DNA of 64,000 nt from Candidatus Limnocylindria bacterium. Its GTDB lineage: Bacteria > Patescibacteriota > Saccharimonadia > Saccharimonadales > JAGQNK01. A program made the position numbers and the translations under genes. Below, in pieces: positions 1 to 64,000 of this stretch. The first letter of the stretch is position 1. The number at the start of each line of letters is the position of its first letter. The stretch covers positions 1,359 to 65,358 of the forward strand of contig DATHJH010000012.1 in assembly GCA_035489815.1 (NCBI GenBank), read 5' to 3'. Under the pieces are notes generated by a model. The model worked only from the letters and a program-made list of their open reading frames with translations, had not been told where the DNA came from and did not search any database.

Positions 1-479
1 ATACAAATCGGGCTCCGGCTATCTTGGTGGCCCTTTCTTTGTCCAGCCACCCTTTGGCCTCGGCGATTTCAGCGTGATTTTTGGGCTCAAAGTCAAAGTG
101 CGGTTTGTCGCCGACAGTTTTGACAATGACGTTTTCTTCCTCTGTTACACCAACTGGTACGCCTTCCAGCGGCATGTTGGGCACTGTCTTGAGAAGCGCC
201 CAGAATTCCTGGTCGATTGAGCTCAGCTGATGCTCCAGGTCAGTCAGCTTTTCTTTGACTTCGCGGCCCTTAGCGACCTGTTCTTCGGGCGGCTTGCCGC
301 CCTTCATACTATCTGCGATCTCGTTGCGCTGGTGGCGCAGGTCCCCGACCTGCTGCTGCAGCTCCCGGCGTTTACCGTCAAACCCCAGCAACTGCTGGAT
401 GTCGACGTTATAGCCCTTTTGTTTGGATTTCTCTGCGACAAGCCCGGCATTGTCCCGGATGAACTGAATATCTAGCATG
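1..479 (-). CDS. serS: seryl-tRNA synthetase, N-terminal part (gene continues beyond window start)
   Basis: Manual minus-strand translation from the ATG at 479-477 gives MLDIQFIRDNAGLVAEKSKQKGYNVDIQQLL...HAEIAEAKGWLDKERATKIAGARF, the canonical SerS N-terminal coiled-coil tRNA-binding arm. It is absent from the ORF track because the frame is open at the window edge. Confidence 0.85.
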
Positions 480-615
480 GCCACATTATAACAGGGCGGA
501 TCGTCTAGTTTCTGAAGTTGAGCCAAAAACTGAAGTCGACTCTACTAGACCTGACCCAACCCCCCCCCTTTTTTTTGTCATGCCCCGATAAGCCCAAGAG
601 CCTGCCCCCCCCAGT

Positions 616-661
616 TGTAAAAAACAAAAAGATACTGGATTGTCTGGTCAGGCCAGACAAT
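616..661 (-). terminator. candidate intrinsic terminator downstream of the nuclease gene
   Basis: Perfect 9-bp hairpin ATTGTCTGG/CCAGACAAT (639-661, 5-nt loop). On the minus strand a TTTTTGTTTTTT run follows after an 8-nt spacer, so the U-tract is not immediately adjacent. Confidence 0.4.
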
Positions 662-673
662 GACGGGCCCGGA

Positions 674-1465
674 TTACTGGATTTTCTTTTTATGCTGAGA
701 ACGAAGGGCCTTTACGGTCAATTCTGTCCTGCTCCTGGCATACGCGCAATAGTCGCACTCGCCGCCCATGGCCGCCGTGCCCACCGCCGGCATGTCGCCT
801 TCCATGCACTTTTTCATATCGTGCAGAGTTGGCTCTACCCAGTCGGCATTACCAGTGTAAGGAATAACCTTCGTCTTGAACTCTACTTTGTCATAAAACC
901 CATCCAGATCAAGCCGGCCGTTGGTATACACAAAGTACCCTGTGTCCCGCACTTCAAAGCCGTTCTGGCGCAGCAACCACTGATACACCTCCATCTGACG
1001 CTTGTAGCTGATCTGCCAGTCAGAGTCTATGCCCACTTCTCTGTCCTTGGCCGTGGCCTTGTAGTCCACCACTATCAACTGCCCGGCTTCATCCACCCAC
1101 ACATCGTCAATGGCACCAAAAACGTGCAGGTTGGTCGGTTCATGGACAGAGACCACCCCTACAAAATTTTCACGCCACTGGTCCAGGCTGTCGTGCGTAA
1201 ACGGTACGGCCTTCAGGCCAAACTCTACCATCATGGGGTGGGGTTCGCCTTTTTGGCGGTAGCCGTCAAATTCTTTTTTAAGCAATCCGTCTATTGCTTT
1301 GTTTATGTTGAAAGGCGGGCCGTTTGGGCGCCTTATCTTAAGCCGCACATCCAGCCAAAAACACCGTGGGCACTGCATATACAACTCAATCTTGCTGCGG
1401 CTCACCTTAAATGGTGCCTGTTGGCCAAGTTTATATGGCTGCGACCGTTCCCTCCAATAGTTCAT
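674..1465 (-). CDS. PD-(D/E)XK nuclease, Cas4/RecB-like, with putative Cys cluster
   Basis: 263 aa. Motifs: N-terminal QCPRCFW, IDD...VVDYKAT (D...D/ExK), QMEVYQWLL (QxxxY), and C-terminal KKC...GGECDYCAY cysteines as in Cas4/AddB-type Fe-S nucleases. Confidence 0.7.
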   Translation of the reverse strand: MNYWRERSQPYKLGQQAPFKVSRSKIELYMQCPRCFWLDVRLKIRRPNGPPFNINKAIDGLLKKEFDGYRQKGEPHPMMVEFGLKAVPFTHDSLDQWRENFVGVVSVHEPTNLHVFGAIDDVWVDEAGQLIVVDYKATAKDREVGIDSDWQISYKRQMEVYQWLLRQNGFEVRDTGYFVYTNGRLDLDGFYDKVEFKTKVIPYTGNADWVEPTLHDMKKCMEGDMPAVGTAAMGGECDYCAYARSRTELTVKALRSQHKKKIQ

Positions 1466-1511
1466 AGACCTTTATTGTAGCAGTAGCGGGATGATTCCTG
1501 ATGCCCTCAAA

Positions 1512-1778
1512 CTAGCCCATGTCACATAAAACATCCACCGCTGCTTTTCCAAGGGCTCCATCCAGCACTCGAAGCCGAGGCAACTTACCGGTGCCGGCGT
1601 CAGGCTCCAGCTCTGGGGCCTTGTAGTGAGCCGCGTAGGGATTCATTTCATTGCACTTATCAAACTGACACCCGTCATTACTGCCAGCAACTTCACACAG
1701 TGCTGGGCGCAGGACATGCACAAGCTCACGGCCAACGGGATTTATTGTAGTAAAAGAAGCCGGCAGCTCATTGTTCAT
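1512..1778 (-). CDS. hypothetical 88-aa protein, possibly the displaced 3-prime part of rsmE
   Basis: ATG at 1778 lies 4 nt after the rsmE stop, preceded by AAAGG. The frame is +1 relative to rsmE. Its N-terminal FTTINPVGRELVHVLRPALCEVA loosely resembles the RsmE C-terminal LGxRILRxETA knot segment. Confidence 0.3.
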   Translation of the reverse strand: MNNELPASFTTINPVGRELVHVLRPALCEVAGSNDGCQFDKCNEMNPYAAHYKAPELEPDAGTGKLPRLRVLDGALGKAAVDVLCDMG

Positions 1779-1782
1779 GCCT

Positions 1783-2475
1783 TTAACTATATAAGTTTTT
1801 TGGGAGTAAGTCGATAATAGCCTGAGCCGTGTAAGGCCTTTTTCCCTCTTCCGGCGGTAGCCGGGATACAACCATAATGGCCACAGCTGCTGAGGTGTCA
1901 CCCCTCAGATCCCCTTCTGTAACCCCCTCCCGGTCCTGGTTGTTTGCTGCTTCTTCACTTTCCCCGCCTGCCGCAATGGTCGTAATTTGTACTTTGCGGG
2001 TAAGCTGAGCTTGTGCTGTACGGGCGTGCATCGGTTCCCGTATGGTCGGTATGTCACTGCGGCCGCTGTGCTCCGCCGCCTTAATGAGTATCTCCAGCGC
2101 GTGCTGACGATCAAATGTAGTCCGCGATTCATTGTCACGCAAAAGCGGCAAGAAGTGGCTCACGCCCAGTTCTGTACCCTTCTGCAGCACTTCCATATTC
2201 TCCTCGCCTTCCAGGAGTGACCAGAGCAAATAGACAGTACGTCCCGGAACCTTTCGTTCAAAGTCCGTAACGTGAAGCAGATGGGCCTCCTGGCGGGTAA
2301 TTTCCGCTACCTTATAGAGTCTGTCGTGCTCAACCCCATCGAACAGGACTACCTGCTGGCCTGCTGCAAGCCCAAGGTCATGCCATCGATCCAACAGGTG
2401 CTTATCATGCAACCAGAAATCGTGTCCTAACTTGAGGCCGGTAACAAAGAATCGTTGGACCTCCATCGAACTCAT
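1783..2475 (-). CDS. rsmE: 16S rRNA (uracil1498-N3)-methyltransferase RsmE-like (C-terminus atypical or truncated)
   Basis: 230 aa. N-terminal RFF...PUA-like region, LLWSLLEGEENMEVLQKGTELGV and IKAAEHSGRSDIPTI match the RsmE SPOUT pattern. The GPEGG motif is degenerate (LPPEEG) and the terminal LGxRILRxETA is missing. Confidence 0.6.
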   Translation of the reverse strand: MSSMEVQRFFVTGLKLGHDFWLHDKHLLDRWHDLGLAAGQQVVLFDGVEHDRLYKVAEITRQEAHLLHVTDFERKVPGRTVYLLWSLLEGEENMEVLQKGTELGVSHFLPLLRDNESRTTFDRQHALEILIKAAEHSGRSDIPTIREPMHARTAQAQLTRKVQITTIAAGGESEEAANNQDREGVTEGDLRGDTSAAVAIMVVSRLPPEEGKRPYTAQAIIDLLPKNLYS

Positions 2476-3114
2476 CTAATCCTCTCTGAATATCTGCTGT
2501 AGTTCTGCCGGCGAGTAAACCAGGTAATCGGGTTGATGTGCTTTCAGAATCTCATCACCGTTGAATCCCCAGGTAACGGCTATGGACTTCAGGCCTGCTT
2601 TTTTGGCTGCCTCTACATCCCGGATTTCATCGCCGACGTAGTAGGTGGTAGCTTTGTCCAGGCTGTGCTCTTTTGCTATCTGGCGCAGCACTTTTGCCTT
2701 TCCAAAGATGCCCACACCGCCGTAGACTGCCTTGAATGGTTCCCTCATGGCATGCAATTCCAGAAACTTTTCAACATTTGCCAGGCTGTTGGAGCTCATC
2801 ACAAACAACTGATGATCCTTGGACAGTTGTCGCACAACCTTGTCCATTCCGGCGAAAAACGGTACTTCATTAATACGCTGCGTCAGCGCCGCACGACCCT
2901 TAATCAACAACCCGGGCGCCCGCCAAAACGGGATGCCCAGCTCTTTCAGGATAGCCTGGATAGACAGGTTCTTAGCACGGTCGTAATCATCACGTGTCAG
3001 CGGCCTGTCTACAATCTTCAGTTCGTTCACCAGTTCCAGGAGAACGGGTATGCTGTCGGCCAACGTACCGTCCAGGTCAAAGATTATGTTGCTTGCTCTG
3101 TCTGGCCGGCCCAT
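2476..3114 (-). CDS. HAD-IA family hydrolase (phosphoglycolate phosphatase-like)
   Basis: 212 aa. HAD motif I IIFDLDGTLADS, motif II VMSSNS, motif IV YVGDEIRDVEAAKKAGL. Confidence 0.85.
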   Translation of the reverse strand: MGRPDRASNIIFDLDGTLADSIPVLLELVNELKIVDRPLTRDDYDRAKNLSIQAILKELGIPFWRAPGLLIKGRAALTQRINEVPFFAGMDKVVRQLSKDHQLFVMSSNSLANVEKFLELHAMREPFKAVYGGVGIFGKAKVLRQIAKEHSLDKATTYYVGDEIRDVEAAKKAGLKSIAVTWGFNGDEILKAHQPDYLVYSPAELQQIFRED

Positions 3115-3140
3115 ACAAGAATCCCTCCCGCGCGCGAAGG

Positions 3141-4088
3141 CTAGCGCGCCAAGCCGATAACAAGAATACCCGCAAAGGCAGCTTTGGTAAGCAGACTGAT
3201 AGCTATGTAGTTGCGCTCGACCACCAGAAAGTTTGCCCGACCAAACTCCATATGCTGGTTGCGGGCCTGCAGCAGGAAACCGCCAAAAACAGCCGCGTAG
3301 AGCGCGTAGACATACCAGGTCACACCGGCCGTACCATAGACAACAGTCGCTACTGCGTATGACGCGATGAGCAGCCAGGGCAATACGCCCGTAAACAGAC
3401 TTACGTAGTAGGCACTACGGACCGGCTTTGCAGCGGCATTGTTTTGTCTTTCGGCAATCAGTCCCAATAAAGCTGTAGCCGCTACCATACCACCGATGAG
3501 CTTCAGTGTTGGGAGGTCACTCACGCCGCTTACCAGTGCCACGACTTCCGTCATCAGAGCACCGGTAATAGCCAGGTCAATCCAACGCATAGACCACATG
3601 CGTGATTGCTGCAGGTATTCGGCATATTGCTTCTGAAGCCTGGTAAGGTACAAAACCGGGAAGATCATAGAAGCCAGCATGATGCCGACAACGGCCCAAC
3701 GAAGTTCTATGTCATAGACTGCTTGTACTGCCGGGGCAAATACGGTGGTCTGAGTGCTGGCCAGCTCGTCCTTTGCCAGGTAGCCAAGCGTCAGTTGATG
3801 ACTGGCGGTATTCATGAGGGCACCGGCGGCCACTGCCAGCAATAAGAAAATCCCTATAGCTGCTACGTGCAAGCTGCGAAGTTTCTGGATAGTCATGCCG
3901 GCAACTGTTGGTCCGGGCTGTGTTTTCTTAGCGGCGGCCTTTGGTATTGTTGCGGTCGCAGATGGACGTTTAGCTGCAGTCGCCCTCGTGGTTTTGACAG
4001 CAGTTTTGGCCGAAACCTTCTTAGTTGTTTTTGTCTTTGCAGTTTTTGTCTTTGCCTTGGTAGTTGATTTCTTTGTAGTTGTTGCCAT
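3141..4088 (-). CDS. heliorhodopsin-like 7TM retinal-binding protein with Lys/Thr/Ala-rich N-terminal extension
   Basis: 315 aa. Residues 65-315 form seven hydrophobic helices. Motifs parallel heliorhodopsin 48C12 as I remember it: MRWIDLAITGALM (cf FRWVEYSLSSSVM), GVLPWLLIASYAV (cf GIVPWIGLLIYVI), ERNYIAISLLTKAAFA (cf ERAYIVLSLVAKSALA, Schiff-base Lys). An internal ATG at 3896 would give a canonical 251-aa protein. Confidence 0.65.
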   Translation of the reverse strand: MATTTKKSTTKAKTKTAKTKTTKKVSAKTAVKTTRATAAKRPSATATIPKAAAKKTQPGPTVAGMTIQKLRSLHVAAIGIFLLLAVAAGALMNTASHQLTLGYLAKDELASTQTTVFAPAVQAVYDIELRWAVVGIMLASMIFPVLYLTRLQKQYAEYLQQSRMWSMRWIDLAITGALMTEVVALVSGVSDLPTLKLIGGMVAATALLGLIAERQNNAAAKPVRSAYYVSLFTGVLPWLLIASYAVATVVYGTAGVTWYVYALYAAVFGGFLLQARNQHMEFGRANFLVVERNYIAISLLTKAAFAGILVIGLAR

Positions 4089-4116
4089 AAACAGAGTATA
4101 TCAGAGACGGGAAATG

Positions 4117-4605
4117 TCACAACTCCTTGTAGGGTACGTGGCACATACCACGGCCGGTTTTTTCTGTGTATTTCTGATGAATGTCTTCTGCCTGGTAAAA
4201 TTCGGAGGCCTCAGTCACCTCAGTTACAATCGCTTTGTCCGAGCCTTTTTGTAACTCATTGCGAACATTTTCTGCCATAACGCGCTGGCTTTCGTTTAGG
4301 TAGAAAATTGCCGAGCGATACTGCTCCCCCACATCTGGTCCTTGCTGATTCATTTGTGTTGGATCATGCATGTAGAAAAATTGTCTTACGAGCGTTTCAT
4401 AACTCACGCTTCCAGGGTCAAATTCTATGAGCGTCGCCTCTGCATGGCCGGTGTCTTTATAGCAGACATCATCGTAGGTTGGGTTTTTGGTATGCCCACC
4501 CGTATAGCCCGCTGTAGTCTTGGTGACACCTGGTACTTGGTCAAAGTAGTATTGCACACCCCAAAAGCAGCCGGCGGCAAATAAAGCTTTTTCAGTTTTC
4601 ATCAA
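4117..4605 (-). CDS. msrA: peptide-methionine (S)-S-oxide reductase
   Basis: 162 aa with the GCFWGVQ active-site motif and full-length MsrA-like sequence. Confidence 0.95.
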   Translation of the reverse strand: MMKTEKALFAAGCFWGVQYYFDQVPGVTKTTAGYTGGHTKNPTYDDVCYKDTGHAEATLIEFDPGSVSYETLVRQFFYMHDPTQMNQQGPDVGEQYRSAIFYLNESQRVMAENVRNELQKGSDKAIVTEVTEASEFYQAEDIHQKYTEKTGRGMCHVPYKEL

Positions 4606-5212
4606 ACCTCCTAATCTTGAATGGTTTGGCTACAAACTTTTCGGCATCACCTCTGGTAATCAGGCGTGAACGCGTGGCGTAGCGGATAAGTGCCAGACTG
4701 GGCTGATGCTCAAAACCTATGTGTACAATTTCCTTCTTGTAGCTTTGGGCCTTTTGCATGGCCGGAATCAAATCCGTGTCTGAGGAAACTACAAAAGCAG
4801 TATCGTACTTTTTCTCAAACGCCATAGTCACAATGTCTACTGCCAGCCGGACGTCGACTCCCTTTTCAAAAAACCGATCGTCACGTTCCAGCAGGTAACC
4901 GCGGACGACCTCCACCTTTTGTTTGCTTAGCTGAGCAAAAAGCTGTTGCTGATGACGCCGCAGGGTCTGTGCTTTTTGGTTACGCTTGTGCTTGCCATCA
5001 TCCCGCACCACCCCTATATAGTAGCCGATATAACTGATGGTTTCGTCCTGGTTTAAAAACGCCTTCATCAGGTCATGGTAGCGATAACGAATCAGGTCCA
5101 TTTTGTGCGGTACCAGCGACTTCATCTTAAAGTAAAAGTTGCTGCCGTCTATAAAGACGGCTACTTGTTTCTTCTTGCCTCTCCCGCTTGCCATGAAGGT
5201 ATTGTCCCCCAT
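4592..5212 (-). CDS. NYN-domain (LabA/DUF88-like) putative RNase
   Basis: VAVFIDGSNFYF and VVSSDTDLIPAMQKAQ motifs. The start is trimmed to the ATG at 5212 (MGDNTFMASGRGKKKQ) because the longer ORF overlaps the DUF427 gene. Confidence 0.75.
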   Translation of the reverse strand: MGDNTFMASGRGKKKQVAVFIDGSNFYFKMKSLVPHKMDLIRYRYHDLMKAFLNQDETISYIGYYIGVVRDDGKHKRNQKAQTLRRHQQQLFAQLSKQKVEVVRGYLLERDDRFFEKGVDVRLAVDIVTMAFEKKYDTAFVVSSDTDLIPAMQKAQSYKKEIVHIGFEHQPSLALIRYATRSRLITRGDAEKFVAKPFKIRRFDEN

Positions 5213-5297
5213 TTTCAGGCAATAAAAAAGCCCTGGCGAGACTACGGCTGGCCAGGGCGGTTTAGCAAATATATAGTAGCAAAATCCTCCAGGGGTG

Positions 5298-5600
5298 TCA
5301 ATCCGCAACCTGGACGTCGCGCCAAAAGGCAAGGTAGTTGGAAAAGTCTTTTTTAACCCGCTTGATGGCCGTTGGCAACGGTTTTGGGTAACTCCAGGCC
5401 ATGTCCTTGCCCCAGTCATCACCCTGCCCTACATCAAAATACTGACAAACACCCTTCCACGGGCAGGTATAAGGCGTCGGACTTTCCCGCAAAAATTCCT
5501 TTTTGACCGAACTGGGCGGAAAATACCAGTTGCCTTCAATATAAATCACGTCGTCTTTATCTGCCTCGGCTATAACCTGATCTTTCCAAACTGCTTTCAT
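5298..5600 (-). CDS. DUF427-domain protein
   Basis: 100 aa. IEGNWYFP and CPWKGVCQYFDV are typical of DUF427. AAGGAG lies upstream of the ATG. Confidence 0.75.
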   Translation of the reverse strand: MKAVWKDQVIAEADKDDVIYIEGNWYFPPSSVKKEFLRESPTPYTCPWKGVCQYFDVGQGDDWGKDMAWSYPKPLPTAIKRVKKDFSNYLAFWRDVQVAD

Positions 5601-5611
5601 GCTATCTCCTT

Positions 5612-7624
5612 TTACTTAAAGAGTTGGAAGCCCTTTGTTAGTTGATCAGCCAGCTCGTGAGCAGCCAGGAATGCGACTCCGTAGAACGTTGTATCTGACA
5701 TAGGCTTATTTTTGAGAGATTCAACAATTTCCGCATCATTGGTAGTGTCTTGCATTTCTTTGATGAAAATATGGTATGGAACATGTTTGGCCTGGATATC
5801 TTTATGCAATGTATGAAGCTGTTTTTCGCTGGCCCGCATGATGATAATCGGATACTGACTATTCCGGGGAATGGCCACGCTATCGCTGCCAACAAAGGTA
5901 TCACCGCTCGTCAACTGCTCTTTTTTAGTCTGATTGCCAATGATGGCCGTCATATGGGCCACGGCGTTAACAACGCGCCAGGTTTCCAGCTCCTTGTCTA
6001 CGACCGCTACTATCTTCTTGCTAAAATCCTGCTGGCGTACAGCGCCCTGGTTGGCGGGTTTTTTGCCTTTGGTTCCATAGACCTCCGGGTAAATGCTCTT
6101 TGTAACTTCATCTACTTCCCTGCGTAGCTGAGGAAAGACCACGCCTTCACGAGCAGTCACGCCCTCCAGTGCCCAAAAATAGCGCTCTGAGTAACTCCAG
6201 CCAGCTGCGGGCGGCATGCCGTATTCCAGCATCTCAACAAAGTCTATGTCTAACATTTGTGCTTCGGCATCACCGGCATCACGTAATGCCTGCTGGTCTA
6301 AAAAGCGACGTAGCTGATCCTGAGGATCATTCAGTTCGGAGTACCCGTTGCCCATTTCCGTCCCGCCAATCACCGGGTGAAAACGCTGGGTTACCCGCGG
6401 ATCCTCTGGATCCTGCTTAGCCAGCGGGGATATTTCTACCGGTTCGTGAATGAGCCAGAATGGCCCGGCAGAAGTCTTGCGGATAAGCTTCCAGACGCTA
6501 TCCAGTGCCCGGTTGACGTTCACCTCGCCTTCCAGGACGACGTTATTGTCCTTAAGAATTTGCTTCAACTGAGCAAAATCAGGAGCAAATACATCTACAT
6601 TGAACTTTTCCCGCATAATGTCGGCATACTTAACGACCGGCCACTTTTGGTCCAGATTGACGTCAAATTCACCAATTTTGAACTGCAATGTTCCCCAAGT
6701 GGCCTGAGCAACCTCTTTCATCATGCGCTCGTACAATTCCATAGCCTCGGCATAGTCCTGGTAGGCTGCGTAACTTTCAAAGGCGACATGTTCGGGCAAA
6801 TGTTCGTCACTGTAGTTTTCATTTCTAAAACGCGGGCCAATATCAAATACTCTTTCATACCCGCCGCCCAACAACCTTTTGAGCGGGAGTTCATGCGAGA
6901 TCCGCAGGTAAAAATCCTCGCCCAGTGCATTCATATGGGTCACAAAGGGATTTGCGTCAGCACCGCCAGTAGTATGCTCCAGCACCGGGGTATTTATCTC
7001 TACAAACCCTTCGCGGATCAGAAAATCTCTGGTCGCCTGCCAAAACCTGCTGCGACGGAGGAAGCGTTCCTGCACATCCTTGTTCACATTGGTGTCAATG
7101 TAACGCCGGCGAAGGCGCTCCTCTTTGTTAGTAAAACCGTCCTGTTCGGTCGGCATAGGACGAAGAGACTTCGTAAGGAGTCGGAGCTTATGTACTTCAA
7201 CAGAGACCTCGCCCGTCTGAGTTTTGATAACCGGACCGGTAGCCTCAATAAAATCACCGGGGTCCAACAAGTTGATATCCCCAAAGTTAAGCTCACTATT
7301 CGTTCTGTCGACATCAGGTAAAACATAGTGAACGCCCTGATCCGTTTTTTGCTTTTCTTTGCTCATTTTTTCAAGAGTCAGGAATAGTTGCACCGAACCC
7401 GACGCATCTTTCAGCACAAAAAAAGCGATCTTGCCAAACTTTCGGGTGTTAATCAGTCTGCCCGCCAAGGTAACAACCTGGCCTTCTAATTCGGCGAACT
7501 TGTCTGCAACCTCTTTGGCAGTTTGTGTGCGCGTTGTATTTGCCGGGTATGGATTCACTCCCAACTTTTTTAATTCTTCCAGTTTGCGCAGGCGCTCGCC
7601 GCGCAGCTCTTGTAGTGTTGCCAT
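5612..7624 (-). CDS. lysS: lysyl-tRNA synthetase (class II) fused to a C-terminal PTH2-fold/DUF2000-like domain
   Basis: 670 aa. Residues 1-505 are a complete class II LysRS (FRNEN, GGTEMGNGYSELNDP, MPPAAGW). Residues about 533-670 (nt 5615-6028), KIVAVVDKELETWRVVNAVAHMTAIIG...FYGVAFLAAHELADQLTKGFQLFK, follow the DUF2000 pattern. Confidence 0.95.
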   Translation of the reverse strand: MATLQELRGERLRKLEELKKLGVNPYPANTTRTQTAKEVADKFAELEGQVVTLAGRLINTRKFGKIAFFVLKDASGSVQLFLTLEKMSKEKQKTDQGVHYVLPDVDRTNSELNFGDINLLDPGDFIEATGPVIKTQTGEVSVEVHKLRLLTKSLRPMPTEQDGFTNKEERLRRRYIDTNVNKDVQERFLRRSRFWQATRDFLIREGFVEINTPVLEHTTGGADANPFVTHMNALGEDFYLRISHELPLKRLLGGGYERVFDIGPRFRNENYSDEHLPEHVAFESYAAYQDYAEAMELYERMMKEVAQATWGTLQFKIGEFDVNLDQKWPVVKYADIMREKFNVDVFAPDFAQLKQILKDNNVVLEGEVNVNRALDSVWKLIRKTSAGPFWLIHEPVEISPLAKQDPEDPRVTQRFHPVIGGTEMGNGYSELNDPQDQLRRFLDQQALRDAGDAEAQMLDIDFVEMLEYGMPPAAGWSYSERYFWALEGVTAREGVVFPQLRREVDEVTKSIYPEVYGTKGKKPANQGAVRQQDFSKKIVAVVDKELETWRVVNAVAHMTAIIGNQTKKEQLTSGDTFVGSDSVAIPRNSQYPIIIMRASEKQLHTLHKDIQAKHVPYHIFIKEMQDTTNDAEIVESLKNKPMSDTTFYGVAFLAAHELADQLTKGFQLFK

Positions 7625-7641
7625 GAAAGTTCCTTAAAACA

Positions 7642-7669
7642 AAATCTGGGGTAAGTATACCCCAGATTT
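7642..7669 (-). terminator. hairpin between greA and lysS (terminator or attenuator)
   Basis: Perfect 12-bp stem AAATCTGGGGTA/TACCCCAGATTT with a 4-nt loop, followed on the minus strand by TGTTTTAAGG and then the lysS ATG. Confidence 0.5.
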
Positions 7670-7688
7670 GTCTTTGTTTATAGGGGTA

Positions 7689-8150
7689 CTATGAGATATC
7701 CACGATCTTGTAGACGCTTGTTTCTGCCGGAGTCTTGATCTCTACTTCTTGGCCTTCTTTTTTGCCTAGGAGCGCCTGGCCGATGGGCGATTCGTCAGAA
7801 ATCTTGCCATTCAGCGGGTCAGCCTCGACCGTCCCTACCACCTGGAACTCCTTGGACTTGTCCTTGCCGTCCTTCAGTTTGACCACAGATCCTAATTGGA
7901 CTTTGCTGTCGCCTGTTGGCTTTTGGATAATTTCTACGTTCTGAAGGATGTTCTCAATCTCTGAGATACGGCTTTCTACACGCTCCTGTTCCTGTCTGGC
8001 AGACGTGTATTCGGCGTTCTCGCTGAGGTCGCCAAACTCACGGGCGGTCTTGATACGCTCCGCAATCGGGCCGCGCTGTCCCACCAGCCCTTCGTGCTCG
8101 GCTTTCAACTCTTCTACACCCTGCCCGGTCAGGTAAAACTGTTTCTTCAC
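7689..8150 (-). CDS. greA: transcription elongation factor GreA
   Basis: 153 aa. EFGDLSENAEY motif in the coiled-coil N-domain plus a C-terminal FKBP-like domain. GTG start preceded by AAAGGAG. Confidence 0.95.
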   Translation of the reverse strand: MKKQFYLTGQGVEELKAEHEGLVGQRGPIAERIKTAREFGDLSENAEYTSARQEQERVESRISEIENILQNVEIIQKPTGDSKVQLGSVVKLKDGKDKSKEFQVVGTVEADPLNGKISDESPIGQALLGKKEGQEVEIKTPAETSVYKIVDIS

Positions 8151-8198
8151 TAAATAACTCCTTTCTCAGGTAAATCTCGGTCACTCGGATTTACGGCT

Positions 8199-8207
8199 AT
8201 TATATCA
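8199..8207 (-). promoter_or_regulatory. candidate extended -10 promoter for greA
   Basis: The minus strand reads TGATATAAT (TGnTATAAT) just after the proS stop, about 45 nt upstream of the greA start. Confidence 0.4.
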
Positions 8208-8211
8208 AAAT

Positions 8212-9939
8212 TTAAGCTCTAAGTGCTTTAATTATTTCTTCAGCCCCCAGGGATTGATGATCAGCCTCTATACGCTTCTTGAGCTCATGCTTCCCTGCCT
8301 GGACTGTTTTTTCGCTCACTACTATACGGTAAGGAATCCCCAGCAGATCCGCATCCGCGAACTTTTCTCCCGGACGGGCATCTCTGTCATCGTACAGCAC
8401 CGAGACCCCGGCCTCAGTCAGTCGATTATACAGGTCATCGGCCGCAGATACCACCCCTTTTGTGTTTCCGATTGTGTCTCCAAGCCGAACCAGGCAAACC
8501 TTGTACGGCGCAATGTTTTCGGGCCAGACAATCCCCTTGTCGTCATGGTGTGCCTCTACAATGGCGGCCAGAGTCCGGCCAATTCCTATACCGTAACAGC
8601 CCATGTAGTATTTTTGCCGTCTGCCCTGGTCGTCGGTATATTCGGCATCATGCATGAGGTTTGAATAGTGGTAGCCCAGCTGAAAAATATTCCCCACCTC
8701 AATGCCCCGTTTTTCCAGGAGCTCACCACCTTCGGGACTCTTCATACCAGGTTGGGCCAACGCAATATCGGCCTCTATATCCGGCTGATAGTCACGATCA
8801 ATAGTAATATTCAGGAGATCCTGGTGTTTCTTATTGGCGCCACCGTACATGTTATGTACAGTGCGCAGGCTTTTATCGGCCACAATGACCACAGGATAGC
8901 CACTCTTTTTGCCCTTTTTGACCATTTTGACTGGCGATATAAATCCTGGCATGCTGACCAGATCCTCGATAACCTCCTGGTCTGTAGCGGCACGCAAATC
9001 CCACGCATCGGCGACTTGCATCAATTTAGTCTCGTTAACATCAAAGTCCCCTCTAATGACAGCTAAAATATAACGTTTGGTTGCTTCGTCAAAGAAAAGG
9101 ACGTCTTTGGTCTGCTGCCACAGCGGCAGGTTGTGGAGCTTGACGCCTTCCTCCATGGTCTTGCCGCGAACAGCCTCTACCTCTTCCAGCGGTTTGAGTG
9201 GCTCATCGGTGTTTTTTTCATCTATATGAAAAACAGCTACATCCTCATGGGCGCCATAGCCACTCTTTTCGTCTATAAAATAGCGGCTTTCGCCCTCCTG
9301 GCTTTCAGCTACGAACTCGTGGCAATACTCGCCGCCTATGTACCCATTGTCGGCGGCCACTATATCTGTTTTTAGACCAAGTTCCTCAAAAATAGCCGTA
9401 TAGGCATCCCGCATCTGTTGGTAAATTTCCTTGAACTGCCCCTCAGTACTGAAACTGTAGGCGTCCTTCATGACAAACTCGCGCACACGCAGCAGACCGC
9501 CCCGGGCACGCATTTCGTCCCGAAACTTCATAGAAAACTGATAGATATTAAAGGGCAAATCTTTATAACTAATGTTAAATTTGCGTACCAGATCAACTGC
9601 CATTTCCTCGGCTGTGCCGCCTAACGCAAACTCCGCTCCGCGACGATCCTCAATCTTCATTAACTCAAAGCCCGTGGTGGTAGTACGGTTTGTCTCCTTC
9701 CACAGATCCAGCGGGTGCAGGACCGGCATGACCAGCTCTTGCGCGCCTGCCGCATCCATATGTCTTCGAACGATCTTGATAATCCTGTCGTGTACTTTTA
9801 ACCCAAGCGGTAACAGGTAGTACCGTCCTGCTGTTGATTCACGGATGAAGCCAGCTTGAATAAGCAGGCGATGAGAAGAAACCTTATAGTCACGTCCCTC
9901 TGTTTTGCTGGTTTTTCCGAATAACTGTGATGACCTCAT
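8212..9939 (-). CDS. proS: prolyl-tRNA synthetase (bacterial type with editing insertion)
   Basis: 575 aa. Class II motifs (FRDEMRARGGLLRVREF, GCYGIGIGR), an INS-like insertion and a C-terminal anticodon-binding domain. Confidence 0.95.
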   Translation of the reverse strand: MRSSQLFGKTSKTEGRDYKVSSHRLLIQAGFIRESTAGRYYLLPLGLKVHDRIIKIVRRHMDAAGAQELVMPVLHPLDLWKETNRTTTTGFELMKIEDRRGAEFALGGTAEEMAVDLVRKFNISYKDLPFNIYQFSMKFRDEMRARGGLLRVREFVMKDAYSFSTEGQFKEIYQQMRDAYTAIFEELGLKTDIVAADNGYIGGEYCHEFVAESQEGESRYFIDEKSGYGAHEDVAVFHIDEKNTDEPLKPLEEVEAVRGKTMEEGVKLHNLPLWQQTKDVLFFDEATKRYILAVIRGDFDVNETKLMQVADAWDLRAATDQEVIEDLVSMPGFISPVKMVKKGKKSGYPVVIVADKSLRTVHNMYGGANKKHQDLLNITIDRDYQPDIEADIALAQPGMKSPEGGELLEKRGIEVGNIFQLGYHYSNLMHDAEYTDDQGRRQKYYMGCYGIGIGRTLAAIVEAHHDDKGIVWPENIAPYKVCLVRLGDTIGNTKGVVSAADDLYNRLTEAGVSVLYDDRDARPGEKFADADLLGIPYRIVVSEKTVQAGKHELKKRIEADHQSLGAEEIIKALRA

Positions 9940-9940
9940 G

Positions 9941-10192
9941 CTAGATGCTCCTTTTCAGCCTATTGTAACAACCCTGGGGGTCGCTTGACATACTCATCCT
10001 CAAAGCACGCTCGGCGGCATTTGCTATCACTGGATCCAGTTCTGCCTGGGAGTCTATGCACTGTCGCAGTTCATCTGGTTTAATTTCTTCCCAAAAGAGC
10101 CCGTCTCCCAGTGCCTCTGCAATCCTATCTTCTCTATCAATCTCACCTTTACCTTCGCCTACAGCCCCTAATCCAAAAGCTTCTAAATCCAT
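9941..10192 (-). CDS. hypothetical small acidic protein
   Basis: 83-aa ORF whose stop abuts the proS start (likely co-translated). GAGG lies upstream of the ATG. No family recognised. Confidence 0.4.
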   Translation of the reverse strand: MDLEAFGLGAVGEGKGEIDREDRIAEALGDGLFWEEIKPDELRQCIDSQAELDPVIANAAERALRMSMSSDPQGCYNRLKRSI

Positions 10193-10338
10193 TTCCTGAC
10201 CTCATTAAAAATCCCTCGGGGTTAACGAGGGCTACTGTTTACAAATATTTTATCAATGTATAAAGTTAGCGCCCCTTGTCGGGCGGTGTCGGGTTAGCAA
10301 CGGTGTGTCTAACTTTGCTATACATACGCCGGATTATA
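10193..10338 (-). promoter_or_regulatory. candidate promoter plus structured leader/attenuator of the orf83-proS operon
   Basis: The minus strand carries TGGTATAAT (10333-10341). Next is a roughly 65-nt stem-loop (10258-10323, GTATAGCAAAGTTAG...CTAACTTTATAC with two alternative CTAAC partners). Then comes the hairpin CCCTCG/CGAGGG (10213-10231) followed by ATTTTTAAT, with GAGG and the ATG after it. Confidence 0.3.
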
Positions 10339-10343
10339 CCACC

Positions 10344-11141
10344 TCAGAATTTGAAGACAAACAGCAGCAAAAAAGCCATGCCGTTTTTGATCATGTGAAC
10401 CAGGATGGGCGACCAAAGGCTAGCGGTCTTTTCCCGGAGGTAGACTAGGATGAGTGACAGCACAAAGGTATCAAGGGCCGCCACCCACAGCAGGCTGGTG
10501 CCGCTGCCCCATTGGAGGTGGGCCGCCGCAAAAAGTATGCTGGTGATAACCGCCGCCGCCCCTTTTGATAACCTGCTTCGTAAGCCGGTGTAGAGGAATC
10601 CCCGGGCCACGATTTCCTCTGTGATGGGCGGGAGGATAACCAGGCTGGCGAAGATAAAGCCAAGCGCCATGCCGGTAGTTTCTTTACTAAAGCCGATTTC
10701 TTGTTCCTGCTCCAGGTCAAGTCCGGGCAAAAACGTCTTAGCCAGCGTAGAAATAGCTATAAATGCCGCAAAATACACCGCATAGCCCGCGAGAGCATAG
10801 CCGATGTCCCGTGCCGCGGGCTTTACCAGGCCGATCTTCTGGAGGGCAACCTTCCTTGTCCGCAGAAACAGCCAGATAAGGTAGAGCGTTGTTACTTCTA
10901 CCAGCAAAATGGCGAAGAACTGTGCAAAAACAGAACCGCTTAACCACGCCTCCAACTGCTGGGTACTCCAGTCGTTTGCAAGCGGGATCAGCGACACCAA
11001 CACGCCAACAAGAACCTGCGAGGCAAAGTATACCCCGACCGTCACCACAGCGGCAGCAACCGGTCCATATCCAGAACGCGTACGCCGAGGTGATTGCTTG
11101 AATTGTTCCATTACTTCCAGTTTAGAAGAATCTGCGGACAT
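10344..11141 (-). CDS. CPBP family intramembrane glutamic endopeptidase (CAAX protease/Abi)
   Basis: 265 aa, polytopic. EEIVARGFLY and FAAAHL motifs. Confidence 0.85.
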   Translation of the reverse strand: MSADSSKLEVMEQFKQSPRRTRSGYGPVAAAVVTVGVYFASQVLVGVLVSLIPLANDWSTQQLEAWLSGSVFAQFFAILLVEVTTLYLIWLFLRTRKVALQKIGLVKPAARDIGYALAGYAVYFAAFIAISTLAKTFLPGLDLEQEQEIGFSKETTGMALGFIFASLVILPPITEEIVARGFLYTGLRSRLSKGAAAVITSILFAAAHLQWGSGTSLLWVAALDTFVLSLILVYLREKTASLWSPILVHMIKNGMAFLLLFVFKF

Positions 11142-12237
11142 CTACTACCGTGATGACCACAAACAGTAGCATCAAAAAGGCGAAACCACCGCCATGAATA
11201 AGATCTTCTGTTTTTTTGGCAAGCGGTCTACGAACGGCGCGAAATACAAGTGTTACAAAAAGCCGGCCGCCATCCAGGGCCGGAATGGGCAGGACATTCA
11301 TAATAGCCAGCGTCAGGGAAATAATGGCTATGATAAGCAACACGAACTGGTAGCCCAACAAGCTGCCGTCCTTTAGGATCACAAAGATCCCTACTGGCCC
11401 CGCCACCTGTTCACTTGCTTTACCGCCCTCACCTCTGAAGACACTTGCTAGCGCACTGCCCAGCCCCTTGAAGGTCTGTACTGTAAACTGCTTGATCAGC
11501 CCGCCAGCAACAATCGGTGCCGACCAGGTAGAGCGATTAATAATATATTCGCTGGGCCCTACGCCCAGGTAGCCTTTTGGCTGATCGGTCTGCTTGCTGG
11601 CCTCTACTTCGGCCTGGCTGCGCAGCTGCGCAGAGGTTGACCTTTCCTGCCCATCCCGTTGGTAGGTAATAGCAACGTTTTTCCCGGCCAACTGTTGGGT
11701 AGCAGTAGGAAAGTCCTCTGCAGTCTGTATCCGCTGGCCGTCAACGCCGAGCAACTGATCACGAACCTGCAAGCCAGCTTTTTCTGCTGGCGAACCAGAC
11801 TCCACGTGCGCTACGAGCACCTGCTGTTTTACTACCTTGGTGTCGCTGGTCACGGTAAACTGATTTTCGATGAGTTTTGGCATACCGGCAAGCGCAACAA
11901 GAGTCAGCAGCGCAAACGCCGTAACCAGGTTCATGACAACACCGGCCACCATAATCTTTACCTTGGTAGACAAACTGGCCGCGCCAAAGCTGCCTTTAGC
12001 TGTATCGGCATCATTTTCGCCCTTTAGTTTTACAAAACCGCCCAGCGGCAAGGCATTTATAGAAAAATCGTAGTCGCCCTTTGGACTTTTGACCCTCTTT
12101 GCCCACACACGCGGCGGAAAACCAATGCCAAATTCCTCTACCTCCACTCCCCCGCGGCGGGCCATAATGAAGTGCCCGAACTCGTGCACCACAACCAGGC
12201 CAATGAACATGACTATCCCAAGTATAAGTAAGATCAT
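11122..12237 (-). CDS. rseP: RIP metalloprotease RseP (site-2 protease, M50) with PDZ domain
   Basis: 371 aa. HEFGHF zinc motif in TM1, central PDZ (GSPAEKAGLQVRDQLL), NVLPIPALDGG motif. Confidence 0.9.
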   Translation of the reverse strand: MILLILGIVMFIGLVVVHEFGHFIMARRGGVEVEEFGIGFPPRVWAKRVKSPKGDYDFSINALPLGGFVKLKGENDADTAKGSFGAASLSTKVKIMVAGVVMNLVTAFALLTLVALAGMPKLIENQFTVTSDTKVVKQQVLVAHVESGSPAEKAGLQVRDQLLGVDGQRIQTAEDFPTATQQLAGKNVAITYQRDGQERSTSAQLRSQAEVEASKQTDQPKGYLGVGPSEYIINRSTWSAPIVAGGLIKQFTVQTFKGLGSALASVFRGEGGKASEQVAGPVGIFVILKDGSLLGYQFVLLIIAIISLTLAIMNVLPIPALDGGRLFVTLVFRAVRRPLAKKTEDLIHGGGFAFLMLLFVVITVVDVRRFF

Positions 12238-12294
12238 ACAGGTTTAAAGTATAACTGTTTTAGAATCTTTCTCAAACCCAATCATAGGCAAAAG

Positions 12295-12864
12295 CTAAAC
12301 AGTCATAATTTCTGACTCTTTAGCCTTCTGGGCAGTTTCTGCGTCGGATTTTGCCTGAGCCATGGCATCATCAACTTGTTTTTCCAGGCGCTTCGCGTCA
12401 TCCTCGCCAACTTCTTTATCCTTTTTAGCCTGGTCAATTGACTTCAGCGCGTCGTGACGAACGTTACGGAGTGATACCATGCAGTCTTCCACCTTGCCCC
12501 CAACGAGTTTCACGTATTCACGGCGACGGTCTTCAGTCAGGGGCGGAATGGGTACACGCACCACCCGGCCGTCATCCATAGGGTTCATGCCAAGCGAAGG
12601 GTTAGTACGGATAGCATTAGAAATCGCTGCCAGGTTATTGGGGTCAAAGGGCGTAATCTGCAGCAGCTGTGCTTCCGGTGCACTGACACTTGCCACCTGA
12701 ATGAGGGGCATCGGCGTACCGTAAGCCTCCACCATAACCCCATCAAGCATGCTGGGGTGTGCCCGACCAGTACGAACTTTCTTCAGTTCATCTTGAAAAT
12801 GCGTCACTGCTTGCTGGAACTTTGATTTTGCTTGATCTACAATTTGATTTGGATCCATACTCAT
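12295..12864 (-). CDS. frr: ribosome recycling factor
   Basis: 189 aa with full-length RRF pattern (LKKVRTGRAHPSMLD, PPLTEDRRREYVK). Confidence 0.95.
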   Translation of the reverse strand: MSMDPNQIVDQAKSKFQQAVTHFQDELKKVRTGRAHPSMLDGVMVEAYGTPMPLIQVASVSAPEAQLLQITPFDPNNLAAISNAIRTNPSLGMNPMDDGRVVRVPIPPLTEDRRREYVKLVGGKVEDCMVSLRNVRHDALKSIDQAKKDKEVGEDDAKRLEKQVDDAMAQAKSDAETAQKAKESEIMTV

Positions 12865-12880
12865 TATTCTACACTGCCGC

Positions 12881-13366
12881 TTACTTTAGCAGAGGATTCC
12901 TGTTTCTTGTAGCGATCAAAACTACACCCGCTAAAACGAATGCTACCGCTGCCGCAGTTAGTCCTCTTGTAACTTTCTCACCTTGAGTATCGCCTATAGA
13001 ATCTTCTGCCGATTGCACAAATTCGTAGTCGACATGGCCAGCAACTACCCCCCTCTCATCCTCGGGTGTACCAGCTATATCTTTCGCAAATTTCTCCGTG
13101 TCACAAGCATTATCCGGAGCTTCGTCTTGATGCGCTTGGCTTGACCCTGCAGTCTCCAAGCCCACCGGATCTAACTCTACAACACCAACAGCGATGCCTT
13201 GATCGCTAACGCTAGGCTCATACTCTTCCGTATCAGCTACGCATGCCGCAAAATTTTCGTATCGTGCCCTTGCCGCATCGTCACCATTGTACGTTGCAAA
13301 GTTGCCAATACCCACGCCAGTAGCAAGAGTAGTGGCGTATGCTAAGCCATGTGCGAACTTTTCCAT
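12881..13366 (-). CDS. hypothetical acidic protein with C-terminal membrane anchor
   Basis: 161 aa, Asp/Glu-rich, ending in the hydrophobic helix LTAAAVAFVLAGVVLIA plus the basic tail TRNRN. No LPXTG motif and no family recognised. Confidence 0.45.
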   Translation of the reverse strand: MEKFAHGLAYATTLATGVGIGNFATYNGDDAARARYENFAACVADTEEYEPSVSDQGIAVGVVELDPVGLETAGSSQAHQDEAPDNACDTEKFAKDIAGTPEDERGVVAGHVDYEFVQSAEDSIGDTQGEKVTRGLTAAAVAFVLAGVVLIATRNRNPLLK

Positions 13367-13389
13367 ACTTTCTCCTTAAGCTACAAACT

Positions 13390-13989
13390 TTACTGGACTT
13401 CGCCTAGTGCCATGCGGCTGAAGCGTCTTACTATAATATTTTCACCAAGCTTGGCGATGCCTTCTTTGACGTAGTCACCTACTGTTTGGTCAGGATTTCT
13501 AACAAACGGCTGGTCAAGCAGACAACGCTCGGCAAAGTGCTTCTTCAGCATGCCGCTTGCAATGTTGTCTATCATGTTCTCTGGCTTGCCGTCGGCCTTG
13601 GCCTTTTCTGTAAACTCTGCCTTTTTGGCTGCCTTAGCTTCTTCCGTAACCGCATCGGCAGACACAAATTCAGGTGAACTTGCCGCAATGTGCATAGCAA
13701 TGTCCTTGACCAGTGCCACAAACTCGTCTGTCTTGGCTACAAATTCGGTTTCGCAGTTTATTTCTACCAGTACACCTATACGGTTGTCATGGTTATAAGT
13801 GCCTACAATCCCGGCGCGGGCCTCGCGCTCGCCGCGCTTCTCGGCCTTGGTCAGGCCTTTTTTGCGCATGGCTGCCAGAGCTTTGTCAAAATCACCATCA
13901 GCTTCTACCAGGGCGGCCTTGGCATCTGTAATGCCTACGCCAGTCAGCTCGCGCAGGCGCTTGATTTCTTCAATTGAGATGGAAGCCAT
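13390..13989 (-). CDS. tsf: elongation factor Ts (short form)
   Basis: Start trimmed to MASISIEEIKRLRELTGVGITDAKAALVE (UBA-like N-domain). The ATG lies 1 nt after the rpsB stop. 199 aa. Confidence 0.9.
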   Translation of the reverse strand: MASISIEEIKRLRELTGVGITDAKAALVEADGDFDKALAAMRKKGLTKAEKRGEREARAGIVGTYNHDNRIGVLVEINCETEFVAKTDEFVALVKDIAMHIAASSPEFVSADAVTEEAKAAKKAEFTEKAKADGKPENMIDNIASGMLKKHFAERCLLDQPFVRNPDQTVGDYVKEGIAKLGENIIVRRFSRMALGEVQ

Positions 13990-13990
13990 T

Positions 13991-14743
13991 TTACTTTTCC
14001 CCGCCCTTCCCTTCAGTTTTTTCTTCGGTTTCTTTGTCTGCCTTTTTGGCATGCTTATTTTTACCGGCTTCTATGGCTGCCTGAACGTAGTCTACGACCA
14101 GCTTGATAGCCTTAATGGCATCGTCATTGCAAGGGATGGGGTAGGTCACCTGGCTTGGATCGGCGTTGGTGTCTACCAGCGCGACAACCGGTATGCCTAG
14201 TTTTTTTGCTTCGCGAACAGCGTTCACATCGTGTGTTATGTCAGTTACAAATACTGCGCCCGGTCGAGCCGCCAGGTTCTTGATGCCGCCGTACAGGTGG
14301 TTCATCTCTTCGATTTCTTCCTGGTAGCGTTGGACCTCAAGCTTGTTGTACTTGGCGGCCAGTTGGCCGTTTTCCATCTTGGCTTCCTGGTCCTTCAGGT
14401 ACTTGATGCGACCACCAATGGTATTGCGGTTCGTCATCATGCCGCCCAGCCACCGTTCAACTACAAAAGGCTGACCAGTTGCTTCCGCAGCTTCCTTGAC
14501 GATGTCATGCGCTTGGCGTTTGGTCCCCACCAGCAAGACCTGTTTGCCTTCGCTGGAAACTTTTTCTATAAATGCCAGAGCAGTTTCCAACGCATCAACT
14601 GTTTGTGTCAGGTCTATGATGTGGCTGCCACCGCGCTTGCTGTGAATATACGGTGCCATCTTTGGGTGCCAACGGCTGGTCTTGTGGCCAAAGTGTGCGC
14701 CGGCTTCTAATAGTTTTTTAATGTCTACATCAACAGTAGCCAT
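13991..14743 (-). CDS. rpsB: 30S ribosomal protein S2
   Basis: 250 aa. LLEAGAHFGHKTSRWHPKM and the rest of the sequence match the S2 pattern, with a Lys/Glu-rich C-tail. Confidence 0.95.
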   Translation of the reverse strand: MATVDVDIKKLLEAGAHFGHKTSRWHPKMAPYIHSKRGGSHIIDLTQTVDALETALAFIEKVSSEGKQVLLVGTKRQAHDIVKEAAEATGQPFVVERWLGGMMTNRNTIGGRIKYLKDQEAKMENGQLAAKYNKLEVQRYQEEIEEMNHLYGGIKNLAARPGAVFVTDITHDVNAVREAKKLGIPVVALVDTNADPSQVTYPIPCNDDAIKAIKLVVDYVQAAIEAGKNKHAKKADKETEEKTEGKGGEK

Positions 14744-14825
14744 AGTAGGTAAATCCTTTCATTCTTCACGGATGAGCAACCACATCGCTTCTGGAGCCAG
14801 ATAACGACAGGAAGGATTTTCTCTC
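14744..14825 (-). promoter_or_regulatory. rpsB leader with anti-Shine-Dalgarno pairing
   Basis: On the minus-strand RNA, AAAUCCUU (14812-14819) is complementary to AAGGAUUU (14751-14758). The latter contains the rpsB SD, 7 nt upstream of the ATG. Confidence 0.3.
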
Positions 14826-14873
14826 CCGCTGATTAATTAAGTTACCCATCAAGCTTAACAGATAGCTAACAGA

Positions 14874-14902
14874 TTGACAATAGCTGGGATTTGATATACA
14901 GT
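14874..14902 (+). promoter_or_regulatory. candidate sigma70-type promoter for rpmE
   Basis: TTGACA (14874-14879), 17-nt spacer, TACAGT (14897-14902). Confidence 0.35.
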
Positions 14903-14979
14903 AACCTGGTTAAAAGCTGACTGCAGTGAAGCTCGCTGCTAACCGGCTTCAACTACTAATGAGCCCTAAGGATACTTCC

Positions 14980-15333
14980 ATGAAAAAAGATTTGCATCCG
15001 GCGAACTACCGCCCCGTAGTTTTCCAGGACCTTAACGACAGCACGACTTTCTTAACCAAGTCTACCGTTGCAACTGACGACACTATTACGCTTGACGGTG
15101 TTGAGTACCCTTTGGTCAAAGTTCACATCTCCAGCGCATCTCACCCGTTCTACACCGGCAACGAAAAACTTCTGGACATCGAAGGCCGCGTAGACAAATT
15201 CAAGGCACGTCAGGAAGCAGCCAAGGCCCGCGCAGAAGCCATGAAAGCTCGTGCCCAGAAGACCCGTGCCAAGTCCCCCAAGGCTGAAGAAACCCAAAAA
15301 ATAGGTACGCTTAAGCGCAAAGACAACAAATAG
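14980..15333 (+). CDS. rpmE: 50S ribosomal protein L31, type B (no CxxC), with Lys/Ala-rich C-terminal extension
   Basis: Start trimmed to [15 protein letters not shown] (AAGGA upstream). [10 protein letters not shown] motif, no cysteines. About 45 extra basic residues at the C-terminus. Confidence 0.9.
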
Positions 15334-15344
15334 CCTCCGCACCA

Positions 15345-15385
15345 GAAACCACCTTCTATGTTTATAGGAGGTGGTTTTCTATATA
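15345..15385 (+). terminator. intrinsic terminator of rpmE
   Basis: Stem GAAACCACCT/AGGTGGTTT(T)C with an 11-14 nt loop, followed by a TTTTCT run, immediately after the rpmE stop. Confidence 0.6.
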
Positions 15386-15398
15386 CTAAAGGATATCT

Positions 15399-16460
15399 AT
15401 GGACCAAAAAGAACAAGCCCTCAGAGAAGAACTCGCCGCCCTGCAAGCCAGGCTGCAAGACCCTGCTATTTTTTCATCCAAAGAATACCCTAAAATGGCT
15501 CGACGCCAGAAACAACTCGAAGACACAGTAAGTCTCTTTGACAAGATAGAAAAGCTGGAAAAACAATCTGAGGCTGCATACTCCTTGATTGAAGATAGCG
15601 ATGATGAGGAGATGCGTATTCTCGCAACGGCCGAGTATTCCGAGCTTGCCGAAGACCTCCAGCAAGCTGAGTACGATTTATCTGTTCTTTTGACACCAAA
15701 GGACCCTAACGACGAACGCGATGCCATAGTGGAAATCCGCGCAGCTGCCGGCGGTGATGAATCCAGCCTATTCGCCGGGGAACTCTACCGCATGTATGTG
15801 CGCTGGTCAGAAACCCACCAGTACAAAACAGAGCTGTTGAGCGAAAGCCCTAATGAAGTCGGCGGCTTCAAAGAAGTCATCTTTGCTGTTCGCGGTGAAG
15901 ATGCCTACCACAAGCTCAAGTTTGAGGCTGGCGTTCACCGCGTGCAGCGGGTTCCGGCGACCGAATCCCAGGGGCGCATTCATACCAGCACCGTCACGGT
16001 TTCTGTGCTGCCAGAAGCTGAAGAAACAGATATCGAGATCAGTCCCAGCGACCTGCGCATAGATGTCTACCGCTCCAGCGGGCACGGTGGTCAAAGCGTA
16101 AACACTACTGATTCGGCCGTACGCATCACCCACCTGCCGACCGGTATGGTAGTAACCTGTCAGGATGAAAAATCGCAAATAAAAAACAAAGAGAAGGCGC
16201 TGGGAGTGCTTCGTTCACGCCTCTTGCAGATGAAGCTGGAAGAAGAGCAAAAACAGCTGTCCGATGCCCGCAAAAAACTCATTGGTTCTGGTGACCGCAG
16301 CGAAAAAATCCGTACCTACAACTTCCCCCAGGACCGCATAACCGACCACCGCATTGGCTACAGCCGGAGCAATATTCCAGTTGCGTTAGCCGGAGATATC
16401 GATGATATAATTAATCATCTGCACGAGTACGAACGCCAACTTTTAACCCAGGAAAATTGA
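15399..16460 (+). CDS. prfA: peptide chain release factor 1
   Basis: 353 aa. PAT tripeptide ([14 protein letters not shown]) and GGQ motif (SGHGGQSVN). Confidence 0.95.
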
Positions 16461-16523
16461 GAAAACCATGCCCAGTACCTCCACCCTGCTCCCACCGGCA
16501 CGTCCGGGCTGGGAGCAACAGAA

Positions 16524-17402
16524 GTGACCGTCAGCATATGGCTCGGCTACGCGAAAGATAAGCTGGAAACTGCCGGAGTTGGCACAGCCCGCCTGGATAG
16601 TCAGCTCCTGCTAGCCGACGAACTAGAGCACGATCGCAGCTGGCTGCTTGCCCATACGGAAACCGTTCTGACCGAAGAGACGCATACCAAGCTGGACAAA
16701 CAGCTTGAGGAAAGGGCAAAGCATGTTCCTCTTGCCTATATAAGGGGCAAAACCGAGTTCTACGGTCGGGAGTTTCTGATAGATCGACGCGTCCTGGAGC
16801 CTCGCCCGGAATCCGAAACCATGATAGACATCCTCAAAGGATTGCCCGGTGCTGACGGTGCCATGGAAATCATTGACGTTGGTACTGGCTCCGGCGCCCT
16901 CGCCATCACAGCCAAGCTTGAGCTGCCCAAAGCTACCGTCATTGCCACCGACATTGACCCTGGCTGCCTGCAGGTAGCCGAACAAAACGCCGCTAAGCAT
17001 CATGTCGCTATTCAGTTTGCACAAGGCGACTTGCTGGAACCGGTAAAAAGTGTACCAGGCCTGTCGGTTATAACTATCGCCAATCTCCCCTACGTTCCAG
17101 ATGACCACCAGGTAAATGCTGCCGCCCTGCAAGAACCGCGTACAGCTATCTTTGGCGGGCCTGACGGACTCGACCCTTATCGAAGGCTTTTCGCGCAAGC
17201 GGCAGAATTTTCCGAGCGTCCAAGGTATATCCTGACCGAATCATTGCCGCCGCAGCACAAACAGCTTGCCTTCATCGCTGCAAGGCATGGGTTCCGCCAG
17301 ACAAAAGAAGACGACTTTATTCAGGTTTTCGAGGGTGGCCACCAACAAGGCGTCGCCTACAACCCGCAGGCCGAAACACCGGCCAGCACTCCTGGCACCT
17401 AG
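16524..17402 (+). CDS. prmC: release factor glutamine N5-methyltransferase PrmC/HemK
   Basis: 292 aa, GTG start. SAM motif IDVGTGSGALA. Catalytic tetrapeptide present as NLPY (IANLPYVP) instead of NPPY. Confidence 0.9.
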   Translation: MTVSIWLGYAKDKLETAGVGTARLDSQLLLADELEHDRSWLLAHTETVLTEETHTKLDKQLEERAKHVPLAYIRGKTEFYGREFLIDRRVLEPRPESETMIDILKGLPGADGAMEIIDVGTGSGALAITAKLELPKATVIATDIDPGCLQVAEQNAAKHHVAIQFAQGDLLEPVKSVPGLSVITIANLPYVPDDHQVNAAALQEPRTAIFGGPDGLDPYRRLFAQAAEFSERPRYILTESLPPQHKQLAFIAARHGFRQTKEDDFIQVFEGGHQQGVAYNPQAETPASTPGT

Positions 17403-17417
17403 CCTATGATTCCGGGT

Positions 17418-18605
17418 CTATGATTCCGGCGCAGCCTTCAGCCGGACCTTGACCTCTTGCTCTTTGCCGTCCCGGATGATTGTCAGTGTCACTTCTTCGC
17501 CTACCTGGTGTTTCCCTACAAGTGAGGTGAGACTGTTTTTTTCGTTTATCTGCTCGCCCTGGACCTTGGTAATGATATCTTTTTCCTTTAGGCCCGCTTC
17601 CTGGGCCGGGCTGTTTTCCAATATCGAAGGCTGGCCGTTGCGACCGGGAGCTACATAAGCCCCGCGTTTTGTGTCCAGGTTAAGTTCGTAAGCATAGTCG
17701 TCAGTTAAAGACACGTACCTTACGCCTAAATAAGGGCGCTCCAGCTTGCCTTTGGCTAAAACAGTATCAATCAGCCCCTTAGCGTCGTTGATGGGTATAG
17801 CAAATCCTATATTTTCTGCCCCCTCGCCTGCCACGGCAGTATTGATGCCGATGACTTCCCCATTGATATTAACCAGCGGTCCGCCAGAATTGCCCTGGTT
17901 GATAGCTGCATCTGTTTGAAAGAGATTTTGCAGGGACTCACTGCTAAAACCTGTCGAGTCTGACGCCTGGACATCACGACCATACCCGGAAATAATTCCA
18001 GTTGTAACAGAATTTTGGAATTGGCCAAGGGCGTTGCCAATGGCTACTACCTTGTCACCCACCTCCATCTTACTGGAGTCACCCAGTTTAACCGGCTTCA
18101 AAGCTTTGCCCTTGGTATCTTTGATCTTTAGAAAAGCCACATCAAGAGGATCGCCTTGGCCGGTTTTACCAACAATCTCTATTTCTGTCAGTTCCGTACC
18201 GTCAGCAAGCGTAACTGTCACTTCGCCCCCATCAGACACAACATGTCTATTGGTTACTATGAGACCGCTGGAACCTACGATAAAACCTGTACCCGCACTT
18301 TGCTGCTCGGTCGGCCCAAGGCCAAAGAATCCGCGTTCGCCGCTGGATCGACTTGTAACATTCACCGACACAACACTTGGACCAACGTCCTTGGCTATCT
18401 TACTGATCAGCTCACTTTCATTTAGGACAATCTGCTGGCTTGTCCGGGCATCAAAAGCACCCTCATGGTTCGCCCTGGAACCCGCCCAGCCACCTACAAA
18501 TCCAGCAGCCGCGCTGACCAGCACCAGCAAGGCGACCCCCAAAGGAACGGCACGCTTGCGCACTGAGCCTGTAAAATCTTTGGCCGAAAACTTCATGTTA
18601 TTCAT
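17418..18605 (-). CDS. htrA: HtrA/DegP-family serine protease with one PDZ domain
   Basis: 395 aa. N-terminal TM, trypsin-like triad context (TNRHVV, GNSGGPL), C-terminal PDZ (SPAQEAGLKEKDII). Confidence 0.9.
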   Translation of the reverse strand: MNNMKFSAKDFTGSVRKRAVPLGVALLVLVSAAAGFVGGWAGSRANHEGAFDARTSQQIVLNESELISKIAKDVGPSVVSVNVTSRSSGERGFFGLGPTEQQSAGTGFIVGSSGLIVTNRHVVSDGGEVTVTLADGTELTEIEIVGKTGQGDPLDVAFLKIKDTKGKALKPVKLGDSSKMEVGDKVVAIGNALGQFQNSVTTGIISGYGRDVQASDSTGFSSESLQNLFQTDAAINQGNSGGPLVNINGEVIGINTAVAGEGAENIGFAIPINDAKGLIDTVLAKGKLERPYLGVRYVSLTDDYAYELNLDTKRGAYVAPGRNGQPSILENSPAQEAGLKEKDIITKVQGEQINEKNSLTSLVGKHQVGEEVTLTIIRDGKEQEVKVRLKAAPES

Positions 18606-18652
18606 ACTTGCCCCCTTAGCTGAAAATTTACTGAAAATGGCGAAAGATAGTC

Positions 18653-19420
18653 TTATAGGGCTTTGTCACCCCAGTCAGAAAACGTCAGCACAATTACCAC
18701 TATGGCCACCATCATAAGTATGAACTGTTTACGCCACATGTCAGACAGCCTGTCAGTTTGATCAAGGTAATACATAGCTGCAAGCCCATAGCCAATAACC
18801 ACAATCAACAACGTCGGCTGAGCTAATACATTGTAAAACAGGAGCCAGTGCCCCAGTATCCAAATCAGTGCAGCAGCAAAATACCCCCAGATATGTGAAA
18901 ACAGCAGCGCGTACGGCTCATCAAAGCTTGTGAAGAAATGCCGGGCACACAAATAACAAATAAACCAACTGGTCACTATGAGTCCGTACAGCGGCATATC
19001 GCCAGAAACCAAAAAGAGCGCCATAAGCGCCGCCAGCTGGGCGACCACTGCCTGCAATGAAACCTGCAGCGTACTGGAGCCTGGTTTTAGAAATACCAGC
19101 CACAGACCGTACGCTACAGCCCAGACGACCTGCCACATACCTACGCTCGTAGAGGACATAAATATGACGACTGATAGACCGACCATAATATCTACTGCAT
19201 TAGCCCGTACATTTGCCGGCCAGTAGCGGATGCGGACCGCGAACATGCGCCACTTGCTCAAGATAATGAGAGCCGCGGCCAACGGCGCAAAGTCAATCCT
19301 GACCAGTACATACAAAAGGACTGGCAGGAGAGCGTTTAAGCCAATATGGGCTACATTAGCAAAACCACTCTTGGGTCGAAGGCTTCTAGTTCGCGAGACG
19401 AGTTTGTTCATTCTGTCCAA
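18653..19420 (-). CDS. hypothetical polytopic membrane protein
   Basis: 255 aa with about 8 hydrophobic helices. No family recognised. The start overlaps the end of the LCP gene. Confidence 0.5.
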   Translation of the reverse strand: MDRMNKLVSRTRSLRPKSGFANVAHIGLNALLPVLLYVLVRIDFAPLAAALIILSKWRMFAVRIRYWPANVRANAVDIMVGLSVVIFMSSTSVGMWQVVWAVAYGLWLVFLKPGSSTLQVSLQAVVAQLAALMALFLVSGDMPLYGLIVTSWFICYLCARHFFTSFDEPYALLFSHIWGYFAAALIWILGHWLLFYNVLAQPTLLIVVIGYGLAAMYYLDQTDRLSDMWRKQFILMMVAIVVIVLTFSDWGDKAL

Positions 19421-21128
19421 GTATTATAACAAAGTCCGAAACACCGGGAGTTATCTTAGTGTCAGGCGGCAGACTTGTAACCGCTGTGGTACCGAAGCGA
19501 TTTTCCAGGTAACGTCTGGTGTATTTCTTTGTACCGTTACTTAAATCAACCACAATTGTTTTTTGAACCCCTTTGGTCGGAGAATCCCCAACCGTTGTGA
19601 TGTTATAGCCGTAGGACTTTAGGTCATCCGACGTCCGTCCGGCCAACCCCGCGATGCTCGTGCCGTTGTAAAGAGCCACTTTTGCGTTTTCATGAGCCAA
19701 AAAGCCATCCTTTAACCGGTTGCGTACATAGTGCTGGATCTCTTTGTAATTGTCTACGCCAGCCCGGGGATACACAACCGATTGACCATCAACCATACCG
19801 GTTGTGACATAGTTATTTGGCGGATCTGCCAGCCCCACAGAAGCAATCTTGTTACTCGGTACCTGGTTCCCGATCTCATACAGCCGCCTTACTTCATTAA
19901 GAGCCAGGTTCGTTCTAACGTGGTGCCCAAAATCACCCATCAGCTGGCTGATTTTTAGAGGATTACTATAAGTCCCTGCGCTAAAGATTTTATCCTTCAG
20001 CGCTACCATAATCATTCGCTGGCGCTCAGAACGGTCGAAGTCACCCCGGGGACTGGTGTACCGGGAACGGGAGTAAGCCAGCGCCCGCAGCCCGTTAAAG
20101 TGTGAGCGGCCTTGTTTGACATTCAGGGTGTAGTTCTGACCCATAATCCACATGTTCTCATATACCACACCAGTTGCCGGAACATTCACGTCAATGCCTC
20201 CGACCGTGTCTATAGCCTTGGCAAAGCCCGCAAAGTCAATCACGGCGTGGTAGTGTATGGGGATACCAATTTTTGAACGAATGACGTCTTCGACAGCCTT
20301 AAAGCCGGCGTCCTCGGCCTTGCCTACCCGACTATTGTCACTTGAGCTGGAGTTAGCGAGTGCGTTATTTTTTGCATTGGCAAAAACGGCGTTTATCTTA
20401 GATGAACCGGCGGGCGTCTGCACGTAGAGATCGCGCGGAATACTTAACAGTGCTGCTTCTTTTTGGATGGGGTTGATACTGGCAACCACAATGGTATCTG
20501 TAAGGTCAGCGCCTTCGTGGCCTTCGCCACCGCGGCCCAGCAGTAAGATGTTTACGCGGCCATCGCCCTCTCCCCGCAATAGTGATGGATCAACGTTATC
20601 CTGCAGTGCAACAGCGCCGCCGCCGCCCTGGAATATCTGTCCGGCCAGCCACCATGCCCGGCCACCAAAAAAACCGCCAATAAGCAAAACAAGTATTGCA
20701 AAATTTGCAAACGCCCGTTGCTTTGTCCAGTTTCTCCAGCGAAACGGATTAAAGAAAAACAGGTTGCGTATTCGCCGGAAACGTCGCTTTTTCACACGCG
20801 CAGAGTGTGTATGGTCGTGCTGAATTTTGCCTGAAGCAGTACGGGCCGGCTGCCTGCCGGTTCCAGTGACGGGTCCGGACGGTCCAACCGCACGTGAAGT
20901 GCGTTCTGCAGGGTGAAAGCCATCAGTAGAGCGAAAATTACCAATTCGTGAGTGAGCAGCTTTGTAGGCGTTACCCCTCTTTAGCTGTGGCGCCGGACCC
21001 ACCTGTCGACCACTTGCCGACCTGATGAATCCATCAGTGGAAGAGGAGTGATCAGAACGCGACCTGTATCTTCGAAAATTATCCATTGAACTCATTTCAT
21101 ATCTCGCTTCCGATGCCAAAGTTGCCAC
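19386..21128 (-). CDS. LytR-CpsA-Psr (LCP) family cell-wall glycopolymer transferase with LytR_C-like C-terminal domain
   Basis: 580 aa. Long basic cytoplasmic N-region, one TM, LCP core (NILLLGRGGEGHEGADLTDTIVVASINPIQKEAALLSIPRDLYV). Start uncertain: GTG at 21128, or ATG at 21095 or 21086. Confidence 0.85.
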   Translation of the reverse strand: MATLASEARYEMSSMDNFRRYRSRSDHSSSTDGFIRSASGRQVGPAPQLKRGNAYKAAHSRIGNFRSTDGFHPAERTSRAVGPSGPVTGTGRQPARTASGKIQHDHTHSARVKKRRFRRIRNLFFFNPFRWRNWTKQRAFANFAILVLLIGGFFGGRAWWLAGQIFQGGGGAVALQDNVDPSLLRGEGDGRVNILLLGRGGEGHEGADLTDTIVVASINPIQKEAALLSIPRDLYVQTPAGSSKINAVFANAKNNALANSSSSDNSRVGKAEDAGFKAVEDVIRSKIGIPIHYHAVIDFAGFAKAIDTVGGIDVNVPATGVVYENMWIMGQNYTLNVKQGRSHFNGLRALAYSRSRYTSPRGDFDRSERQRMIMVALKDKIFSAGTYSNPLKISQLMGDFGHHVRTNLALNEVRRLYEIGNQVPSNKIASVGLADPPNNYVTTGMVDGQSVVYPRAGVDNYKEIQHYVRNRLKDGFLAHENAKVALYNGTSIAGLAGRTSDDLKSYGYNITTVGDSPTKGVQKTIVVDLSNGTKKYTRRYLENRFGTTAVTSLPPDTKITPGVSDFVIILGQNEQTRLAN

Positions 21129-21249
21129 ATTGCGAGTGGCAATTCGTTCCAGTTTCCCTGGCGTACCCGTAGGTACGGCCGGGAAGCTGGGGCGGATTGA
21201 CGCCGGAATGGGCGGTTTTGGGATGGGATGGAGATATGAAATGGGTTCA
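21089..21249 (-). promoter_or_regulatory. structured 5-prime region of the LCP gene
   Basis: A 19-bp inverted repeat (21089-21107 vs 21231-21249, 1 mismatch) brackets the candidate start codons. It also brackets a long GC-rich hairpin (21149-21190, core GTACC-CGTA-GGTAC) and a 7-bp hairpin (21122-21142) that covers the GTG. Confidence 0.3.
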
Positions 21250-21378
21250 TAGTGATTGTCTTAGTATATCGTTTATGCTCTGGGCAAGTAAAATTGTTTT
21301 CGACAAATTCCGGTGTTGCTGTGGATAGCGAATTGCAACCTTTTAGGCTATAGTTGAGTTCTGGATAACACGATACCT

Positions 21379-22038
21379 ATGCAGCAAAACTCTATTTTAT
21401 CACAGTCGCCAGATCAGGAAAGCCAGCCCTCACCTAAACCAAGTGTAGGGAATCTACAAAAGCGCGAAGGCTTTAAGAACGCTGCTTCCACTATTCTTAT
21501 ACTCATCATCGCCCCACTTATTGCCCTTTTTTTGACAGCATTCGTATTTCAGTCATATGAAGTGGATGGAGCAAGCATGGAAACGACCCTGCAGGATCGT
21601 GACCGGCTGATTGTCTGGAAACTTCCACGCACGATCTCCCGGATCACTGGCAATGCCTTCATACCCCCGCGAGGTGAGGTAGTAATATTCATTAAACATG
21701 GTATAGAGCAATATGATCCCGGGCAGGACAAGCAGCTTATCAAACGGGTCCTGGGGTTACCTGGTGAGCGAATTGTCATCCGTGATAATCAGATTACTAT
21801 TTATAATAGTCAGCATCCTGAAGGCTTCAACCCGGACACTCAGGGGCTTTATACGCCCGTCCAAACCGACGCTCCAGTCAATATAGATCTCATCATACCG
21901 GATGGGGAGTTATTTGTTGCAGGAGATAATCGGCCAAACTCCCTTGATTCCCGCGCCTTTGGAACCGTACCCGCTAAGGACATGATTGGCACACTGGCTT
22001 ACAGAATATTTCCCCTTAATAAGGCCAAAGCTTTTTAA
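21379..22038 (+). CDS. lepB: signal peptidase I
   Basis: 219 aa. TM anchor, GASMETTL (catalytic Ser box), KRVLGLPGERI (Lys box), GDNRPNSLDSR. Confidence 0.9.
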   Translation: MQQNSILSQSPDQESQPSPKPSVGNLQKREGFKNAASTILILIIAPLIALFLTAFVFQSYEVDGASMETTLQDRDRLIVWKLPRTISRITGNAFIPPRGEVVIFIKHGIEQYDPGQDKQLIKRVLGLPGERIVIRDNQITIYNSQHPEGFNPDTQGLYTPVQTDAPVNIDLIIPDGELFVAGDNRPNSLDSRAFGTVPAKDMIGTLAYRIFPLNKAKAF

Positions 22039-22120
22039 TTTTTTAAATCCCAACGACGATAGCCGCAACGGCCAGGACAACGCCCGCCATAGGCATCACC
22101 CCTCTGACATGCCGGGCAGA

Positions 22121-22975
22121 CTAGATTTGGCTGAAACGACCCAAAAGCGCTTCCAGCTCCTCATCACTTTTATAGTGAATCTCAAGCCGTCCGCCTTTGG
22201 CGGTTCGCTTTACAGTCACCCTTGTTTTTAGCCTTTCGCCTAGCGATTTCGTACCCGTCGTCTCTGAGACGGTAGCTTTGGCCGCTTTTTTAACTTCTGC
22301 ACCTTTTTTTATACTCGTTACAAATTGTTCAGCCTGGCGCACTGACCAGCCGTACTTCATGATAGAGTTCAGCAATTCAACCTGCTTGTTAGAGTCGTTC
22401 TTTAACGCCAGGATAGCACGGGCATGACCTTCAGTAATCCTGCCTTTCTGCAAAGCAGTACGCGCATCGGCCGGCAAGTTTAATAGTCGCACAATATTAT
22501 GAACCGTAGAGTGGGCCTTGCCTAAACGCTCGGCAATAGCCTGGTAGCTGAAGTTAAATTGCTGATGAAGCTTTTCTATAGACACAGCCTGTTCAAGTGG
22601 TGCCAGGTCAACGCGTTGTACGTTCTCTATAAGCGCGACCTCCAGCTGCTCCAGTTCTTCACGCTTACGAATAATCGCAGGCACCTGTTTCAGCCCGGCA
22701 ATCCGGGCAGCCCGCCAGCGTCGCTCGCCAGCCACCAGTACATATTTGCCGCCTCTTGGCGAGACAATAAGCGGCTGAAGTATACCGTATCGTTCTATAG
22801 ATGCAGCCAGCTCGTTCAGGGCCTGTTGATCAAATGCTCTGCGCGGCTGATCGGGATTTTGCCGAATATCAGTAACGAGTAACTTTTGTACTCTATCACC
22901 GCCATCGCCCAGTATTGTCTCATCAAAGTCGGTCGGGATGAGTACATCAAGGCCCCTGCCTAATCCTTTGCTCAT
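22121..22975 (-). CDS. parB: chromosome partitioning protein ParB/Spo0J
   Basis: 284 aa. GLGRGLDVLI, NPDQPRRAFD, ILQPLIVSP, GERRWRAA and HTH region. Overlaps the parA stop by 4 nt. Confidence 0.9.
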   Translation of the reverse strand: MSKGLGRGLDVLIPTDFDETILGDGGDRVQKLLVTDIRQNPDQPRRAFDQQALNELAASIERYGILQPLIVSPRGGKYVLVAGERRWRAARIAGLKQVPAIIRKREELEQLEVALIENVQRVDLAPLEQAVSIEKLHQQFNFSYQAIAERLGKAHSTVHNIVRLLNLPADARTALQKGRITEGHARAILALKNDSNKQVELLNSIMKYGWSVRQAEQFVTSIKKGAEVKKAAKATVSETTGTKSLGERLKTRVTVKRTAKGGRLEIHYKSDEELEALLGRFSQI

Positions 22976-23724
22976 TTTTTCATCACCTCTTTAGTAAGTT
23001 GTTTATAGGCCCGCGCACCCTTTGACCACTTATCGTGTTCAGAAATAGGCTTGCCATGGCTCGGGGCCTCGGCCAGCCGCACATTTCGTGGAATGATAGT
23101 CTTAAATAATTTGTTGCCAAAATGTTTTTGCAATTCACGATACACTTGCTCGGACAGGCTTGTGCGGCTGTCGTACATTGTTACTACCACACCCAAAAGT
23201 TCTAGATTCGTATTGAGCCCTTGGCGAACTCGCTGCATAACACTCATCAGCTGACCCAGACCTTCCAGCGCGTAGTATTCAGCCTGGACTGGAATCAACA
23301 ATTCATCTGCGGCGGTCAATGCATTTATGGTCAGCAGACCAAGTGCCGGAGGACAATCAATTAATACATAGTCGTAGTCTAATCCGGTCGTGGCTTTTTT
23401 CAGCAAAAGTTCGCGATTAGGTTTATTCACTAACTCAACTTCCGCAGCAGCAAGCCTGCTATTTGTTGGGATTATGTTAAGCCGGGGGGTTTCAGTTTCG
23501 TGGATAGCAGTTACGATCTCGCCAGGCTTAAACAAAATATCATAACTTGTAGTTTCTAGAGTCTCTTTGTTTAAACCCAGACCACTTGTAGCATTACCTT
23601 GCGGATCAAAGTCTACTACTAAAACCCTCTCACCCGCCTTGGCTAAGTACGCCCCCAGATTTATAGCGGTGGTCGTCTTACCAACACCGCCCTTTTGGTT
23701 CAGAATTGCGACTATTTTCCCCAT
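22972..23724 (-). CDS. parA: chromosome partitioning ATPase ParA/Soj
   Basis: Deviant Walker A NQKGGVGKTT. Start trimmed to the ATG (MGKIVAILNQ). The ORF-track start at 23745 is a TTG. Confidence 0.9.
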   Translation of the reverse strand: MGKIVAILNQKGGVGKTTTAINLGAYLAKAGERVLVVDFDPQGNATSGLGLNKETLETTSYDILFKPGEIVTAIHETETPRLNIIPTNSRLAAAEVELVNKPNRELLLKKATTGLDYDYVLIDCPPALGLLTINALTAADELLIPVQAEYYALEGLGQLMSVMQRVRQGLNTNLELLGVVVTMYDSRTSLSEQVYRELQKHFGNKLFKTIIPRNVRLAEAPSHGKPISEHDKWSKGARAYKQLTKEVMKK

Positions 23725-24028
23725 CGTATCTCTGTTTTCCCTCAAAACTAATACCTTAAGCGTAACATTTTCACACGTTCCAGTAAACGTCCTTATCTGT
23801 TAGACTACTTTGAAAACTACTTTTTTCACTTATTTTCGACCTTATTCAGGGGTAACTATTTGCACGAATCATAATGTCGCAAAATATTAGTGATGAAATC
23901 ACCGTTTCCCATTAGCGTACTGCACTCACATGCCAGCGTAGCCTTCGGCACTCGGCCTCGTCAGTACACCAGACAAGACCTCCGAGGTACCCTCATAGAA
24001 CTAGCCGGATAATGCTAGTTTTTATCCA

Positions 24029-24808
24029 CTACTGTCTGGAGGGATTCATCTGGTTTATGTAGAATTTCCATTCCTCGTCATCTAAGTTTTTGTTAGCCTG
24101 GATGAACACGAGCACCTCGTCTGTGGCAAAGATGGCAGTTTGTGTCTTTGCCTCTTCATCCGTTGCAATGTAGGCCATGCCTTTCTGCGTCTCAAGTGAT
24201 TTATCTGCCTGTATAGATTTGACTATGTTAGCTAACTCACCGGGGTTGGTTTTGACTTTTTCCGGGAGTGCCTGCTGGCTGATGGTCAAAACCGCGCCGT
24301 TATACTCAGAGTCGTAGCCAAGCACCTTCTTATCTTCGTCATACCGATACTTTGAATCGTCCGTCTCACCCTTAACCTGTGCAACACCCTCCAGGGGTAC
24401 TAGAGGCGTAAATGCTTCCTGGACCTTATCTACTACACTGACAGGCTTTTTCGCCTCAGTTGCCGCCTGTCGGGCCGAAATGACCTTGAACGCGCCGACA
24501 ACCAGTACCAAACAGGCAGCAGTACCAGTTGCCATGAAAATATGTTTCCGGTGGGATCGGTATAATTGCCTGGGATCGGGCAGCCTCACCTTAGGGATCG
24601 CAAGTTTGAGGTTTACGACTACCTCTTTGTCGCTGACCTCCTTGCCTGTCTGGACCCGTGGCTGCTCACGCCGATCCTTAGCCTGCGGCCTTTGCGCGGC
24701 TATTTTCTGCTTGAGCTCCTTAGAAACAGGCCGATTCTCCGCCTTGCGCCGAAGCATCTCCCACTCAGGATCATTGTCAAACCAACTGCTCGGTATCTTA
24801 TTCCCCAT
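24029..24808 (-). CDS. hypothetical single-pass membrane protein (last gene of the giant-protein locus)
   Basis: 259 aa. Basic cytoplasmic N-region, TM IFMATGTAACLVLVVGAFKVI, and an extracytoplasmic globular domain of about 150 aa. No family recognised with confidence. Confidence 0.5.
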   Translation of the reverse strand: MGNKIPSSWFDNDPEWEMLRRKAENRPVSKELKQKIAAQRPQAKDRREQPRVQTGKEVSDKEVVVNLKLAIPKVRLPDPRQLYRSHRKHIFMATGTAACLVLVVGAFKVISARQAATEAKKPVSVVDKVQEAFTPLVPLEGVAQVKGETDDSKYRYDEDKKVLGYDSEYNGAVLTISQQALPEKVKTNPGELANIVKSIQADKSLETQKGMAYIATDEEAKTQTAIFATDEVLVFIQANKNLDDEEWKFYINQMNPSRQ

Positions 24809-24870
24809 ATCCCTACCATTCTACCCTAAGCATAGACAGAATGAGAATACCGCGCCTCTGCTGCCAACGA

Positions 24871-27800
24871 TTAGAATGGAGTGTCGAGGGGTTGGAGGAG
24901 GCCGTCGGTGAAGGTTTTGCCGTGACGGAGACGTTTGCCCGGATCGCTGGTGAAAAACAGAGATAAATCCTCTATGGTTGGACCGCGTGAAACGTCTTCA
25001 GGGAATCCCCAGGCGTTCTGGCTATCTATAGTTAGGTTCAGGAAATAGTAACGGGCGCAGAGCGTATCCGTCCCTGAGCCATCTTTTGGTATGTAGGCAC
25101 CCGGGCTGGTGAGCGTAATAGCACCAAAGTTCGTATTTTGGCCCCAAGTGGTCATATCAGATGAACCGCAGTCTGTAGCTATCCCGTCAGTATCGTTCAT
25201 GGAGCGATAATTCAAGAGCCACCGCGCTCCATCGGCGTTATCCAGTCCATTAGCCAAGAATTTAGTGGGGAATACGTCGGTATCAGTGTCTATGGCAATC
25301 GAATAATTGGCGATCTGTGGCTGGAATTGTAAAGTTGTATGCACGACACGATCAGTGGTAGTAAATGCGGCTCCTGCACAGTTATAGCCACCTAAGACAT
25401 AAGCCCTGCCCCCTGAGTAAGAAATCGACGCCCCATAGCGAACAATGTTAAAACGAACGTTAGTCTGAGACCAGTACCCCAAAGAACCGTTAGCATTAAT
25501 GGGTATGACATAGGTGTTATTGGTACAAACTGCGGCGGCAGACCTGCCCCCAAACAGATACAAAAAGCCATTACTTGCAAAGCCATCTGCTTGCCGTACG
25601 GGCTGTGGCAACTTTTCGGTCTGTGTCCAGCTACCGACCTCTCCGCTGCTGTTGATAGGCGCATATTGGGCATCCAGCAAATAGTTCGTACCGTCAAATC
25701 CGCCAAGAATATAGAGAAAACTTCCATAGGCTATAGCCACATGGCCGCTACGAACAGTAGTAAAGACGGTCATGTTGGTAGTGGTCCAAGGTAAGCCTAT
25801 ATCACCCCCGCTAGCCAATGATGGGCTCGCGTATATAACATTCGATGCAGCACTAGAACCATCATTACCACCTGTCACGTAAATCCGATTATTCCAAACG
25901 GTTGAGCTATGCATGGTTCTACCTGCTGGCAAATCGTTCGACGTATTTACTGTATTCCAGGCTGTAACCTGCCCGCTGGCATCGGGCGTACCGTAATAGA
26001 TATCTACAGTACCTGCTGTTGAGCCTGATGCCTGGCCACCTATAAAATAGAGTGTGCCTCCCACAACCTCCATCTGGCCGTGAGCCTTTGCAAGTGGCAA
26101 TGTATCATCTGTAGTATTAGCCCAAGTACCTACGGTTCCGTCAGCGTTTAATGGAGCAACCTGGACATTATTCGTGGCAGTCGTACAGTCTGTGGCTGTC
26201 GTACAACCGCCAGCCACATACATGTAGCCGTTGTAGATTGTCGAAGCTGCTGCATACCGATCAGTAACAAACAGGCCATCGCCAACAGAAGTATAAGATG
26301 CCGGCGAGGCGCTATAGTTGTTGTACACCTGCACTTTTTCATTCACACCGCTTTGGGCGCTACAGCTTCCAGGAGGCGCACCGTTGGTGCAGCCTCCCAC
26401 TACATAAACATAGCCGTTGGCTGCAGCGGCACCTTCGTTCCATCTCGGTGTGATGGCCGTGGTCGAAGTGGTCCAAGCACCAAGATCTCCGGTGGTCTGG
26501 TCTATCTTGGCGTATTGTATGTCATCCAGCGTAGCAGGCGTGCCGCTTCCATCATGCCCTCCTATGACATAAATGTAGCCGTTAACCCCTACCGCTACCC
26601 CGCGCCGCCGGGGCCGACCACTGAGGGCAGTGGTCGTATCCCAGGCAGCGGTTGCTGCCCCATCGGCTCGTACGATATTGCCACTAGAGTTTATGGTAGC
26701 AAAGTAGACCGTGCTGGACTGACCTCCCGCGCTGGTACCACCACCTGCCAGGTAAATATAGTTTGCGTAGTATATGCCGGCCATCAAGCCGACAGCCGTG
26801 CCTAGTTGTAGCTGATTCGTTTCTGCGCATGTACCTACCGCTCCCGTGGAGTTTGTAATGGGGCATTTAAAAACATCTGTGACGTATCCCGAACCGGCAG
26901 TACAACCGATTCCGGCAGCACCGCCGCAACCCCCAATCGAGTAAATACTACCCGCCGTGGCCGTATCGGCTCTCGTTACTACGAAGGAGTGGCCATACGC
27001 CGTAGCTAATCTGTTAGTAGCAGTAGCGTCCCAAGCACCTATACTTCCATCCGCAGCAAACTGAGCATGGAAGATCGTTCTTACGTAAGCCGCCCCATTT
27101 GACCCGCCTACCACATACACTCGATTGTTATATACCGCTACGCCAAACCCACCAACACCTGTCGTGCCATTAAGTCCGCTGTTATCGACAAGCCAAGTAC
27201 CGATTGACCCATCGGCATTTATGGGTGCATAGCCAGTATTATCGCTCATAGTGTCACAGTCATTAACGGAGCAACCACCGATGTTGTATATATATCCATT
27301 ATTGATAACTACCCCCATGCCAGTGCGCCCAACCTGACCATCTGCATTACCCATCGTCGGTTGGGCATTTTCGTTTTCTATGGGCCCGAGGTTTCCGTCC
27401 CCGTTAATGACACCGTACGCATTTGCGGTTTGCGGGCCACTGGTGCCACTACAATTGCTGCTGGCTGTCGGCTGAATGCACCCACCAATAGAGTAAAGTG
27501 TGTTGCGCCAAGCCACGAACCCTTGGCCGAATTGCCGGCCCCTCGTCCCTGTTACCGCATACGTTGTCCAGTCCGTAACCGACCCGTCGGCGTTGATACT
27601 TGCCATTTGCACCGATAACCGATTCAGGTCTATGGAGTAACCTTGGCTCGACACGGTTTGGCTCACGTCAACCGTCAGGCTAGTGTTATTGGTGACATTT
27701 GTAATTGTTGCTGTAGTGCCGTTGGCAAATGTAATCGACATGCCCGCTGTTACCCCAGAGCTTAACCAAGTTGTCCCAGAGCCAGTCACGGTTGTTGTGC

Positions 27801-29733
27801 TCTGACTGGCGGTATTAGTGTTGTAGAATGAGCTACAATCCGTTGCCGTGACGGTGCTACAGCCGCCGTTTATATACATATACCCGCCCGAAATCGTAGC
27901 CATAGACCCCCCAAAGGTAGCCCGAGCCGTTGGCAAGGCTGTTGTGGTCACCCAGCTACTCCCCAAAGTGCCGTCAGGTAGTACCTTGATGTATTGGACT
28001 GTGGTTTGTGTTGTTGTACCATTTACACCACCGACAACATATAGGTAGCCATTATACTGCAGCGCAGCATGTGCCCAACGGCCGGAAGTAAGCGCTGTAA
28101 TTCCGGCTGCTACCCAAGTACCCAAAGATCCGTTGGGGTTAATATTTGCTACCTCTACGGTAGCCACCCCTCCCGTGGATCCATTTGTTTGCCCGCCCAA
28201 GAGATACATCTTGTTGTTGTATGGTATGGCAGAGGCAAAGCTTCTCTCCGTGCTCAGTGCCGTAGTAGTACTCCAAGGTAGCGGCTCACCATTAGCACCA
28301 ATTTTCGCGTAATAGGTTGTCGTGCTACGAGTGCCGCCCGAATCTTTTCCACCCATGAGATAAAGATAGCCGTTGTAGGTCGATACACTCATGGAATCGC
28401 GAACAGCGCCGGCAGGTAGATCATAAGCGTTATTAGTACACCAATTGGTACAGGCACCTGCTCCCGGGTTAGGGGCAACGAGGGTGTTGTTGGAAGTATC
28501 CAACTTTGCCCAGTAGACATTACCGACACGAGTTGAGCCGCTATTGCCACCGATAACATACACATAGCCCCCCGCCACTACCGTGCCGTGATTCCAGCGG
28601 GCCGCCGGCAGCGACATAGTGCCGGTATAGCTAGGAAGCCGGGCGCCAGTGAGTACGCCCTTTTGGATCAATTCATTGGAAACATCAAAGTCAACATTAC
28701 TCTCGTTGTTGCCGCGCATAAATTCAGCGGCTGTTTCAACATAAATGCTTGGGTCAATACTTAGTGGATAATTGGCTTGCTTGAGGCCTTCGGCTTTTAC
28801 AAGTAACTTATTCCCTTCCAGCAGGTAGGAAACCTTCACATCTGATTTGGTTTTGTCCTTTTCTAGCACGGTCGGTGCTGGAATGCTAAACAGTAGCTTA
28901 TTCTTAGGGGCATTGCCACGAACTTTTTCAAGCAGCTCTGCATCGGCGTCACTACCCGTAGCTACCTGGCCGTTGATTGGAAGTTCGCTGCCGTAGACGC
29001 CAATAGACCCGTTCTTTTCAAGTCTGGCTTCCAAGCCGTTTTCCAGCCCAAGTTCGTATTCATACTCCAATGTATCCTTTGTGTATCTGTCCAGCACTAT
29101 ATCTTCTTTCACGCCAGCCGCCTGCGCAGTATAAACAAGGTAGCCAGGTTGGCCCGCGAGCCGATACAGCACTTGGTTCTTGTCTTGTTTGCCTTCCAGC
29201 AAACGGAATTTTGGCTTGAGCGTAAACTCAGTTTGACTAAGCGGATCAGTGACTGACATGCCTTTTGCGGGATCCGCAGCGAATGAGGCATTTATACGCG
29301 GATTTCCCGTATTGCTCATTGTGCTCTCTGGATTCGTTACGCCAGTATAGCCAGCGTTATATTCAAAACTTTCCTGTTTGGCGTCAAACTTGAGCACGTC
29401 GGCAAATTTCTGACTCTGTTTTGGAAGCAACGCCCGGGCGGCTTTGCTCAAATGATACGGCTTGGCATCCAAAAACGGCTGAATAGTTGCTACGCCGATA
29501 GAAAGTATCAACAATACTATAGAGGCGAAAGCATAGGCCCGTAGATAGATTGGAGTTTTGGTCTTATGCTTTTTGGTTGCTAGTTTACCAAGCGCAAAGA
29601 TCATTTTGTGAGCCCGGGTAGGCATGCAAGCAGGCGCTTTTAAACGATGATCCCTGGTTGCCAATGCAGCAACGCGACGTCCAGGTAACGCTGTCTGTAC
29701 TTTCCTAGTATCCCTCATCCGAATATCGTTCAT
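24871..29733 (-). CDS. giant membrane-anchored Kelch-repeat protein (18 blades, about three beta-propellers)
   Basis: 1620 aa. N-terminal TM (AFASIVLLILSIGVATI). 18 occurrences of the Kelch signature hydrophobic-x-Y-hydrophobic-x-GG (YVYVIGG, YLYLMGG, KMYLLGG ... RAYVLGG) between aa 380 and 1470 (nt 25324-28596). N-terminal module ending in YPLSIDPSIY. Distinct 150-aa C-terminal domain. Confidence 0.85.
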   Translation of the reverse strand: MNDIRMRDTRKVQTALPGRRVAALATRDHRLKAPACMPTRAHKMIFALGKLATKKHKTKTPIYLRAYAFASIVLLILSIGVATIQPFLDAKPYHLSKAARALLPKQSQKFADVLKFDAKQESFEYNAGYTGVTNPESTMSNTGNPRINASFAADPAKGMSVTDPLSQTEFTLKPKFRLLEGKQDKNQVLYRLAGQPGYLVYTAQAAGVKEDIVLDRYTKDTLEYEYELGLENGLEARLEKNGSIGVYGSELPINGQVATGSDADAELLEKVRGNAPKNKLLFSIPAPTVLEKDKTKSDVKVSYLLEGNKLLVKAEGLKQANYPLSIDPSIYVETAAEFMRGNNESNVDFDVSNELIQKGVLTGARLPSYTGTMSLPAARWNHGTVVAGGYVYVIGGNSGSTRVGNVYWAKLDTSNNTLVAPNPGAGACTNWCTNNAYDLPAGAVRDSMSVSTYNGYLYLMGGKDSGGTRSTTTYYAKIGANGEPLPWSTTTALSTERSFASAIPYNNKMYLLGGQTNGSTGGVATVEVANINPNGSLGTWVAAGITALTSGRWAHAALQYNGYLYVVGGVNGTTTQTTVQYIKVLPDGTLGSSWVTTTALPTARATFGGSMATISGGYMYINGGCSTVTATDCSSFYNTNTASQSTTTVTGSGTTWLSSGVTAGMSITFANGTTATITNVTNNTSLTVDVSQTVSSQGYSIDLNRLSVQMASINADGSVTDWTTYAVTGTRGRQFGQGFVAWRNTLYSIGGCIQPTASSNCSGTSGPQTANAYGVINGDGNLGPIENENAQPTMGNADGQVGRTGMGVVINNGYIYNIGGCSVNDCDTMSDNTGYAPINADGSIGTWLVDNSGLNGTTGVGGFGVAVYNNRVYVVGGSNGAAYVRTIFHAQFAADGSIGAWDATATNRLATAYGHSFVVTRADTATAGSIYSIGGCGGAAGIGCTAGSGYVTDVFKCPITNSTGAVGTCAETNQLQLGTAVGLMAGIYYANYIYLAGGGTSAGGQSSTVYFATINSSGNIVRADGAATAAWDTTTALSGRPRRRGVAVGVNGYIYVIGGHDGSGTPATLDDIQYAKIDQTTGDLGAWTTSTTAITPRWNEGAAAANGYVYVVGGCTNGAPPGSCSAQSGVNEKVQVYNNYSASPASYTSVGDGLFVTDRYAAASTIYNGYMYVAGGCTTATDCTTATNNVQVAPLNADGTVGTWANTTDDTLPLAKAHGQMEVVGGTLYFIGGQASGSTAGTVDIYYGTPDASGQVTAWNTVNTSNDLPAGRTMHSSTVWNNRIYVTGGNDGSSAASNVIYASPSLASGGDIGLPWTTTNMTVFTTVRSGHVAIAYGSFLYILGGFDGTNYLLDAQYAPINSSGEVGSWTQTEKLPQPVRQADGFASNGFLYLFGGRSAAAVCTNNTYVIPINANGSLGYWSQTNVRFNIVRYGASISYSGGRAYVLGGYNCAGAAFTTTDRVVHTTLQFQPQIANYSIAIDTDTDVFPTKFLANGLDNADGARWLLNYRSMNDTDGIATDCGSSDMTTWGQNTNFGAITLTSPGAYIPKDGSGTDTLCARYYFLNLTIDSQNAWGFPEDVSRGPTIEDLSLFFTSDPGKRLRHGKTFTDGLLQPLDTPF

Positions 29734-29826
29734 TCCTCAGGCTTTTTTTGTTTAGATTACTTTAGTGTCTAACCTCTTCCTAATGGTTATATTCTACGTC
29801 AAGTCGCCTCTGTTTTAAAGTTCAGC

Positions 29827-32800
29827 CTACTGGTTGGTGTAAGTGAAGTCGAGGTTCTCGACATACACATTGGCTTCGTTCATTGCTTTGACATTTATCT
29901 TGAAGATTATGTAGTCCCCTGGGGCAAAGCCACAGGCCGTTTCATTCCCGTTGAACAGAGTAGTATTCCATGCATTAGCAGTCGGAGTAGTAACCGTTGA
30001 TTCTGTTACACCGTCACAAGAAGTAACTCCTCCGGAACTTGCTTTTCTGTAGACTTGATACGTCACTTTGCCGTTGGTTCCGCTTGCGGCATCAGTAAGC
30101 CACGTTAGCTTGATAGTGTTAGCGTCAATAAAGCCCTCAAAGGTAGTCGGTAACTTGTAGTTCACATAAATACTATAGGTTTGCATCGTTGGTTGCGGAG
30201 AGGTCCATTTATAGAAGTTGCGAACTTCACCAGAAGCACACAGGCTGCCGACACTTAAAGCCGCGTCATTTGAACAGAAGTCAGAGGTCAGCGTACCCAC
30301 GCCTGGGAAACCGCCACCGTTTAGAACAGCACCAGCATATTCTGGAGTAAGTGTAATTATATTGTCTGGTGCGGCTCCACATGCCCCCCAAGCCGTACCG
30401 TCGTAACACTGGATCTTTCCTGATGTAGTGTCGTAGTACATAGAGCCTGCAAGTGAGGCGTTGGCTCCAGTGAACGGTGTGCCCGCGTAAGTATCAAGGG
30501 TGAGTAGTGTCAGACCCTGGCTAGTCGTGCCACCAATCCTTAGGACGCCAGTGTTTTGGGTACCTGAGGAGTTCCGTGAAACGATGCTTAGGTTATCGAC
30601 GTACATATTTCGTGTCGTGCCATCACTCTGGTAGATAGCCAGATACGCTGATGAATTGGTTGCAGTACTATTGGTTGTCATGGCGCAAGTAAACTTCGTA
30701 AAGCTTGACGTACTCAGGGTGGGATTGGTGCCGGCCACACAAGTAGAGTTGTTGCTTGCTGTGCCCGTCGGGCTTAACACAACAACTAGGTTGCTATTTG
30801 CCAACGCAACACTTGTGCGTACTGAGAAGCTGATGTTGTACGTGGTGCTTGCCGACATTGCAGTACCAACATTATTACGAAGCCCTTGCGCCGCCCCAGT
30901 CGTTGCAGCCCTAGCACTGTAGGTTCCACTAGCAACTATTGATGACTCGCAGCTTAATGTGCTACTGTGCGCAGCCCAACTGGTAGGAGAGGTCGGACAG
31001 CCCGACTCAGCTCCTGAGTTAAGGGCAACATTAAGGCCGCTACCTGTATTTGTAGAATCCAAGCTGAATAACGTTGCTCCGACCGAGTTCTGAAGCTGAA
31101 ATACATTGGCAGCATCTGTTGTAGTTCTTGCGACAACCGTACCGAGAAGTGATATACCGCCGGTACCGGACTGAATGGTAGTTGCACCTGTGCTGGCGGT
31201 AGAACCCAGCGTTACCGTCTTGGCGCCGGTGCCACCAGTACCAAGGTTGATGGCTTGGGCGCCGGTGCCTACTCCCAGGTTAATAGTACCTGTCTGGAGC
31301 CCGGTACCACCGATGCTGATTGTGCCGCCGGTCATAGCAGTACCAAGAGAAATCGAGCCGGCGGTTTGCCCGGTACCGATTGAAATAACATTAGCTGCGG
31401 TGCCCGTACCAAGGTTTACCGTCTTCACGCCGGTATTGCCAGTACCAAGGTTAACAATTTGGGCGCCGGTACCACCACCGAACGTAATAGTACCTGTCTG
31501 GAGGCCAGTGCCGCCAATACTGATGGTGCCAGTGGTCATAGCAGCACCAATTGCTACGGAGCCAGCCGTCTGGGTGTTTCCCATACCTATGGCATTTGCC
31601 CCGGTGCCACCGATATTTATGGTGTTTGCAACTGCACCTGTACCAATACTAATTATTTTGGCGTTTGCGCCAGTACCTACATTAACCGTCCCCGTAGTCC
31701 CGGAGTCCAGTGTCACAGTACTTGTGGTTGCCGAAGAGACTGTAAGTGCTCCCGTGCCCAGTATGCTGGTTGCATTTGTAGATAAAACGTTCGCAGCGCT
31801 GCGGTACAGAGAAGTATCATTTCCAAACAATATCCCGGAAGCCGACGTACCGCCCGTCCCGGTAAGCGACAAAGCTACCGCTCCCGTACCCGATGGTTCA
31901 GCGATCCGTACGCCTATGTTAGAGGTCGTACCGGTAGACAGTGTTGACACGTCCAACCCGATGTTGTTGACAACCGTACCGCCGCCGCTAGCTTCCGGGT
32001 TCCTGGCCCAGAAAGAACGGGCAGTCGTCAAGGTATACCCGGCCTGAACATGATCATCGAACAGCCGCGGCAACCAAGTCATATACCCGGCGTAATCTGT
32101 TACGGTGTGGGTGCCTGTGCCGCCGGCCCGGCCAAAGAACGGATTGTCATAGTAGCCGGTCATGACGGCCGTCGTTCCGGCAGCGCCGGAGTGGTTCAGA
32201 CGGTGGCTCACGCTTGCCGCGTAACCGGATATAGTGAAGAGAGCAGCGTCATTGATACCGCCGACAGTCGGTTGGAACGTCGGCGATGCAGAGAAGGCCG
32301 GCGCGCTCCCGAAGCTAAAGGAAGTGTCTTGCTGGAATGTCGGGGCATAATCATAACCCAACAGCGCCCAGACCGATGCACCGGCAACACTCACAGTATC
32401 GTTGAACGATATAAGTGCCGGGAAGGTGCCGTTAGCCACCGAAGTCTGGCCATTGAACGTCAGACGGGAGTTGAGGACTTCTACTTCGTTTGGCGTCGTG
32501 CTACTCCAGGCCTGATTACTACCCCTTAGGGTCAGTACATCACCTTGGGTCGTGCCGCCAATCACATCACCAGACAAGGTTAGGCTTCCAGTCAGGTTGG
32601 CATTGCCGCTGGTGTCTATTGTCAGTCGGGTTACCCCGGCTGTTTCAAGGGCCAAGCTATGACTACTGTTTGTGCCAAGTACTGCCGTACTACTGACCGT
32701 GTTGCCGTCCAGCAAAAAGGCATTGGCGGTTGTGGCAAATGTCGAGCTACAGTTGGATAGATGATTCGAGGCATTGCGGCATACTACCGTGTCCGTATTA

Positions 32801-35658
32801 GCAGTTCCCGGCGCATTGACAATCACGTTGCCCGAGCTATTCACACCAAAGAGCTCGCCATTGCCGACTGTCAAAAGATGAGTAGGTGTGGCGTCTCCTA
32901 TACCCAGGTTACCACTGGCATTCATGTTCAATAGTGCACCACCCACACTCGTAGTAACCTGCAGTATGTCAGCAGACTGTGAAGCGGCCGCTCTCAAGCG
33001 ATAACCTACATAGCTGGCACCGGGAATGGTTTGCCGGACATGAATAGTAGCATCTGAATCAGCGGGAGTCTCATTAAAACCAATTGCCAGTGCCTGGTTA
33101 CGCGTGACAATAGTCCCGCCACCTATATTTACACCTCTGGAGCCTCCGGTCCCGGGGTTAACCTGAAACAAAGTATTACCGGCCCCGGCGATAAACGCAC
33201 TACCCCCACCAGCATACCCGAACGCGACAGTTGCGGCGCCCGGGGCAAGCGAAGTCCATGTTGTAGGGTCAACGCCATTACCACCGCCTACCCAGGCAAA
33301 GTTAAAGTTAAGGCCAAACGCAGCCTGACCGTCCGCCCGGTCTACATACAGCAAATTTGTCCTCTCGCCGTCTGGATTGCCGGGCTGGGTAAATGTGGCT
33401 ATTGGTTGACGATAGGTAAAGCTGGCAGCGCTTAAATTAGGGGAAAAGTTATTATCGACCGTCAAGGAGGTATTGCTGGCAATAGCAATAACGGTGCGGC
33501 TTTGACCGCTTGCCGTAATGACCGTACCGACAGAGACTTCCCTGGTGAATAGCGTATTAGTGCCCGTAACCGTACCGCCCGAGCTACTCACCGTACCCGT
33601 ACCACTTGTACTATCACGCCCAGTTACCGATAGACGAGCTGCTGAAGCTACAGAGTTGATAGCGACATTACCATCAAATCGTGCATTACCATCATCTACC
33701 CACAGCGCATAAGCGTTGGTGATTGTGTGATTAGTCCCGGCTGCCGGTGCATTCTGTACGTACACCGTAGCCGCATTGGTGGAAGTTACTGCGTTGGTGG
33801 AAGCTATAGTAGACTGGCCAAAAGAGTTTATAACAGTATTGGTTCGTGTCCCGGCAGAACCAGTGTCCGTATAAGTAGCACCCGAAGCCTGGAACTGAAT
33901 GCCGTTCAGACCCCAGGCAGCCTGGCTCAGGTTGCCGGTTACTTCCAACCGCGCATCAGGAGAAGCCTGGCCGACGCCCACCCTGTTATTAACTGCATCC
34001 ACAAAGAGAGTATTTGTATTAAATGCCACATCGCCGTCAGCCTGGACCGTCAGTCGTGTAAGGTTATTTGTAATGATATCCAATGCATTGTTCGAAGTCA
34101 TACCCAGCTCGCCAGTTGTAGAGGCTCCAAAGTTATTGCCCCCCTGCACAAAGGCCGCTCCATCGCCTGTCGTATTACAAGCCGCCAGTTGCTCGTCGGT
34201 GTTATAACAGAGGTAACTTGCACTGTCCGTATTGCCCAAAGTCCGTACCTCCAGCGTTCCGTCAAGGCGGGTTGCACCGGCGTCCACGAACAGGGCATAT
34301 GTATCCGCTCCTTCCACATAGATGCCATAGTCAGTTACGCCTGCACCCTGATGCTGGACATACAGGCCCGTATTCTGCGTAATGGTAGCCGTGCCTTCTT
34401 CGGGATCACGGATAGCTACCCCTACGGCTAACGGCAGCGTAAAGGTGCCGCTGGTCGAGACACTGGCCACCAAACCTGCTACGCCGCCGCTGGTCACCCC
34501 GCTGGCAGTCGGGATAAAGCTTGCAGCGTAACAATTAAGCCCACAACTATCACTACCGGTGTATATTTCGTTAACTACTAGTGCTGCCGGGACTCCGCCG
34601 GGAGAAGCATTATCACCAACAAAAAGGTTTCCGGCAATATCAACCGTCCCCGCAAAATCACTTGTACCCGCAGCCTGAACGGTCAGGGTTCCAGTAGCTG
34701 TTATATTACCTCCATTTGCCACCGTAAAGACCGGGCTGCCGTTGTCCTGGAGCACCAGGATTGCACCCGTACTGGTAGAATTGTTGACGGTAAGAGCAAC
34801 AGGGTTACCGCTCGTCCCGCCGGTAATGGTCGTGGCCCCTGTGCTGCTGATAGCTAGACGTGTACTGCCGTTGGTTATGAGGTTAAGAGCATCTGCATCG
34901 GTGGTGCCCAGCACTGCCGTGGCGTTAAAATCATTACCACCCTGGATAAACGCACTGCCAGAACCAGCAATAAAGCCGCATGAACTTGAGTTCTGGAGAC
35001 AAACCGTGCCATCCTCGTCAGGCAGCTCGATGTCTGGATTATTGGCAACCGTGTCAAATGCAAGTACACCCCTGTTAGCTCCACTCGTTTTTACCAACTG
35101 GCCAGCCTGGAAGGCATAAGGCACCGCAGTCAGCTTGATACGGGGGCTCATTTCCCCATCCCAAGAAGGCGATCCGCCCGAACCGCCAATGTTCATAGTC
35201 AGCCAGTGTTCTTCGTTCCAGTTAATGGTACCAGAAAACGAATTTACGGACCCCAGGTACACGCTGAGGTACCCGTTCTTGACCGTGACCAAATTACCCG
35301 TAGTCCTGGTTTCTGTCCACTCACAGTTTGAATCTGGCGTACCGCCGCTATAGGTACAAGCACCCTGATCTTTTGGCGTATTGCCGTCGGTGGCCACGTT
35401 ATAAAGCTTGAACTCAACATGATAATTGCCATCAGGGACAAGAGCGCCAGAACCACTCAAAATCCTGGCCTGAAAATTCAAAGTCGTCGACGGCGCACCC
35501 TGAACCTGCCCACGATTGCTCATGAGTATGAATCCAAAGAGTACGCCTATCGACGCAAACTTGATGGTTTGGAGAAGCTTTTGTTTTAGACTTCTCAGTC
35601 CATATGTGTTTGATGGTTTGAACATGTCTGTTTTTGGTTTTTGGAGTTTTGTCTGCAC
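29827..35658 (-). CDS. giant secreted fibre/adhesin-like protein with Gly/Thr solenoid repeats and a CBM-like jelly-roll domain
   Basis: 1943 aa. GTG start. Signal-like N-terminus (FASIGVLFGFILMS...VQG/AP). Gly/Thr/Ser/Ala/Asn-rich. xxIxIGTGxxA repeats at aa 1318-1500. Aa 1540-1694 (nt 30577-31041) resembles CBM_4_9 (ASGTYSARA...TTYNISFSVRT...AYLAIYQSDGTTRNMYVDNLSIV). Confidence 0.8.
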   Translation of the reverse strand: MQTKLQKPKTDMFKPSNTYGLRSLKQKLLQTIKFASIGVLFGFILMSNRGQVQGAPSTTLNFQARILSGSGALVPDGNYHVEFKLYNVATDGNTPKDQGACTYSGGTPDSNCEWTETRTTGNLVTVKNGYLSVYLGSVNSFSGTINWNEEHWLTMNIGGSGGSPSWDGEMSPRIKLTAVPYAFQAGQLVKTSGANRGVLAFDTVANNPDIELPDEDGTVCLQNSSSCGFIAGSGSAFIQGGNDFNATAVLGTTDADALNLITNGSTRLAISSTGATTITGGTSGNPVALTVNNSTSTGAILVLQDNGSPVFTVANGGNITATGTLTVQAAGTSDFAGTVDIAGNLFVGDNASPGGVPAALVVNEIYTGSDSCGLNCYAASFIPTASGVTSGGVAGLVASVSTSGTFTLPLAVGVAIRDPEEGTATITQNTGLYVQHQGAGVTDYGIYVEGADTYALFVDAGATRLDGTLEVRTLGNTDSASYLCYNTDEQLAACNTTGDGAAFVQGGNNFGASTTGELGMTSNNALDIITNNLTRLTVQADGDVAFNTNTLFVDAVNNRVGVGQASPDARLEVTGNLSQAAWGLNGIQFQASGATYTDTGSAGTRTNTVINSFGQSTIASTNAVTSTNAATVYVQNAPAAGTNHTITNAYALWVDDGNARFDGNVAINSVASAARLSVTGRDSTSGTGTVSSSGGTVTGTNTLFTREVSVGTVITASGQSRTVIAIASNTSLTVDNNFSPNLSAASFTYRQPIATFTQPGNPDGERTNLLYVDRADGQAAFGLNFNFAWVGGGNGVDPTTWTSLAPGAATVAFGYAGGGSAFIAGAGNTLFQVNPGTGGSRGVNIGGGTIVTRNQALAIGFNETPADSDATIHVRQTIPGASYVGYRLRAAASQSADILQVTTSVGGALLNMNASGNLGIGDATPTHLLTVGNGELFGVNSSGNVIVNAPGTANTDTVVCRNASNHLSNCSSTFATTANAFLLDGNTVSSTAVLGTNSSHSLALETAGVTRLTIDTSGNANLTGSLTLSGDVIGGTTQGDVLTLRGSNQAWSSTTPNEVEVLNSRLTFNGQTSVANGTFPALISFNDTVSVAGASVWALLGYDYAPTFQQDTSFSFGSAPAFSASPTFQPTVGGINDAALFTISGYAASVSHRLNHSGAAGTTAVMTGYYDNPFFGRAGGTGTHTVTDYAGYMTWLPRLFDDHVQAGYTLTTARSFWARNPEASGGGTVVNNIGLDVSTLSTGTTSNIGVRIAEPSGTGAVALSLTGTGGTSASGILFGNDTSLYRSAANVLSTNATSILGTGALTVSSATTSTVTLDSGTTGTVNVGTGANAKIISIGTGAVANTINIGGTGANAIGMGNTQTAGSVAIGAAMTTGTISIGGTGLQTGTITFGGGTGAQIVNLGTGNTGVKTVNLGTGTAANVISIGTGQTAGSISLGTAMTGGTISIGGTGLQTGTINLGVGTGAQAINLGTGGTGAKTVTLGSTASTGATTIQSGTGGISLLGTVVARTTTDAANVFQLQNSVGATLFSLDSTNTGSGLNVALNSGAESGCPTSPTSWAAHSSTLSCESSIVASGTYSARAATTGAAQGLRNNVGTAMSASTTYNISFSVRTSVALANSNLVVVLSPTGTASNNSTCVAGTNPTLSTSSFTKFTCAMTTNSTATNSSAYLAIYQSDGTTRNMYVDNLSIVSRNSSGTQNTGVLRIGGTTSQGLTLLTLDTYAGTPFTGANASLAGSMYYDTTSGKIQCYDGTAWGACGAAPDNIITLTPEYAGAVLNGGGFPGVGTLTSDFCSNDAALSVGSLCASGEVRNFYKWTSPQPTMQTYSIYVNYKLPTTFEGFIDANTIKLTWLTDAASGTNGKVTYQVYRKASSGGVTSCDGVTESTVTTPTANAWNTTLFNGNETACGFAPGDYIIFKINVKAMNEANVYVENLDFTYTNQ
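31159..31707 (-). repeat. in-frame coding tandem repeats (Gly-Thr-Gly solenoid-like), including a 204-bp (68-aa) duplication
   Basis: The protein repeats GTISIGGTGLQTGTI(T/N)(F/L)G.GTGAQ.(V/I)NLGTG twice, 68 aa apart (about nt 31174-31581). Shorter IGTG/LGTG units flank these. Confidence 0.8.
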
Positions 35659-35986
35659 TACAGGAGCAAAAGCTCCGCAGCTTTTTCTGGGGTCAGAGGT
35701 GAGTATTCCTTACCAGAAAATGACCCACTATCAGTATGTTCTTCCTACCCCTGACGTTCAAGAAGTAATTGAACAAATATTGCACCCCTCTACAACACAA
35801 GTATTTTTACTTTAATCCAAACTTTTGATAAAAATATTGTAGTTAATTTTACTACTCATCCACTATTTACGGTTAAATTATGTGTTCAACGCCTTGAGAA
35901 CCATGCAGTTCATCACCTTAAACGTTGTATAAGTTCCTACAGCCTGTATTTTGATATTGAAGTCACTGCAAAGTTATCCACAAGCA

Positions 35987-36601
35987 TTATTCAAATTTTG
36001 AACTTGCGAAAAGCGGCGCGAAATATTTACTGTTTATATCGTCGTATTCCGCAGCTTTTGCCTGCCCGCGAATATAAACTACTGTATCGCTGTTTTTGAA
36101 AAGCAGCAGAAGCCGCTGCCTTACTGGGATATTTTGCGAAACGTATTCAAAGACTATTTCTGTCGCCTGGGTTCCATTAACTGTAATATCTTTCTGGCTA
36201 AGTTCCTTGTATTCGGGATATTGCTGTGGAAGTTGCCTGCTTACGTTGTCCAGAACCGCTTCCTTAAGCGGCATTTTTGTGAGAGATGTAAGCTTTTTAA
36301 GGGAAGCCCCCTGCTCGTAGTAAGAACTGACGACAAACTGCTGTTGACTATCAGCAGGCTGCACAAACCTCCACATCTGTCCTGATTCTTCGTCTTCTTT
36401 TTCGGGGGTACTTTGCACCAGCGAAGTATCACGCTCTATGATCATTCCAACTGGCTCGCTGTTGACAGTCTCAACCTTAGCGACACTTTTGCCATTGTTT
36501 TTAACTTGATTGCCTTTTCTTCCGAGTGCTAAATATGTGACTGTACCACCCAAAACAACCACTACGACAAAAATAAAAATTAACAGTTTGGTCTTACTCA
36601 T
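35987..36601 (-). CDS. hypothetical N-terminally anchored protein (possible PsbP/DcrB-like fold)
   Basis: 204 aa. N-terminal TM LLIFIFVVVVVLGGTVTYLAL. The C-terminal region pattern VNGTQATEIVFEY...RQRLLLLFKNSDTVVYIRGQA resembles PsbP/DcrB/DUF1795-type domains. This assignment is tentative. Confidence 0.5.
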   Translation of the reverse strand: MSKTKLLIFIFVVVVVLGGTVTYLALGRKGNQVKNNGKSVAKVETVNSEPVGMIIERDTSLVQSTPEKEDEESGQMWRFVQPADSQQQFVVSSYYEQGASLKKLTSLTKMPLKEAVLDNVSRQLPQQYPEYKELSQKDITVNGTQATEIVFEYVSQNIPVRQRLLLLFKNSDTVVYIRGQAKAAEYDDINSKYFAPLFASSKFE

Positions 36602-36656
36602 CTCCTCTATTGTAAATGCCTAGCCTACTTAGCTCAATCTTTGATCGATGGATGAC

Positions 36657-39600
36657 TTAGGAGCAAGTACCCACCCCGTTGCCAAAGTTATCCGATCGTG
36701 AAAGCTCAATCCAGCGATCACCAGTGTAAATCATACTGATACTATCGTACTGCTTGGCAGAGCATGCTCCAGCCAATTCGCTTATATTGGCTGTATCAGC
36801 AAAGTTAGTACCGGTGGTACCGCCAGCAGTTAGCATTACAATAAACGCCGTTGTTCCCTCTAGCGGCGGACCGGTTTCATCCATAGTTACGTTGCAACCA
36901 GTTGCATCGTTACAGGTGATTTCCACATATGCGCTCGCAGGGTTAAGTGTCAGTGTAGCATTGGTGCCACCGCCGTTATCGGCAATTGTTCTTCCGTCCA
37001 CACCAAGTATCAGCTTACTGTCGAGAAACAGGTCAGTTCTGCCTACTCTGAAGTCGCCGTTATCGTTCAATTGCCCGCCGTAAATAGTACCTGTGTCTGA
37101 ATCTAGTATGGTACCGGTGTCTATTGTGTTGCCGCCGAGGTAGTTGTTGTCGCTTGTAGAATCAGAGATATTAATTGCGTAGCAGTTGGTGGTACAGGAG
37201 GTGTCGGTGATGCTGTTGCCGGTGATGGTGTTGTTGTCGGCACTGGCTGTACGAATGCCATTGTTTGTTGTAGTTCCACCATTAGCATGGATCTTGTTAT
37301 CAGAGATAAGGTTGTCATGAGAGTTAAAGATGTTTATACCACCCACGGCGTTATCCTTGATAGAGTTACCCGTAACCACCATGCTTGCGTTGTTAGTATT
37401 AGAGCCAAAGATGTTTATACCGTATTGGGCGTTGCCCTGCATGGTGTTGCCGGTGAAGGTGTTGCCTACCGAAGGATTGTCATCCCTTGTCTCAAAGCCA
37501 TCGCCGGTGTTGCCCTGGGATGTGTTGCCGGTGAAAGTGTTGTTGCTTGAATTGTCATGGACATTGAACCCATCGTCGCCATTGCCTTGGGCATTGTTGC
37601 CGGCAAAGGTGTTGTTAAGGGCGTCACGCTGAAGGTAAAACCCAAAACTTCCATTGCCCTGCGCGGTGTTGCCGGTGATGGTGTTGTTTGAGGAACTTCG
37701 ATGCACTATCATACCCACAGCGTTATCATGCATAACGTTATCAGAGAGAGTACCGTTTTCCGATTGGAAAAGGAATATACCTTCTGAACGGAAATCACTT
37801 ATCCAGAGCCCGATAATCTTCCCGCCTGGCAAAGCGCTGCTGCCAGTACCATCGCCCATATTTTGAAAGTACACACCTACCTGTAAGCCGCTGGTGTTGA
37901 TATCCTTGCGGCCGTCTAGACGCATGTCCCGGACTACTACACCTGTAGCAGTGCCTTCGTTGGTGTCTGAGTTCGAGATCAGCTCGTCGTCACCACCATT
38001 CAAGTCAGCCATTTCAACAAGTGTCCCTCGGCCAGCCCCGGACAGTATAGTGTTGTTTGGCACCAGTATGCTGCTGGCGGCCACATAGGTGCCTGGCATC
38101 AGATGAACCTCACCCCCGGCGGCGGCCGTCAAGGCAGCATTGATCTCGACCTGGTCGCCCGTACCATCAGCTACATAGTCAGCGGCGTCTTTGTCAGTCT
38201 GAGAACTATTGTTTGCTGCTACGATCTTGGTAGCAGTCGTACGGTCGCCTTGCCACTTAAAGGTACCAGAACCAGGTGCTATCTCTTTATAGACCAGGAT
38301 CGAATTAGTGGTGGTATCAAAGTACATCATGCCCTCTGTTGGCGAGCCCGGGCGGCTAGCAGTGTTGCCGCCAGTAATTGTAAGGGACTTGCCGGCTGCT
38401 AAAACTACATCTCCGTCACCTTGCACGGTCAGGTAGTCAGTAGTACCAGCCGCGTCTTGGACAACCAAGATGTTTGCGCTCTGCCCAGCCACAGCCTGTA
38501 CCTGGAGCTGGATTTCGTTGGCATCACCGTCCACAAATAGCTTGCCACCACCGGTCGCTGAGCCAATAGTTACAGTATTGCCATCCGTGACAAGATTTAC
38601 AACACCCGTATCTGTTGCCCATGGATTTGTACCGCCATTATCGACCGCACATCCCCACAAATCAGTCGTTTCATTCCATTTCAGAACGTCGCTATCAGCA
38701 CATCCCTGCAACAGTGTCAGACCGCTAGCGAGTACTTCCATCCCAGAGCCAGATGAGGTAGTAGCAGACAAACCATCGCCTGAAACAGTCGCATCAAGTG
38801 TAAGGGCGTTAGCAGTAACCTGCAGGCCATTGCCAGTCAGGTCTGTAAAGGCATCACTATTAAAGGTGAAGGTGTCGCCAGGATCAATAGTAAGGCCACC
38901 GCTGAGTGTGGTGAGGCCTGCCACGCCCAATGCCCCCATAAAGCTCGCCTGTGCGTTAAATACAGCCGCGTCCTGAACGATAAGCTCGTCTGCTCCATTA
39001 ATGGTAATATCGCCACCTGCTCCGCTCGCAATACTGAGAGCTCCGGCACTCAGCAGGCTTGGCGTCGTTACACTCGTAGTAAACGTTGGGTTCTGGACGG
39101 TAGCAACGGTAATGGTGTCGGTGCCTGAGTCGCCAGTGATGGTAATGTTATCTCCGTCCGCCAGATTCAGCGTATCCGATGCCGTATCTGCAGCCGGATC
39201 AGTACCATTTGGAGCATTTATCGTGCCGAAGGTATTTTGGGGGGTGCCGGCACAGTTGTTAACATCCTGCAGACAGACGGTGTCAGCCGTGTCAGCACCG
39301 GTGTTGGGGAAAGATATGGTGGTTGAGCCAGTGAGCTGATTGGGTGCATTGAGGGTAACTGTCAAGGCATTGGTAGCATTTTGGAGCACGAGGGCGCCGT
39401 TAGACGTAGAGGCAGTACCGACTGTTACCGAAGCACCGGAAACCCCAAGAGTGCCTCCAATGGTGGTGTTGCCATTGCCCAGCACGTCAAAGTTAGTCAA
39501 ATCTATAGCAGCCGTAGTGCCCTGGATAGTATTAGTACCTATGCTCAAATTGCCTGTCAGTGTCAGCCCCGCAAACTGAGGGGTAGCGGCAGTGCTAATA

Positions 39601-42600
39601 CCTTGAACGGTGTTAACGACACCGCTGGACGCGCTGAAATTCGTCGCGTTAAAGGCGACGATTCCCTTGGTTGTGCCATCGGCGGCGGCGTTGTCGATGG
39701 TGATGACATTAGCAGCCCCGGTGGCGTTGTTGATAGCAACCGATGGGCCAGTTTGTCCGTCGACTGAGGTTATGCCGCCTCCGCCGATGCCGCCAAGACA
39801 GTTGTCCCAGAACAATGTACCCGTTCCGTCCTGAGCCTTTAGACACTGGTCTGCAGCACCGACAGCCGCCGGTAGGGTCAGGGCATAGCTTGCGGATACA
39901 TCCGGCAATGCAAACGTTATTGTTTCGCCGTCGCCATCATGAAGCAAGAGGCTGGCAGTCTGGGAAGCAGTACCCACTGTGAGATCACCACCTTGGATAA
40001 CCATATCGCCAGCTGCAGTGACCGTGCCCCCGCTCGAAACATCAAAGTTGGTAAAGTCTATAACGGCCGTTGTCCCCTGTAGCGTTTGGCTGCCGAGGTC
40101 TATGCCTGCGCCAGCGATAACTTGACCATTGAAGGTCTTAGCGCCAGCGAAAGTCTGAACTCCGGTACTGACGAGTCCGGGGAATGTGGCATCCGCAGTT
40201 TGCAACACCAGGTTAGACCCTGATATAACAGCACCATCTGCAGACTTTGTCTGAGAGTTGATCGTACCGATGCCGGTAACACCGCTTCCTGCGCCATCTG
40301 AGGCACATGCCCAAGTATTACCGGTTGTCTCGTATTTCAGAATTTCACCGTCAGCGCAGTCGATGAGCGACAGACCGTCGACATCGACTTCCAGACCCTT
40401 GTCAGCTTCAAGCGCAAGCGTGAGCACACCCGTGCTGACTTGCAAACCATTGCCAGTCAGATCGGTAAAGGCATCGCCGTTGAAGGTGAAGGTGTCACCT
40501 GTCTGAACAGTCAGTCCGCCGTTAAGGGTTGTGAGACCAGTTGCAATAAGGGTACCGCCAACGGTGGTGTTGCCGTTGCCGGCCACGTCGAAGTTGGTGA
40601 AGTCTATGGCAGCCGTAGTGCCCTGCAGAGTGTTAGCACCCAAGCTGAGGTTACCCGTCAGGGTCAGACCGGCAAATTGAGGCGCTGCGCTGGTGCTAAT
40701 CCCCTGTACAGTATCGATAACACCGCCCGCAGCCGTAAAATTGGTAGCGTTAAAGGCGGCGATACCCTTGGTAGCACCGTCAGCAAGAGCGTCATCGATA
40801 GTGATAATGTTGCCCGCTCCGGTGGCGTTGTTGATAGTGATAGACGGACCTGTCTGGCCGTCAAGAGACGTGATGCCTCCTCCACCACCGCCTCCGCCGA
40901 GACAATCATCCCAGAAGAGTGTTCCGGTACCATCCTGAGCCTTTAGGCATTGGTTAGCGCTACCGACAGCCGTAGGCAGGGTCAGTGCGTAGGAAGCACC
41001 TGTTACCCCGGATTGAACCGTCACAGTGTTGTTATTTGTACTATTATTTAGAACTATTGAACCGGTGCGGGTACTACCTACGCCAACGGTTAATGTTGTG
41101 CCTTGCACAGCAAGATTCACGTTGCCGTTGACTGTCACCACACTGCCGTTATCTGACAGCGAAGAATCGCCGACTGTTGTGCCGTCGGGCGTGAACTTCG
41201 CAATTCGGTTGAGTGTACCCGAACCGTCCAATCCGCCGCCTGCGCCGCCAGTACAATCATCCCAGAAGAGTGTCCCAGTGCCATCCTGGGCTTTCAAACA
41301 CTGGTTTGCCGAACCGACAGCCGTGGGCAACGTCAGGACATAGCTGGCAGAGACGTCAGGCAGATCGAATGCTATAGTTTCACCATCACCGTCATGCAGC
41401 GTGAATACCGCTGGATCCGTGGCGGTACCGAGGGTCAGATCACCGCCCTGGATGACGACATCCCCCGCAAAGGTCGGACTGTCGGCTACATTGACGGTCA
41501 CGCTACCGCCTGCCCCAAGGGTTATCGAACCGCCGCCAGTCAGGTTTGTACCCGCATTAACCGTAATACCAGTATCTCCCTCGACAGCCGTATTGGCGCC
41601 TGAACCATAGAGCACGCTCAGAGTCGGCGTATTGCCTTCTCCGCTGTTGCCGGTGGTACTGAGGCCCGTAAGAGCGCCGAGGTTAGCCGTGTAGTCACCA
41701 GTGGTATCAGCACCGAGGTTTATGGTACCAACACTGACTACGCCAGCACCATTAACTTCCAGGAAGCCATTTGTAAGGTTAGAGAGCGTGACTGTGCCGC
41801 CAACTGTCAGGCCGCCGGTGCCCTGCAACAGGCCAGACCCGGCGTTGACGCCAACTGCGGTAACTGCTCCAGCACTTGAAACATCAAAGTTTGTAAAATC
41901 TATGGCGGCGGCTGTTCCCTGTATCGTATTTGCCCCAATGTTCAAATTGCCGTTGAGTGTAAGTCCGGCAAAGGTGGGCGTAGAAGTAGTAGCGATGTTC
42001 TGAACGGTGTTGATGGTGTAGGAGCCGTTGGCACCGCCATCAGTGAAAGCAAGGTTGGTAGCATTCACGGCAATCGCCCGTTCGCCAGACAGCGTAGCAT
42101 TGTTACCAATTGTCAGATAGGCGGCGTTATTCGGCGCCCCGCCGGCCCCTCCAAGACAGTTGCCGCTGTCCAGACAAACCGTACCATCAAGATCAGGGAA
42201 AGTTATTGCCCTGTCAGCCGTAGGGTCAACCACACCCAGCGTGGTTTCAAAAGCGTTATCTGTTGCACCCTCAATTTCTATGGGGTTGGCGCCGCCCAAC
42301 GACACGCCGCCATCCAGGCGGGTCAACCCCGCATCTACCCAGATGCCATAAGTGCTTGCGCTTTGAACATATAGCCCAACGTTGGCACCGGCGTTATTAA
42401 GCGTTTCTACATAAACACCATAAGAAGTACCTATGGAGCCGCCGGCCTCAATATTGGGTGTTTCAACGTAAAGACCTGCTGCACTTGTCAGCGATTGGCC
42501 TGTGTCTATGTTGACTGCTCCCCTGTACGCACTCAGCATGGTTGGGTTAGTTGCCGTGCCCAGCTCCACTGCTGACATCACACCGGAACAACCATTCAAA

Positions 42601-44339
42601 CAATCAGTACCGGCATGGAATGTATTAGTTACCAATAAAATCTTGCCGGGGTCGGTTACGGGATCAGACTGATATTCGGTAGTGCCATTTCCAAAAGAGG
42701 CACGAACATCAACGTCAACACTGTCAGTTGAATGCAGGTAGCCTGTCAGGACCATGGCGTTAAACTGTACGTCAGAGTTAGTTGCGATGTCCTGGGGTGT
42801 AGACAGAGTGATCGTAGTCCCTCCGCTTACCACGCTTATTTGATTGGCGGTACCCTGCAGGGTCAAAGCGCCAGTGAGGCTATTGACGCTGGAAACCCCG
42901 CTACCGCCCGGACAGGCCTGCCAGGATGGAGCACCAGCATTACTCATGAAACAAAGCCCTGCACCCCCAGAGGCTACAGATGTTATTGCGCCCGCTCCAT
43001 TACCCAAAAGAACACCGTTGGCAGTAAGTGAAGCAGCCCCCGTACCTCCGTTAGACACGGCGAGAGTGCCGGAAACATCGCTACTTCCCAGAGCGATTGC
43101 GCCAACACTTAGAAGCCCTCCAGTAGCACGCACGGGTCCACTTCCCAGTCCGCCCACCGTTAGGTCACCACTGACACTTGTGTCGCCACTGTTTGTAACC
43201 ACCAGTCTATCAACACCCCCGGACTGCATCTGTATGAGATGGCCTCCTCCAGTGTCATTAATAAAAATAGATACATCAGCACTCGAATCGTCCTGGGCTG
43301 AACCAGGCGCTAACAGAACAGGCGTAGCGCCCCCACCCCCACAATTGCCTTGGCTGGTACAGATGGTCTGTGCAGCGCCCCCGCCTCCCGGGAGCAGAAA
43401 AGTTCGACTACCGTCCGTAAAGAGTATGTTATCTGCACCAGCATTTATGACAAGGTCATTACCTGCTCCTGTCTGAGACCAACTGTTTGCCCGTATCTCT
43501 CCACCGGGGTCAATAGATAAGCTGCCAAATTGAACATTAGCGTTTGCATCAAGGTCCTGGGGTGTCGAAAGCGTAATGACACCATTTGCCGTACCCACCG
43601 TAATCTGGTTGAGTGAACCCTGGATAGTTACAGCACCATTTTGATTATTCAAAGAGGTCACACCCGCCGGCGGAATAACAATCTGGCCTAACTCTTCTTG
43701 AAGCTGGGTAATCTGGACAGTGTGCTGGGTTAGCTGCGTGTTCTGTTGCGCCAGATCGTCATTGGCGGCAAAATCACAGTTATTAACATCTAAGCAAACA
43801 ACTCCTGAGGCATTAGGAAGCGTGATCGTCCTGTCTGCGCTCAGAGCTTCCGTACGCAGAACCGACACAAAAGAATTCGAAACTACCTTGAGGTCGCCCC
43901 GGGCAATAATATCCCCGTTGACCAACAACGAGTCTTCTTCCCCTTGTAGCTCAAGAAGATTAGTTTCTGGTAGAGGATTGTCAATAGAAACAGCCTGGGT
44001 GGGCACATTGCGCTCCACGACGGAGTTATCCTGGGTCCTTTTTCTAACAACGTAGGCAATGGCAACCCCGGTGACAAACACGACTAATAGCGTAATGAAG
44101 AGGGATATCAGGGCGGCTTTGCGTCGAGACACAGGGTTGCCACGAATTCCAGTGGAAACTGTTGCTCCCCTTTGGGAAACTGCGCTCCCTTCGTTGCGTA
44201 CTTCTAATGTTTCAATAGGATATGTTTTTTGTGCAAGCGAATAACTAGACACAGGTGCGCTGGCATCTGCACTATCAAGAGATTCCGATGCATCACTTCC
44301 GGGCATCGGCTGAGCTGGTGGAAGGGAGTTTTCTTCCAT
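36657..44339 (-). CDS. giant membrane-anchored fibre protein with tail-fibre-like repeat modules and C-terminal right-handed beta-helix (pectate-lyase/tailspike-like) domain
   Basis: 2560 aa. N-terminal cytoplasmic region of about 70 aa plus a TM (aa 75-99). Short coiled coil (aa 194-220). Repeated modules (SLNxxxGAxTxQG, YxLTLPxAVGxAxQCLKAQDGTGTLFWDxC, PxFAGLTLxGNLxxGxNTxQGTxAAIDxTNFDV). Aa 2045-2420 (nt 37080-38207) has AADYVADGTGDQVEINAALTAAAGGEVHLMPGTY followed by PbH1-type turns (NNTITGNTAQGNGSFGF, NNTFAGNNAQGNGDDGF, NNTFTGNTSQGNTGDGF...). Confidence 0.85.
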   Translation of the reverse strand: MEENSLPPAQPMPGSDASESLDSADASAPVSSYSLAQKTYPIETLEVRNEGSAVSQRGATVSTGIRGNPVSRRKAALISLFITLLVVFVTGVAIAYVVRKRTQDNSVVERNVPTQAVSIDNPLPETNLLELQGEEDSLLVNGDIIARGDLKVVSNSFVSVLRTEALSADRTITLPNASGVVCLDVNNCDFAANDDLAQQNTQLTQHTVQITQLQEELGQIVIPPAGVTSLNNQNGAVTIQGSLNQITVGTANGVITLSTPQDLDANANVQFGSLSIDPGGEIRANSWSQTGAGNDLVINAGADNILFTDGSRTFLLPGGGGAAQTICTSQGNCGGGGATPVLLAPGSAQDDSSADVSIFINDTGGGHLIQMQSGGVDRLVVTNSGDTSVSGDLTVGGLGSGPVRATGGLLSVGAIALGSSDVSGTLAVSNGGTGAASLTANGVLLGNGAGAITSVASGGAGLCFMSNAGAPSWQACPGGSGVSSVNSLTGALTLQGTANQISVVSGGTTITLSTPQDIATNSDVQFNAMVLTGYLHSTDSVDVDVRASFGNGTTEYQSDPVTDPGKILLVTNTFHAGTDCLNGCSGVMSAVELGTATNPTMLSAYRGAVNIDTGQSLTSAAGLYVETPNIEAGGSIGTSYGVYVETLNNAGANVGLYVQSASTYGIWVDAGLTRLDGGVSLGGANPIEIEGATDNAFETTLGVVDPTADRAITFPDLDGTVCLDSGNCLGGAGGAPNNAAYLTIGNNATLSGERAIAVNATNLAFTDGGANGSYTINTVQNIATTSTPTFAGLTLNGNLNIGANTIQGTAAAIDFTNFDVSSAGAVTAVGVNAGSGLLQGTGGLTVGGTVTLSNLTNGFLEVNGAGVVSVGTINLGADTTGDYTANLGALTGLSTTGNSGEGNTPTLSVLYGSGANTAVEGDTGITVNAGTNLTGGGSITLGAGGSVTVNVADSPTFAGDVVIQGGDLTLGTATDPAVFTLHDGDGETIAFDLPDVSASYVLTLPTAVGSANQCLKAQDGTGTLFWDDCTGGAGGGLDGSGTLNRIAKFTPDGTTVGDSSLSDNGSVVTVNGNVNLAVQGTTLTVGVGSTRTGSIVLNNSTNNNTVTVQSGVTGASYALTLPTAVGSANQCLKAQDGTGTLFWDDCLGGGGGGGGITSLDGQTGPSITINNATGAGNIITIDDALADGATKGIAAFNATNFTAAGGVIDTVQGISTSAAPQFAGLTLTGNLSLGANTLQGTTAAIDFTNFDVAGNGNTTVGGTLIATGLTTLNGGLTVQTGDTFTFNGDAFTDLTGNGLQVSTGVLTLALEADKGLEVDVDGLSLIDCADGEILKYETTGNTWACASDGAGSGVTGIGTINSQTKSADGAVISGSNLVLQTADATFPGLVSTGVQTFAGAKTFNGQVIAGAGIDLGSQTLQGTTAVIDFTNFDVSSGGTVTAAGDMVIQGGDLTVGTASQTASLLLHDGDGETITFALPDVSASYALTLPAAVGAADQCLKAQDGTGTLFWDNCLGGIGGGGITSVDGQTGPSVAINNATGAANVITIDNAAADGTTKGIVAFNATNFSASSGVVNTVQGISTAATPQFAGLTLTGNLSIGTNTIQGTTAAIDLTNFDVLGNGNTTIGGTLGVSGASVTVGTASTSNGALVLQNATNALTVTLNAPNQLTGSTTISFPNTGADTADTVCLQDVNNCAGTPQNTFGTINAPNGTDPAADTASDTLNLADGDNITITGDSGTDTITVATVQNPTFTTSVTTPSLLSAGALSIASGAGGDITINGADELIVQDAAVFNAQASFMGALGVAGLTTLSGGLTIDPGDTFTFNSDAFTDLTGNGLQVTANALTLDATVSGDGLSATTSSGSGMEVLASGLTLLQGCADSDVLKWNETTDLWGCAVDNGGTNPWATDTGVVNLVTDGNTVTIGSATGGGKLFVDGDANEIQLQVQAVAGQSANILVVQDAAGTTDYLTVQGDGDVVLAAGKSLTITGGNTASRPGSPTEGMMYFDTTTNSILVYKEIAPGSGTFKWQGDRTTATKIVAANNSSQTDKDAADYVADGTGDQVEINAALTAAAGGEVHLMPGTYVAASSILVPNNTILSGAGRGTLVEMADLNGGDDELISNSDTNEGTATGVVVRDMRLDGRKDINTSGLQVGVYFQNMGDGTGSSALPGGKIIGLWISDFRSEGIFLFQSENGTLSDNVMHDNAVGMIVHRSSSNNTITGNTAQGNGSFGFYLQRDALNNTFAGNNAQGNGDDGFNVHDNSSNNTFTGNTSQGNTGDGFETRDDNPSVGNTFTGNTMQGNAQYGINIFGSNTNNASMVVTGNSIKDNAVGGINIFNSHDNLISDNKIHANGGTTTNNGIRTASADNNTITGNSITDTSCTTNCYAINISDSTSDNNYLGGNTIDTGTILDSDTGTIYGGQLNDNGDFRVGRTDLFLDSKLILGVDGRTIADNGGGTNATLTLNPASAYVEITCNDATGCNVTMDETGPPLEGTTAFIVMLTAGGTTGTNFADTANISELAGACSAKQYDSISMIYTGDRWIELSRSDNFGNGVGTCS
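39480..40010 (-). repeat. internal coding repeat, copy B (aa 1444-1620 of the 2560-aa protein)
   Basis: Its N-part matches aa 959-1035 (nt 41235-41465). Its C-part matches aa 1113-1252 (nt 40584-41003) at roughly four-fifths amino-acid identity by eye. The DNA is visibly diverged at synonymous sites. Confidence 0.8.
40584..41003 (-). repeat. internal coding repeat, copy A (aa 1113-1252 of the 2560-aa protein)
   Basis: ASYALTLPTAVGSANQCLKAQDGTGTLFWDDCLGGGGGGGGITSLDGQTGPSITINNATG...AAIDFTNFDV parallels copy B. Confidence 0.8.
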
Positions 44340-44422
44340 AATGTATTTTGAATTTTTGTTTGGGCTACCCCTGTGGATAGTTAAAGTGTCTTTCCTGCGA
44401 GTAAAGACACTGTCCCACTTCT

Positions 44423-44451
44423 ATTGTATGTGAGTACAATATTTAATACAA
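44423..44451 (-). promoter_or_regulatory. candidate promoter for the 2560-aa gene
   Basis: Minus strand: TTGTAT (44446-44451), 17-nt spacer, TACAAT (44423-44428). A 9-bp hairpin AGTGTCTTT/AAAGACACT (44385-44411) would sit at the 5-prime end of the transcript. Confidence 0.35.
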
Positions 44452-44527
44452 CATACATGAATCTGGTTTTGTCATCTTACCTGTGGAAAGCTTTACCTGG
44501 AAGGTCCTCCAGCGAAGCCTATCTGCC

Positions 44528-45355
44528 CTAAATCCACAAAATGGCATAGATAGCAGCTATCCCAATCCCCAAAACTATTATGGCTATCCCCACGACCCTG
44601 ACCATCTCCTTTCGGATGACTTGGTGAGCCATAGGATTGCGGCCGAGCGCCGTAATCGCACTTGATATTGCGCCGTAAATGATCCCGCCTTCAGCAACCA
44701 GTACAATCAAAAAGATAACCAGAGCCGCCAGGACTTGAATCTCGCCCACATCCTTGCCTACAATAGCCCGGCCAAGCCTTTCTAAAGAGGAGTCTGTAGC
44801 ACTCGACTGTTGATTTGAAGCAGCTTTATGGTCCAGGTTTATTCGTATTTGGTCGATCTTTGTTTCTTTCGATACCCCCGCCTCTTGAATAGTTTGGGTC
44901 TCGGCAGCGTTTTCATCAAAATCTTCTATGGCAATACCGACAATAGGCGCAGTGCTCTCATCGGCCTTCATGAGTATGCCCAGGAGCGGTGACGGTGCTA
45001 AAAGGTCACCCTTCTTTACGTCCCCATTCAGGCTCGCCACAAAAACCGTGGCTTCGCCAGTTGTTTGCACAAAAACTTTTGATTTGCTGGATCCCACTGT
45101 AATCAATTGACTGTCGGCAGTGGTACTGACCCCTATTACTTTTGCCTCCTTATCGAGCGCCGCCCGTTCAACCTTGGGCTCGGCCGGAGTACTCGACTCA
45201 CTCAGTGCTACAACCATACCGGCTATGAGACCCGTATCATCCGTAGCATACCCGTTAGCAAGGGCAGATACGGGGTATAAGGTAGTTGCAATAACCGTGC
45301 AGGCCAAGGTCACCCACACCAGTAGCTGTCTTTTTCGATTATATAAGCTTCGCAT
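44528..45355 (-). CDS. hypothetical secreted/membrane protein (first gene of the giant-protein locus)
   Basis: 275 aa. N-terminal signal-like helix (LLVWVTLACTVIATTLYPVSALA), a soluble region of about 170 aa, and a C-terminal helical hairpin (two TMs joined by the ALGRNPMAHQ loop). Confidence 0.5.
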   Translation of the reverse strand: MRSLYNRKRQLLVWVTLACTVIATTLYPVSALANGYATDDTGLIAGMVVALSESSTPAEPKVERAALDKEAKVIGVSTTADSQLITVGSSKSKVFVQTTGEATVFVASLNGDVKKGDLLAPSPLLGILMKADESTAPIVGIAIEDFDENAAETQTIQEAGVSKETKIDQIRINLDHKAASNQQSSATDSSLERLGRAIVGKDVGEIQVLAALVIFLIVLVAEGGIIYGAISSAITALGRNPMAHQVIRKEMVRVVGIAIIVLGIGIAAIYAILWI

Positions 45356-45446
45356 TACAAATAGCCTTTAGCATTTTGTAGGTAAGTATGAAGCTGTTGG
45401 GCTGGGAAGACAAGCCCGCCCAGTAATTTAGGAATAACTTGCGAGT

Positions 45447-45476
45447 AAAAAAGAGCCCCCTCGGGGGCTCTTTTTT
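45447..45476 (-). terminator. intrinsic (bidirectional-looking) terminator of rplU
   Basis: 8-bp GC-rich stem AGAGCCCC/GGGGCTCT with a CTCG loop, flanked by A6 and T6. It starts at the rplU stop codon. Confidence 0.75.
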
Positions 45477-45783
45477 AGGCGATCTTCTTTATTTTGATGA
45501 CTGAATGACGCTGACGATGGCCGCGAATCTTGTGGACCCGTTTTTTGGCCTTATAGCGAATAGCTGTTACCTTCTCTGCTTTGACATCTGGTTCTATGAC
45601 ATCTACAGACACCTTTACGCCGGTTACCTCCGGCGCACCGACGATGGTTTTATCTCCGTCAATCACAAGAAGGGGGACGAGTGTTGCAGTTTTGCCTTCT
45701 TGCTTGAGTAGCTCAACTTCGAGAGTTTCACCTTCTGCGACGAGGTACTGCTTGCCACCTGTCGCAATTACAGCTTTTTTCAT
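45475..45783 (-). CDS. rplU: 50S ribosomal protein L21
   Basis: 102 aa. MKKAVIATGGKQYLVAEGETLEVE...KKRVHKIRGHRQ is the typical L21 pattern. Confidence 0.95.
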   Translation of the reverse strand: MKKAVIATGGKQYLVAEGETLEVELLKQEGKTATLVPLLVIDGDKTIVGAPEVTGVKVSVDVIEPDVKAEKVTAIRYKAKKRVHKIRGHRQRHSVIKIKKIA

Positions 45784-45827
45784 GAGTTGCCTTCTCTAAT
45801 TAGTTAGAATTTTTTAGTTACCGATAG

Positions 45828-45856
45828 ATCTTAACAGATAAGGGGCCTTCTGTCAA
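45828..45856 (-). promoter_or_regulatory. candidate sigma70-type promoter for rplU
   Basis: Minus strand: TTGACA (45851-45856), 17-nt spacer, TAAGAT (45828-45833). Confidence 0.45.
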
Positions 45857-45876
45857 AGCAGTTGCCGCTGTTCAAA

Positions 45877-46140
45877 CTACGCATTCAAATAGCCGGCAAC
45901 TTCTTCCATAAGGGGAAGATGTTCTCCCTGCCAATCCTTCAGCAGCTGCCCGTCATCCCGCAGAGTAAGGAGTGCCGGGTACTGGTTTATGCCATAAAGC
46001 CGCGCCATATCAGCTCCCGCTACCGTGTCCAGACTCAAAAGCTCAAGCGTCTTGCCTCTCTGGCGTTCGAAATCTCTTGCAAACTCCTCCACGATACGGG
46101 CAAACTCAGAGCCCGGACGATACAAAATCACAGCTTTCAT
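45877..46140 (-). CDS. thioredoxin-fold-like small protein lacking cysteines
   Basis: 87 aa with no Cys. YGINQYPALLTLRDDGQLL resembles the cis-Pro/beta3-beta4 region of thioredoxins. PGSE sits where CxxC would be. Lies immediately downstream of nrdJ on the same strand. Confidence 0.45.
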   Translation of the reverse strand: MKAVILYRPGSEFARIVEEFARDFERQRGKTLELLSLDTVAGADMARLYGINQYPALLTLRDDGQLLKDWQGEHLPLMEEVAGYLNA

Positions 46141-46165
46141 ATTTAAATTCTATCATCTATAGCCC

Positions 46166-48946
46166 TTAGCTGCAGCCGCTTGTGCTTCCACAGCTTGAAC
46201 AGACGTAACAGCTGCCTGCCCTTTGCGTTTGATTACCACAGTTAAAGCAGAGTGGTGCTGTGTCATCTGCTGTTGTGTTAATTACAGGCTGGACGGCTAC
46301 ATTCAGCTTTCTTTCACTTGATACTTGAGCGACTTGAGGTGCGGCTGCCACCTTATCGTCTATCTTTTCTCCAACGACTTCTTCGCCCAGAAGACTCACC
46401 TGCTCTTCTGGCATATCCTCTATCGAGGCTAAACCAAGTTCCAGGCGATCGTCAAACGACAAGTAATCCATAGCCAACCGGCGGACGATATAGTCTGTGA
46501 TAGAGCTGGCTGTACGAATCTCTTGATCGTCCGTAATACCTGCTGGCGCGTAGCTTGTACCACGCAGCGTCCTTACGTAGCTCTTCAGAGGTACACCATA
46601 TTGCAGCCCGTGGCTTACGGAGATGGCGAAGGAATCCATCAGTCCTGACAAAGTTGAGCCCTGTTTCGAGATATTCACGAACAACTCGCCCGGGTTTCCG
46701 TCGTCATATTCACCTACGGTGAAGAAACCATCCATGTCGGCAATCTCAAAATGATATGTGCGACTCTGGCGAACCCGTGGCAGTTTGCGGCGAATGGCGG
46801 TTCTAATAATTATTTTGTCGTTTGCTTCTGTAGCTGCTGCAGCTGGCTCAACCTTTTCACTGCCTGCTTTTTTAGCCATAGAAAGCGGCTGAGCTACCTT
46901 GCAGTTATCACGGTAGATGGCGACCGCCTTCAGGCCCAGCTTCCAGGATTCCATGTGCAGTTGCTCAACTTCCTCGATGGTAGCTTCCTCTGGCATATTA
47001 ACAGTCTTGCTAATCGCGCCAGACAAGAATGGTTGTACGGCTGACATCATTTTTACATGACCCATGTAGTGGATAGCGTTATCCCCCATAGAGCACGCGA
47101 AAACTGGTTCATGCTCCTTCTTAAGGTCGGGGGCGCCTAGTATAGTTTTTTCTACATCAATGTAGCTCACAATGTCGTCAACTTGGACCTTTGAGTAGCC
47201 GAGCTCTTTAAGCGCACGTGGAACGGTCTGGTTAACGATACTCATTGTTCCACCACCTACCAGTTTTTTGACCTTCACCAGACCCAGATCCGGCTCAATA
47301 CCAGTGGTATCACAGTCCATCATAAGCCCAATCGTTCCAGTTGGAGCTAGTACGCTCGCCTGCGAATTGCGAACACCGTATATTTCACTCAGTTCAACCG
47401 CATCATCCCAGGCTGCTGCTGCAGCGCTAAGCAGTTCTTCGCTTACCAGAGAGGCATCTATCCTGGATACTTCCTCCCTGTGCATGCGAAGTACCTGCAG
47501 CGTGCCGTCCCGATCCTTGTGGAAGCCAGCAAAAGGTCCCACCCGGTTTGCAATCTTTGCGCTTGTAGCATATGCCTGACCGGTCATGAGCGCAGTGATG
47601 GCAGCAGCAATTGCGCGGCCTTCATCAGAGTCATAGGGCAGACCCATAGCCATTAACAGTGCGCCAAGATTGGCATAGCCAAGGCCCAATTCCCGATATG
47701 CCTTGGCGTTTTTGGCAATACTCTCTGTGGGGTACTCACTGTAGCCAACCAGAATCTCCTGCGCAGTAAAAATCAGCTCTACTGTATGGATAAAAGACTT
47801 TACATCAAACGAACCATCTTCCTTCAGGTATTTCAGAAGGTTGATGCTTGCCAGGTTGCACGCAGAGTTATCCAGGTGCATGTACTCCGAGCACGGGTTA
47901 CTGCCGTTAATGCGCCCGGCGTTAGGAGTAGTATGCCATCTGTTTATAGTCGTGTCGAACTGCATACCCGGGTCTGCACACTCCCACGCTGCCTCTGCAA
48001 TTTGCCGGAACAAGTCCCGGGCCTTTACCGTCTTAACTGGTTTGCCTGTTGTAACTGCAATAAGCTCCCAGTTAGCGTTGGCTTCGACTGCCTCCATAAA
48101 CTCATCAGTTACCCTGACTGAGTTATTAGCATTTTGGTACTGTATAGAGTGGATATCTTTACCATCAAGAGACATGTCCCAGCCAGCAGCCTCAAGATCA
48201 CGAGCTTTGCGTTCCTCGCGGGCTTTTGCCCAAATAAACTCATCAATATCGGGGTGACTGGCATTCATAATAACCATCTTGGCCGCACGACGGGTCTTGC
48301 CCCCGCTCTTAATAGCACCGGCCGATGCATCAGCTCCACGCATAAAACTCAGCGGCCCGGAAGCCGAACCAGCACTCTTGCCAAGTGGTTCAACCGATGA
48401 GCGAATGCTACTGATATTTATACCGGCCCCGGACCCGCCCTTGAAAATCATGCCCTCTTCTTTATACCAGTTCAGAATGGAAGGCATCGTGTCTTCTACG
48501 GCTAGAATAAAGCATGCGCTTGCTTGCTGTGCGCGCTCGGGGACGCCTATATTGAACCAGACCGGAGAGTTAAAGGCAGCCCGCTGGGTGGCAAGAATGT
48601 ACTTCAGCTCCTCACGGTAATCTTCCGCTTCAACCTCTGACTCAAAGTAGCCCTCTTGCAGACCTTGCCGGGTAACAGTATCGGCAACCCGGTCAACGAG
48701 CTCTCTAAGAGAACTTTCCCGCTCATTCGTGCCAGGGGTACCAGTGAAATATTTTTGCGCCACAATGTTAATAGAGTTGAGGGACCAGCCTTCCGGGAAT
48801 TCGACATCCTTCTGCTCAAAGACCGGCTTGCCAGTCATTGGGTTCTTAATCACCGAATCACGCTTGACCCACTTAAGCTGATCATACGCCTTGGTTTTAG
48901 GGGACGTCAGTAGACGCCTGTGTCCCAGGATTGCTGTTTCTCCCAT
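46166..48946 (-). CDS. nrdJ: class II (adenosylcobalamin-dependent) ribonucleotide reductase
   Basis: 926 aa. Typical NrdJ core (NPCSEY, GGGTMS context, SKTVNMP) and a Cys-rich C-terminal tail CFNCGNQTQRAGSCYVCSSCGSTSGCS. Confidence 0.95.
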   Translation of the reverse strand: MGETAILGHRRLLTSPKTKAYDQLKWVKRDSVIKNPMTGKPVFEQKDVEFPEGWSLNSINIVAQKYFTGTPGTNERESSLRELVDRVADTVTRQGLQEGYFESEVEAEDYREELKYILATQRAAFNSPVWFNIGVPERAQQASACFILAVEDTMPSILNWYKEEGMIFKGGSGAGINISSIRSSVEPLGKSAGSASGPLSFMRGADASAGAIKSGGKTRRAAKMVIMNASHPDIDEFIWAKAREERKARDLEAAGWDMSLDGKDIHSIQYQNANNSVRVTDEFMEAVEANANWELIAVTTGKPVKTVKARDLFRQIAEAAWECADPGMQFDTTINRWHTTPNAGRINGSNPCSEYMHLDNSACNLASINLLKYLKEDGSFDVKSFIHTVELIFTAQEILVGYSEYPTESIAKNAKAYRELGLGYANLGALLMAMGLPYDSDEGRAIAAAITALMTGQAYATSAKIANRVGPFAGFHKDRDGTLQVLRMHREEVSRIDASLVSEELLSAAAAAWDDAVELSEIYGVRNSQASVLAPTGTIGLMMDCDTTGIEPDLGLVKVKKLVGGGTMSIVNQTVPRALKELGYSKVQVDDIVSYIDVEKTILGAPDLKKEHEPVFACSMGDNAIHYMGHVKMMSAVQPFLSGAISKTVNMPEEATIEEVEQLHMESWKLGLKAVAIYRDNCKVAQPLSMAKKAGSEKVEPAAAATEANDKIIIRTAIRRKLPRVRQSRTYHFEIADMDGFFTVGEYDDGNPGELFVNISKQGSTLSGLMDSFAISVSHGLQYGVPLKSYVRTLRGTSYAPAGITDDQEIRTASSITDYIVRRLAMDYLSFDDRLELGLASIEDMPEEQVSLLGEEVVGEKIDDKVAAAPQVAQVSSERKLNVAVQPVINTTADDTAPLCFNCGNQTQRAGSCYVCSSCGSTSGCS

Positions 48947-49132
48947 ATACCTACCCTCACTTTATGTGGTGCCGAAAACAAACCGTCCATCACTCGGCAA
49001 CCGTTGATTAGTTTTATTATTAAAGTTTTTATTTAGAGATCTCGCCGCCAGTGTCACTCTCAAGGATTGGCCGATACTCCCCTCGAACCTCAACGCTCGC
49101 TTGCCTTAAGAGCCGGGGAGAGTCGTCAAGGC

Positions 49133-49606
49133 CTAGACCTTGACGGGGTGGGTTTTTCGCTCCCTGATTTGAAGCAGTTCGCGTTCGAACCCGGCAATAT
49201 CCTTAAATCGACGGTACACACTGGCAAAGCGTACATAGGCCACCTCATTCAGCGGTGCGAGGCGTTCCATAACCATATCGCCAATTTTTGCAGTAGGAGT
49301 CTCCTGTTCGCCGCAAGCGTATATCTGGTGCTCAATGTCTGCCACCAAACGCTCAAGCTGCAGACTCGTTACTTGCGTCTTTTCGCACGCCCGGTACAAA
49401 CCCGCCAAGAGCTTGTCACGATTGAACAGCTCCCTGGTACCGTCGTTCTTAATCACAATAATCTGCGGACGCTCTAAGCGCTCATAGGTAGTAAATCGGT
49501 AATGACAGTTCGTGCATGCACGGCGGCGGCGAACCGCTTCTCCGTCAGCTACGTCTCGCGACTCTATGACTTTCGTGTCAACCTGATAGCATTGGCTGCA
49601 TTTCAT
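49133..49606 (-). CDS. nrdR: transcriptional repressor NrdR
   Basis: Start trimmed to MKCSQCYQVDTKVIESR (zinc ribbon CxxC...CxxC), preceded by AAGGAGG. ATP-cone follows. 157 aa. Confidence 0.9.
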   Translation of the reverse strand: MKCSQCYQVDTKVIESRDVADGEAVRRRRACTNCHYRFTTYERLERPQIIVIKNDGTRELFNRDKLLAGLYRACEKTQVTSLQLERLVADIEHQIYACGEQETPTAKIGDMVMERLAPLNEVAYVRFASVYRRFKDIAGFERELLQIRERKTHPVKV

Positions 49607-49734
49607 TCTATCGCATACCTCCTTAGCTTCCCACATCCAAGCTACAGAGGCATCAGGCGTTATAACCCTTAGCTTCTCATGCTCCAGATGTGCAAATCTT
49701 TTACTCATCTGAATGTACGATCGCTACGCATCTG

Positions 49735-49782
49735 AACCATATATAGCGTCTATGTTTCTAAGGATAGCCCTAGCTATAGCGC
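49735..49782 (-). promoter_or_regulatory. two candidate NrdR boxes overlapping a candidate nrdR-nrdJ promoter
   Basis: Minus strand GCGCTATAGCTAGGGC (49767-49782) and ACGCTATATATGGTTC (49735-49750), centres 33 bp apart. Both fit the remembered consensus acaCwAtATaTwGtgt at most conserved positions. The upstream box lies between TTGCCA and TATCCT. Confidence 0.5.
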
Positions 49783-49809
49783 TTTGGCAAGTAAAATGTG
49801 GTGTATTAT

Positions 49810-51138
49810 TTACGCAGCTTTTTTATCTTCCGGGGAGTCTTCTTGCGATTCATCTGTGGCCTGACGACGATTTTTTAGCCTGCGAAGGAAGGATGGTTTT
49901 TGCAGTTCGTCCTCGTCAGCATCAGTGCCCACGAAAGCCTGAGAGGAAGCACTGGAGCCCGGGCTGCTACCCCGCGCCTCATGAGAGGTCTCCTGTTTTT
50001 CTTCTTCCCCTTCCATATTCCAGATGTTTGGCATGGGCTTCTCATTTTCAAAAGCCTGAGAGGCCTCGGTGGGCTCGTCCAGGTTTGTGTCAATGTCCGC
50101 CAAATCGTTGTTGTCTGTACTGCGAACAGGTGTTACCGAACTTTGCCGAGTCGTTGTAGTGTCGACATCACGATTAGTAAAATAGGTTGCATCGAAGCCA
50201 GTTGCTACTACCGTGATAATTATTTCATCTTCAAGGTCCGGAGTAATAGTCGCTCCAAAAATGATATTGGCATCCGGATCAGCTGCGGCCGTTATTGTCT
50301 CTGCGGCCGTGTTTATCTCGTGCATGGACATATTCATGCCACCAATGACGTTGAACAGGATGCCCCTGGCGCCATCAATTGACACTTCCAGCAGGGGTGA
50401 TTCAACGGCCTGTTGCGCCGCCTTAACAGCCCTGTCGTCACCGCTTGCCCGTCCGATCCCCATAAGCGCTGAACCAGCACTCTGCATGACCGCCTTGACA
50501 TCTGCAAAGTCCAGATTGATAAGCCCGTGAACGGTAATCAGGTCAGATATACCCTGCACACCTTGCCTTAGCACATCATCTGCCACCTTAAAGGCTTCCA
50601 GCAAAGGGGTTTGCCGGTCAATAGTTTGCAACAAACGGTCGTTCGGGATCACTATGAGGGTATCAACCGCCGTTCGCAGGTTACTTATAGCAACCTCAGC
50701 GTTACGGCGACGTTTGTCACCCTCAAATGCAAACGGCTTTGTAGCAAAACCTACAACAAGAGCACCCGATTGCTTGGCGGCATTAGCGACGATATGACCC
50801 GCTCCACTTCCTGTGCCGCCGCCAGCTCCCAGGGTAATAAAGACCATATCGGCGCCCTCAAGAGCCTTCTTTATTTCTTCCAAAGATTCTTCAGCAGCCT
50901 TCTGTCCCACTTGTGGGTCTGCTCCTGCGCCAAGTCCACGAGTGGTGTCGGTTCCAATGTGGATCTTCTTCTGAGCCAAGGAGTGATGAAGTGCCTGAGC
51001 GTCCGTATTGACAACAATAAACTCAACTCCTTCAACCCCTGCATCAATCATACGATTGACAGCAGCACCTCCGGCTCCACCGACCCCTACTACTTTAATC
51101 CGTGCAAAAGTTTCTATGGCTGGCGCAACTTGTGGCAT
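49810..51138 (-). CDS. ftsZ: cell division protein FtsZ
   Basis: 442 aa. [13 protein letters not shown] and [11 protein letters not shown] tubulin signature. Long acidic disordered C-terminal linker. Confidence 0.95.
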
Positions 51139-51258
51139 CTTATAAGATTCCTCTTCCTGTCCTAGTTATAGAGAGAGTATACCCTATGCCTCTTTCGGAT
51201 TCAATCAGGCACACAACCGTACAAGCTCAACACGATCTCAACATATTTTTAGCGCTTT

Positions 51259-52488
51259 TTAGCGCTTAAAACGACGTAAGAGGCCTTCTATAAGCCCGAA
51301 TATGCCTTCATTTGGCTTACCCGCTACCATCTGTTCGTCTGTCGGCATAAAGAGCATGTCAAGCAACATAAGCCCGACTGAGCCAGCATATGCAGGATCC
51401 TGAACGGTATCGACAAGACCCGAAAGCGGCTGGAGCGCACCAACTCTTGTAGCAAGCTCCAGCTTCTCTTTGGCAAATTCGGCTATGCCTGGCAAATTAG
51501 CCGTCCCGCCAACAAGTACAATGCCGCCCGGCAGCTTTCGTGAACGATGAATCTTTTTCAATTCCTTATCAACGTACTCCAGTATCTCATCCACTCTTGC
51601 TTCGGTAATCATTCGAATATCCTCGGCATCGAAAATATGGGTCTTTTCTTCATAAACGACAGAGACACTGCCTATTTTTGAGTCAGGGCCCAGGTCGGCG
51701 TGTTTTAGTTTTACCTCTTCAGCAATATCCAAATCTGTCTTAAGCCCAATAGCCAGGTCGTTTGTGATATGCATGCCCCCCAGGGGCAGGACCGCTACAT
51801 GCTGAACCTCTCCGTCTTCTATCACTGTTAAGTTCGTTGTGCCGGCCCCTATATCAAGTAATAAAGTGCCCGACTCTTTCTGTTGGCGGCTTAACACAGC
51901 CTCTGCAGCAGCAAGACTGGTTACGGTGTAGTGGCTTGGTTTGATATGCGCCTTCTCAAGCACGAGCCCCAAGCTCTTCAAATTTGGAGAAGCCGCCGTC
52001 ACAATATGTGTATCTACCTCTAACCTTACTCCCTGCATACCTACAGGATCTTTGATGTTATCCTGACCATCCAGTCGATAATTCTTGGCAAAGACCTGAA
52101 TGATTTCTCTGTTAGGCGGTAGCTTTACAATCGTTGCCGCTTCTTCTGCGCGTAATCTATCTTCATTCGATATCTGGCGATTAGCCGTGCTGATGGCTAT
52201 TACGCCCTTGGAGTTCATGCCAACAACATGCGATCCATTGACGTTAACAGTGGCGTTATGTATTTGAACACCGGAAAGTCGCTCAGCTTCCGTCACGGCA
52301 TGAATCACCGCCTCTACCACGTCTTCTATATGTACAACGGCGCCTCTACGCATCCCCAGGTTCGGTGCACTGCCATGACCAATAATAGAAGGGTGCGAGT
52401 CCTGGCCATCAATCATGCCGACAACACAACGAACAGCACTCGTACCAATATCGAGCCCAAAGAAATGACTGGGCGAAGGATCGCGCAT
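51259..52488 (-). CDS. ftsA: cell division protein FtsA
   Basis: Start trimmed to MRDPSPSHFFGLDIGTSAVRCVVG (actin-fold phosphate-1 motif). LLDIGAGTTN phosphate-2 motif. 409 aa. Confidence 0.9.
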   Translation of the reverse strand: MRDPSPSHFFGLDIGTSAVRCVVGMIDGQDSHPSIIGHGSAPNLGMRRGAVVHIEDVVEAVIHAVTEAERLSGVQIHNATVNVNGSHVVGMNSKGVIAISTANRQISNEDRLRAEEAATIVKLPPNREIIQVFAKNYRLDGQDNIKDPVGMQGVRLEVDTHIVTAASPNLKSLGLVLEKAHIKPSHYTVTSLAAAEAVLSRQQKESGTLLLDIGAGTTNLTVIEDGEVQHVAVLPLGGMHITNDLAIGLKTDLDIAEEVKLKHADLGPDSKIGSVSVVYEEKTHIFDAEDIRMITEARVDEILEYVDKELKKIHRSRKLPGGIVLVGGTANLPGIAEFAKEKLELATRVGALQPLSGLVDTVQDPAYAGSVGLMLLDMLFMPTDEQMVAGKPNEGIFGLIEGLLRRFKR

Positions 52489-52529
52489 GCTGAAAGTATA
52501 CCATAAGCGCCAGATGAAGTATTCGCTAG

Positions 52530-52657
52530 CTGACCCCCACTCACTTTTCACCCCAAAGAGACGCTCCGCGCAGGATCTGCCCCCACTTTTTTTTGGGGCG
52601 GACTCCGGCTTCACACTTCGTCAGCCTCTTTGGATGCAAAAAGTGAGTGGGGGTCAG
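52530..52657. repeat. 128-bp element bounded by a perfect 19-bp inverted repeat (map-ftsA intergenic)
   Basis: CTGACCCCCACTCACTTTT (52530-52548) pairs with AAAAGTGAGTGGGGGTCAG (52639-52657). Inner complementary pairs are CCAAAGAG/CTCTTTGG and GCCCCA/TGGGGC. No U-tract follows the outer stem. Confidence 0.6.
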
Positions 52658-52664
52658 ACTCGCG

Positions 52665-53420
52665 CTAGAGCTTGGTTAGAATCTCTGATCCATCCTGCGT
52701 AATAAGAATGGTGTGCTCAAAGTGGGCTGCCAGGGATCTGTCGTTAGATCGAACAGTCCAGCCGTCAACGTCGATAAATACCCGAAAATCACCTAAAGTA
52801 GCCATGGGCTCAATTGCAATAGTCATACCAGTAGAGAGCGCCGGACCGGTACCTTTTCTGCCGTAATTAGGTATATCCGGCTCCTCATGCAGCTGATGTC
52901 CTACACCATGCCCAACCATGTCGCGCACCACACCGTAACCGCCTGCATCAAGTACCTGCTGAATTGCACTGCTGATATCGCCCACACGCACTCCGTTCCT
53001 GAGCGTTGCAATTCCAGCATAGAGTGAAGCTTGAGTATCTTGAAGGAGCTTAATTACCTTTTCGTTTTTAGCTCCACCCGCAACAGTTGATATGGCAGAG
53101 TCAGTAATCATGCCGTCGTATGTCACACCAAAGTCCAGACTCACAATATCCCCTTGCCTGATTTCACGTTTTGCACTTGGGATACCGTGCACTATCTCGT
53201 CATTTAGTGAGATGCAGATAACTTCAGGAAAGCCGTATTGCCCTAAAAACGTAGGCTGACCGCCAGTACCACGCAGCTCACGCTTGGCAATCTCTGCAAG
53301 GTCTTTGGTCGTGAGGCCGGGCTGCACGGCCTGCTTCAGGGTTGCCAGCACCGTTGCCAGCAACCGGCCGCTTTCTCGCATTGCCTTTATTTCTGCCGGG
53401 GTTTTAACCTTGATCTGCAT
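52665..53420 (-). CDS. map: methionine aminopeptidase type I
   Basis: 251 aa with metal ligand contexts (VSLDFGV, DSAIS, GHGVGHQLHE, IEP, EHT). Confidence 0.95.
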   Translation of the reverse strand: MQIKVKTPAEIKAMRESGRLLATVLATLKQAVQPGLTTKDLAEIAKRELRGTGGQPTFLGQYGFPEVICISLNDEIVHGIPSAKREIRQGDIVSLDFGVTYDGMITDSAISTVAGGAKNEKVIKLLQDTQASLYAGIATLRNGVRVGDISSAIQQVLDAGGYGVVRDMVGHGVGHQLHEEPDIPNYGRKGTGPALSTGMTIAIEPMATLGDFRVFIDVDGWTVRSNDRSLAAHFEHTILITQDGSEILTKL

Positions 53421-53426
53421 AGTGGC

Positions 53427-53966
53427 TTAGGCCAATGAAGTTATAGCCTGTTTTATTTCTTGATGAATGGTGTTAACCGAGTCTTCACCGTCGATATCGA
53501 ATATTGGCACTTTGGCACTTCTGAAATGATCCAGGATTGGTTTGGTGATTTCTTCATATTCACGAAAACGTTCCAGAATTGCCTCTTTATGGTCATCCTG
53601 GCGACCTCGCCGCAACAGTCTGTCCAGCACCGTTTGCTCGCCTACGGTCAAATGGATGACGGCCGTGACATCCAGCTGGCCGTGTTTGTGTTGATTCAGC
53701 AGCCAATCGGCCTGAGAAACAGTCCGCGGAAACCCATCAAGTATAAACTCTTCATGCACGTCTATCATAGCGAAGATCTTTTGTACAAGTTTGATGATTT
53801 CCCTGTCTGAAAGCAGCTTACCGGCAAGCATGTCTTTACGCCGGTCACCCGAAACAAGCATACGCAAAAACTCACCAGTGGAAAGCCAGGGTAGGGCCAG
53901 CTCATCAGCCAGCAAACGTCCCTGCACGCTCTTGCCCGAACCAGCTACTCCCATAAAGACAATCAC
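53427..53966 (-). CDS. adk: adenylate kinase (short-lid form)
   Basis: 179 aa. P-loop GVAGSGKS, ILDGFPRTVSQADWL, RGRQDDHKEAILERF. Confidence 0.85.
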   Translation of the reverse strand: MIVFMGVAGSGKSVQGRLLADELALPWLSTGEFLRMLVSGDRRKDMLAGKLLSDREIIKLVQKIFAMIDVHEEFILDGFPRTVSQADWLLNQHKHGQLDVTAVIHLTVGEQTVLDRLLRRGRQDDHKEAILERFREYEEITKPILDHFRSAKVPIFDIDGEDSVNTIHQEIKQAITSLA

Positions 53967-54418
53967 TTTTGCAGCCTTTCTTTGACACCGGCCGCAATAC
54001 GACCCCCATCCACAGCGCCACCACTCAGCTCTTTTACGCGGGCAATGATTTTACCCAGAGCCTGGGGCGAAACTTCTTCCTGCTCGCTTACTGCTTGTTC
54101 TATCAGGTCCTGAAGCACTTTATCAGACAGTTGAGCGGGCAAATATACTTCAATGGCCTTAATCTCTGCTAACTCAGCGTCGGCCTTCGCCTGATTCCCG
54201 CCCCTGGTATAAAGTTCTGCACTTTCCTGACGCTTCTTTGCCTCTTTTCTAAAAAGTTCAATCACATCCTTGTCGTCTAAGCCATTCTCCCGCCTGCCGG
54301 AGGCAACTTCTGCATACAAAACAGCACTTTTCAGAGTACGCAAAGTAGTAACGAGTATTTTATCACCACTCAGCATCGCAGCCTTCAGATCAGCATCTAT
54401 ATGTTGTTTTATGCTCAT
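53963..54418 (-). CDS. yqeY: GatB/YqeY domain protein
   Basis: 151 aa. IKQHIDADLKAAMLSGDK...LRTLKSAV...EIKAIEVYLP pattern of YqeY. Confidence 0.85.
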   Translation of the reverse strand: MSIKQHIDADLKAAMLSGDKILVTTLRTLKSAVLYAEVASGRRENGLDDKDVIELFRKEAKKRQESAELYTRGGNQAKADAELAEIKAIEVYLPAQLSDKVLQDLIEQAVSEQEEVSPQALGKIIARVKELSGGAVDGGRIAAGVKERLQK

Positions 54419-54440
54419 ACTTCCCTACCGGCAGTTTAGC

Positions 54441-54471
54441 AGAAAAATAAGGGTTCTTAAAAACCCTTATT
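54441..54471 (-). terminator. intrinsic terminator of rpsU
   Basis: 10-bp stem AATAAGGGTT/AACCCTTATT with a 6-nt loop, followed by TTTTCTGC on the minus strand. About 17 nt after the rpsU stop. Confidence 0.6.
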
Positions 54472-54487
54472 GACCTGACCAAAGTTG

Positions 54488-54703
54488 CTATTTTTGGCCA
54501 AGCTTAATTTTCTTCAGTTTCAGAGACTTGCGCTCGCGGCGCTGAATAGCCTTTTCGCGCCTGTCACGCTTGCTTATAGGTTTCTCAAAGTGTTGTGCCT
54601 GTTTTGCACCTGCTACCACCCCGGCACTTTGTACTTTGCGCGTAAACCGGCGCAAAACGTTCTCTACAGATTCTTTAGAATCTTTACGGGTTACTTGTAT
54701 CAT
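54488..54703 (-). CDS. rpsU: 30S ribosomal protein S21
   Basis: 71 aa. ESVENVLRRFTRKVQSAGV...KRDRREKAIQRRERK is the typical S21 pattern. Confidence 0.9.
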   Translation of the reverse strand: MIQVTRKDSKESVENVLRRFTRKVQSAGVVAGAKQAQHFEKPISKRDRREKAIQRRERKSLKLKKIKLGQK

Positions 54704-54710
54704 GCGGAAT

Positions 54711-54739
54711 ATTGTACGCTAACAGATACCAATATGCAA
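54711..54739 (-). promoter_or_regulatory. candidate promoter placing the rpsU ATG at the transcript 5-prime end (leaderless)
   Basis: Minus strand: TTGCAT (54734-54739), 17-nt spacer, TACAAT (54711-54716), then only 7 nt before the ATG. No SD is present. Confidence 0.45.
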
Positions 54740-54753
54740 GTAACACCTGCCGG

Positions 54754-55059
54754 CTAAGAACCCGGCTGTTGCTTCTTTTGATTCATACGTTGTGACTTCA
54801 ACACTATGCTTTGGAGTTCTTTAAAAATAATGAAATGCTTGTTGGTATGATAGATCTTCGTATTGCCCTGGCGTTCGGATATCAGGAACCCGATCTTCTC
54901 CAGGCGCTTTAACTCGCGTTGAATATTGCCGGCATCTTCTTTGATCAATTTCGCCAGACCACGGACATGTGTCTTGAAATCCGGGTACTTGGCGTACACG
55001 ACTATAATTTTGCGTCGAACTCGTGAAGTAATAAAAACGTCTAGCATAAGCCTCTTCAT
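54754..55059 (-). CDS. winged-helix transcriptional regulator (ArsR/MarR-like)
   Basis: About 101 aa. HVRGLAKLIKEDAGNIQRELKRLEKIGFLISERQGNTKIY is an HTH plus wing pattern. The ATG at 55059 is preferred over the TTG at 55065. Divergent from priA. Confidence 0.65.
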   Translation of the reverse strand: MKRLMLDVFITSRVRRKIIVVYAKYPDFKTHVRGLAKLIKEDAGNIQRELKRLEKIGFLISERQGNTKIYHTNKHFIIFKELQSIVLKSQRMNQKKQQPGS

Positions 55060-55127
55060 TGTCAATCAGACAACGTAAAGTATACTGGACCCTCGCAAGA
55101 CTTTCAACATAATTTTCCAATAAATCC

Positions 55128-55133
55128 TATACT
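55128..55133 (+). promoter_or_regulatory. candidate -10 box for leaderless priA
   Basis: TATACT at 55128-55133, 6 nt before the priA ATG (55140). No SD is present. Confidence 0.35.
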
Positions 55134-55139
55134 AGACTC

Positions 55140-57089
55140 ATGCCCTACTTTTATTTTGAGGTTTTGGTAAGCAGCCAGCGCTACCATAGCGCCAAACTGC
55201 TGACCTATAGGCATGAGTCCCCGTTAAGGCCCGGTACGCCGGTAATCGTCCCTTTGCAACGTCAAACTGTCGTAGCCGTAGTCATAAGGAAAGCTTCTAA
55301 ACCAACCTTTACCTCTAAAGACATTCTGGGGGTCATAAGCACCAGGACAGTGCCAGCCGAGCTGCTGGCCCTGATCGCATGGCTTAAGGAGTATTACCCC
55401 GCGCCCTCCGGCCAAATCGCCTCTCTTGCACTGCCAGGCATTCTGTCCTCGAAAAGTCGGCAGTCCCAAACCAGGCAGGCCGCTTCCCAATTGCCAACAC
55501 CCCTACCACCCCTCACAAAAAACCAGGCACAAGCGCTCAGACAAATCCAGGAACAGCACCCAAAGAGCATCCTGCTCCATGGCGACACAGGCACCGGAAA
55601 AACCCGACTTTACATAGAACTCGCCAGACAGGCACTTGGCAAGCGCCTGTCTGTCATCCTGCTAACGCCAGAGATTGGGCTTACGCCTCAACTGGCGACT
55701 TCTTTGCAAGAAGCATTCCCCGATCAAACACTTGTTATGCATTCCGAACTCAGCTCCACAGCCCGCCGAAACGGCTGGATGCGTAGCCTGGAGTCAGACA
55801 AGCCCCTGGTGATAATTGGACCTCGCTCTGCGTTATTCACCCCAGTGCACAAAGTGGGTTTTATTATTCTGGACGAGTTTCATGAACCGTCTTATAAACA
55901 AGAACAGGCTCCGCACTACCTTGCTACAAGGGTAGCAGCAAAATTAGCAGAGCTTCACCAGGCACAGCTTATCCTGGGAAGCGCCACGCCACTGGTAGGT
56001 GATTATTATGCCTTCAAAGAAAAGGGTCTCCCCGTGATCAGAATGCAACAGCAAGCCATGCAGTCCAATTTCGGGCAGAAGCCAATCGTTAGCATAGTGG
56101 ACCTTAAGGACAAGCAGCACTTTGGCCGCTCTCCCTGGATTTCTGACACACTTATAGACTCGATTGAAAAGTCCCTCGCCAGCAAACAGCAGTCACTGAT
56201 CTTCTTAAATCGGCGAGGTACTGCAAGACTTGCACTCTGCCAGGCATGTGGCTGGCAAGCACTTTGTCCCAACTGCGACCTCCCGCTGACATACCATGGA
56301 GACTTTCATACCATGGTTTGCCATACTTGTGGGTATCAGCAGAAAACCCTCAGTTCCTGCCCAGACTGTAGTAGCGATGACATCGTTTTTCGCAGCATAG
56401 GGACCAAGTTCATCGTGGCAGAGATTGAACGCCTTCTCCCTTCTGCCCGGGTAAAGCGTTTTGATAGCGACACACACAAAACAGAGCGTCTGGATCAGCA
56501 GTACACCGCTGTACGGCAGGGTTCGGCAGATGTATTGGTTGGCACGCAAATGTTAGGTAAGGGATTGGACTTGCCTAAGCTTAGTGTTGTAGGAATTGTT
56601 ACAGCAGAAGCAAGCTTATTTTTCCCGGACTACACGGCCGAGGAACGAACCTACCAGCTCATTACCCAGGCTTTGGGCCGGGTACACCGCGGCCATATCC
56701 CGGGTACGGCCGTTATTCAGACGTATCACCCCGAAAGCCCCTTACTCCGAGCCGCTGTTACCAAAGATTATGAGGCTTTTTATGACCAACAAATTATAGA
56801 GAGAAAGCGCTATGGATTTCCGCCTTTCAAGTATGTGCTTAAGCTCATGTGCACCAGAGCAAGCAGTACAGCTGCCCAGCAGGCCAGCCAACGGCTTGCA
56901 GAGAAGCTTCGTACGAGTCACTTGCCCGTAGAGGTGATCGGCCCAAATCCAGCATTCGTCGAAAAGTCCCACGGAAAATACCACTGGCAAATCATTATCA
57001 AGTCCGCCCGGCGGCCAGTCCTGGTTGACATCATCAAGGACCTGCCCGCTAACTGGTCGTATGATGTCGACCCCATAAGTCTTCTCTGA
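55140..57089 (+). CDS. priA: primosomal protein N-prime (replication restart helicase PriA)
   Basis: 649 aa. Walker A GDTGTGKT, DEFHEPSYKQ, and a Cys-rich zinc region CQACGWQALCPNCDLPLTYH...CHTCGY...CPDC. Confidence 0.95.
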   Translation: MPYFYFEVLVSSQRYHSAKLLTYRHESPLRPGTPVIVPLQRQTVVAVVIRKASKPTFTSKDILGVISTRTVPAELLALIAWLKEYYPAPSGQIASLALPGILSSKSRQSQTRQAASQLPTPLPPLTKNQAQALRQIQEQHPKSILLHGDTGTGKTRLYIELARQALGKRLSVILLTPEIGLTPQLATSLQEAFPDQTLVMHSELSSTARRNGWMRSLESDKPLVIIGPRSALFTPVHKVGFIILDEFHEPSYKQEQAPHYLATRVAAKLAELHQAQLILGSATPLVGDYYAFKEKGLPVIRMQQQAMQSNFGQKPIVSIVDLKDKQHFGRSPWISDTLIDSIEKSLASKQQSLIFLNRRGTARLALCQACGWQALCPNCDLPLTYHGDFHTMVCHTCGYQQKTLSSCPDCSSDDIVFRSIGTKFIVAEIERLLPSARVKRFDSDTHKTERLDQQYTAVRQGSADVLVGTQMLGKGLDLPKLSVVGIVTAEASLFFPDYTAEERTYQLITQALGRVHRGHIPGTAVIQTYHPESPLLRAAVTKDYEAFYDQQIIERKRYGFPPFKYVLKLMCTRASSTAAQQASQRLAEKLRTSHLPVEVIGPNPAFVEKSHGKYHWQIIIKSARRPVLVDIIKDLPANWSYDVDPISLL

Positions 57090-57102
57090 TAAGATATAAC
57101 GA

Positions 57103-57675
57103 ATGACCAAAGACGATATTATTACGCTGCCTGCTGAGCATTTGCGTCAACGTTCGCAAAAAGTCGGCATCATCACAGATGAAGTCAAAAAGCTGATCAC
57201 AGACATGGAGGCAGCCACCTTGGATTGGGAGGACAGCCGCAAACATGAGGTAGGCGTTGCCCTGGCGGCCATCCAGGTGGACAAAAAGCTGCGAATTGTG
57301 GTCATACGCAATAACTTTGACGACAAATCAGACCGCAGCTTCCACGCTTTTATAAACCCCAAGATAACCAAATTCGAAGGCAAGCTGGAGGTAGACTTTG
57401 AAGGCTGCTTGAGTGTTCGGGATATATACGGCAAAGTTCCCCGCTATAGCAAAGTCCGCGTAACCGCCCTGAACAAAGAAGGCAAGCAGATTCGTGTTAC
57501 TGCCGAGGGCTTTCTGGCGCGTGTCTTTCAGCATGAAATAGACCACACCAATGGTAAAGTCTTCATTGACCATATCAAGGACAGGCCCGAAGCCTTTTAC
57601 AGACTGGACAAAGAGGGTCATTTAGAAAAATTAGACTATGAAAAAGATGTCAAAGACAGCAAAGACCTCTGGTAA
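57103..57675 (+). CDS. def: peptide deformylase
   Basis: 190 aa. GVALAAIQV, EGCLS and QHEIDH motifs. Confidence 0.95.
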   Translation: MTKDDIITLPAEHLRQRSQKVGIITDEVKKLITDMEAATLDWEDSRKHEVGVALAAIQVDKKLRIVVIRNNFDDKSDRSFHAFINPKITKFEGKLEVDFEGCLSVRDIYGKVPRYSKVRVTALNKEGKQIRVTAEGFLARVFQHEIDHTNGKVFIDHIKDRPEAFYRLDKEGHLEKLDYEKDVKDSKDLW

Positions 57676-58585
57676 AATACCGATCGTGTTTTTTGGGAGC
57701 GGCCCGGTGGCCGCCAAGTCTTTGGAACTCCTTGTAAAAGACTTTGTCATTGAGGCAGTAGTGACCAAACCCAAGCCAGTTCACCATCGGGGTGACACCC
57801 CTGTCCTAGAACTATGCGACAGCCTAAAGCTTAAAACCTTCACGCCCACCAACAAGAAAGAGCTTTCAGAACTCTTTGTGCAAAAACCGGTCACCTCTAA
57901 TCTGGGAGTGGTCATAGACTACGGAATTATTATTGCTCAGGACGTTATAGATTATTTTCCCTTAGGTATTGTAAATAGCCACTTTAGTCTCCTGCCGGAG
58001 TGGCGAGGGGCCGACCCCATTACCTTTTCTGTCCTTTCCGGCCAGGAAGTAACCGGCGTTAGCCTTATGGTCATCACGGCCGGCCTGGACGAAGGACCCC
58101 TTTTGTCCCAGTCCCCCTACCTTTTACCCAAGGAAATTACCGCACCAGAACTAACAGATGCCCTGATTGAAATAAGCCATGTCTCCCTAAGAGAAATACT
58201 GCCCAGGTACGTAGCGGGCGAGGTCGTACCCAGGGACCAGGACCTTTCCAAGCCCCCTACCTTTTCCCGCAAACTCACGAAAGAAGATGGAACGGTCGAC
58301 TGGAACAAGCCCGCCGTACAGGTCGAACGCGAAATCCGCGCCTTTGTGGAATGGCCCAAATCCCGGACCACCATCGCCGGCAAGGACGTCATCTTAACAA
58401 AAGCTCACGCCGTACCGGTAAACGATCCGGACAGTAAACCAGGAGACATTGACGCACAAGGTAGTGCCCTCATGGTAGAGTGCGGCAGTGGATACCTCTG
58501 CATCGACCGGCTTAAACCGGCGGGCAAAAAAGAAATGACCGCAGCCGCGTTTCTAGCCGGCTACGGCCACTTACTAAAGTCTTAG
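57638..58585 (+). CDS. fmt: methionyl-tRNA formyltransferase
   Basis: 315 aa. VNSHFSLLPEWRGADPI motif plus a C-terminal tRNA-binding domain. Overlaps the def 3-prime end; the start could be a few codons downstream. Confidence 0.95.
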   Translation: MKKMSKTAKTSGKIPIVFFGSGPVAAKSLELLVKDFVIEAVVTKPKPVHHRGDTPVLELCDSLKLKTFTPTNKKELSELFVQKPVTSNLGVVIDYGIIIAQDVIDYFPLGIVNSHFSLLPEWRGADPITFSVLSGQEVTGVSLMVITAGLDEGPLLSQSPYLLPKEITAPELTDALIEISHVSLREILPRYVAGEVVPRDQDLSKPPTFSRKLTKEDGTVDWNKPAVQVEREIRAFVEWPKSRTTIAGKDVILTKAHAVPVNDPDSKPGDIDAQGSALMVECGSGYLCIDRLKPAGKKEMTAAAFLAGYGHLLKS

Positions 58586-58606
58586 GGTCAGAGGTTAGGA
58601 TTAGAG

Positions 58607-59242
58607 TTAGGCAGCCTGTGCTGGTGGCTGCTGGGTATCATCAGCGTCAGATTGCTGCTGAGTAGGCTGCTGAGAAAAGGGCGTACTATTTACAGGGGGC
58701 TGCTGATGGCTTGGACCACCCATGGGAGCAGGTGGCGGCTGATAATAGGCTCCCTGACCAGGTTGTGGCACCATGGGTTGCTGTGGCAGTGAAGCGACGG
58801 GGCTCTGTGGAGCCTGAGGCTGCTGACCAAAGCTCGCGCCAGGCTGCTGCTGTTGCGGGGGTTGAACCGCATGAGCAGGGTTATTATATTGCGGCTGCTG
58901 GTGAGCAACGGCTGCCTGCTGCTGCAAAGCCTGTTGGCTGGCAGCCACAATCTGTGGTGCAGCCTGCTTGATTTCCCCTTTTAAAGCCTCCAGCTCATCA
59001 GCTACCACCTGCTTGTAGTTGGGAAAGTTGGATTCCAGCCACTTGAGTGCGCCGGCTTCGTCGTTTTTGTCTATGAAGCCCTCAAACTCATCCAGCTGTT
59101 CATTGGTCATCTTCTCTGCCAGCTTCATACCTACCCGCATCTCCAGCGTTTCATAGATATGGGCCAGCATCTTGTTCTTTTCATCGGCTGGCAATGCACC
59201 CAGTCCCAGTTCTTTCAACAAATTGTCATCTAGCTTAAACAT
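58607..59242 (-). CDS. hypothetical protein, helical N-domain plus Gln/Pro-rich low-complexity tail
   Basis: 211 aa. N-terminal 95 aa are structured (MFKLDDNLLKELGLGALPADEKNKML...). The C-terminal 110 aa are Q/P/A-rich. My recollection of a CPR-associated DUF is uncertain, so the protein is left unassigned. Confidence 0.5.
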   Translation of the reverse strand: MFKLDDNLLKELGLGALPADEKNKMLAHIYETLEMRVGMKLAEKMTNEQLDEFEGFIDKNDEAGALKWLESNFPNYKQVVADELEALKGEIKQAAPQIVAASQQALQQQAAVAHQQPQYNNPAHAVQPPQQQQPGASFGQQPQAPQSPVASLPQQPMVPQPGQGAYYQPPPAPMGGPSHQQPPVNSTPFSQQPTQQQSDADDTQQPPAQAA

Positions 59243-59302
59243 CGTTCACTTCCTTTCAGCTTTTATTTTACCACCTCAGCTGGTTTCGTGAAGCCAGTAT
59301 AT

Positions 59303-60781
59303 CTAGCTTGCCACGTTCAGTTTATCTAACTGAGCCTCTGCGGCAGCCCGGGTTGCCGCCTCTACCGCCTGATCAGGCAGACCAGGGTGTGTATTGCGGA
59401 AGTCTGATGCAAAGTTATTGGTCCACTCTAAAAGATTATTGAAGTCTTTAGGATTCTTGCTCATCCTCCCAAAGGCGTCTGGATTGTCAATGACGTTATT
59501 TAGCACATCATGTGTCACGCCTTCACCGCGGAAAACGCCGTAACCCCCCTGATGCTCAAGTGCATACTGAGGAACTTGGCCACTATCGTCATTGACTGGA
59601 CTGATATCAATAGACTGCCAGAAGGATTGATCATTGTCGCCCGGATTAAGATCTATCTTACCAGTTGCAGTCCAGTAAGTCGCAAGGGCAGCCGCACCGA
59701 GAATTGCAGCCTGCTTGATACGCTTCCGGGTTAGGATATTGCCACCGGTATGAGACTCAGGATCATCACCAAATGCGTGTCGTAAGTCGCCCACCTTCAG
59801 TGCAGCTGCCCGAGTCTGAATACTATTCCAACGATTGTGTAGCCACTGTCTAGGACCACGACGTCGCTCGGTTGTCTGATCAGGGAGTTGGATTGACTCA
59901 GTATCGTCGTAGTTCCCATGTCCATTCAATGCGTCAGGGTCGCCGTAATCTTCGCTGTCGTTCTCATCCTCAAAATTGTCATCAAAGACACTTCTACCAC
60001 GACGCACGCCAGAATCTTCACCTTCACCCTCATTCAACCACTCTTCGTAAAGACCCTGACTGTCTGCTTCGTCTTCGTCCGTGCTGCCTGACTCATTTGG
60101 GGTGATCCTTGCTGCATCTGTTGTATTTTCTGCGGCGTCACCCACCCTTTGATTTTCTTCCTTTGAAGGTACCCGCCTAAGGGCCTCCTCTAAACGGGCA
60201 TCTGCAGATGCGCGGGTCTCTTCGTCACCATTCATGGCTGCTTCCTGGACCTGATCGAAAAGGGCCAGAAGTTCGTCACTAGTAGGAGGTACCTGGTTAA
60301 TCTCGCCTGCATTGTCCTCGGCTTCTACAGCCCCCTGGAGGTTAGCATAAAATGTGTCTTTGGCATCCCGGAGTCCTGTCTTGGCGGTGACGTGATCGTA
60401 GGCGTCAGAACGGAAATCAAGCGAATCTGTTACTGTCTGAGCTTCCTCAATGTCCTCTCCTCCATAAGCCGTCCAAGCCTCTCTTAATGCATTCAAGCGA
60501 GGTTCTTCATTTGCACGAAGTTCTCTTAGATGACCACGCATATCAACAATATCTTCTGCGGATGCCCGAAAGCCAGGGGTCTGTACTTTCTCTCCAGCTT
60601 CTACTAAGGTATTTTGAAGCCCTTGAATTTCTCCTTGAATAGCATCAATCGCCTGATCACGTGGCAGCAAACCTTCAGGACTTACAATCAGATCTCTTAC
60701 TGCTGGTGTCAGTGCTGGCTGAGCCTCTACAGCCTCAGGCTGTTGGGCTGGCATTGATTCGTGATGGATTGACTCGGGCAT
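59303..60781 (-). CDS. hypothetical very acidic single-pass membrane protein
   Basis: 492 aa. A D/E-rich N-terminal region of about 350 aa, a TM (AAILGAAALATYWTA) and a C-terminal domain of about 120 aa. No family recognised. Confidence 0.5.
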   Translation of the reverse strand: MPESIHHESMPAQQPEAVEAQPALTPAVRDLIVSPEGLLPRDQAIDAIQGEIQGLQNTLVEAGEKVQTPGFRASAEDIVDMRGHLRELRANEEPRLNALREAWTAYGGEDIEEAQTVTDSLDFRSDAYDHVTAKTGLRDAKDTFYANLQGAVEAEDNAGEINQVPPTSDELLALFDQVQEAAMNGDEETRASADARLEEALRRVPSKEENQRVGDAAENTTDAARITPNESGSTDEDEADSQGLYEEWLNEGEGEDSGVRRGRSVFDDNFEDENDSEDYGDPDALNGHGNYDDTESIQLPDQTTERRRGPRQWLHNRWNSIQTRAAALKVGDLRHAFGDDPESHTGGNILTRKRIKQAAILGAAALATYWTATGKIDLNPGDNDQSFWQSIDISPVNDDSGQVPQYALEHQGGYGVFRGEGVTHDVLNNVIDNPDAFGRMSKNPKDFNNLLEWTNNFASDFRNTHPGLPDQAVEAATRAAAEAQLDKLNVAS

Positions 60782-60950
60782 CGTTCTTAACCTTTCGTTG
60801 GCTTATGCTTATTTTCTTTTCTTGATGTATTTCATTAAATCATAAAAGTAGATATAAATCAAGCCTTTAAACCTTTTATTGTAAATATAGCTAATTCATA
60901 ACTTTATGTATATATTCACAGGTACGAACGACTAGAAAACCCCAAAGAAA

Positions 60951-60970
60951 AAAGGGCTTTTTTGCCCCTT
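60951..60970 (-). terminator. weak candidate terminator of infB
   Basis: Minus strand AAGGGGC-AAAAAA-GCCCUUU followed by a UUUCUUU run, 23 nt after the infB stop. The GC stem is short. Confidence 0.4.
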
Positions 60971-60992
60971 CTTGAGTTGTTATTGGCACAGG

Positions 60993-62750
60993 CTACAGAG
61001 AACGACTGATGGTTTCTCGTGAGAAAGCCTGGATGCGGTCGCCTTCCTGAATGTCCACGCGGGTGGTTGATTTGAAGCTGAGGCCGCACATTTCACCCTC
61101 GAACACCTCTGTGGTATTCTGGGGGCCGCGCTTCAGGTTGGTGATCTCTACCTCGGCCAGCTGTTCCTTGTCGCGCACTACACGGGCCAGAGCAGGCGCA
61201 GTGAGTTTGCCTTTAGTCACCTCTCCTCCACAGATAACCTCTGTTTTGGTGGTTTTGAAGACTCCTTTGACCAGCAAGGTGCCTAGTTCGGTTTCTTTGA
61301 CCTCCGGTGCCAGGAGTTTGCTCATTTCCTCTTTGGCATCGTCAATCAGCTCGTAAATTACGCTATAAAGACGAACGCTGACCCGGTCCCTGCCGGCAAT
61401 TTGCTTGATGCCGCTGGGAATGGAAGTGTTGAATCCGTAGAGGATAGCACCGCTGGTATGGGCCAGGTGCACATCGCTATCGTTGATGTTCCCCACTCCA
61501 GAACCGACAATTCGAATGGCAACCTCTTCAGTATCAAGAGCTTTCAGGCTGTCAATGACAGAGGTTAGCGACCCCTGTACGTCAGCCTTTACAAGAATAT
61601 TGAGTTCGGTAACCTGGTTACTACGGTTAATGATACGGATGAGTTCACTACTGTTAACACCCGTATGGCCGTCACTACCCTTACGAGCCGTTGCCGCACC
61701 TTGAGACACCTGACGGGCAATCTTCTCATCCTTAACCGCCACAAATTCGTCCGCAAAGGCCGGGAGCGTCTTGAATCCTGTGATCACCACAGGGGTAGAA
61801 GGGCCTGCTTCTTTAAGGGGTTGGCCATCGGTAGCTTCCAGATTCCTGATTCTGGCATAGCTTGAACCGGCGGTTACGAAATCTCCGGGGTGAAGCTTAC
61901 CTGCTTCCACCAGGGCAATTGCAACCGGTCCCCGTCCCTGCTCCATATGCGCTTCAATCACAAGCCCGGCGGCCGGCACATCAATATCTGCCTTCAGATC
62001 CTCTACATCTGCCACCAGCAGCACCATGTCCAAAAGCTTATCTATGCCAGTCTTATTCTTGGCTGACACCTCTACCACCACAGTATCACCGCCCCATTCC
62101 TCGACCAGCAGGTTCTGTTCCGAAAGCTGCTGTTTAATACGATTTGGGTCTGCACCCTCTTTGTCTATCTTGTTGATGGCAACGAGGAGCTTTACGCCGG
62201 CCTTACGGGCGAAACGTATTGCCTCAAGGGTTTGGGGCTTAATGCCGTCATCTGCTGCCACAACCAGAATTACGAGGTCTGTAAGCTGAGCCCCGTGCTC
62301 GCGCAGAGCGGCAAAGGCCTCATGCCCCGGAGTGTCCAAAAAGGTAATGGCACGGTCGCCATGTTTTATCTGGTAGGCGGAAATATGCTGGGTAATACCA
62401 CCAACTTCTCCCTTGACTACCTGAGCCCCGCGAATAGCGTCCAGCAGGCTGGTTTTACCGTGGTCGACATGTCCCATCACCGCCACGACAGGTGGGCGGG
62501 TGGGCGCCTTTTCGCTTGCTGCGCGCTTTTGCCGGGGTGCAGCAGCCTGGGCTTCTTTCTTGACTAGCTCGATATCAAGTTCAAGATCACCCACAATGAT
62601 CTGTGCCGTATCAAAGTCAATACGCTCGTTTACCGTGGCCATCACGCCGTTTTTCATAAGCTCTGTAATGAGCTTTGTCGCCGGCAGCATGAGCTTTTCC
62701 GCCAGGTTGCCAACGGTAATCATATCTTCGATTTCGATTTTCGTACTCAT
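60993..62750 (-). CDS. infB: translation initiation factor IF-2 (short N-terminus)
   Basis: 585 aa. G-domain motifs GHVDHGKTS, DTPGH and NKID, plus C-terminal domains. Confidence 0.95.
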   Translation of the reverse strand: MSTKIEIEDMITVGNLAEKLMLPATKLITELMKNGVMATVNERIDFDTAQIIVGDLELDIELVKKEAQAAAPRQKRAASEKAPTRPPVVAVMGHVDHGKTSLLDAIRGAQVVKGEVGGITQHISAYQIKHGDRAITFLDTPGHEAFAALREHGAQLTDLVILVVAADDGIKPQTLEAIRFARKAGVKLLVAINKIDKEGADPNRIKQQLSEQNLLVEEWGGDTVVVEVSAKNKTGIDKLLDMVLLVADVEDLKADIDVPAAGLVIEAHMEQGRGPVAIALVEAGKLHPGDFVTAGSSYARIRNLEATDGQPLKEAGPSTPVVITGFKTLPAFADEFVAVKDEKIARQVSQGAATARKGSDGHTGVNSSELIRIINRSNQVTELNILVKADVQGSLTSVIDSLKALDTEEVAIRIVGSGVGNINDSDVHLAHTSGAILYGFNTSIPSGIKQIAGRDRVSVRLYSVIYELIDDAKEEMSKLLAPEVKETELGTLLVKGVFKTTKTEVICGGEVTKGKLTAPALARVVRDKEQLAEVEITNLKRGPQNTTEVFEGEMCGLSFKSTTRVDIQEGDRIQAFSRETISRSL

Positions 62751-62834
62751 CAGTTCCCTAGCTCCTTTCTGGCCTCTGTCGGCCGGCTACACATTACATT
62801 GCTACTATTTCGCTTCTTTGAGGCCCGGCTAAAT

Positions 62835-63899
62835 CTATTTAGCCTCCTTCAGGCTAAGTGCAATCTTGCGGCCCTCAGTGTCAATGTCAAGCACCTTGAA
62901 CTTTTTCTTCTCGTTCAGCTGGAAGATCTTCTCCGGGTCCACGCCTTCGTCATTGCTCATCTCTGAAACATGCACAAGCGCCTCTACAGATGAGCTTAGC
63001 TGCACAAACGCACCAAAGGGTGTAATGCGCGTAACCTTGCCCTCTACCATCTCGCCCTTCTTAAAGGATTTAACCTCGTGCAACCACGGGTCTTCTTGCA
63101 TTTGCTTGAGACTGAGGCTCAGGCGGTCTTTATCGATGGCAATGATTTTAGCCTCTACTGTATCACCGGTTTTTACGTAGTCACGGGGGTTTTCTACACG
63201 CTCCCAGGATATCTCTGAAATATGAATGAGACCTTCTATGCCATCAACATTTACAAATGCGCCAAAATCGATCACACCCGTTACGACACCTTTTACGACG
63301 TCACCCACACTAAGTTTTTCAAACCGTTCTTGCATTTCGTCTTTGACGGCTTCCTTTTCGGAGAAAATCAGCTTGTTGTCTTTGCGGCTAATATCCAGAA
63401 TACGAACACGCAGGGTCTGGTTGACCAGCTGGTTGAGTTTTTGAAGGATTTCATCCTTGTCGGCACCAGAAACACGGGGATAGTGGCCGGCAGCCAGTTG
63501 GGACACTGGCAAAAAGCCCCGGATTCCTTCCAGTTCTATAAGCAGACCGCCCCGATTGGCGTCATATGGTGTTACATCCAGTATCTCACCCTTCTCAAAG
63601 GCCTGCTGCAGTTGGTCCCAGCCACGGTCTTTGGCAGCGCGGCGCATACTCAGCAGCGCATAACCTTCGTCCATTTCTGGATCAATCACGCTTACGACTA
63701 CCGATTGGTCCTTTTCAAGTTGCTGGCCGTGACTGATTTCGCGGCGCATCACAACACCCACGCCACTGGCGCCAAGGTCAATCCAGACTTCGTGCTTATG
63801 TACGGAACTTACGATGCCTTCTATGACATCGCCCGTCTTTAGTTGCTTGATTTCTTCGGACGCTAGCAATTCGTCCATAGTAATGCTAGATTTTGACAT
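62835..63899 (-). CDS. rpsA: 30S ribosomal protein S1 (four S1 domains)
   Basis: 354 aa. Four repeats of the S1 OB pattern (G.V..V......V.LG..GVG/GFL/GLI/ALV). AAGGAGG upstream. Confidence 0.9.
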   Translation of the reverse strand: MSKSSITMDELLASEEIKQLKTGDVIEGIVSSVHKHEVWIDLGASGVGVVMRREISHGQQLEKDQSVVVSVIDPEMDEGYALLSMRRAAKDRGWDQLQQAFEKGEILDVTPYDANRGGLLIELEGIRGFLPVSQLAAGHYPRVSGADKDEILQKLNQLVNQTLRVRILDISRKDNKLIFSEKEAVKDEMQERFEKLSVGDVVKGVVTGVIDFGAFVNVDGIEGLIHISEISWERVENPRDYVKTGDTVEAKIIAIDKDRLSLSLKQMQEDPWLHEVKSFKKGEMVEGKVTRITPFGAFVQLSSSVEALVHVSEMSNDEGVDPEKIFQLNEKKKFKVLDIDTEGRKIALSLKEAK

Positions 63900-63965
63900 G
63901 TTTTACATGCCTCCTTATTTTCTGCGGCAGCCCGTAGACTGTTAACCCCGCCAGACTTGGTTACT

Positions 63966-63994
63966 AGTATATCTGTTACCTCTCTTGAAGTCAA
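63966..63994 (-). promoter_or_regulatory. candidate sigma70-type promoter for rpsA
   Basis: Minus strand: TTGACT (63989-63994), 17-nt spacer, TATACT (63966-63971). A leader of about 60 nt with AAGGAGG follows. Confidence 0.45.
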
Positions 63995-64000
63995 AGTCCA

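Follow-up and report, generated by a model that had tools for sequence, protein, structure and literature searches.

The question raised by this locus is what kind of heliorhodopsin (HeR), if any, lies next to a methionine sulfoxide reductase gene in a Saccharimonadales genome, and whether that protein is likely to be a light sensor, a partner of its neighbor, or something else. Within the window (the whole stretch of 64,000 nucleotides that was analyzed), the gene is a complete open reading frame (ORF) of 315 amino acids at 3141 to 4088. It runs on the minus strand, as do all features described here, from an ATG at 4088 to a TAG at 3141-3143.

A divergent heliorhodopsin and its N-terminal tail

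A first-pass annotation, made from the DNA letters, had called the product heliorhodopsin-like, and profile and structure searches bear this out. A Pfam search of the 315-residue ORF matched PF18761 (Heliorhodopsin) with E = 9.1e-26 and 91.1 bits (cutoff 26.7), the match spanning residues 77 to 311 of the ORF and positions 8 to 239 of the 242 in the profile; this was the only match to the HeR HMM among the window ORFs. The solved heliorhodopsins TaHeR (6is6; E = 5e-14) and 48C12 (6su3; E = 2e-12) were also matched by sequence, with E-values improving to 6e-32 and 4e-28 when a clade profile was used, and the best PDB sequence match was 7CLJ, the E108D mutant of TaHeR. The AF2 model (pLDDT 88 overall, >94 in the membrane part) gives a seven-helix domain at residues 65 to 315 (3144 to 3896), with helices at 67-91, 129-148, 166-186, 192-218, 225-251, 258-282, and 287-314. 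The long beta hairpin already recognized after TM1 is present as well, at residues 96 to 128 in ECL1 (strands 96-106 and 117-128). Foldseek aligned the model to TaHeR 6is6 with a TM-score of 0.89, an rmsd of 1.6 Å, and E = 2e-12, while the best type-1 rhodopsin reached only E = 3.6e-3 and a TM-score of 0.53, so that the fold is closer to HeRs. We conclude that this ORF encodes a genuine but divergent heliorhodopsin of the Saccharimonadia (CPR/Patescibacteria) branch; all 16 of the syntenic genome loci are from Saccharimonadales or Saccharibacteria.

A protein of the same sequence is present in NCBI/JGI/ENA. It is labeled a hypothetical protein by NCBI because its score against the equivalog family NF038020 ("heliorhodopsin HeR"), 93.6 bits, falls below the curated NCBIfam cutoff of 100; two relatives pass that cutoff with 100.5 and 101.9 bits. 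The gene almost certainly belongs to the HeR population surveyed by Chiriac et al. in 2022, who report 80 HeRs in Saccharimonadia, the same host group, describe new clades formed by CPR HeRs, and propose a link to oxidative stress (PMC9166423). Their survey retained sequences with SxxxK only, most often in the forms SLVAK, SLIAK, and SFVAK, and its available portions do not describe an Asp counterion, loss of His23 and His80, lysine-less relatives, a polycationic tail, or a conserved genomic slot.

The protein had previously been read as starting at the internal Met65 (3896), which gives 251 residues. This start does not hold up: that position is Met in just 1 of 120 homologues, roughly 100 of the 110 homologues of full length keep an N-terminal motif upstream of it, MAT(T)TKKSxKAKTKT, and the ATG at 4088 is itself preceded by a conserved -10 box. 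The gene starts at ATG 4088, and the range 3141-3896 therefore misses 64 codons. These codons (3897 to 4088) encode a Lys/Thr/Ala tail (18 Thr, 15 Lys, 14 Ala) with a net charge of +17 and no Asp or Glu, for which AF2 gives pLDDT values of 50 to 59 and no secondary structure. No Pfam domain matched this disordered polycation. Among the window ORFs only the HeR has such a segment, and 19 of the 20 found across 96 loci belong to HeRs. Lys and Arg residues number 23 in the tail and three cytoplasmic loops versus 2 in the three extracellular loops and the C-terminal residue, a positive-inside count that predicts a cytoplasmic N terminus and thus the inverted topology typical of HeRs.

HeRs have been described with 10 or more types of extension at the N terminus (Bulzu et al. 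2021, PMC8612252). Of the two types with which we compared the tail, MORN-HeR and Znf-HeR, both likewise have a cytoplasmic extension, read there as a partner-recruiting module, but theirs consist of folded MORN repeats or a zinc ribbon, unlike the disordered low-complexity polycation seen here. An incomplete search of the literature found nothing on a Lys-rich HeR tail.

The region just upstream of the ATG also suggests that the gene has its own promoter. A consensus scan predicted a promoter-like site at 4095 to 4122, comprising a -35 element TTGTGA (4122-4117), a 16-nt spacer, and an extended -10 element TG-A-TATACT that ends at 4095, 6 nt ahead of ATG 4088. No Shine-Dalgarno (SD) sequence precedes this ATG, and SD-like sequences precede most other genes in the window. 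Of 23 orthologous loci, 22 have a TAnnnT hexamer 5 to 9 nt (mostly 6 to 7) ahead of the ATG, usually with a TG upstream of the hexamer. An extended -10 box so near the ATG implies a leaderless mRNA, and the HeR would then have a promoter of its own, of the extended -10 type, that gives rise to this message. No RNA elements or tRNAs were found near the gene in the window. A weak terminator-like hairpin between the HeR and the next gene (3124-3140) overlaps the SD sequence of the latter and was discounted.

Counterion, Schiff-base lysine, and cavity

Comparison with 48C12 (6SU3) and TaHeR (6IS6) reveals a protein of the same architecture with a rebuilt active site. Besides the overall fold (TM-score 0.83 to 0.89, rmsd 1.6 to 3.5 Å) and the long ECL1 hairpin, the three share an N terminus on the cytoplasmic side, the lysine of SxxxK, and one acidic counterion in TM3 that follows an invariant Arg-Trp. 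Residues of the reference proteins kept here are Ser76, Tyr92, Met115, Gly145, Glu149, Pro172/Trp173, Phe206, Gln213, and Glu230. Even so, the earlier description of a nearly residue-for-residue match to 48C12 was overstated, as identity is only about 23%, the 64-residue tail is additional, and replacements include Glu107 to Asp, Ser111 to Thr, Gln26 to Leu, Ser242 to Ala, Trp246 to Gly, and Pro40 to Gln.

The two residues most directly tied to retinal chemistry were correctly located from the start. Lys302 (Lys238 when counted from Met65; AAA at 3183-3185) sits at the Schiff-base position in TM7, in an SxxxK motif, S298-L-L-T-K302, that aligns with SLVAK of TaHeR and 48C12. Asp171 (Asp107 from Met65; GAC at 3576-3578, confirmed by a codon check) is in RWID, which aligns with RWFE/RWVE and thereby with Glu107 of 48C12 and Glu108 of TaHeR. 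The single Glu expected as the TM3 counterion is thus replaced by Asp, a conservative change that keeps the negative charge. One helical turn further, Thr175 (ACC at 3564-3566) occupies the position of Ser111/Ser112; the AAA and ACC codons passed the same check. The previously noted GVLPW motif is present too, its P237/W238 being equivalent to P172/W173, and W169, M179, G209, F271, and Q278 of the retinal pocket are likewise kept.

The surroundings of the Schiff base are another matter. In canonical HeRs a polar cavity is lined by His23, His80, Asn101, Tyr108, and Asn16; the first four of these are stated to be conserved across all HeRs, and the Glu107 counterion is described as highly conserved across all of them (PMC7049168). 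Here, alignment on the references places all four substituted positions within 3573 to 3848, with Phe81 for His23 (3846-3848), Pro144 for His80 (3657-3659), Trp165 for Asn101 (3594-3596), and Leu172 for Tyr108 (3573-3575). The equivalent of Asn16 is His74, and the polar cavity as such is gone. In contrast, a cytoplasmic charged cluster spanning 3216 to 3587 is retained, made up of Arg168 (Arg104 in 48C12; 3585-3587), Glu213 (Glu149; 3450-3452), and Glu291 (Glu230; 3216-3218). These residues, together with Trp169 (Trp105), show little or no variation within the clade.

The Asp counterion had been noted as a departure from the conserved Glu and was expected to alter spectral and photocycle properties. 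It is not peculiar to this gene, and published mutants do not support a spectral shift. Among 145 representatives of the Saccharimonadia branch, the counterion position is Asp in 69, Glu in 29, and something else, not acidic, in 47 (32%). Asp is the commonest counterion state of this large and barely described branch, which accounts for about 140 of the roughly 600 clusters at 50% identity that are detectable with this query. An incomplete literature search returned nothing on natural Asp-counterion HeRs, but engineered ones exist: 48C12 E107D and TaHeR E108D (7CLJ) remain functional pigments whose absorption spectra are identical to the wild type, with Ser112 compensating for the mutation in TaHeR (bioRxiv 10.1101/2020.06.24.168591). 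Like these mutants, our protein has an Asp counterion and, one turn along the helix, a hydroxyl able to hydrogen-bond. [quoted passage not shown]

Conservation of these positions differs across the branch. In the 51 closest homologues, Asp171 is found in 50, Lys302 in all 51, and Thr or Ser at 175 in 49, a near-uniformity that argues for purifying selection on the Schiff-base, counterion, and hydroxyl triad. More widely, the lysine is absent in 35 of the 145 representatives (24%), which have R, Q, T, L, A, V, I, Y, or N instead, and the cavity consensus at the His23, His80, Asn101, and Tyr108 positions is F/Y, P/S, L/V/S, and L/M/I. In a set of 146 representatives, a hydroxyl at 175 tracks the lysine (82% with Lys versus 37% without, p = 2e-6, uncorrected for phylogeny), as does an acidic residue at 171 (73% versus 51%). 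Co-variation of Asp171 itself with the 175 hydroxyl was considered and amounts to a weak trend only (78% for Asp versus 59% for Glu, p = 0.08 uncorrected). A single origin of the Asp state was also considered and is disfavored by a rough NJ tree, which requires the counterion to change state at least 27 times and in which no clade with ≥90% Asp exceeds 12 leaves. The tail shows no association with the Asp counterion or with retinal competence.

A probably inherited gene order around the HeR

The upstream neighbor was rightly identified as msrA, encoding peptide methionine-S-sulfoxide reductase (4117 to 4605; PF01625 E = 1e-60, TIGR00401 189.8 bits). Its likely start is the ATG at 4602, preceded by AGGAGG, and it is separated from the HeR by 28 nt on the same strand. 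Downstream, 26 nt past the HeR stop, is a HAD-family hydrolase gene (2476 to 3114; HAD_2 E = 2e-29) with the SD sequence GGGAGGG. The first-pass annotation took the msrA adjacency as a functional hint, and our own first count pointed the same way, since msrA is adjacent in 12 of 16 loci anchored on the HeR and a truncated copy lies about 1.9 kb away in a 13th (L012). Two different MsrA lineages are represented among the adjacent copies, which are found in either orientation.

A control set removed this impression. In 35 loci anchored instead on a conserved downstream PD-(D/E)XK gene, both genes were present in 9, the HeR only in 8, msrA only in 11, and neither in 7 (OR 0.72, p = 0.74), as expected of independent genes. 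Where the HeR is missing, msrA directly precedes the HAD gene (L023, L033, and L058), and where msrA is missing, LysRS directly precedes the HeR (L057, L074, and L077); the closest relatives (L001 and L002) are without msrA. The HAD gene occupies the same slot with or without the HeR, and the surrounding region is a co-directional housekeeping block. HeR and MsrA thus do not co-occur beyond what gene order gives, and the HeR has a conserved promoter of its own, whereas a regulatory module of a HeR and its neighbor would show co-occurrence and a shared operon. The position of the HeR beside msrA appears to be an inherited gene order with a variable slot and no functional pairing.

Possible functions and what they would mean

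The reading that we favor, and that we regard as reasonably probable, is that of a slow, non-pumping photosensor that uses scavenged retinal and carries a cytoplasmic polycationic tail for some partner. As the earlier annotation had noted, the window offers no retinal pathway: a Pfam scan matched none of its roughly 44 ORFs to phytoene synthase, phytoene desaturase, lycopene cyclase, Blh/BCD, or RPE65. Saccharibacteria are without blh, and their rhodopsins take in external retinal (PMC9296517). As proposed for those type-1 rhodopsins, the HeR would bind all-trans-retinal scavenged from the host or surroundings, and would then serve as a sensor or regulator with no energy transduction. Asp171 and Thr175 would stand in for Glu and Ser111 with little effect on color, as in E107D and E108D, while the loss of His23, His80, Asn101, and Tyr108 would leave a more hydrophobic Schiff-base cavity, so that proton transfer during the photocycle probably proceeds differently than in 48C12. 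The signal would pass through the invariant cytoplasmic Arg168/Glu213/Glu291 cluster, the 64-residue tail, or both, and the tail would most plausibly hold a polyanionic partner, be it an acidic protein, a nucleic acid, or an anionic lipid. The working model resembles that for AbHeR, which regulates glutamine synthetase, the product of a neighboring gene (PMC9529153), and for OcHeR, which regulates the ABC transporter OmrDE, likewise a neighboring gene product (PMC11109279), in that a HeR without transport activity uses its cytoplasmic face to influence a partner in the cytoplasm or the membrane. Unlike in those systems, no neighbor co-varies with the HeR here; MsrA and HAD are in the slot with or without it. 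Points that we counted against the photosensor reading are the absence of four cavity residues on which proton transfer in normal HeRs depends, the NF038020 score just under the cutoff, and the record names of several related contigs, which label them as soil or rhizosphere MAGs, a setting where light would be limited.

The strongest of the competing readings, which we nonetheless consider rather unlikely, is a light-independent membrane protein in which the HeR scaffold has been reused via the Arg/Glu/Glu cluster and the tail, with retinal dispensable or an optional modulator even in members that bear the lysine. Alongside the frequent replacement of the lysine and of the acidic counterion and the missing retinal pathway, this reading can draw on at least 21 changes between Lys and non-Lys states on the rough NJ tree, on degenerate HeR copies that sit in the same genomic slot (L026, L027, L031, L034, and L074), and on the fact that Arg168, Glu213, and Glu291 are kept in 89 to 100% of Lys and non-Lys members alike and the tail is equally frequent in both (69% with Lys versus 72% without). 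Because the cluster and tail persist where lysine and counterion are lost, the conserved core function of the branch may not need light. What speaks for photosensing in this particular protein is that its own subclade is uniformly Asp, Lys, and Thr/Ser, that its retinal-pocket residues are all retained, and that where the lysine is lost the counterion and the 175 hydroxyl tend to decay as well, as expected if the triad is functional where the lysine is kept.

Two further readings fare worse. That the HeR regulates or recruits MsrA in a module for light or oxidative-stress responses, in the manner of AbHeR and glutamine synthetase, would fit the close same-strand spacing, the 12 of 16 adjacencies, the involvement of two MsrA lineages in both orientations, the oxidative-stress role proposed for HeRs (PMC8612252 and, in its available portions, PMC9166423), and the precedent of HeRs that regulate a neighboring gene's product. 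We consider it very unlikely given the control loci, the gene orders in which either gene does without the other, the closest relatives without msrA, the co-directional block, and the conserved leaderless-type promoter of the HeR itself. MsrA is also not among the ten published HeR neighbor groups, and an incomplete search of the literature found no link between HeRs and MsrA. Still more improbable, in our estimate, is a light-gated transporter of protons or ions resembling the viral V2HeR3, or a pump energizing a metabolically poor CPR cell. One viral HeR does move protons (PMC9448325), CPR cells have few means of building a proton gradient (PMC9296517), and a different ion path might in principle arise from the changes in the Schiff-base cavity. 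Yet canonical HeRs do not transport (bioRxiv 10.1101/2020.06.24.168591, PMC7049168), the substitutions here raise the hydrophobicity of the cavity and not its polarity, frequent loss of lysine and counterion in close relatives is a poor fit to an energy-supplying pump, and light harvesting in Saccharibacteria relies on type-1 DTS pumps (PMC9296517).

The physiological role of HeRs is largely unresolved, and the structure-function rules in use derive from two proteins, 48C12 and TaHeR. The Saccharimonadia branch departs from rules said to be universal (Glu107, His23, His80, Asn101, and Tyr108), and it is under-called by the NCBIfam cutoff and by SxxxK filters, while the tempting msrA link appears to be an artifact of synteny. 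In the subclade of the gene studied here, the lysine, the acidic counterion, and the retinal pocket are still under apparent selection, and since these episymbiotic bacteria are unable to make retinal, any photoactivity would need a host cofactor. We see some chance, though not a large one, that the whole branch is a distinct functional class of HeRs, set apart by a counterion that is Asp or varies, a hydrophobic cavity, a polycationic disordered tail, leaderless expression, and repeated lysine loss. In such a class the Arg/Glu/Glu cluster and the tail would do a conserved job, such as tethering ribosomes, nucleic acid, or some acidic partner to the membrane, and host retinal would be an optional switch for light or host contact. 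The lysine-less relatives offer a natural series able to separate light-dependent from light-independent functions, and if the branch is indeed a distinct class, that series would run from photoreceptor to light-blind scaffold.

Identity, start and promoter of the heliorhodopsin

The 315-residue product of the ORF at 3141-4088 (-) is a heliorhodopsin, which confirms what the first-pass annotation had observed in the sequence. Residues 77-311 match the Pfam family Heliorhodopsin (PF18761; E = 9.1e-26; 91 bits, cutoff 26.7), all solved heliorhodopsins are matched by sequence (TaHeR, 6is6, 5e-14; 48C12, 6su3, 2e-12), and a profile of 111 homologues covers nearly the whole chains of TaHeR (6e-32) and 48C12 (4e-28). 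The AlphaFold2 model obtained from the same alignment (mean pLDDT 88, above 94 across the membrane domain) has seven helices and a beta hairpin (96-106/117-128). In Foldseek it superimposes on TaHeR with a TM-score of 0.89 (rmsd 1.6 Å) and on 48C12 with 0.83, the top type-1 rhodopsin reaching only E = 3.6e-3. The protein is labelled hypothetical because its score against the NCBIfam heliorhodopsin equivalog (93.6 bits) lies under the cutoff of 100.

A start at Met65, proposed earlier, was rejected: this residue is Met in just 1 of 120 homologues, and the type of sequence found in the 64 residues upstream of it is conserved. The opening MAT(T)TKKSxKAKTKT (T4, K13, K15, and T16 each at least 90%) is shared by almost every full-length homologue and is followed by 40 to 90 residues rich in Lys, Thr, and Ala. 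In the window protein this tail (18 Thr, 15 Lys, and 14 Ala among 64 residues) has a net charge of +17 and no acidic residue, and AlphaFold2 predicts it to be disordered (pLDDT 50-59). Such a segment is absent from every other ORF in the window, and 19 of the 20 ORFs that carry one across the 96 fetched loci are heliorhodopsins. The tail and the three cytoplasmic loops together hold 23 Lys and Arg residues, the three extracellular loops and the C-terminal residue together 2, a distribution that fits the N-in topology defining heliorhodopsins and would place the tail in the cytoplasm.

The position of the promoter also supports ATG 4088 as the start. Upstream lie TTGTGA, 16 nt, TG-A-TATACT, and 6 nt, with no Shine-Dalgarno (SD) sequence seen before the ATG. 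A TAnnnT hexamer, in most cases preceded by TG, stands 5 to 9 nt (mostly 6 to 7) ahead of the ATG in 22 of 23 orthologous loci, and this layout is constant regardless of the upstream gene. Transcription would, on this spacing, begin at the A of the ATG or immediately beside it and yield a leaderless mRNA; having its own promoter, the gene would therefore be transcribed independently of msrA. Most other window genes carry SD-like sequences, among them msrA (AGGAGG before ATG 4602, probably its true start rather than TTG 4605) and the downstream HAD gene (GGGAGGG). The only window genes with a similar promoter layout are priA (start 55140, +) and def (start 57103, +), in which a -10-like hexamer lies about 6 to 7 nt before the ATG without an SD; they may be leaderless too.

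Counterion, retinal pocket and their variation

In the alignments RWID pairs with RWFE/RWVE, which puts Asp171 (codon GAC, 3576-3578, -) at the counterion position, and SLLTK pairs with SLVAK, which puts Lys302 (AAA, 3183-3185, -) at the Schiff-base position. These residues, Asp107 and Lys238 when counted from Met65, are those named in the first-pass annotation, and the codons agree. Its expectation that Glu-to-Asp would shift the spectrum finds no support in published mutants: 48C12 E107D and TaHeR E108D have spectra identical to the wild type, and the 7CLJ structure of the latter contains a new, compensating hydrogen bond between Ser112 and Asp108 (bioRxiv 10.1101/2020.06.24.168591). The equivalent of TaHeR Ser112 in the window protein is Thr175.

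Mapping on 48C12 (its numbering in parentheses) shows that Ser140 (Ser76), Tyr155 (Tyr92), Arg168 (Arg104), Trp169 (Trp105), Met179 (Met115), Gly209 (Gly145), Glu213 (Glu149), Pro237/Trp238 (Pro172/Trp173), Phe271 (Phe206), Gln278 (Gln213), Glu291 (Glu230), Ser298 (Ser237), and Lys302 (Lys241) are kept, which preserves both the retinal pocket and the Arg/Glu/Glu cluster on the cytoplasmic side. The replaced residues are His23 (Phe81), His80 (Pro144), Asn101 (Trp165), Tyr108 (Leu172), Asn16 (His74), Ser111 (Thr175), Gln26/Ser242/Trp246 (Leu/Ala/Gly), and Pro40 (Gln), here with the window residue in parentheses. The Schiff-base cavity is thus hydrophobic, whereas in 48C12-type proteins it is polar and water filled; in canonical heliorhodopsins this polar cavity is thought to be the proton acceptor. 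A 2020 analysis of 479 sequences reported strong conservation across all heliorhodopsins for Glu107, Ser111, Ser76, His23, His80, Asn101, and Tyr108, together with Asn16, Glu230, Arg104, Tyr92, Glu149, and Trp105 (PMC7049168). Compared with that set, the large Saccharimonadia branch to which the window protein belongs falls outside the published picture.

Within this branch an Asp counterion is not unusual. The 120 best homologues have Asp in 86, Glu in 25, and another residue in 9; the 51 closest have Asp in 50, the lysine in all, and Thr or Ser at position 175 in 49. An exhaustive phmmer search against 1.84 billion cluster representatives returned 602 proteins at E ≤ 1e-3 (93 at E ≤ 1e-30). 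Among the best 150 of these representatives (50%-identity clusters), the 145 alignable at the key sites had Asp (69), Glu (29), or a nonacidic residue (47) at the counterion and Lys (110) or another residue (35) at the Schiff base. The canonical signature N-H-S-H-N-R-W-E-Y-S...K occurs only at the bottom of the best-150 list. On a rough NJ tree, counterion state changes at least 27 times and Lys/non-Lys at least 21, and both sites are evolutionarily labile in this branch. The Arg/Glu/Glu cluster is kept at 89 to 100% irrespective of the lysine, and the tail is similarly frequent with and without it (69% versus 72%). With kinship ignored, representatives that have the lysine more often have a hydroxyl at 175 (82% versus 37%, p = 2e-6) and an acidic counterion (73% versus 51%, p = 0.02). 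This Lys plus Asp/Glu plus Thr/Ser pattern is what would be expected if the three sites work together in every protein that retains the lysine, and the association lends indirect support to retinal binding by the window protein.

Gene neighborhood and source organism

The identical protein in NCBI (P0001) is a hypothetical protein from a MAG labelled Candidatus Limnocylindria (Chloroflexota). All 16 related loci in a species-level genome collection come from Saccharimonadales, Saccharibacteria, or Patescibacteria MAGs, with the common gene order ProRS-GreA-LysRS-(DUF427)-(MsrA)-HeR-(HAD)-RsmE-PD-(D/E)XK, HeR being heliorhodopsin, and with flanking proteins 40 to 84% identical to those of the window. 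Given this synteny and taxonomy, it is almost certain that the window comes from a member of the Saccharimonadia (CPR), the Limnocylindria label probably being a binning or labelling error. Apart from three giant surface-type proteins, everything that Pfam scans of ~44 window ORFs recognized was housekeeping, and no carotenoid or retinal-cleavage genes were found, as had been noted at first pass; this fits the report that the rhodopsins of Saccharibacteria, which have no blh, use external retinal (PMC9296517).

The three giant ORFs are consecutive and probably encode cell-surface proteins of an episymbiont: 24871-29733 (-; 1620 aa, Kelch repeats), 29827-35658 (-; 1943 aa, no Pfam match), and 36657-44339 (-; 2560 aa, NosD/right-handed beta-helix region). 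A DUF5663 protein (58607-59242, -) lies beside a 492-aa ORF without a Pfam match (59303-60781, -), and further ORFs without a family match are at 18653-19420, 24029-24808, and 44528-45355. The PD-(D/E)XK/Cas4-like nuclease gene (674-1465, -), which served as synteny anchor, shows extreme conservation among Saccharimonadales, with a mean column identity of 72% over 14 sequences, four invariant Cys, and >592 metagenome matches. The NYN-domain ORF as called (4592-5422, -, GTG 5422) overlaps the DUF427 gene (5298-5600, -); since the NYN match begins at residue 87, translation probably begins at an internal Met near 5200. The 64-kb window contains no tRNA genes and no Rfam families at the gathering threshold.

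As first reported, msrA (PF01625, E = 1e-60) is the upstream neighbor, ending 28 nt before the heliorhodopsin start. It adjoins the heliorhodopsin gene in 12 of 16 loci anchored on that gene; in a 13th locus (L012) the sole msrA copy is truncated and ~1.9 kb away, and msrA is missing from L001 and L002, which are the closest relatives. Two MsrA lineages, 35 to 45% identical to each other, occupy the same slot in different Saccharimonadales, one in L003, L005, L008, L011, L014, and L016 and the other in the window, L004, L006, L007, L009, and L013. The types seen are GCFWG (codirectional) and GGGC(F/Y)WC (GGGCxWC; mostly on the opposite strand, divergent). Selection for adjacency, which the 12 of 16 loci and the two lineages had suggested, was not borne out by a control: 80 metagenome loci anchored on the downstream PD-(D/E)XK gene, chosen independently of heliorhodopsin, were scanned with HMMs for both proteins, and the 35 with at least 3 kb upstream were counted. 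Both genes were present in 9, heliorhodopsin only in 8, MsrA only in 11, and neither in 7 (odds ratio 0.72, p = 0.74), which also argues against the functional link suggested at first pass. In loci without heliorhodopsin, msrA directly adjoins the HAD gene (L023, L033, and L058), and in loci without msrA, LysRS directly adjoins heliorhodopsin (L057, L074, and L077). A conserved gene order, in which one slot can be filled by msrA, heliorhodopsin, both, or neither, best accounts for the two genes lying side by side. The ten published heliorhodopsin neighbor groups do not include MsrA (PMC11109279), and no mention of the two together was found in the searchable literature.

In some Saccharimonadales the slot holds canonical heliorhodopsins (L047, L067, L071, L075, and L085) and in others degenerate, lysine-less copies (L026:3939-4829, L027:7180-8040, L031:8418-9362, L034:9172-9999, and L074:3111-3914). 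The latter, like the lysine-less records P0052-P0119 and many of P0121-P0260, have R, Q, V, I, A, or L in place of the Schiff-base lysine and have often lost the acidic counterion too, while retaining the Arg/Glu/Glu cluster and often a Lys-rich tail.

Proposed light sensing and its alternatives

We lean toward the view that the window protein binds scavenged all-trans-retinal and acts as a slow, nontransporting photosensor or regulator. Its output would pass through the Arg168/Glu213/Glu291 face, the tail, or both to a polyanionic or acidic partner, and its hydrophobic cavity would affect proton-transfer steps more than Glu-to-Asp affects color. The main rival, that the branch has a conserved function with no need for light, draws on the frequent loss of lysine and counterion while cluster and tail persist; set against the co-occurrence of lysine, acidic counterion, and hydroxyl, it seems to us unlikely, if worth keeping in mind. 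Coupling to MsrA, at odds with the control loci, is less likely still and appears quite improbable, and ion transport, also ranked below the light-independent function, hardly seems credible.

Saccharimonadia heliorhodopsins were already known and are said to form new clades (PMC9166423); N-terminal extensions have been catalogued without interpretation (PMC8612252). In the searchable literature we found no description of a natural Asp counterion as the majority state of a large branch, of the replaced His23/His80/Asn101/Tyr108 cavity, of a polycationic heliorhodopsin tail, of a leaderless-type heliorhodopsin promoter, or of lysine-less relatives sharing one genomic slot. It is this branch-level picture, more than a color shift from Glu-to-Asp or a link to msrA, that merits follow-up.
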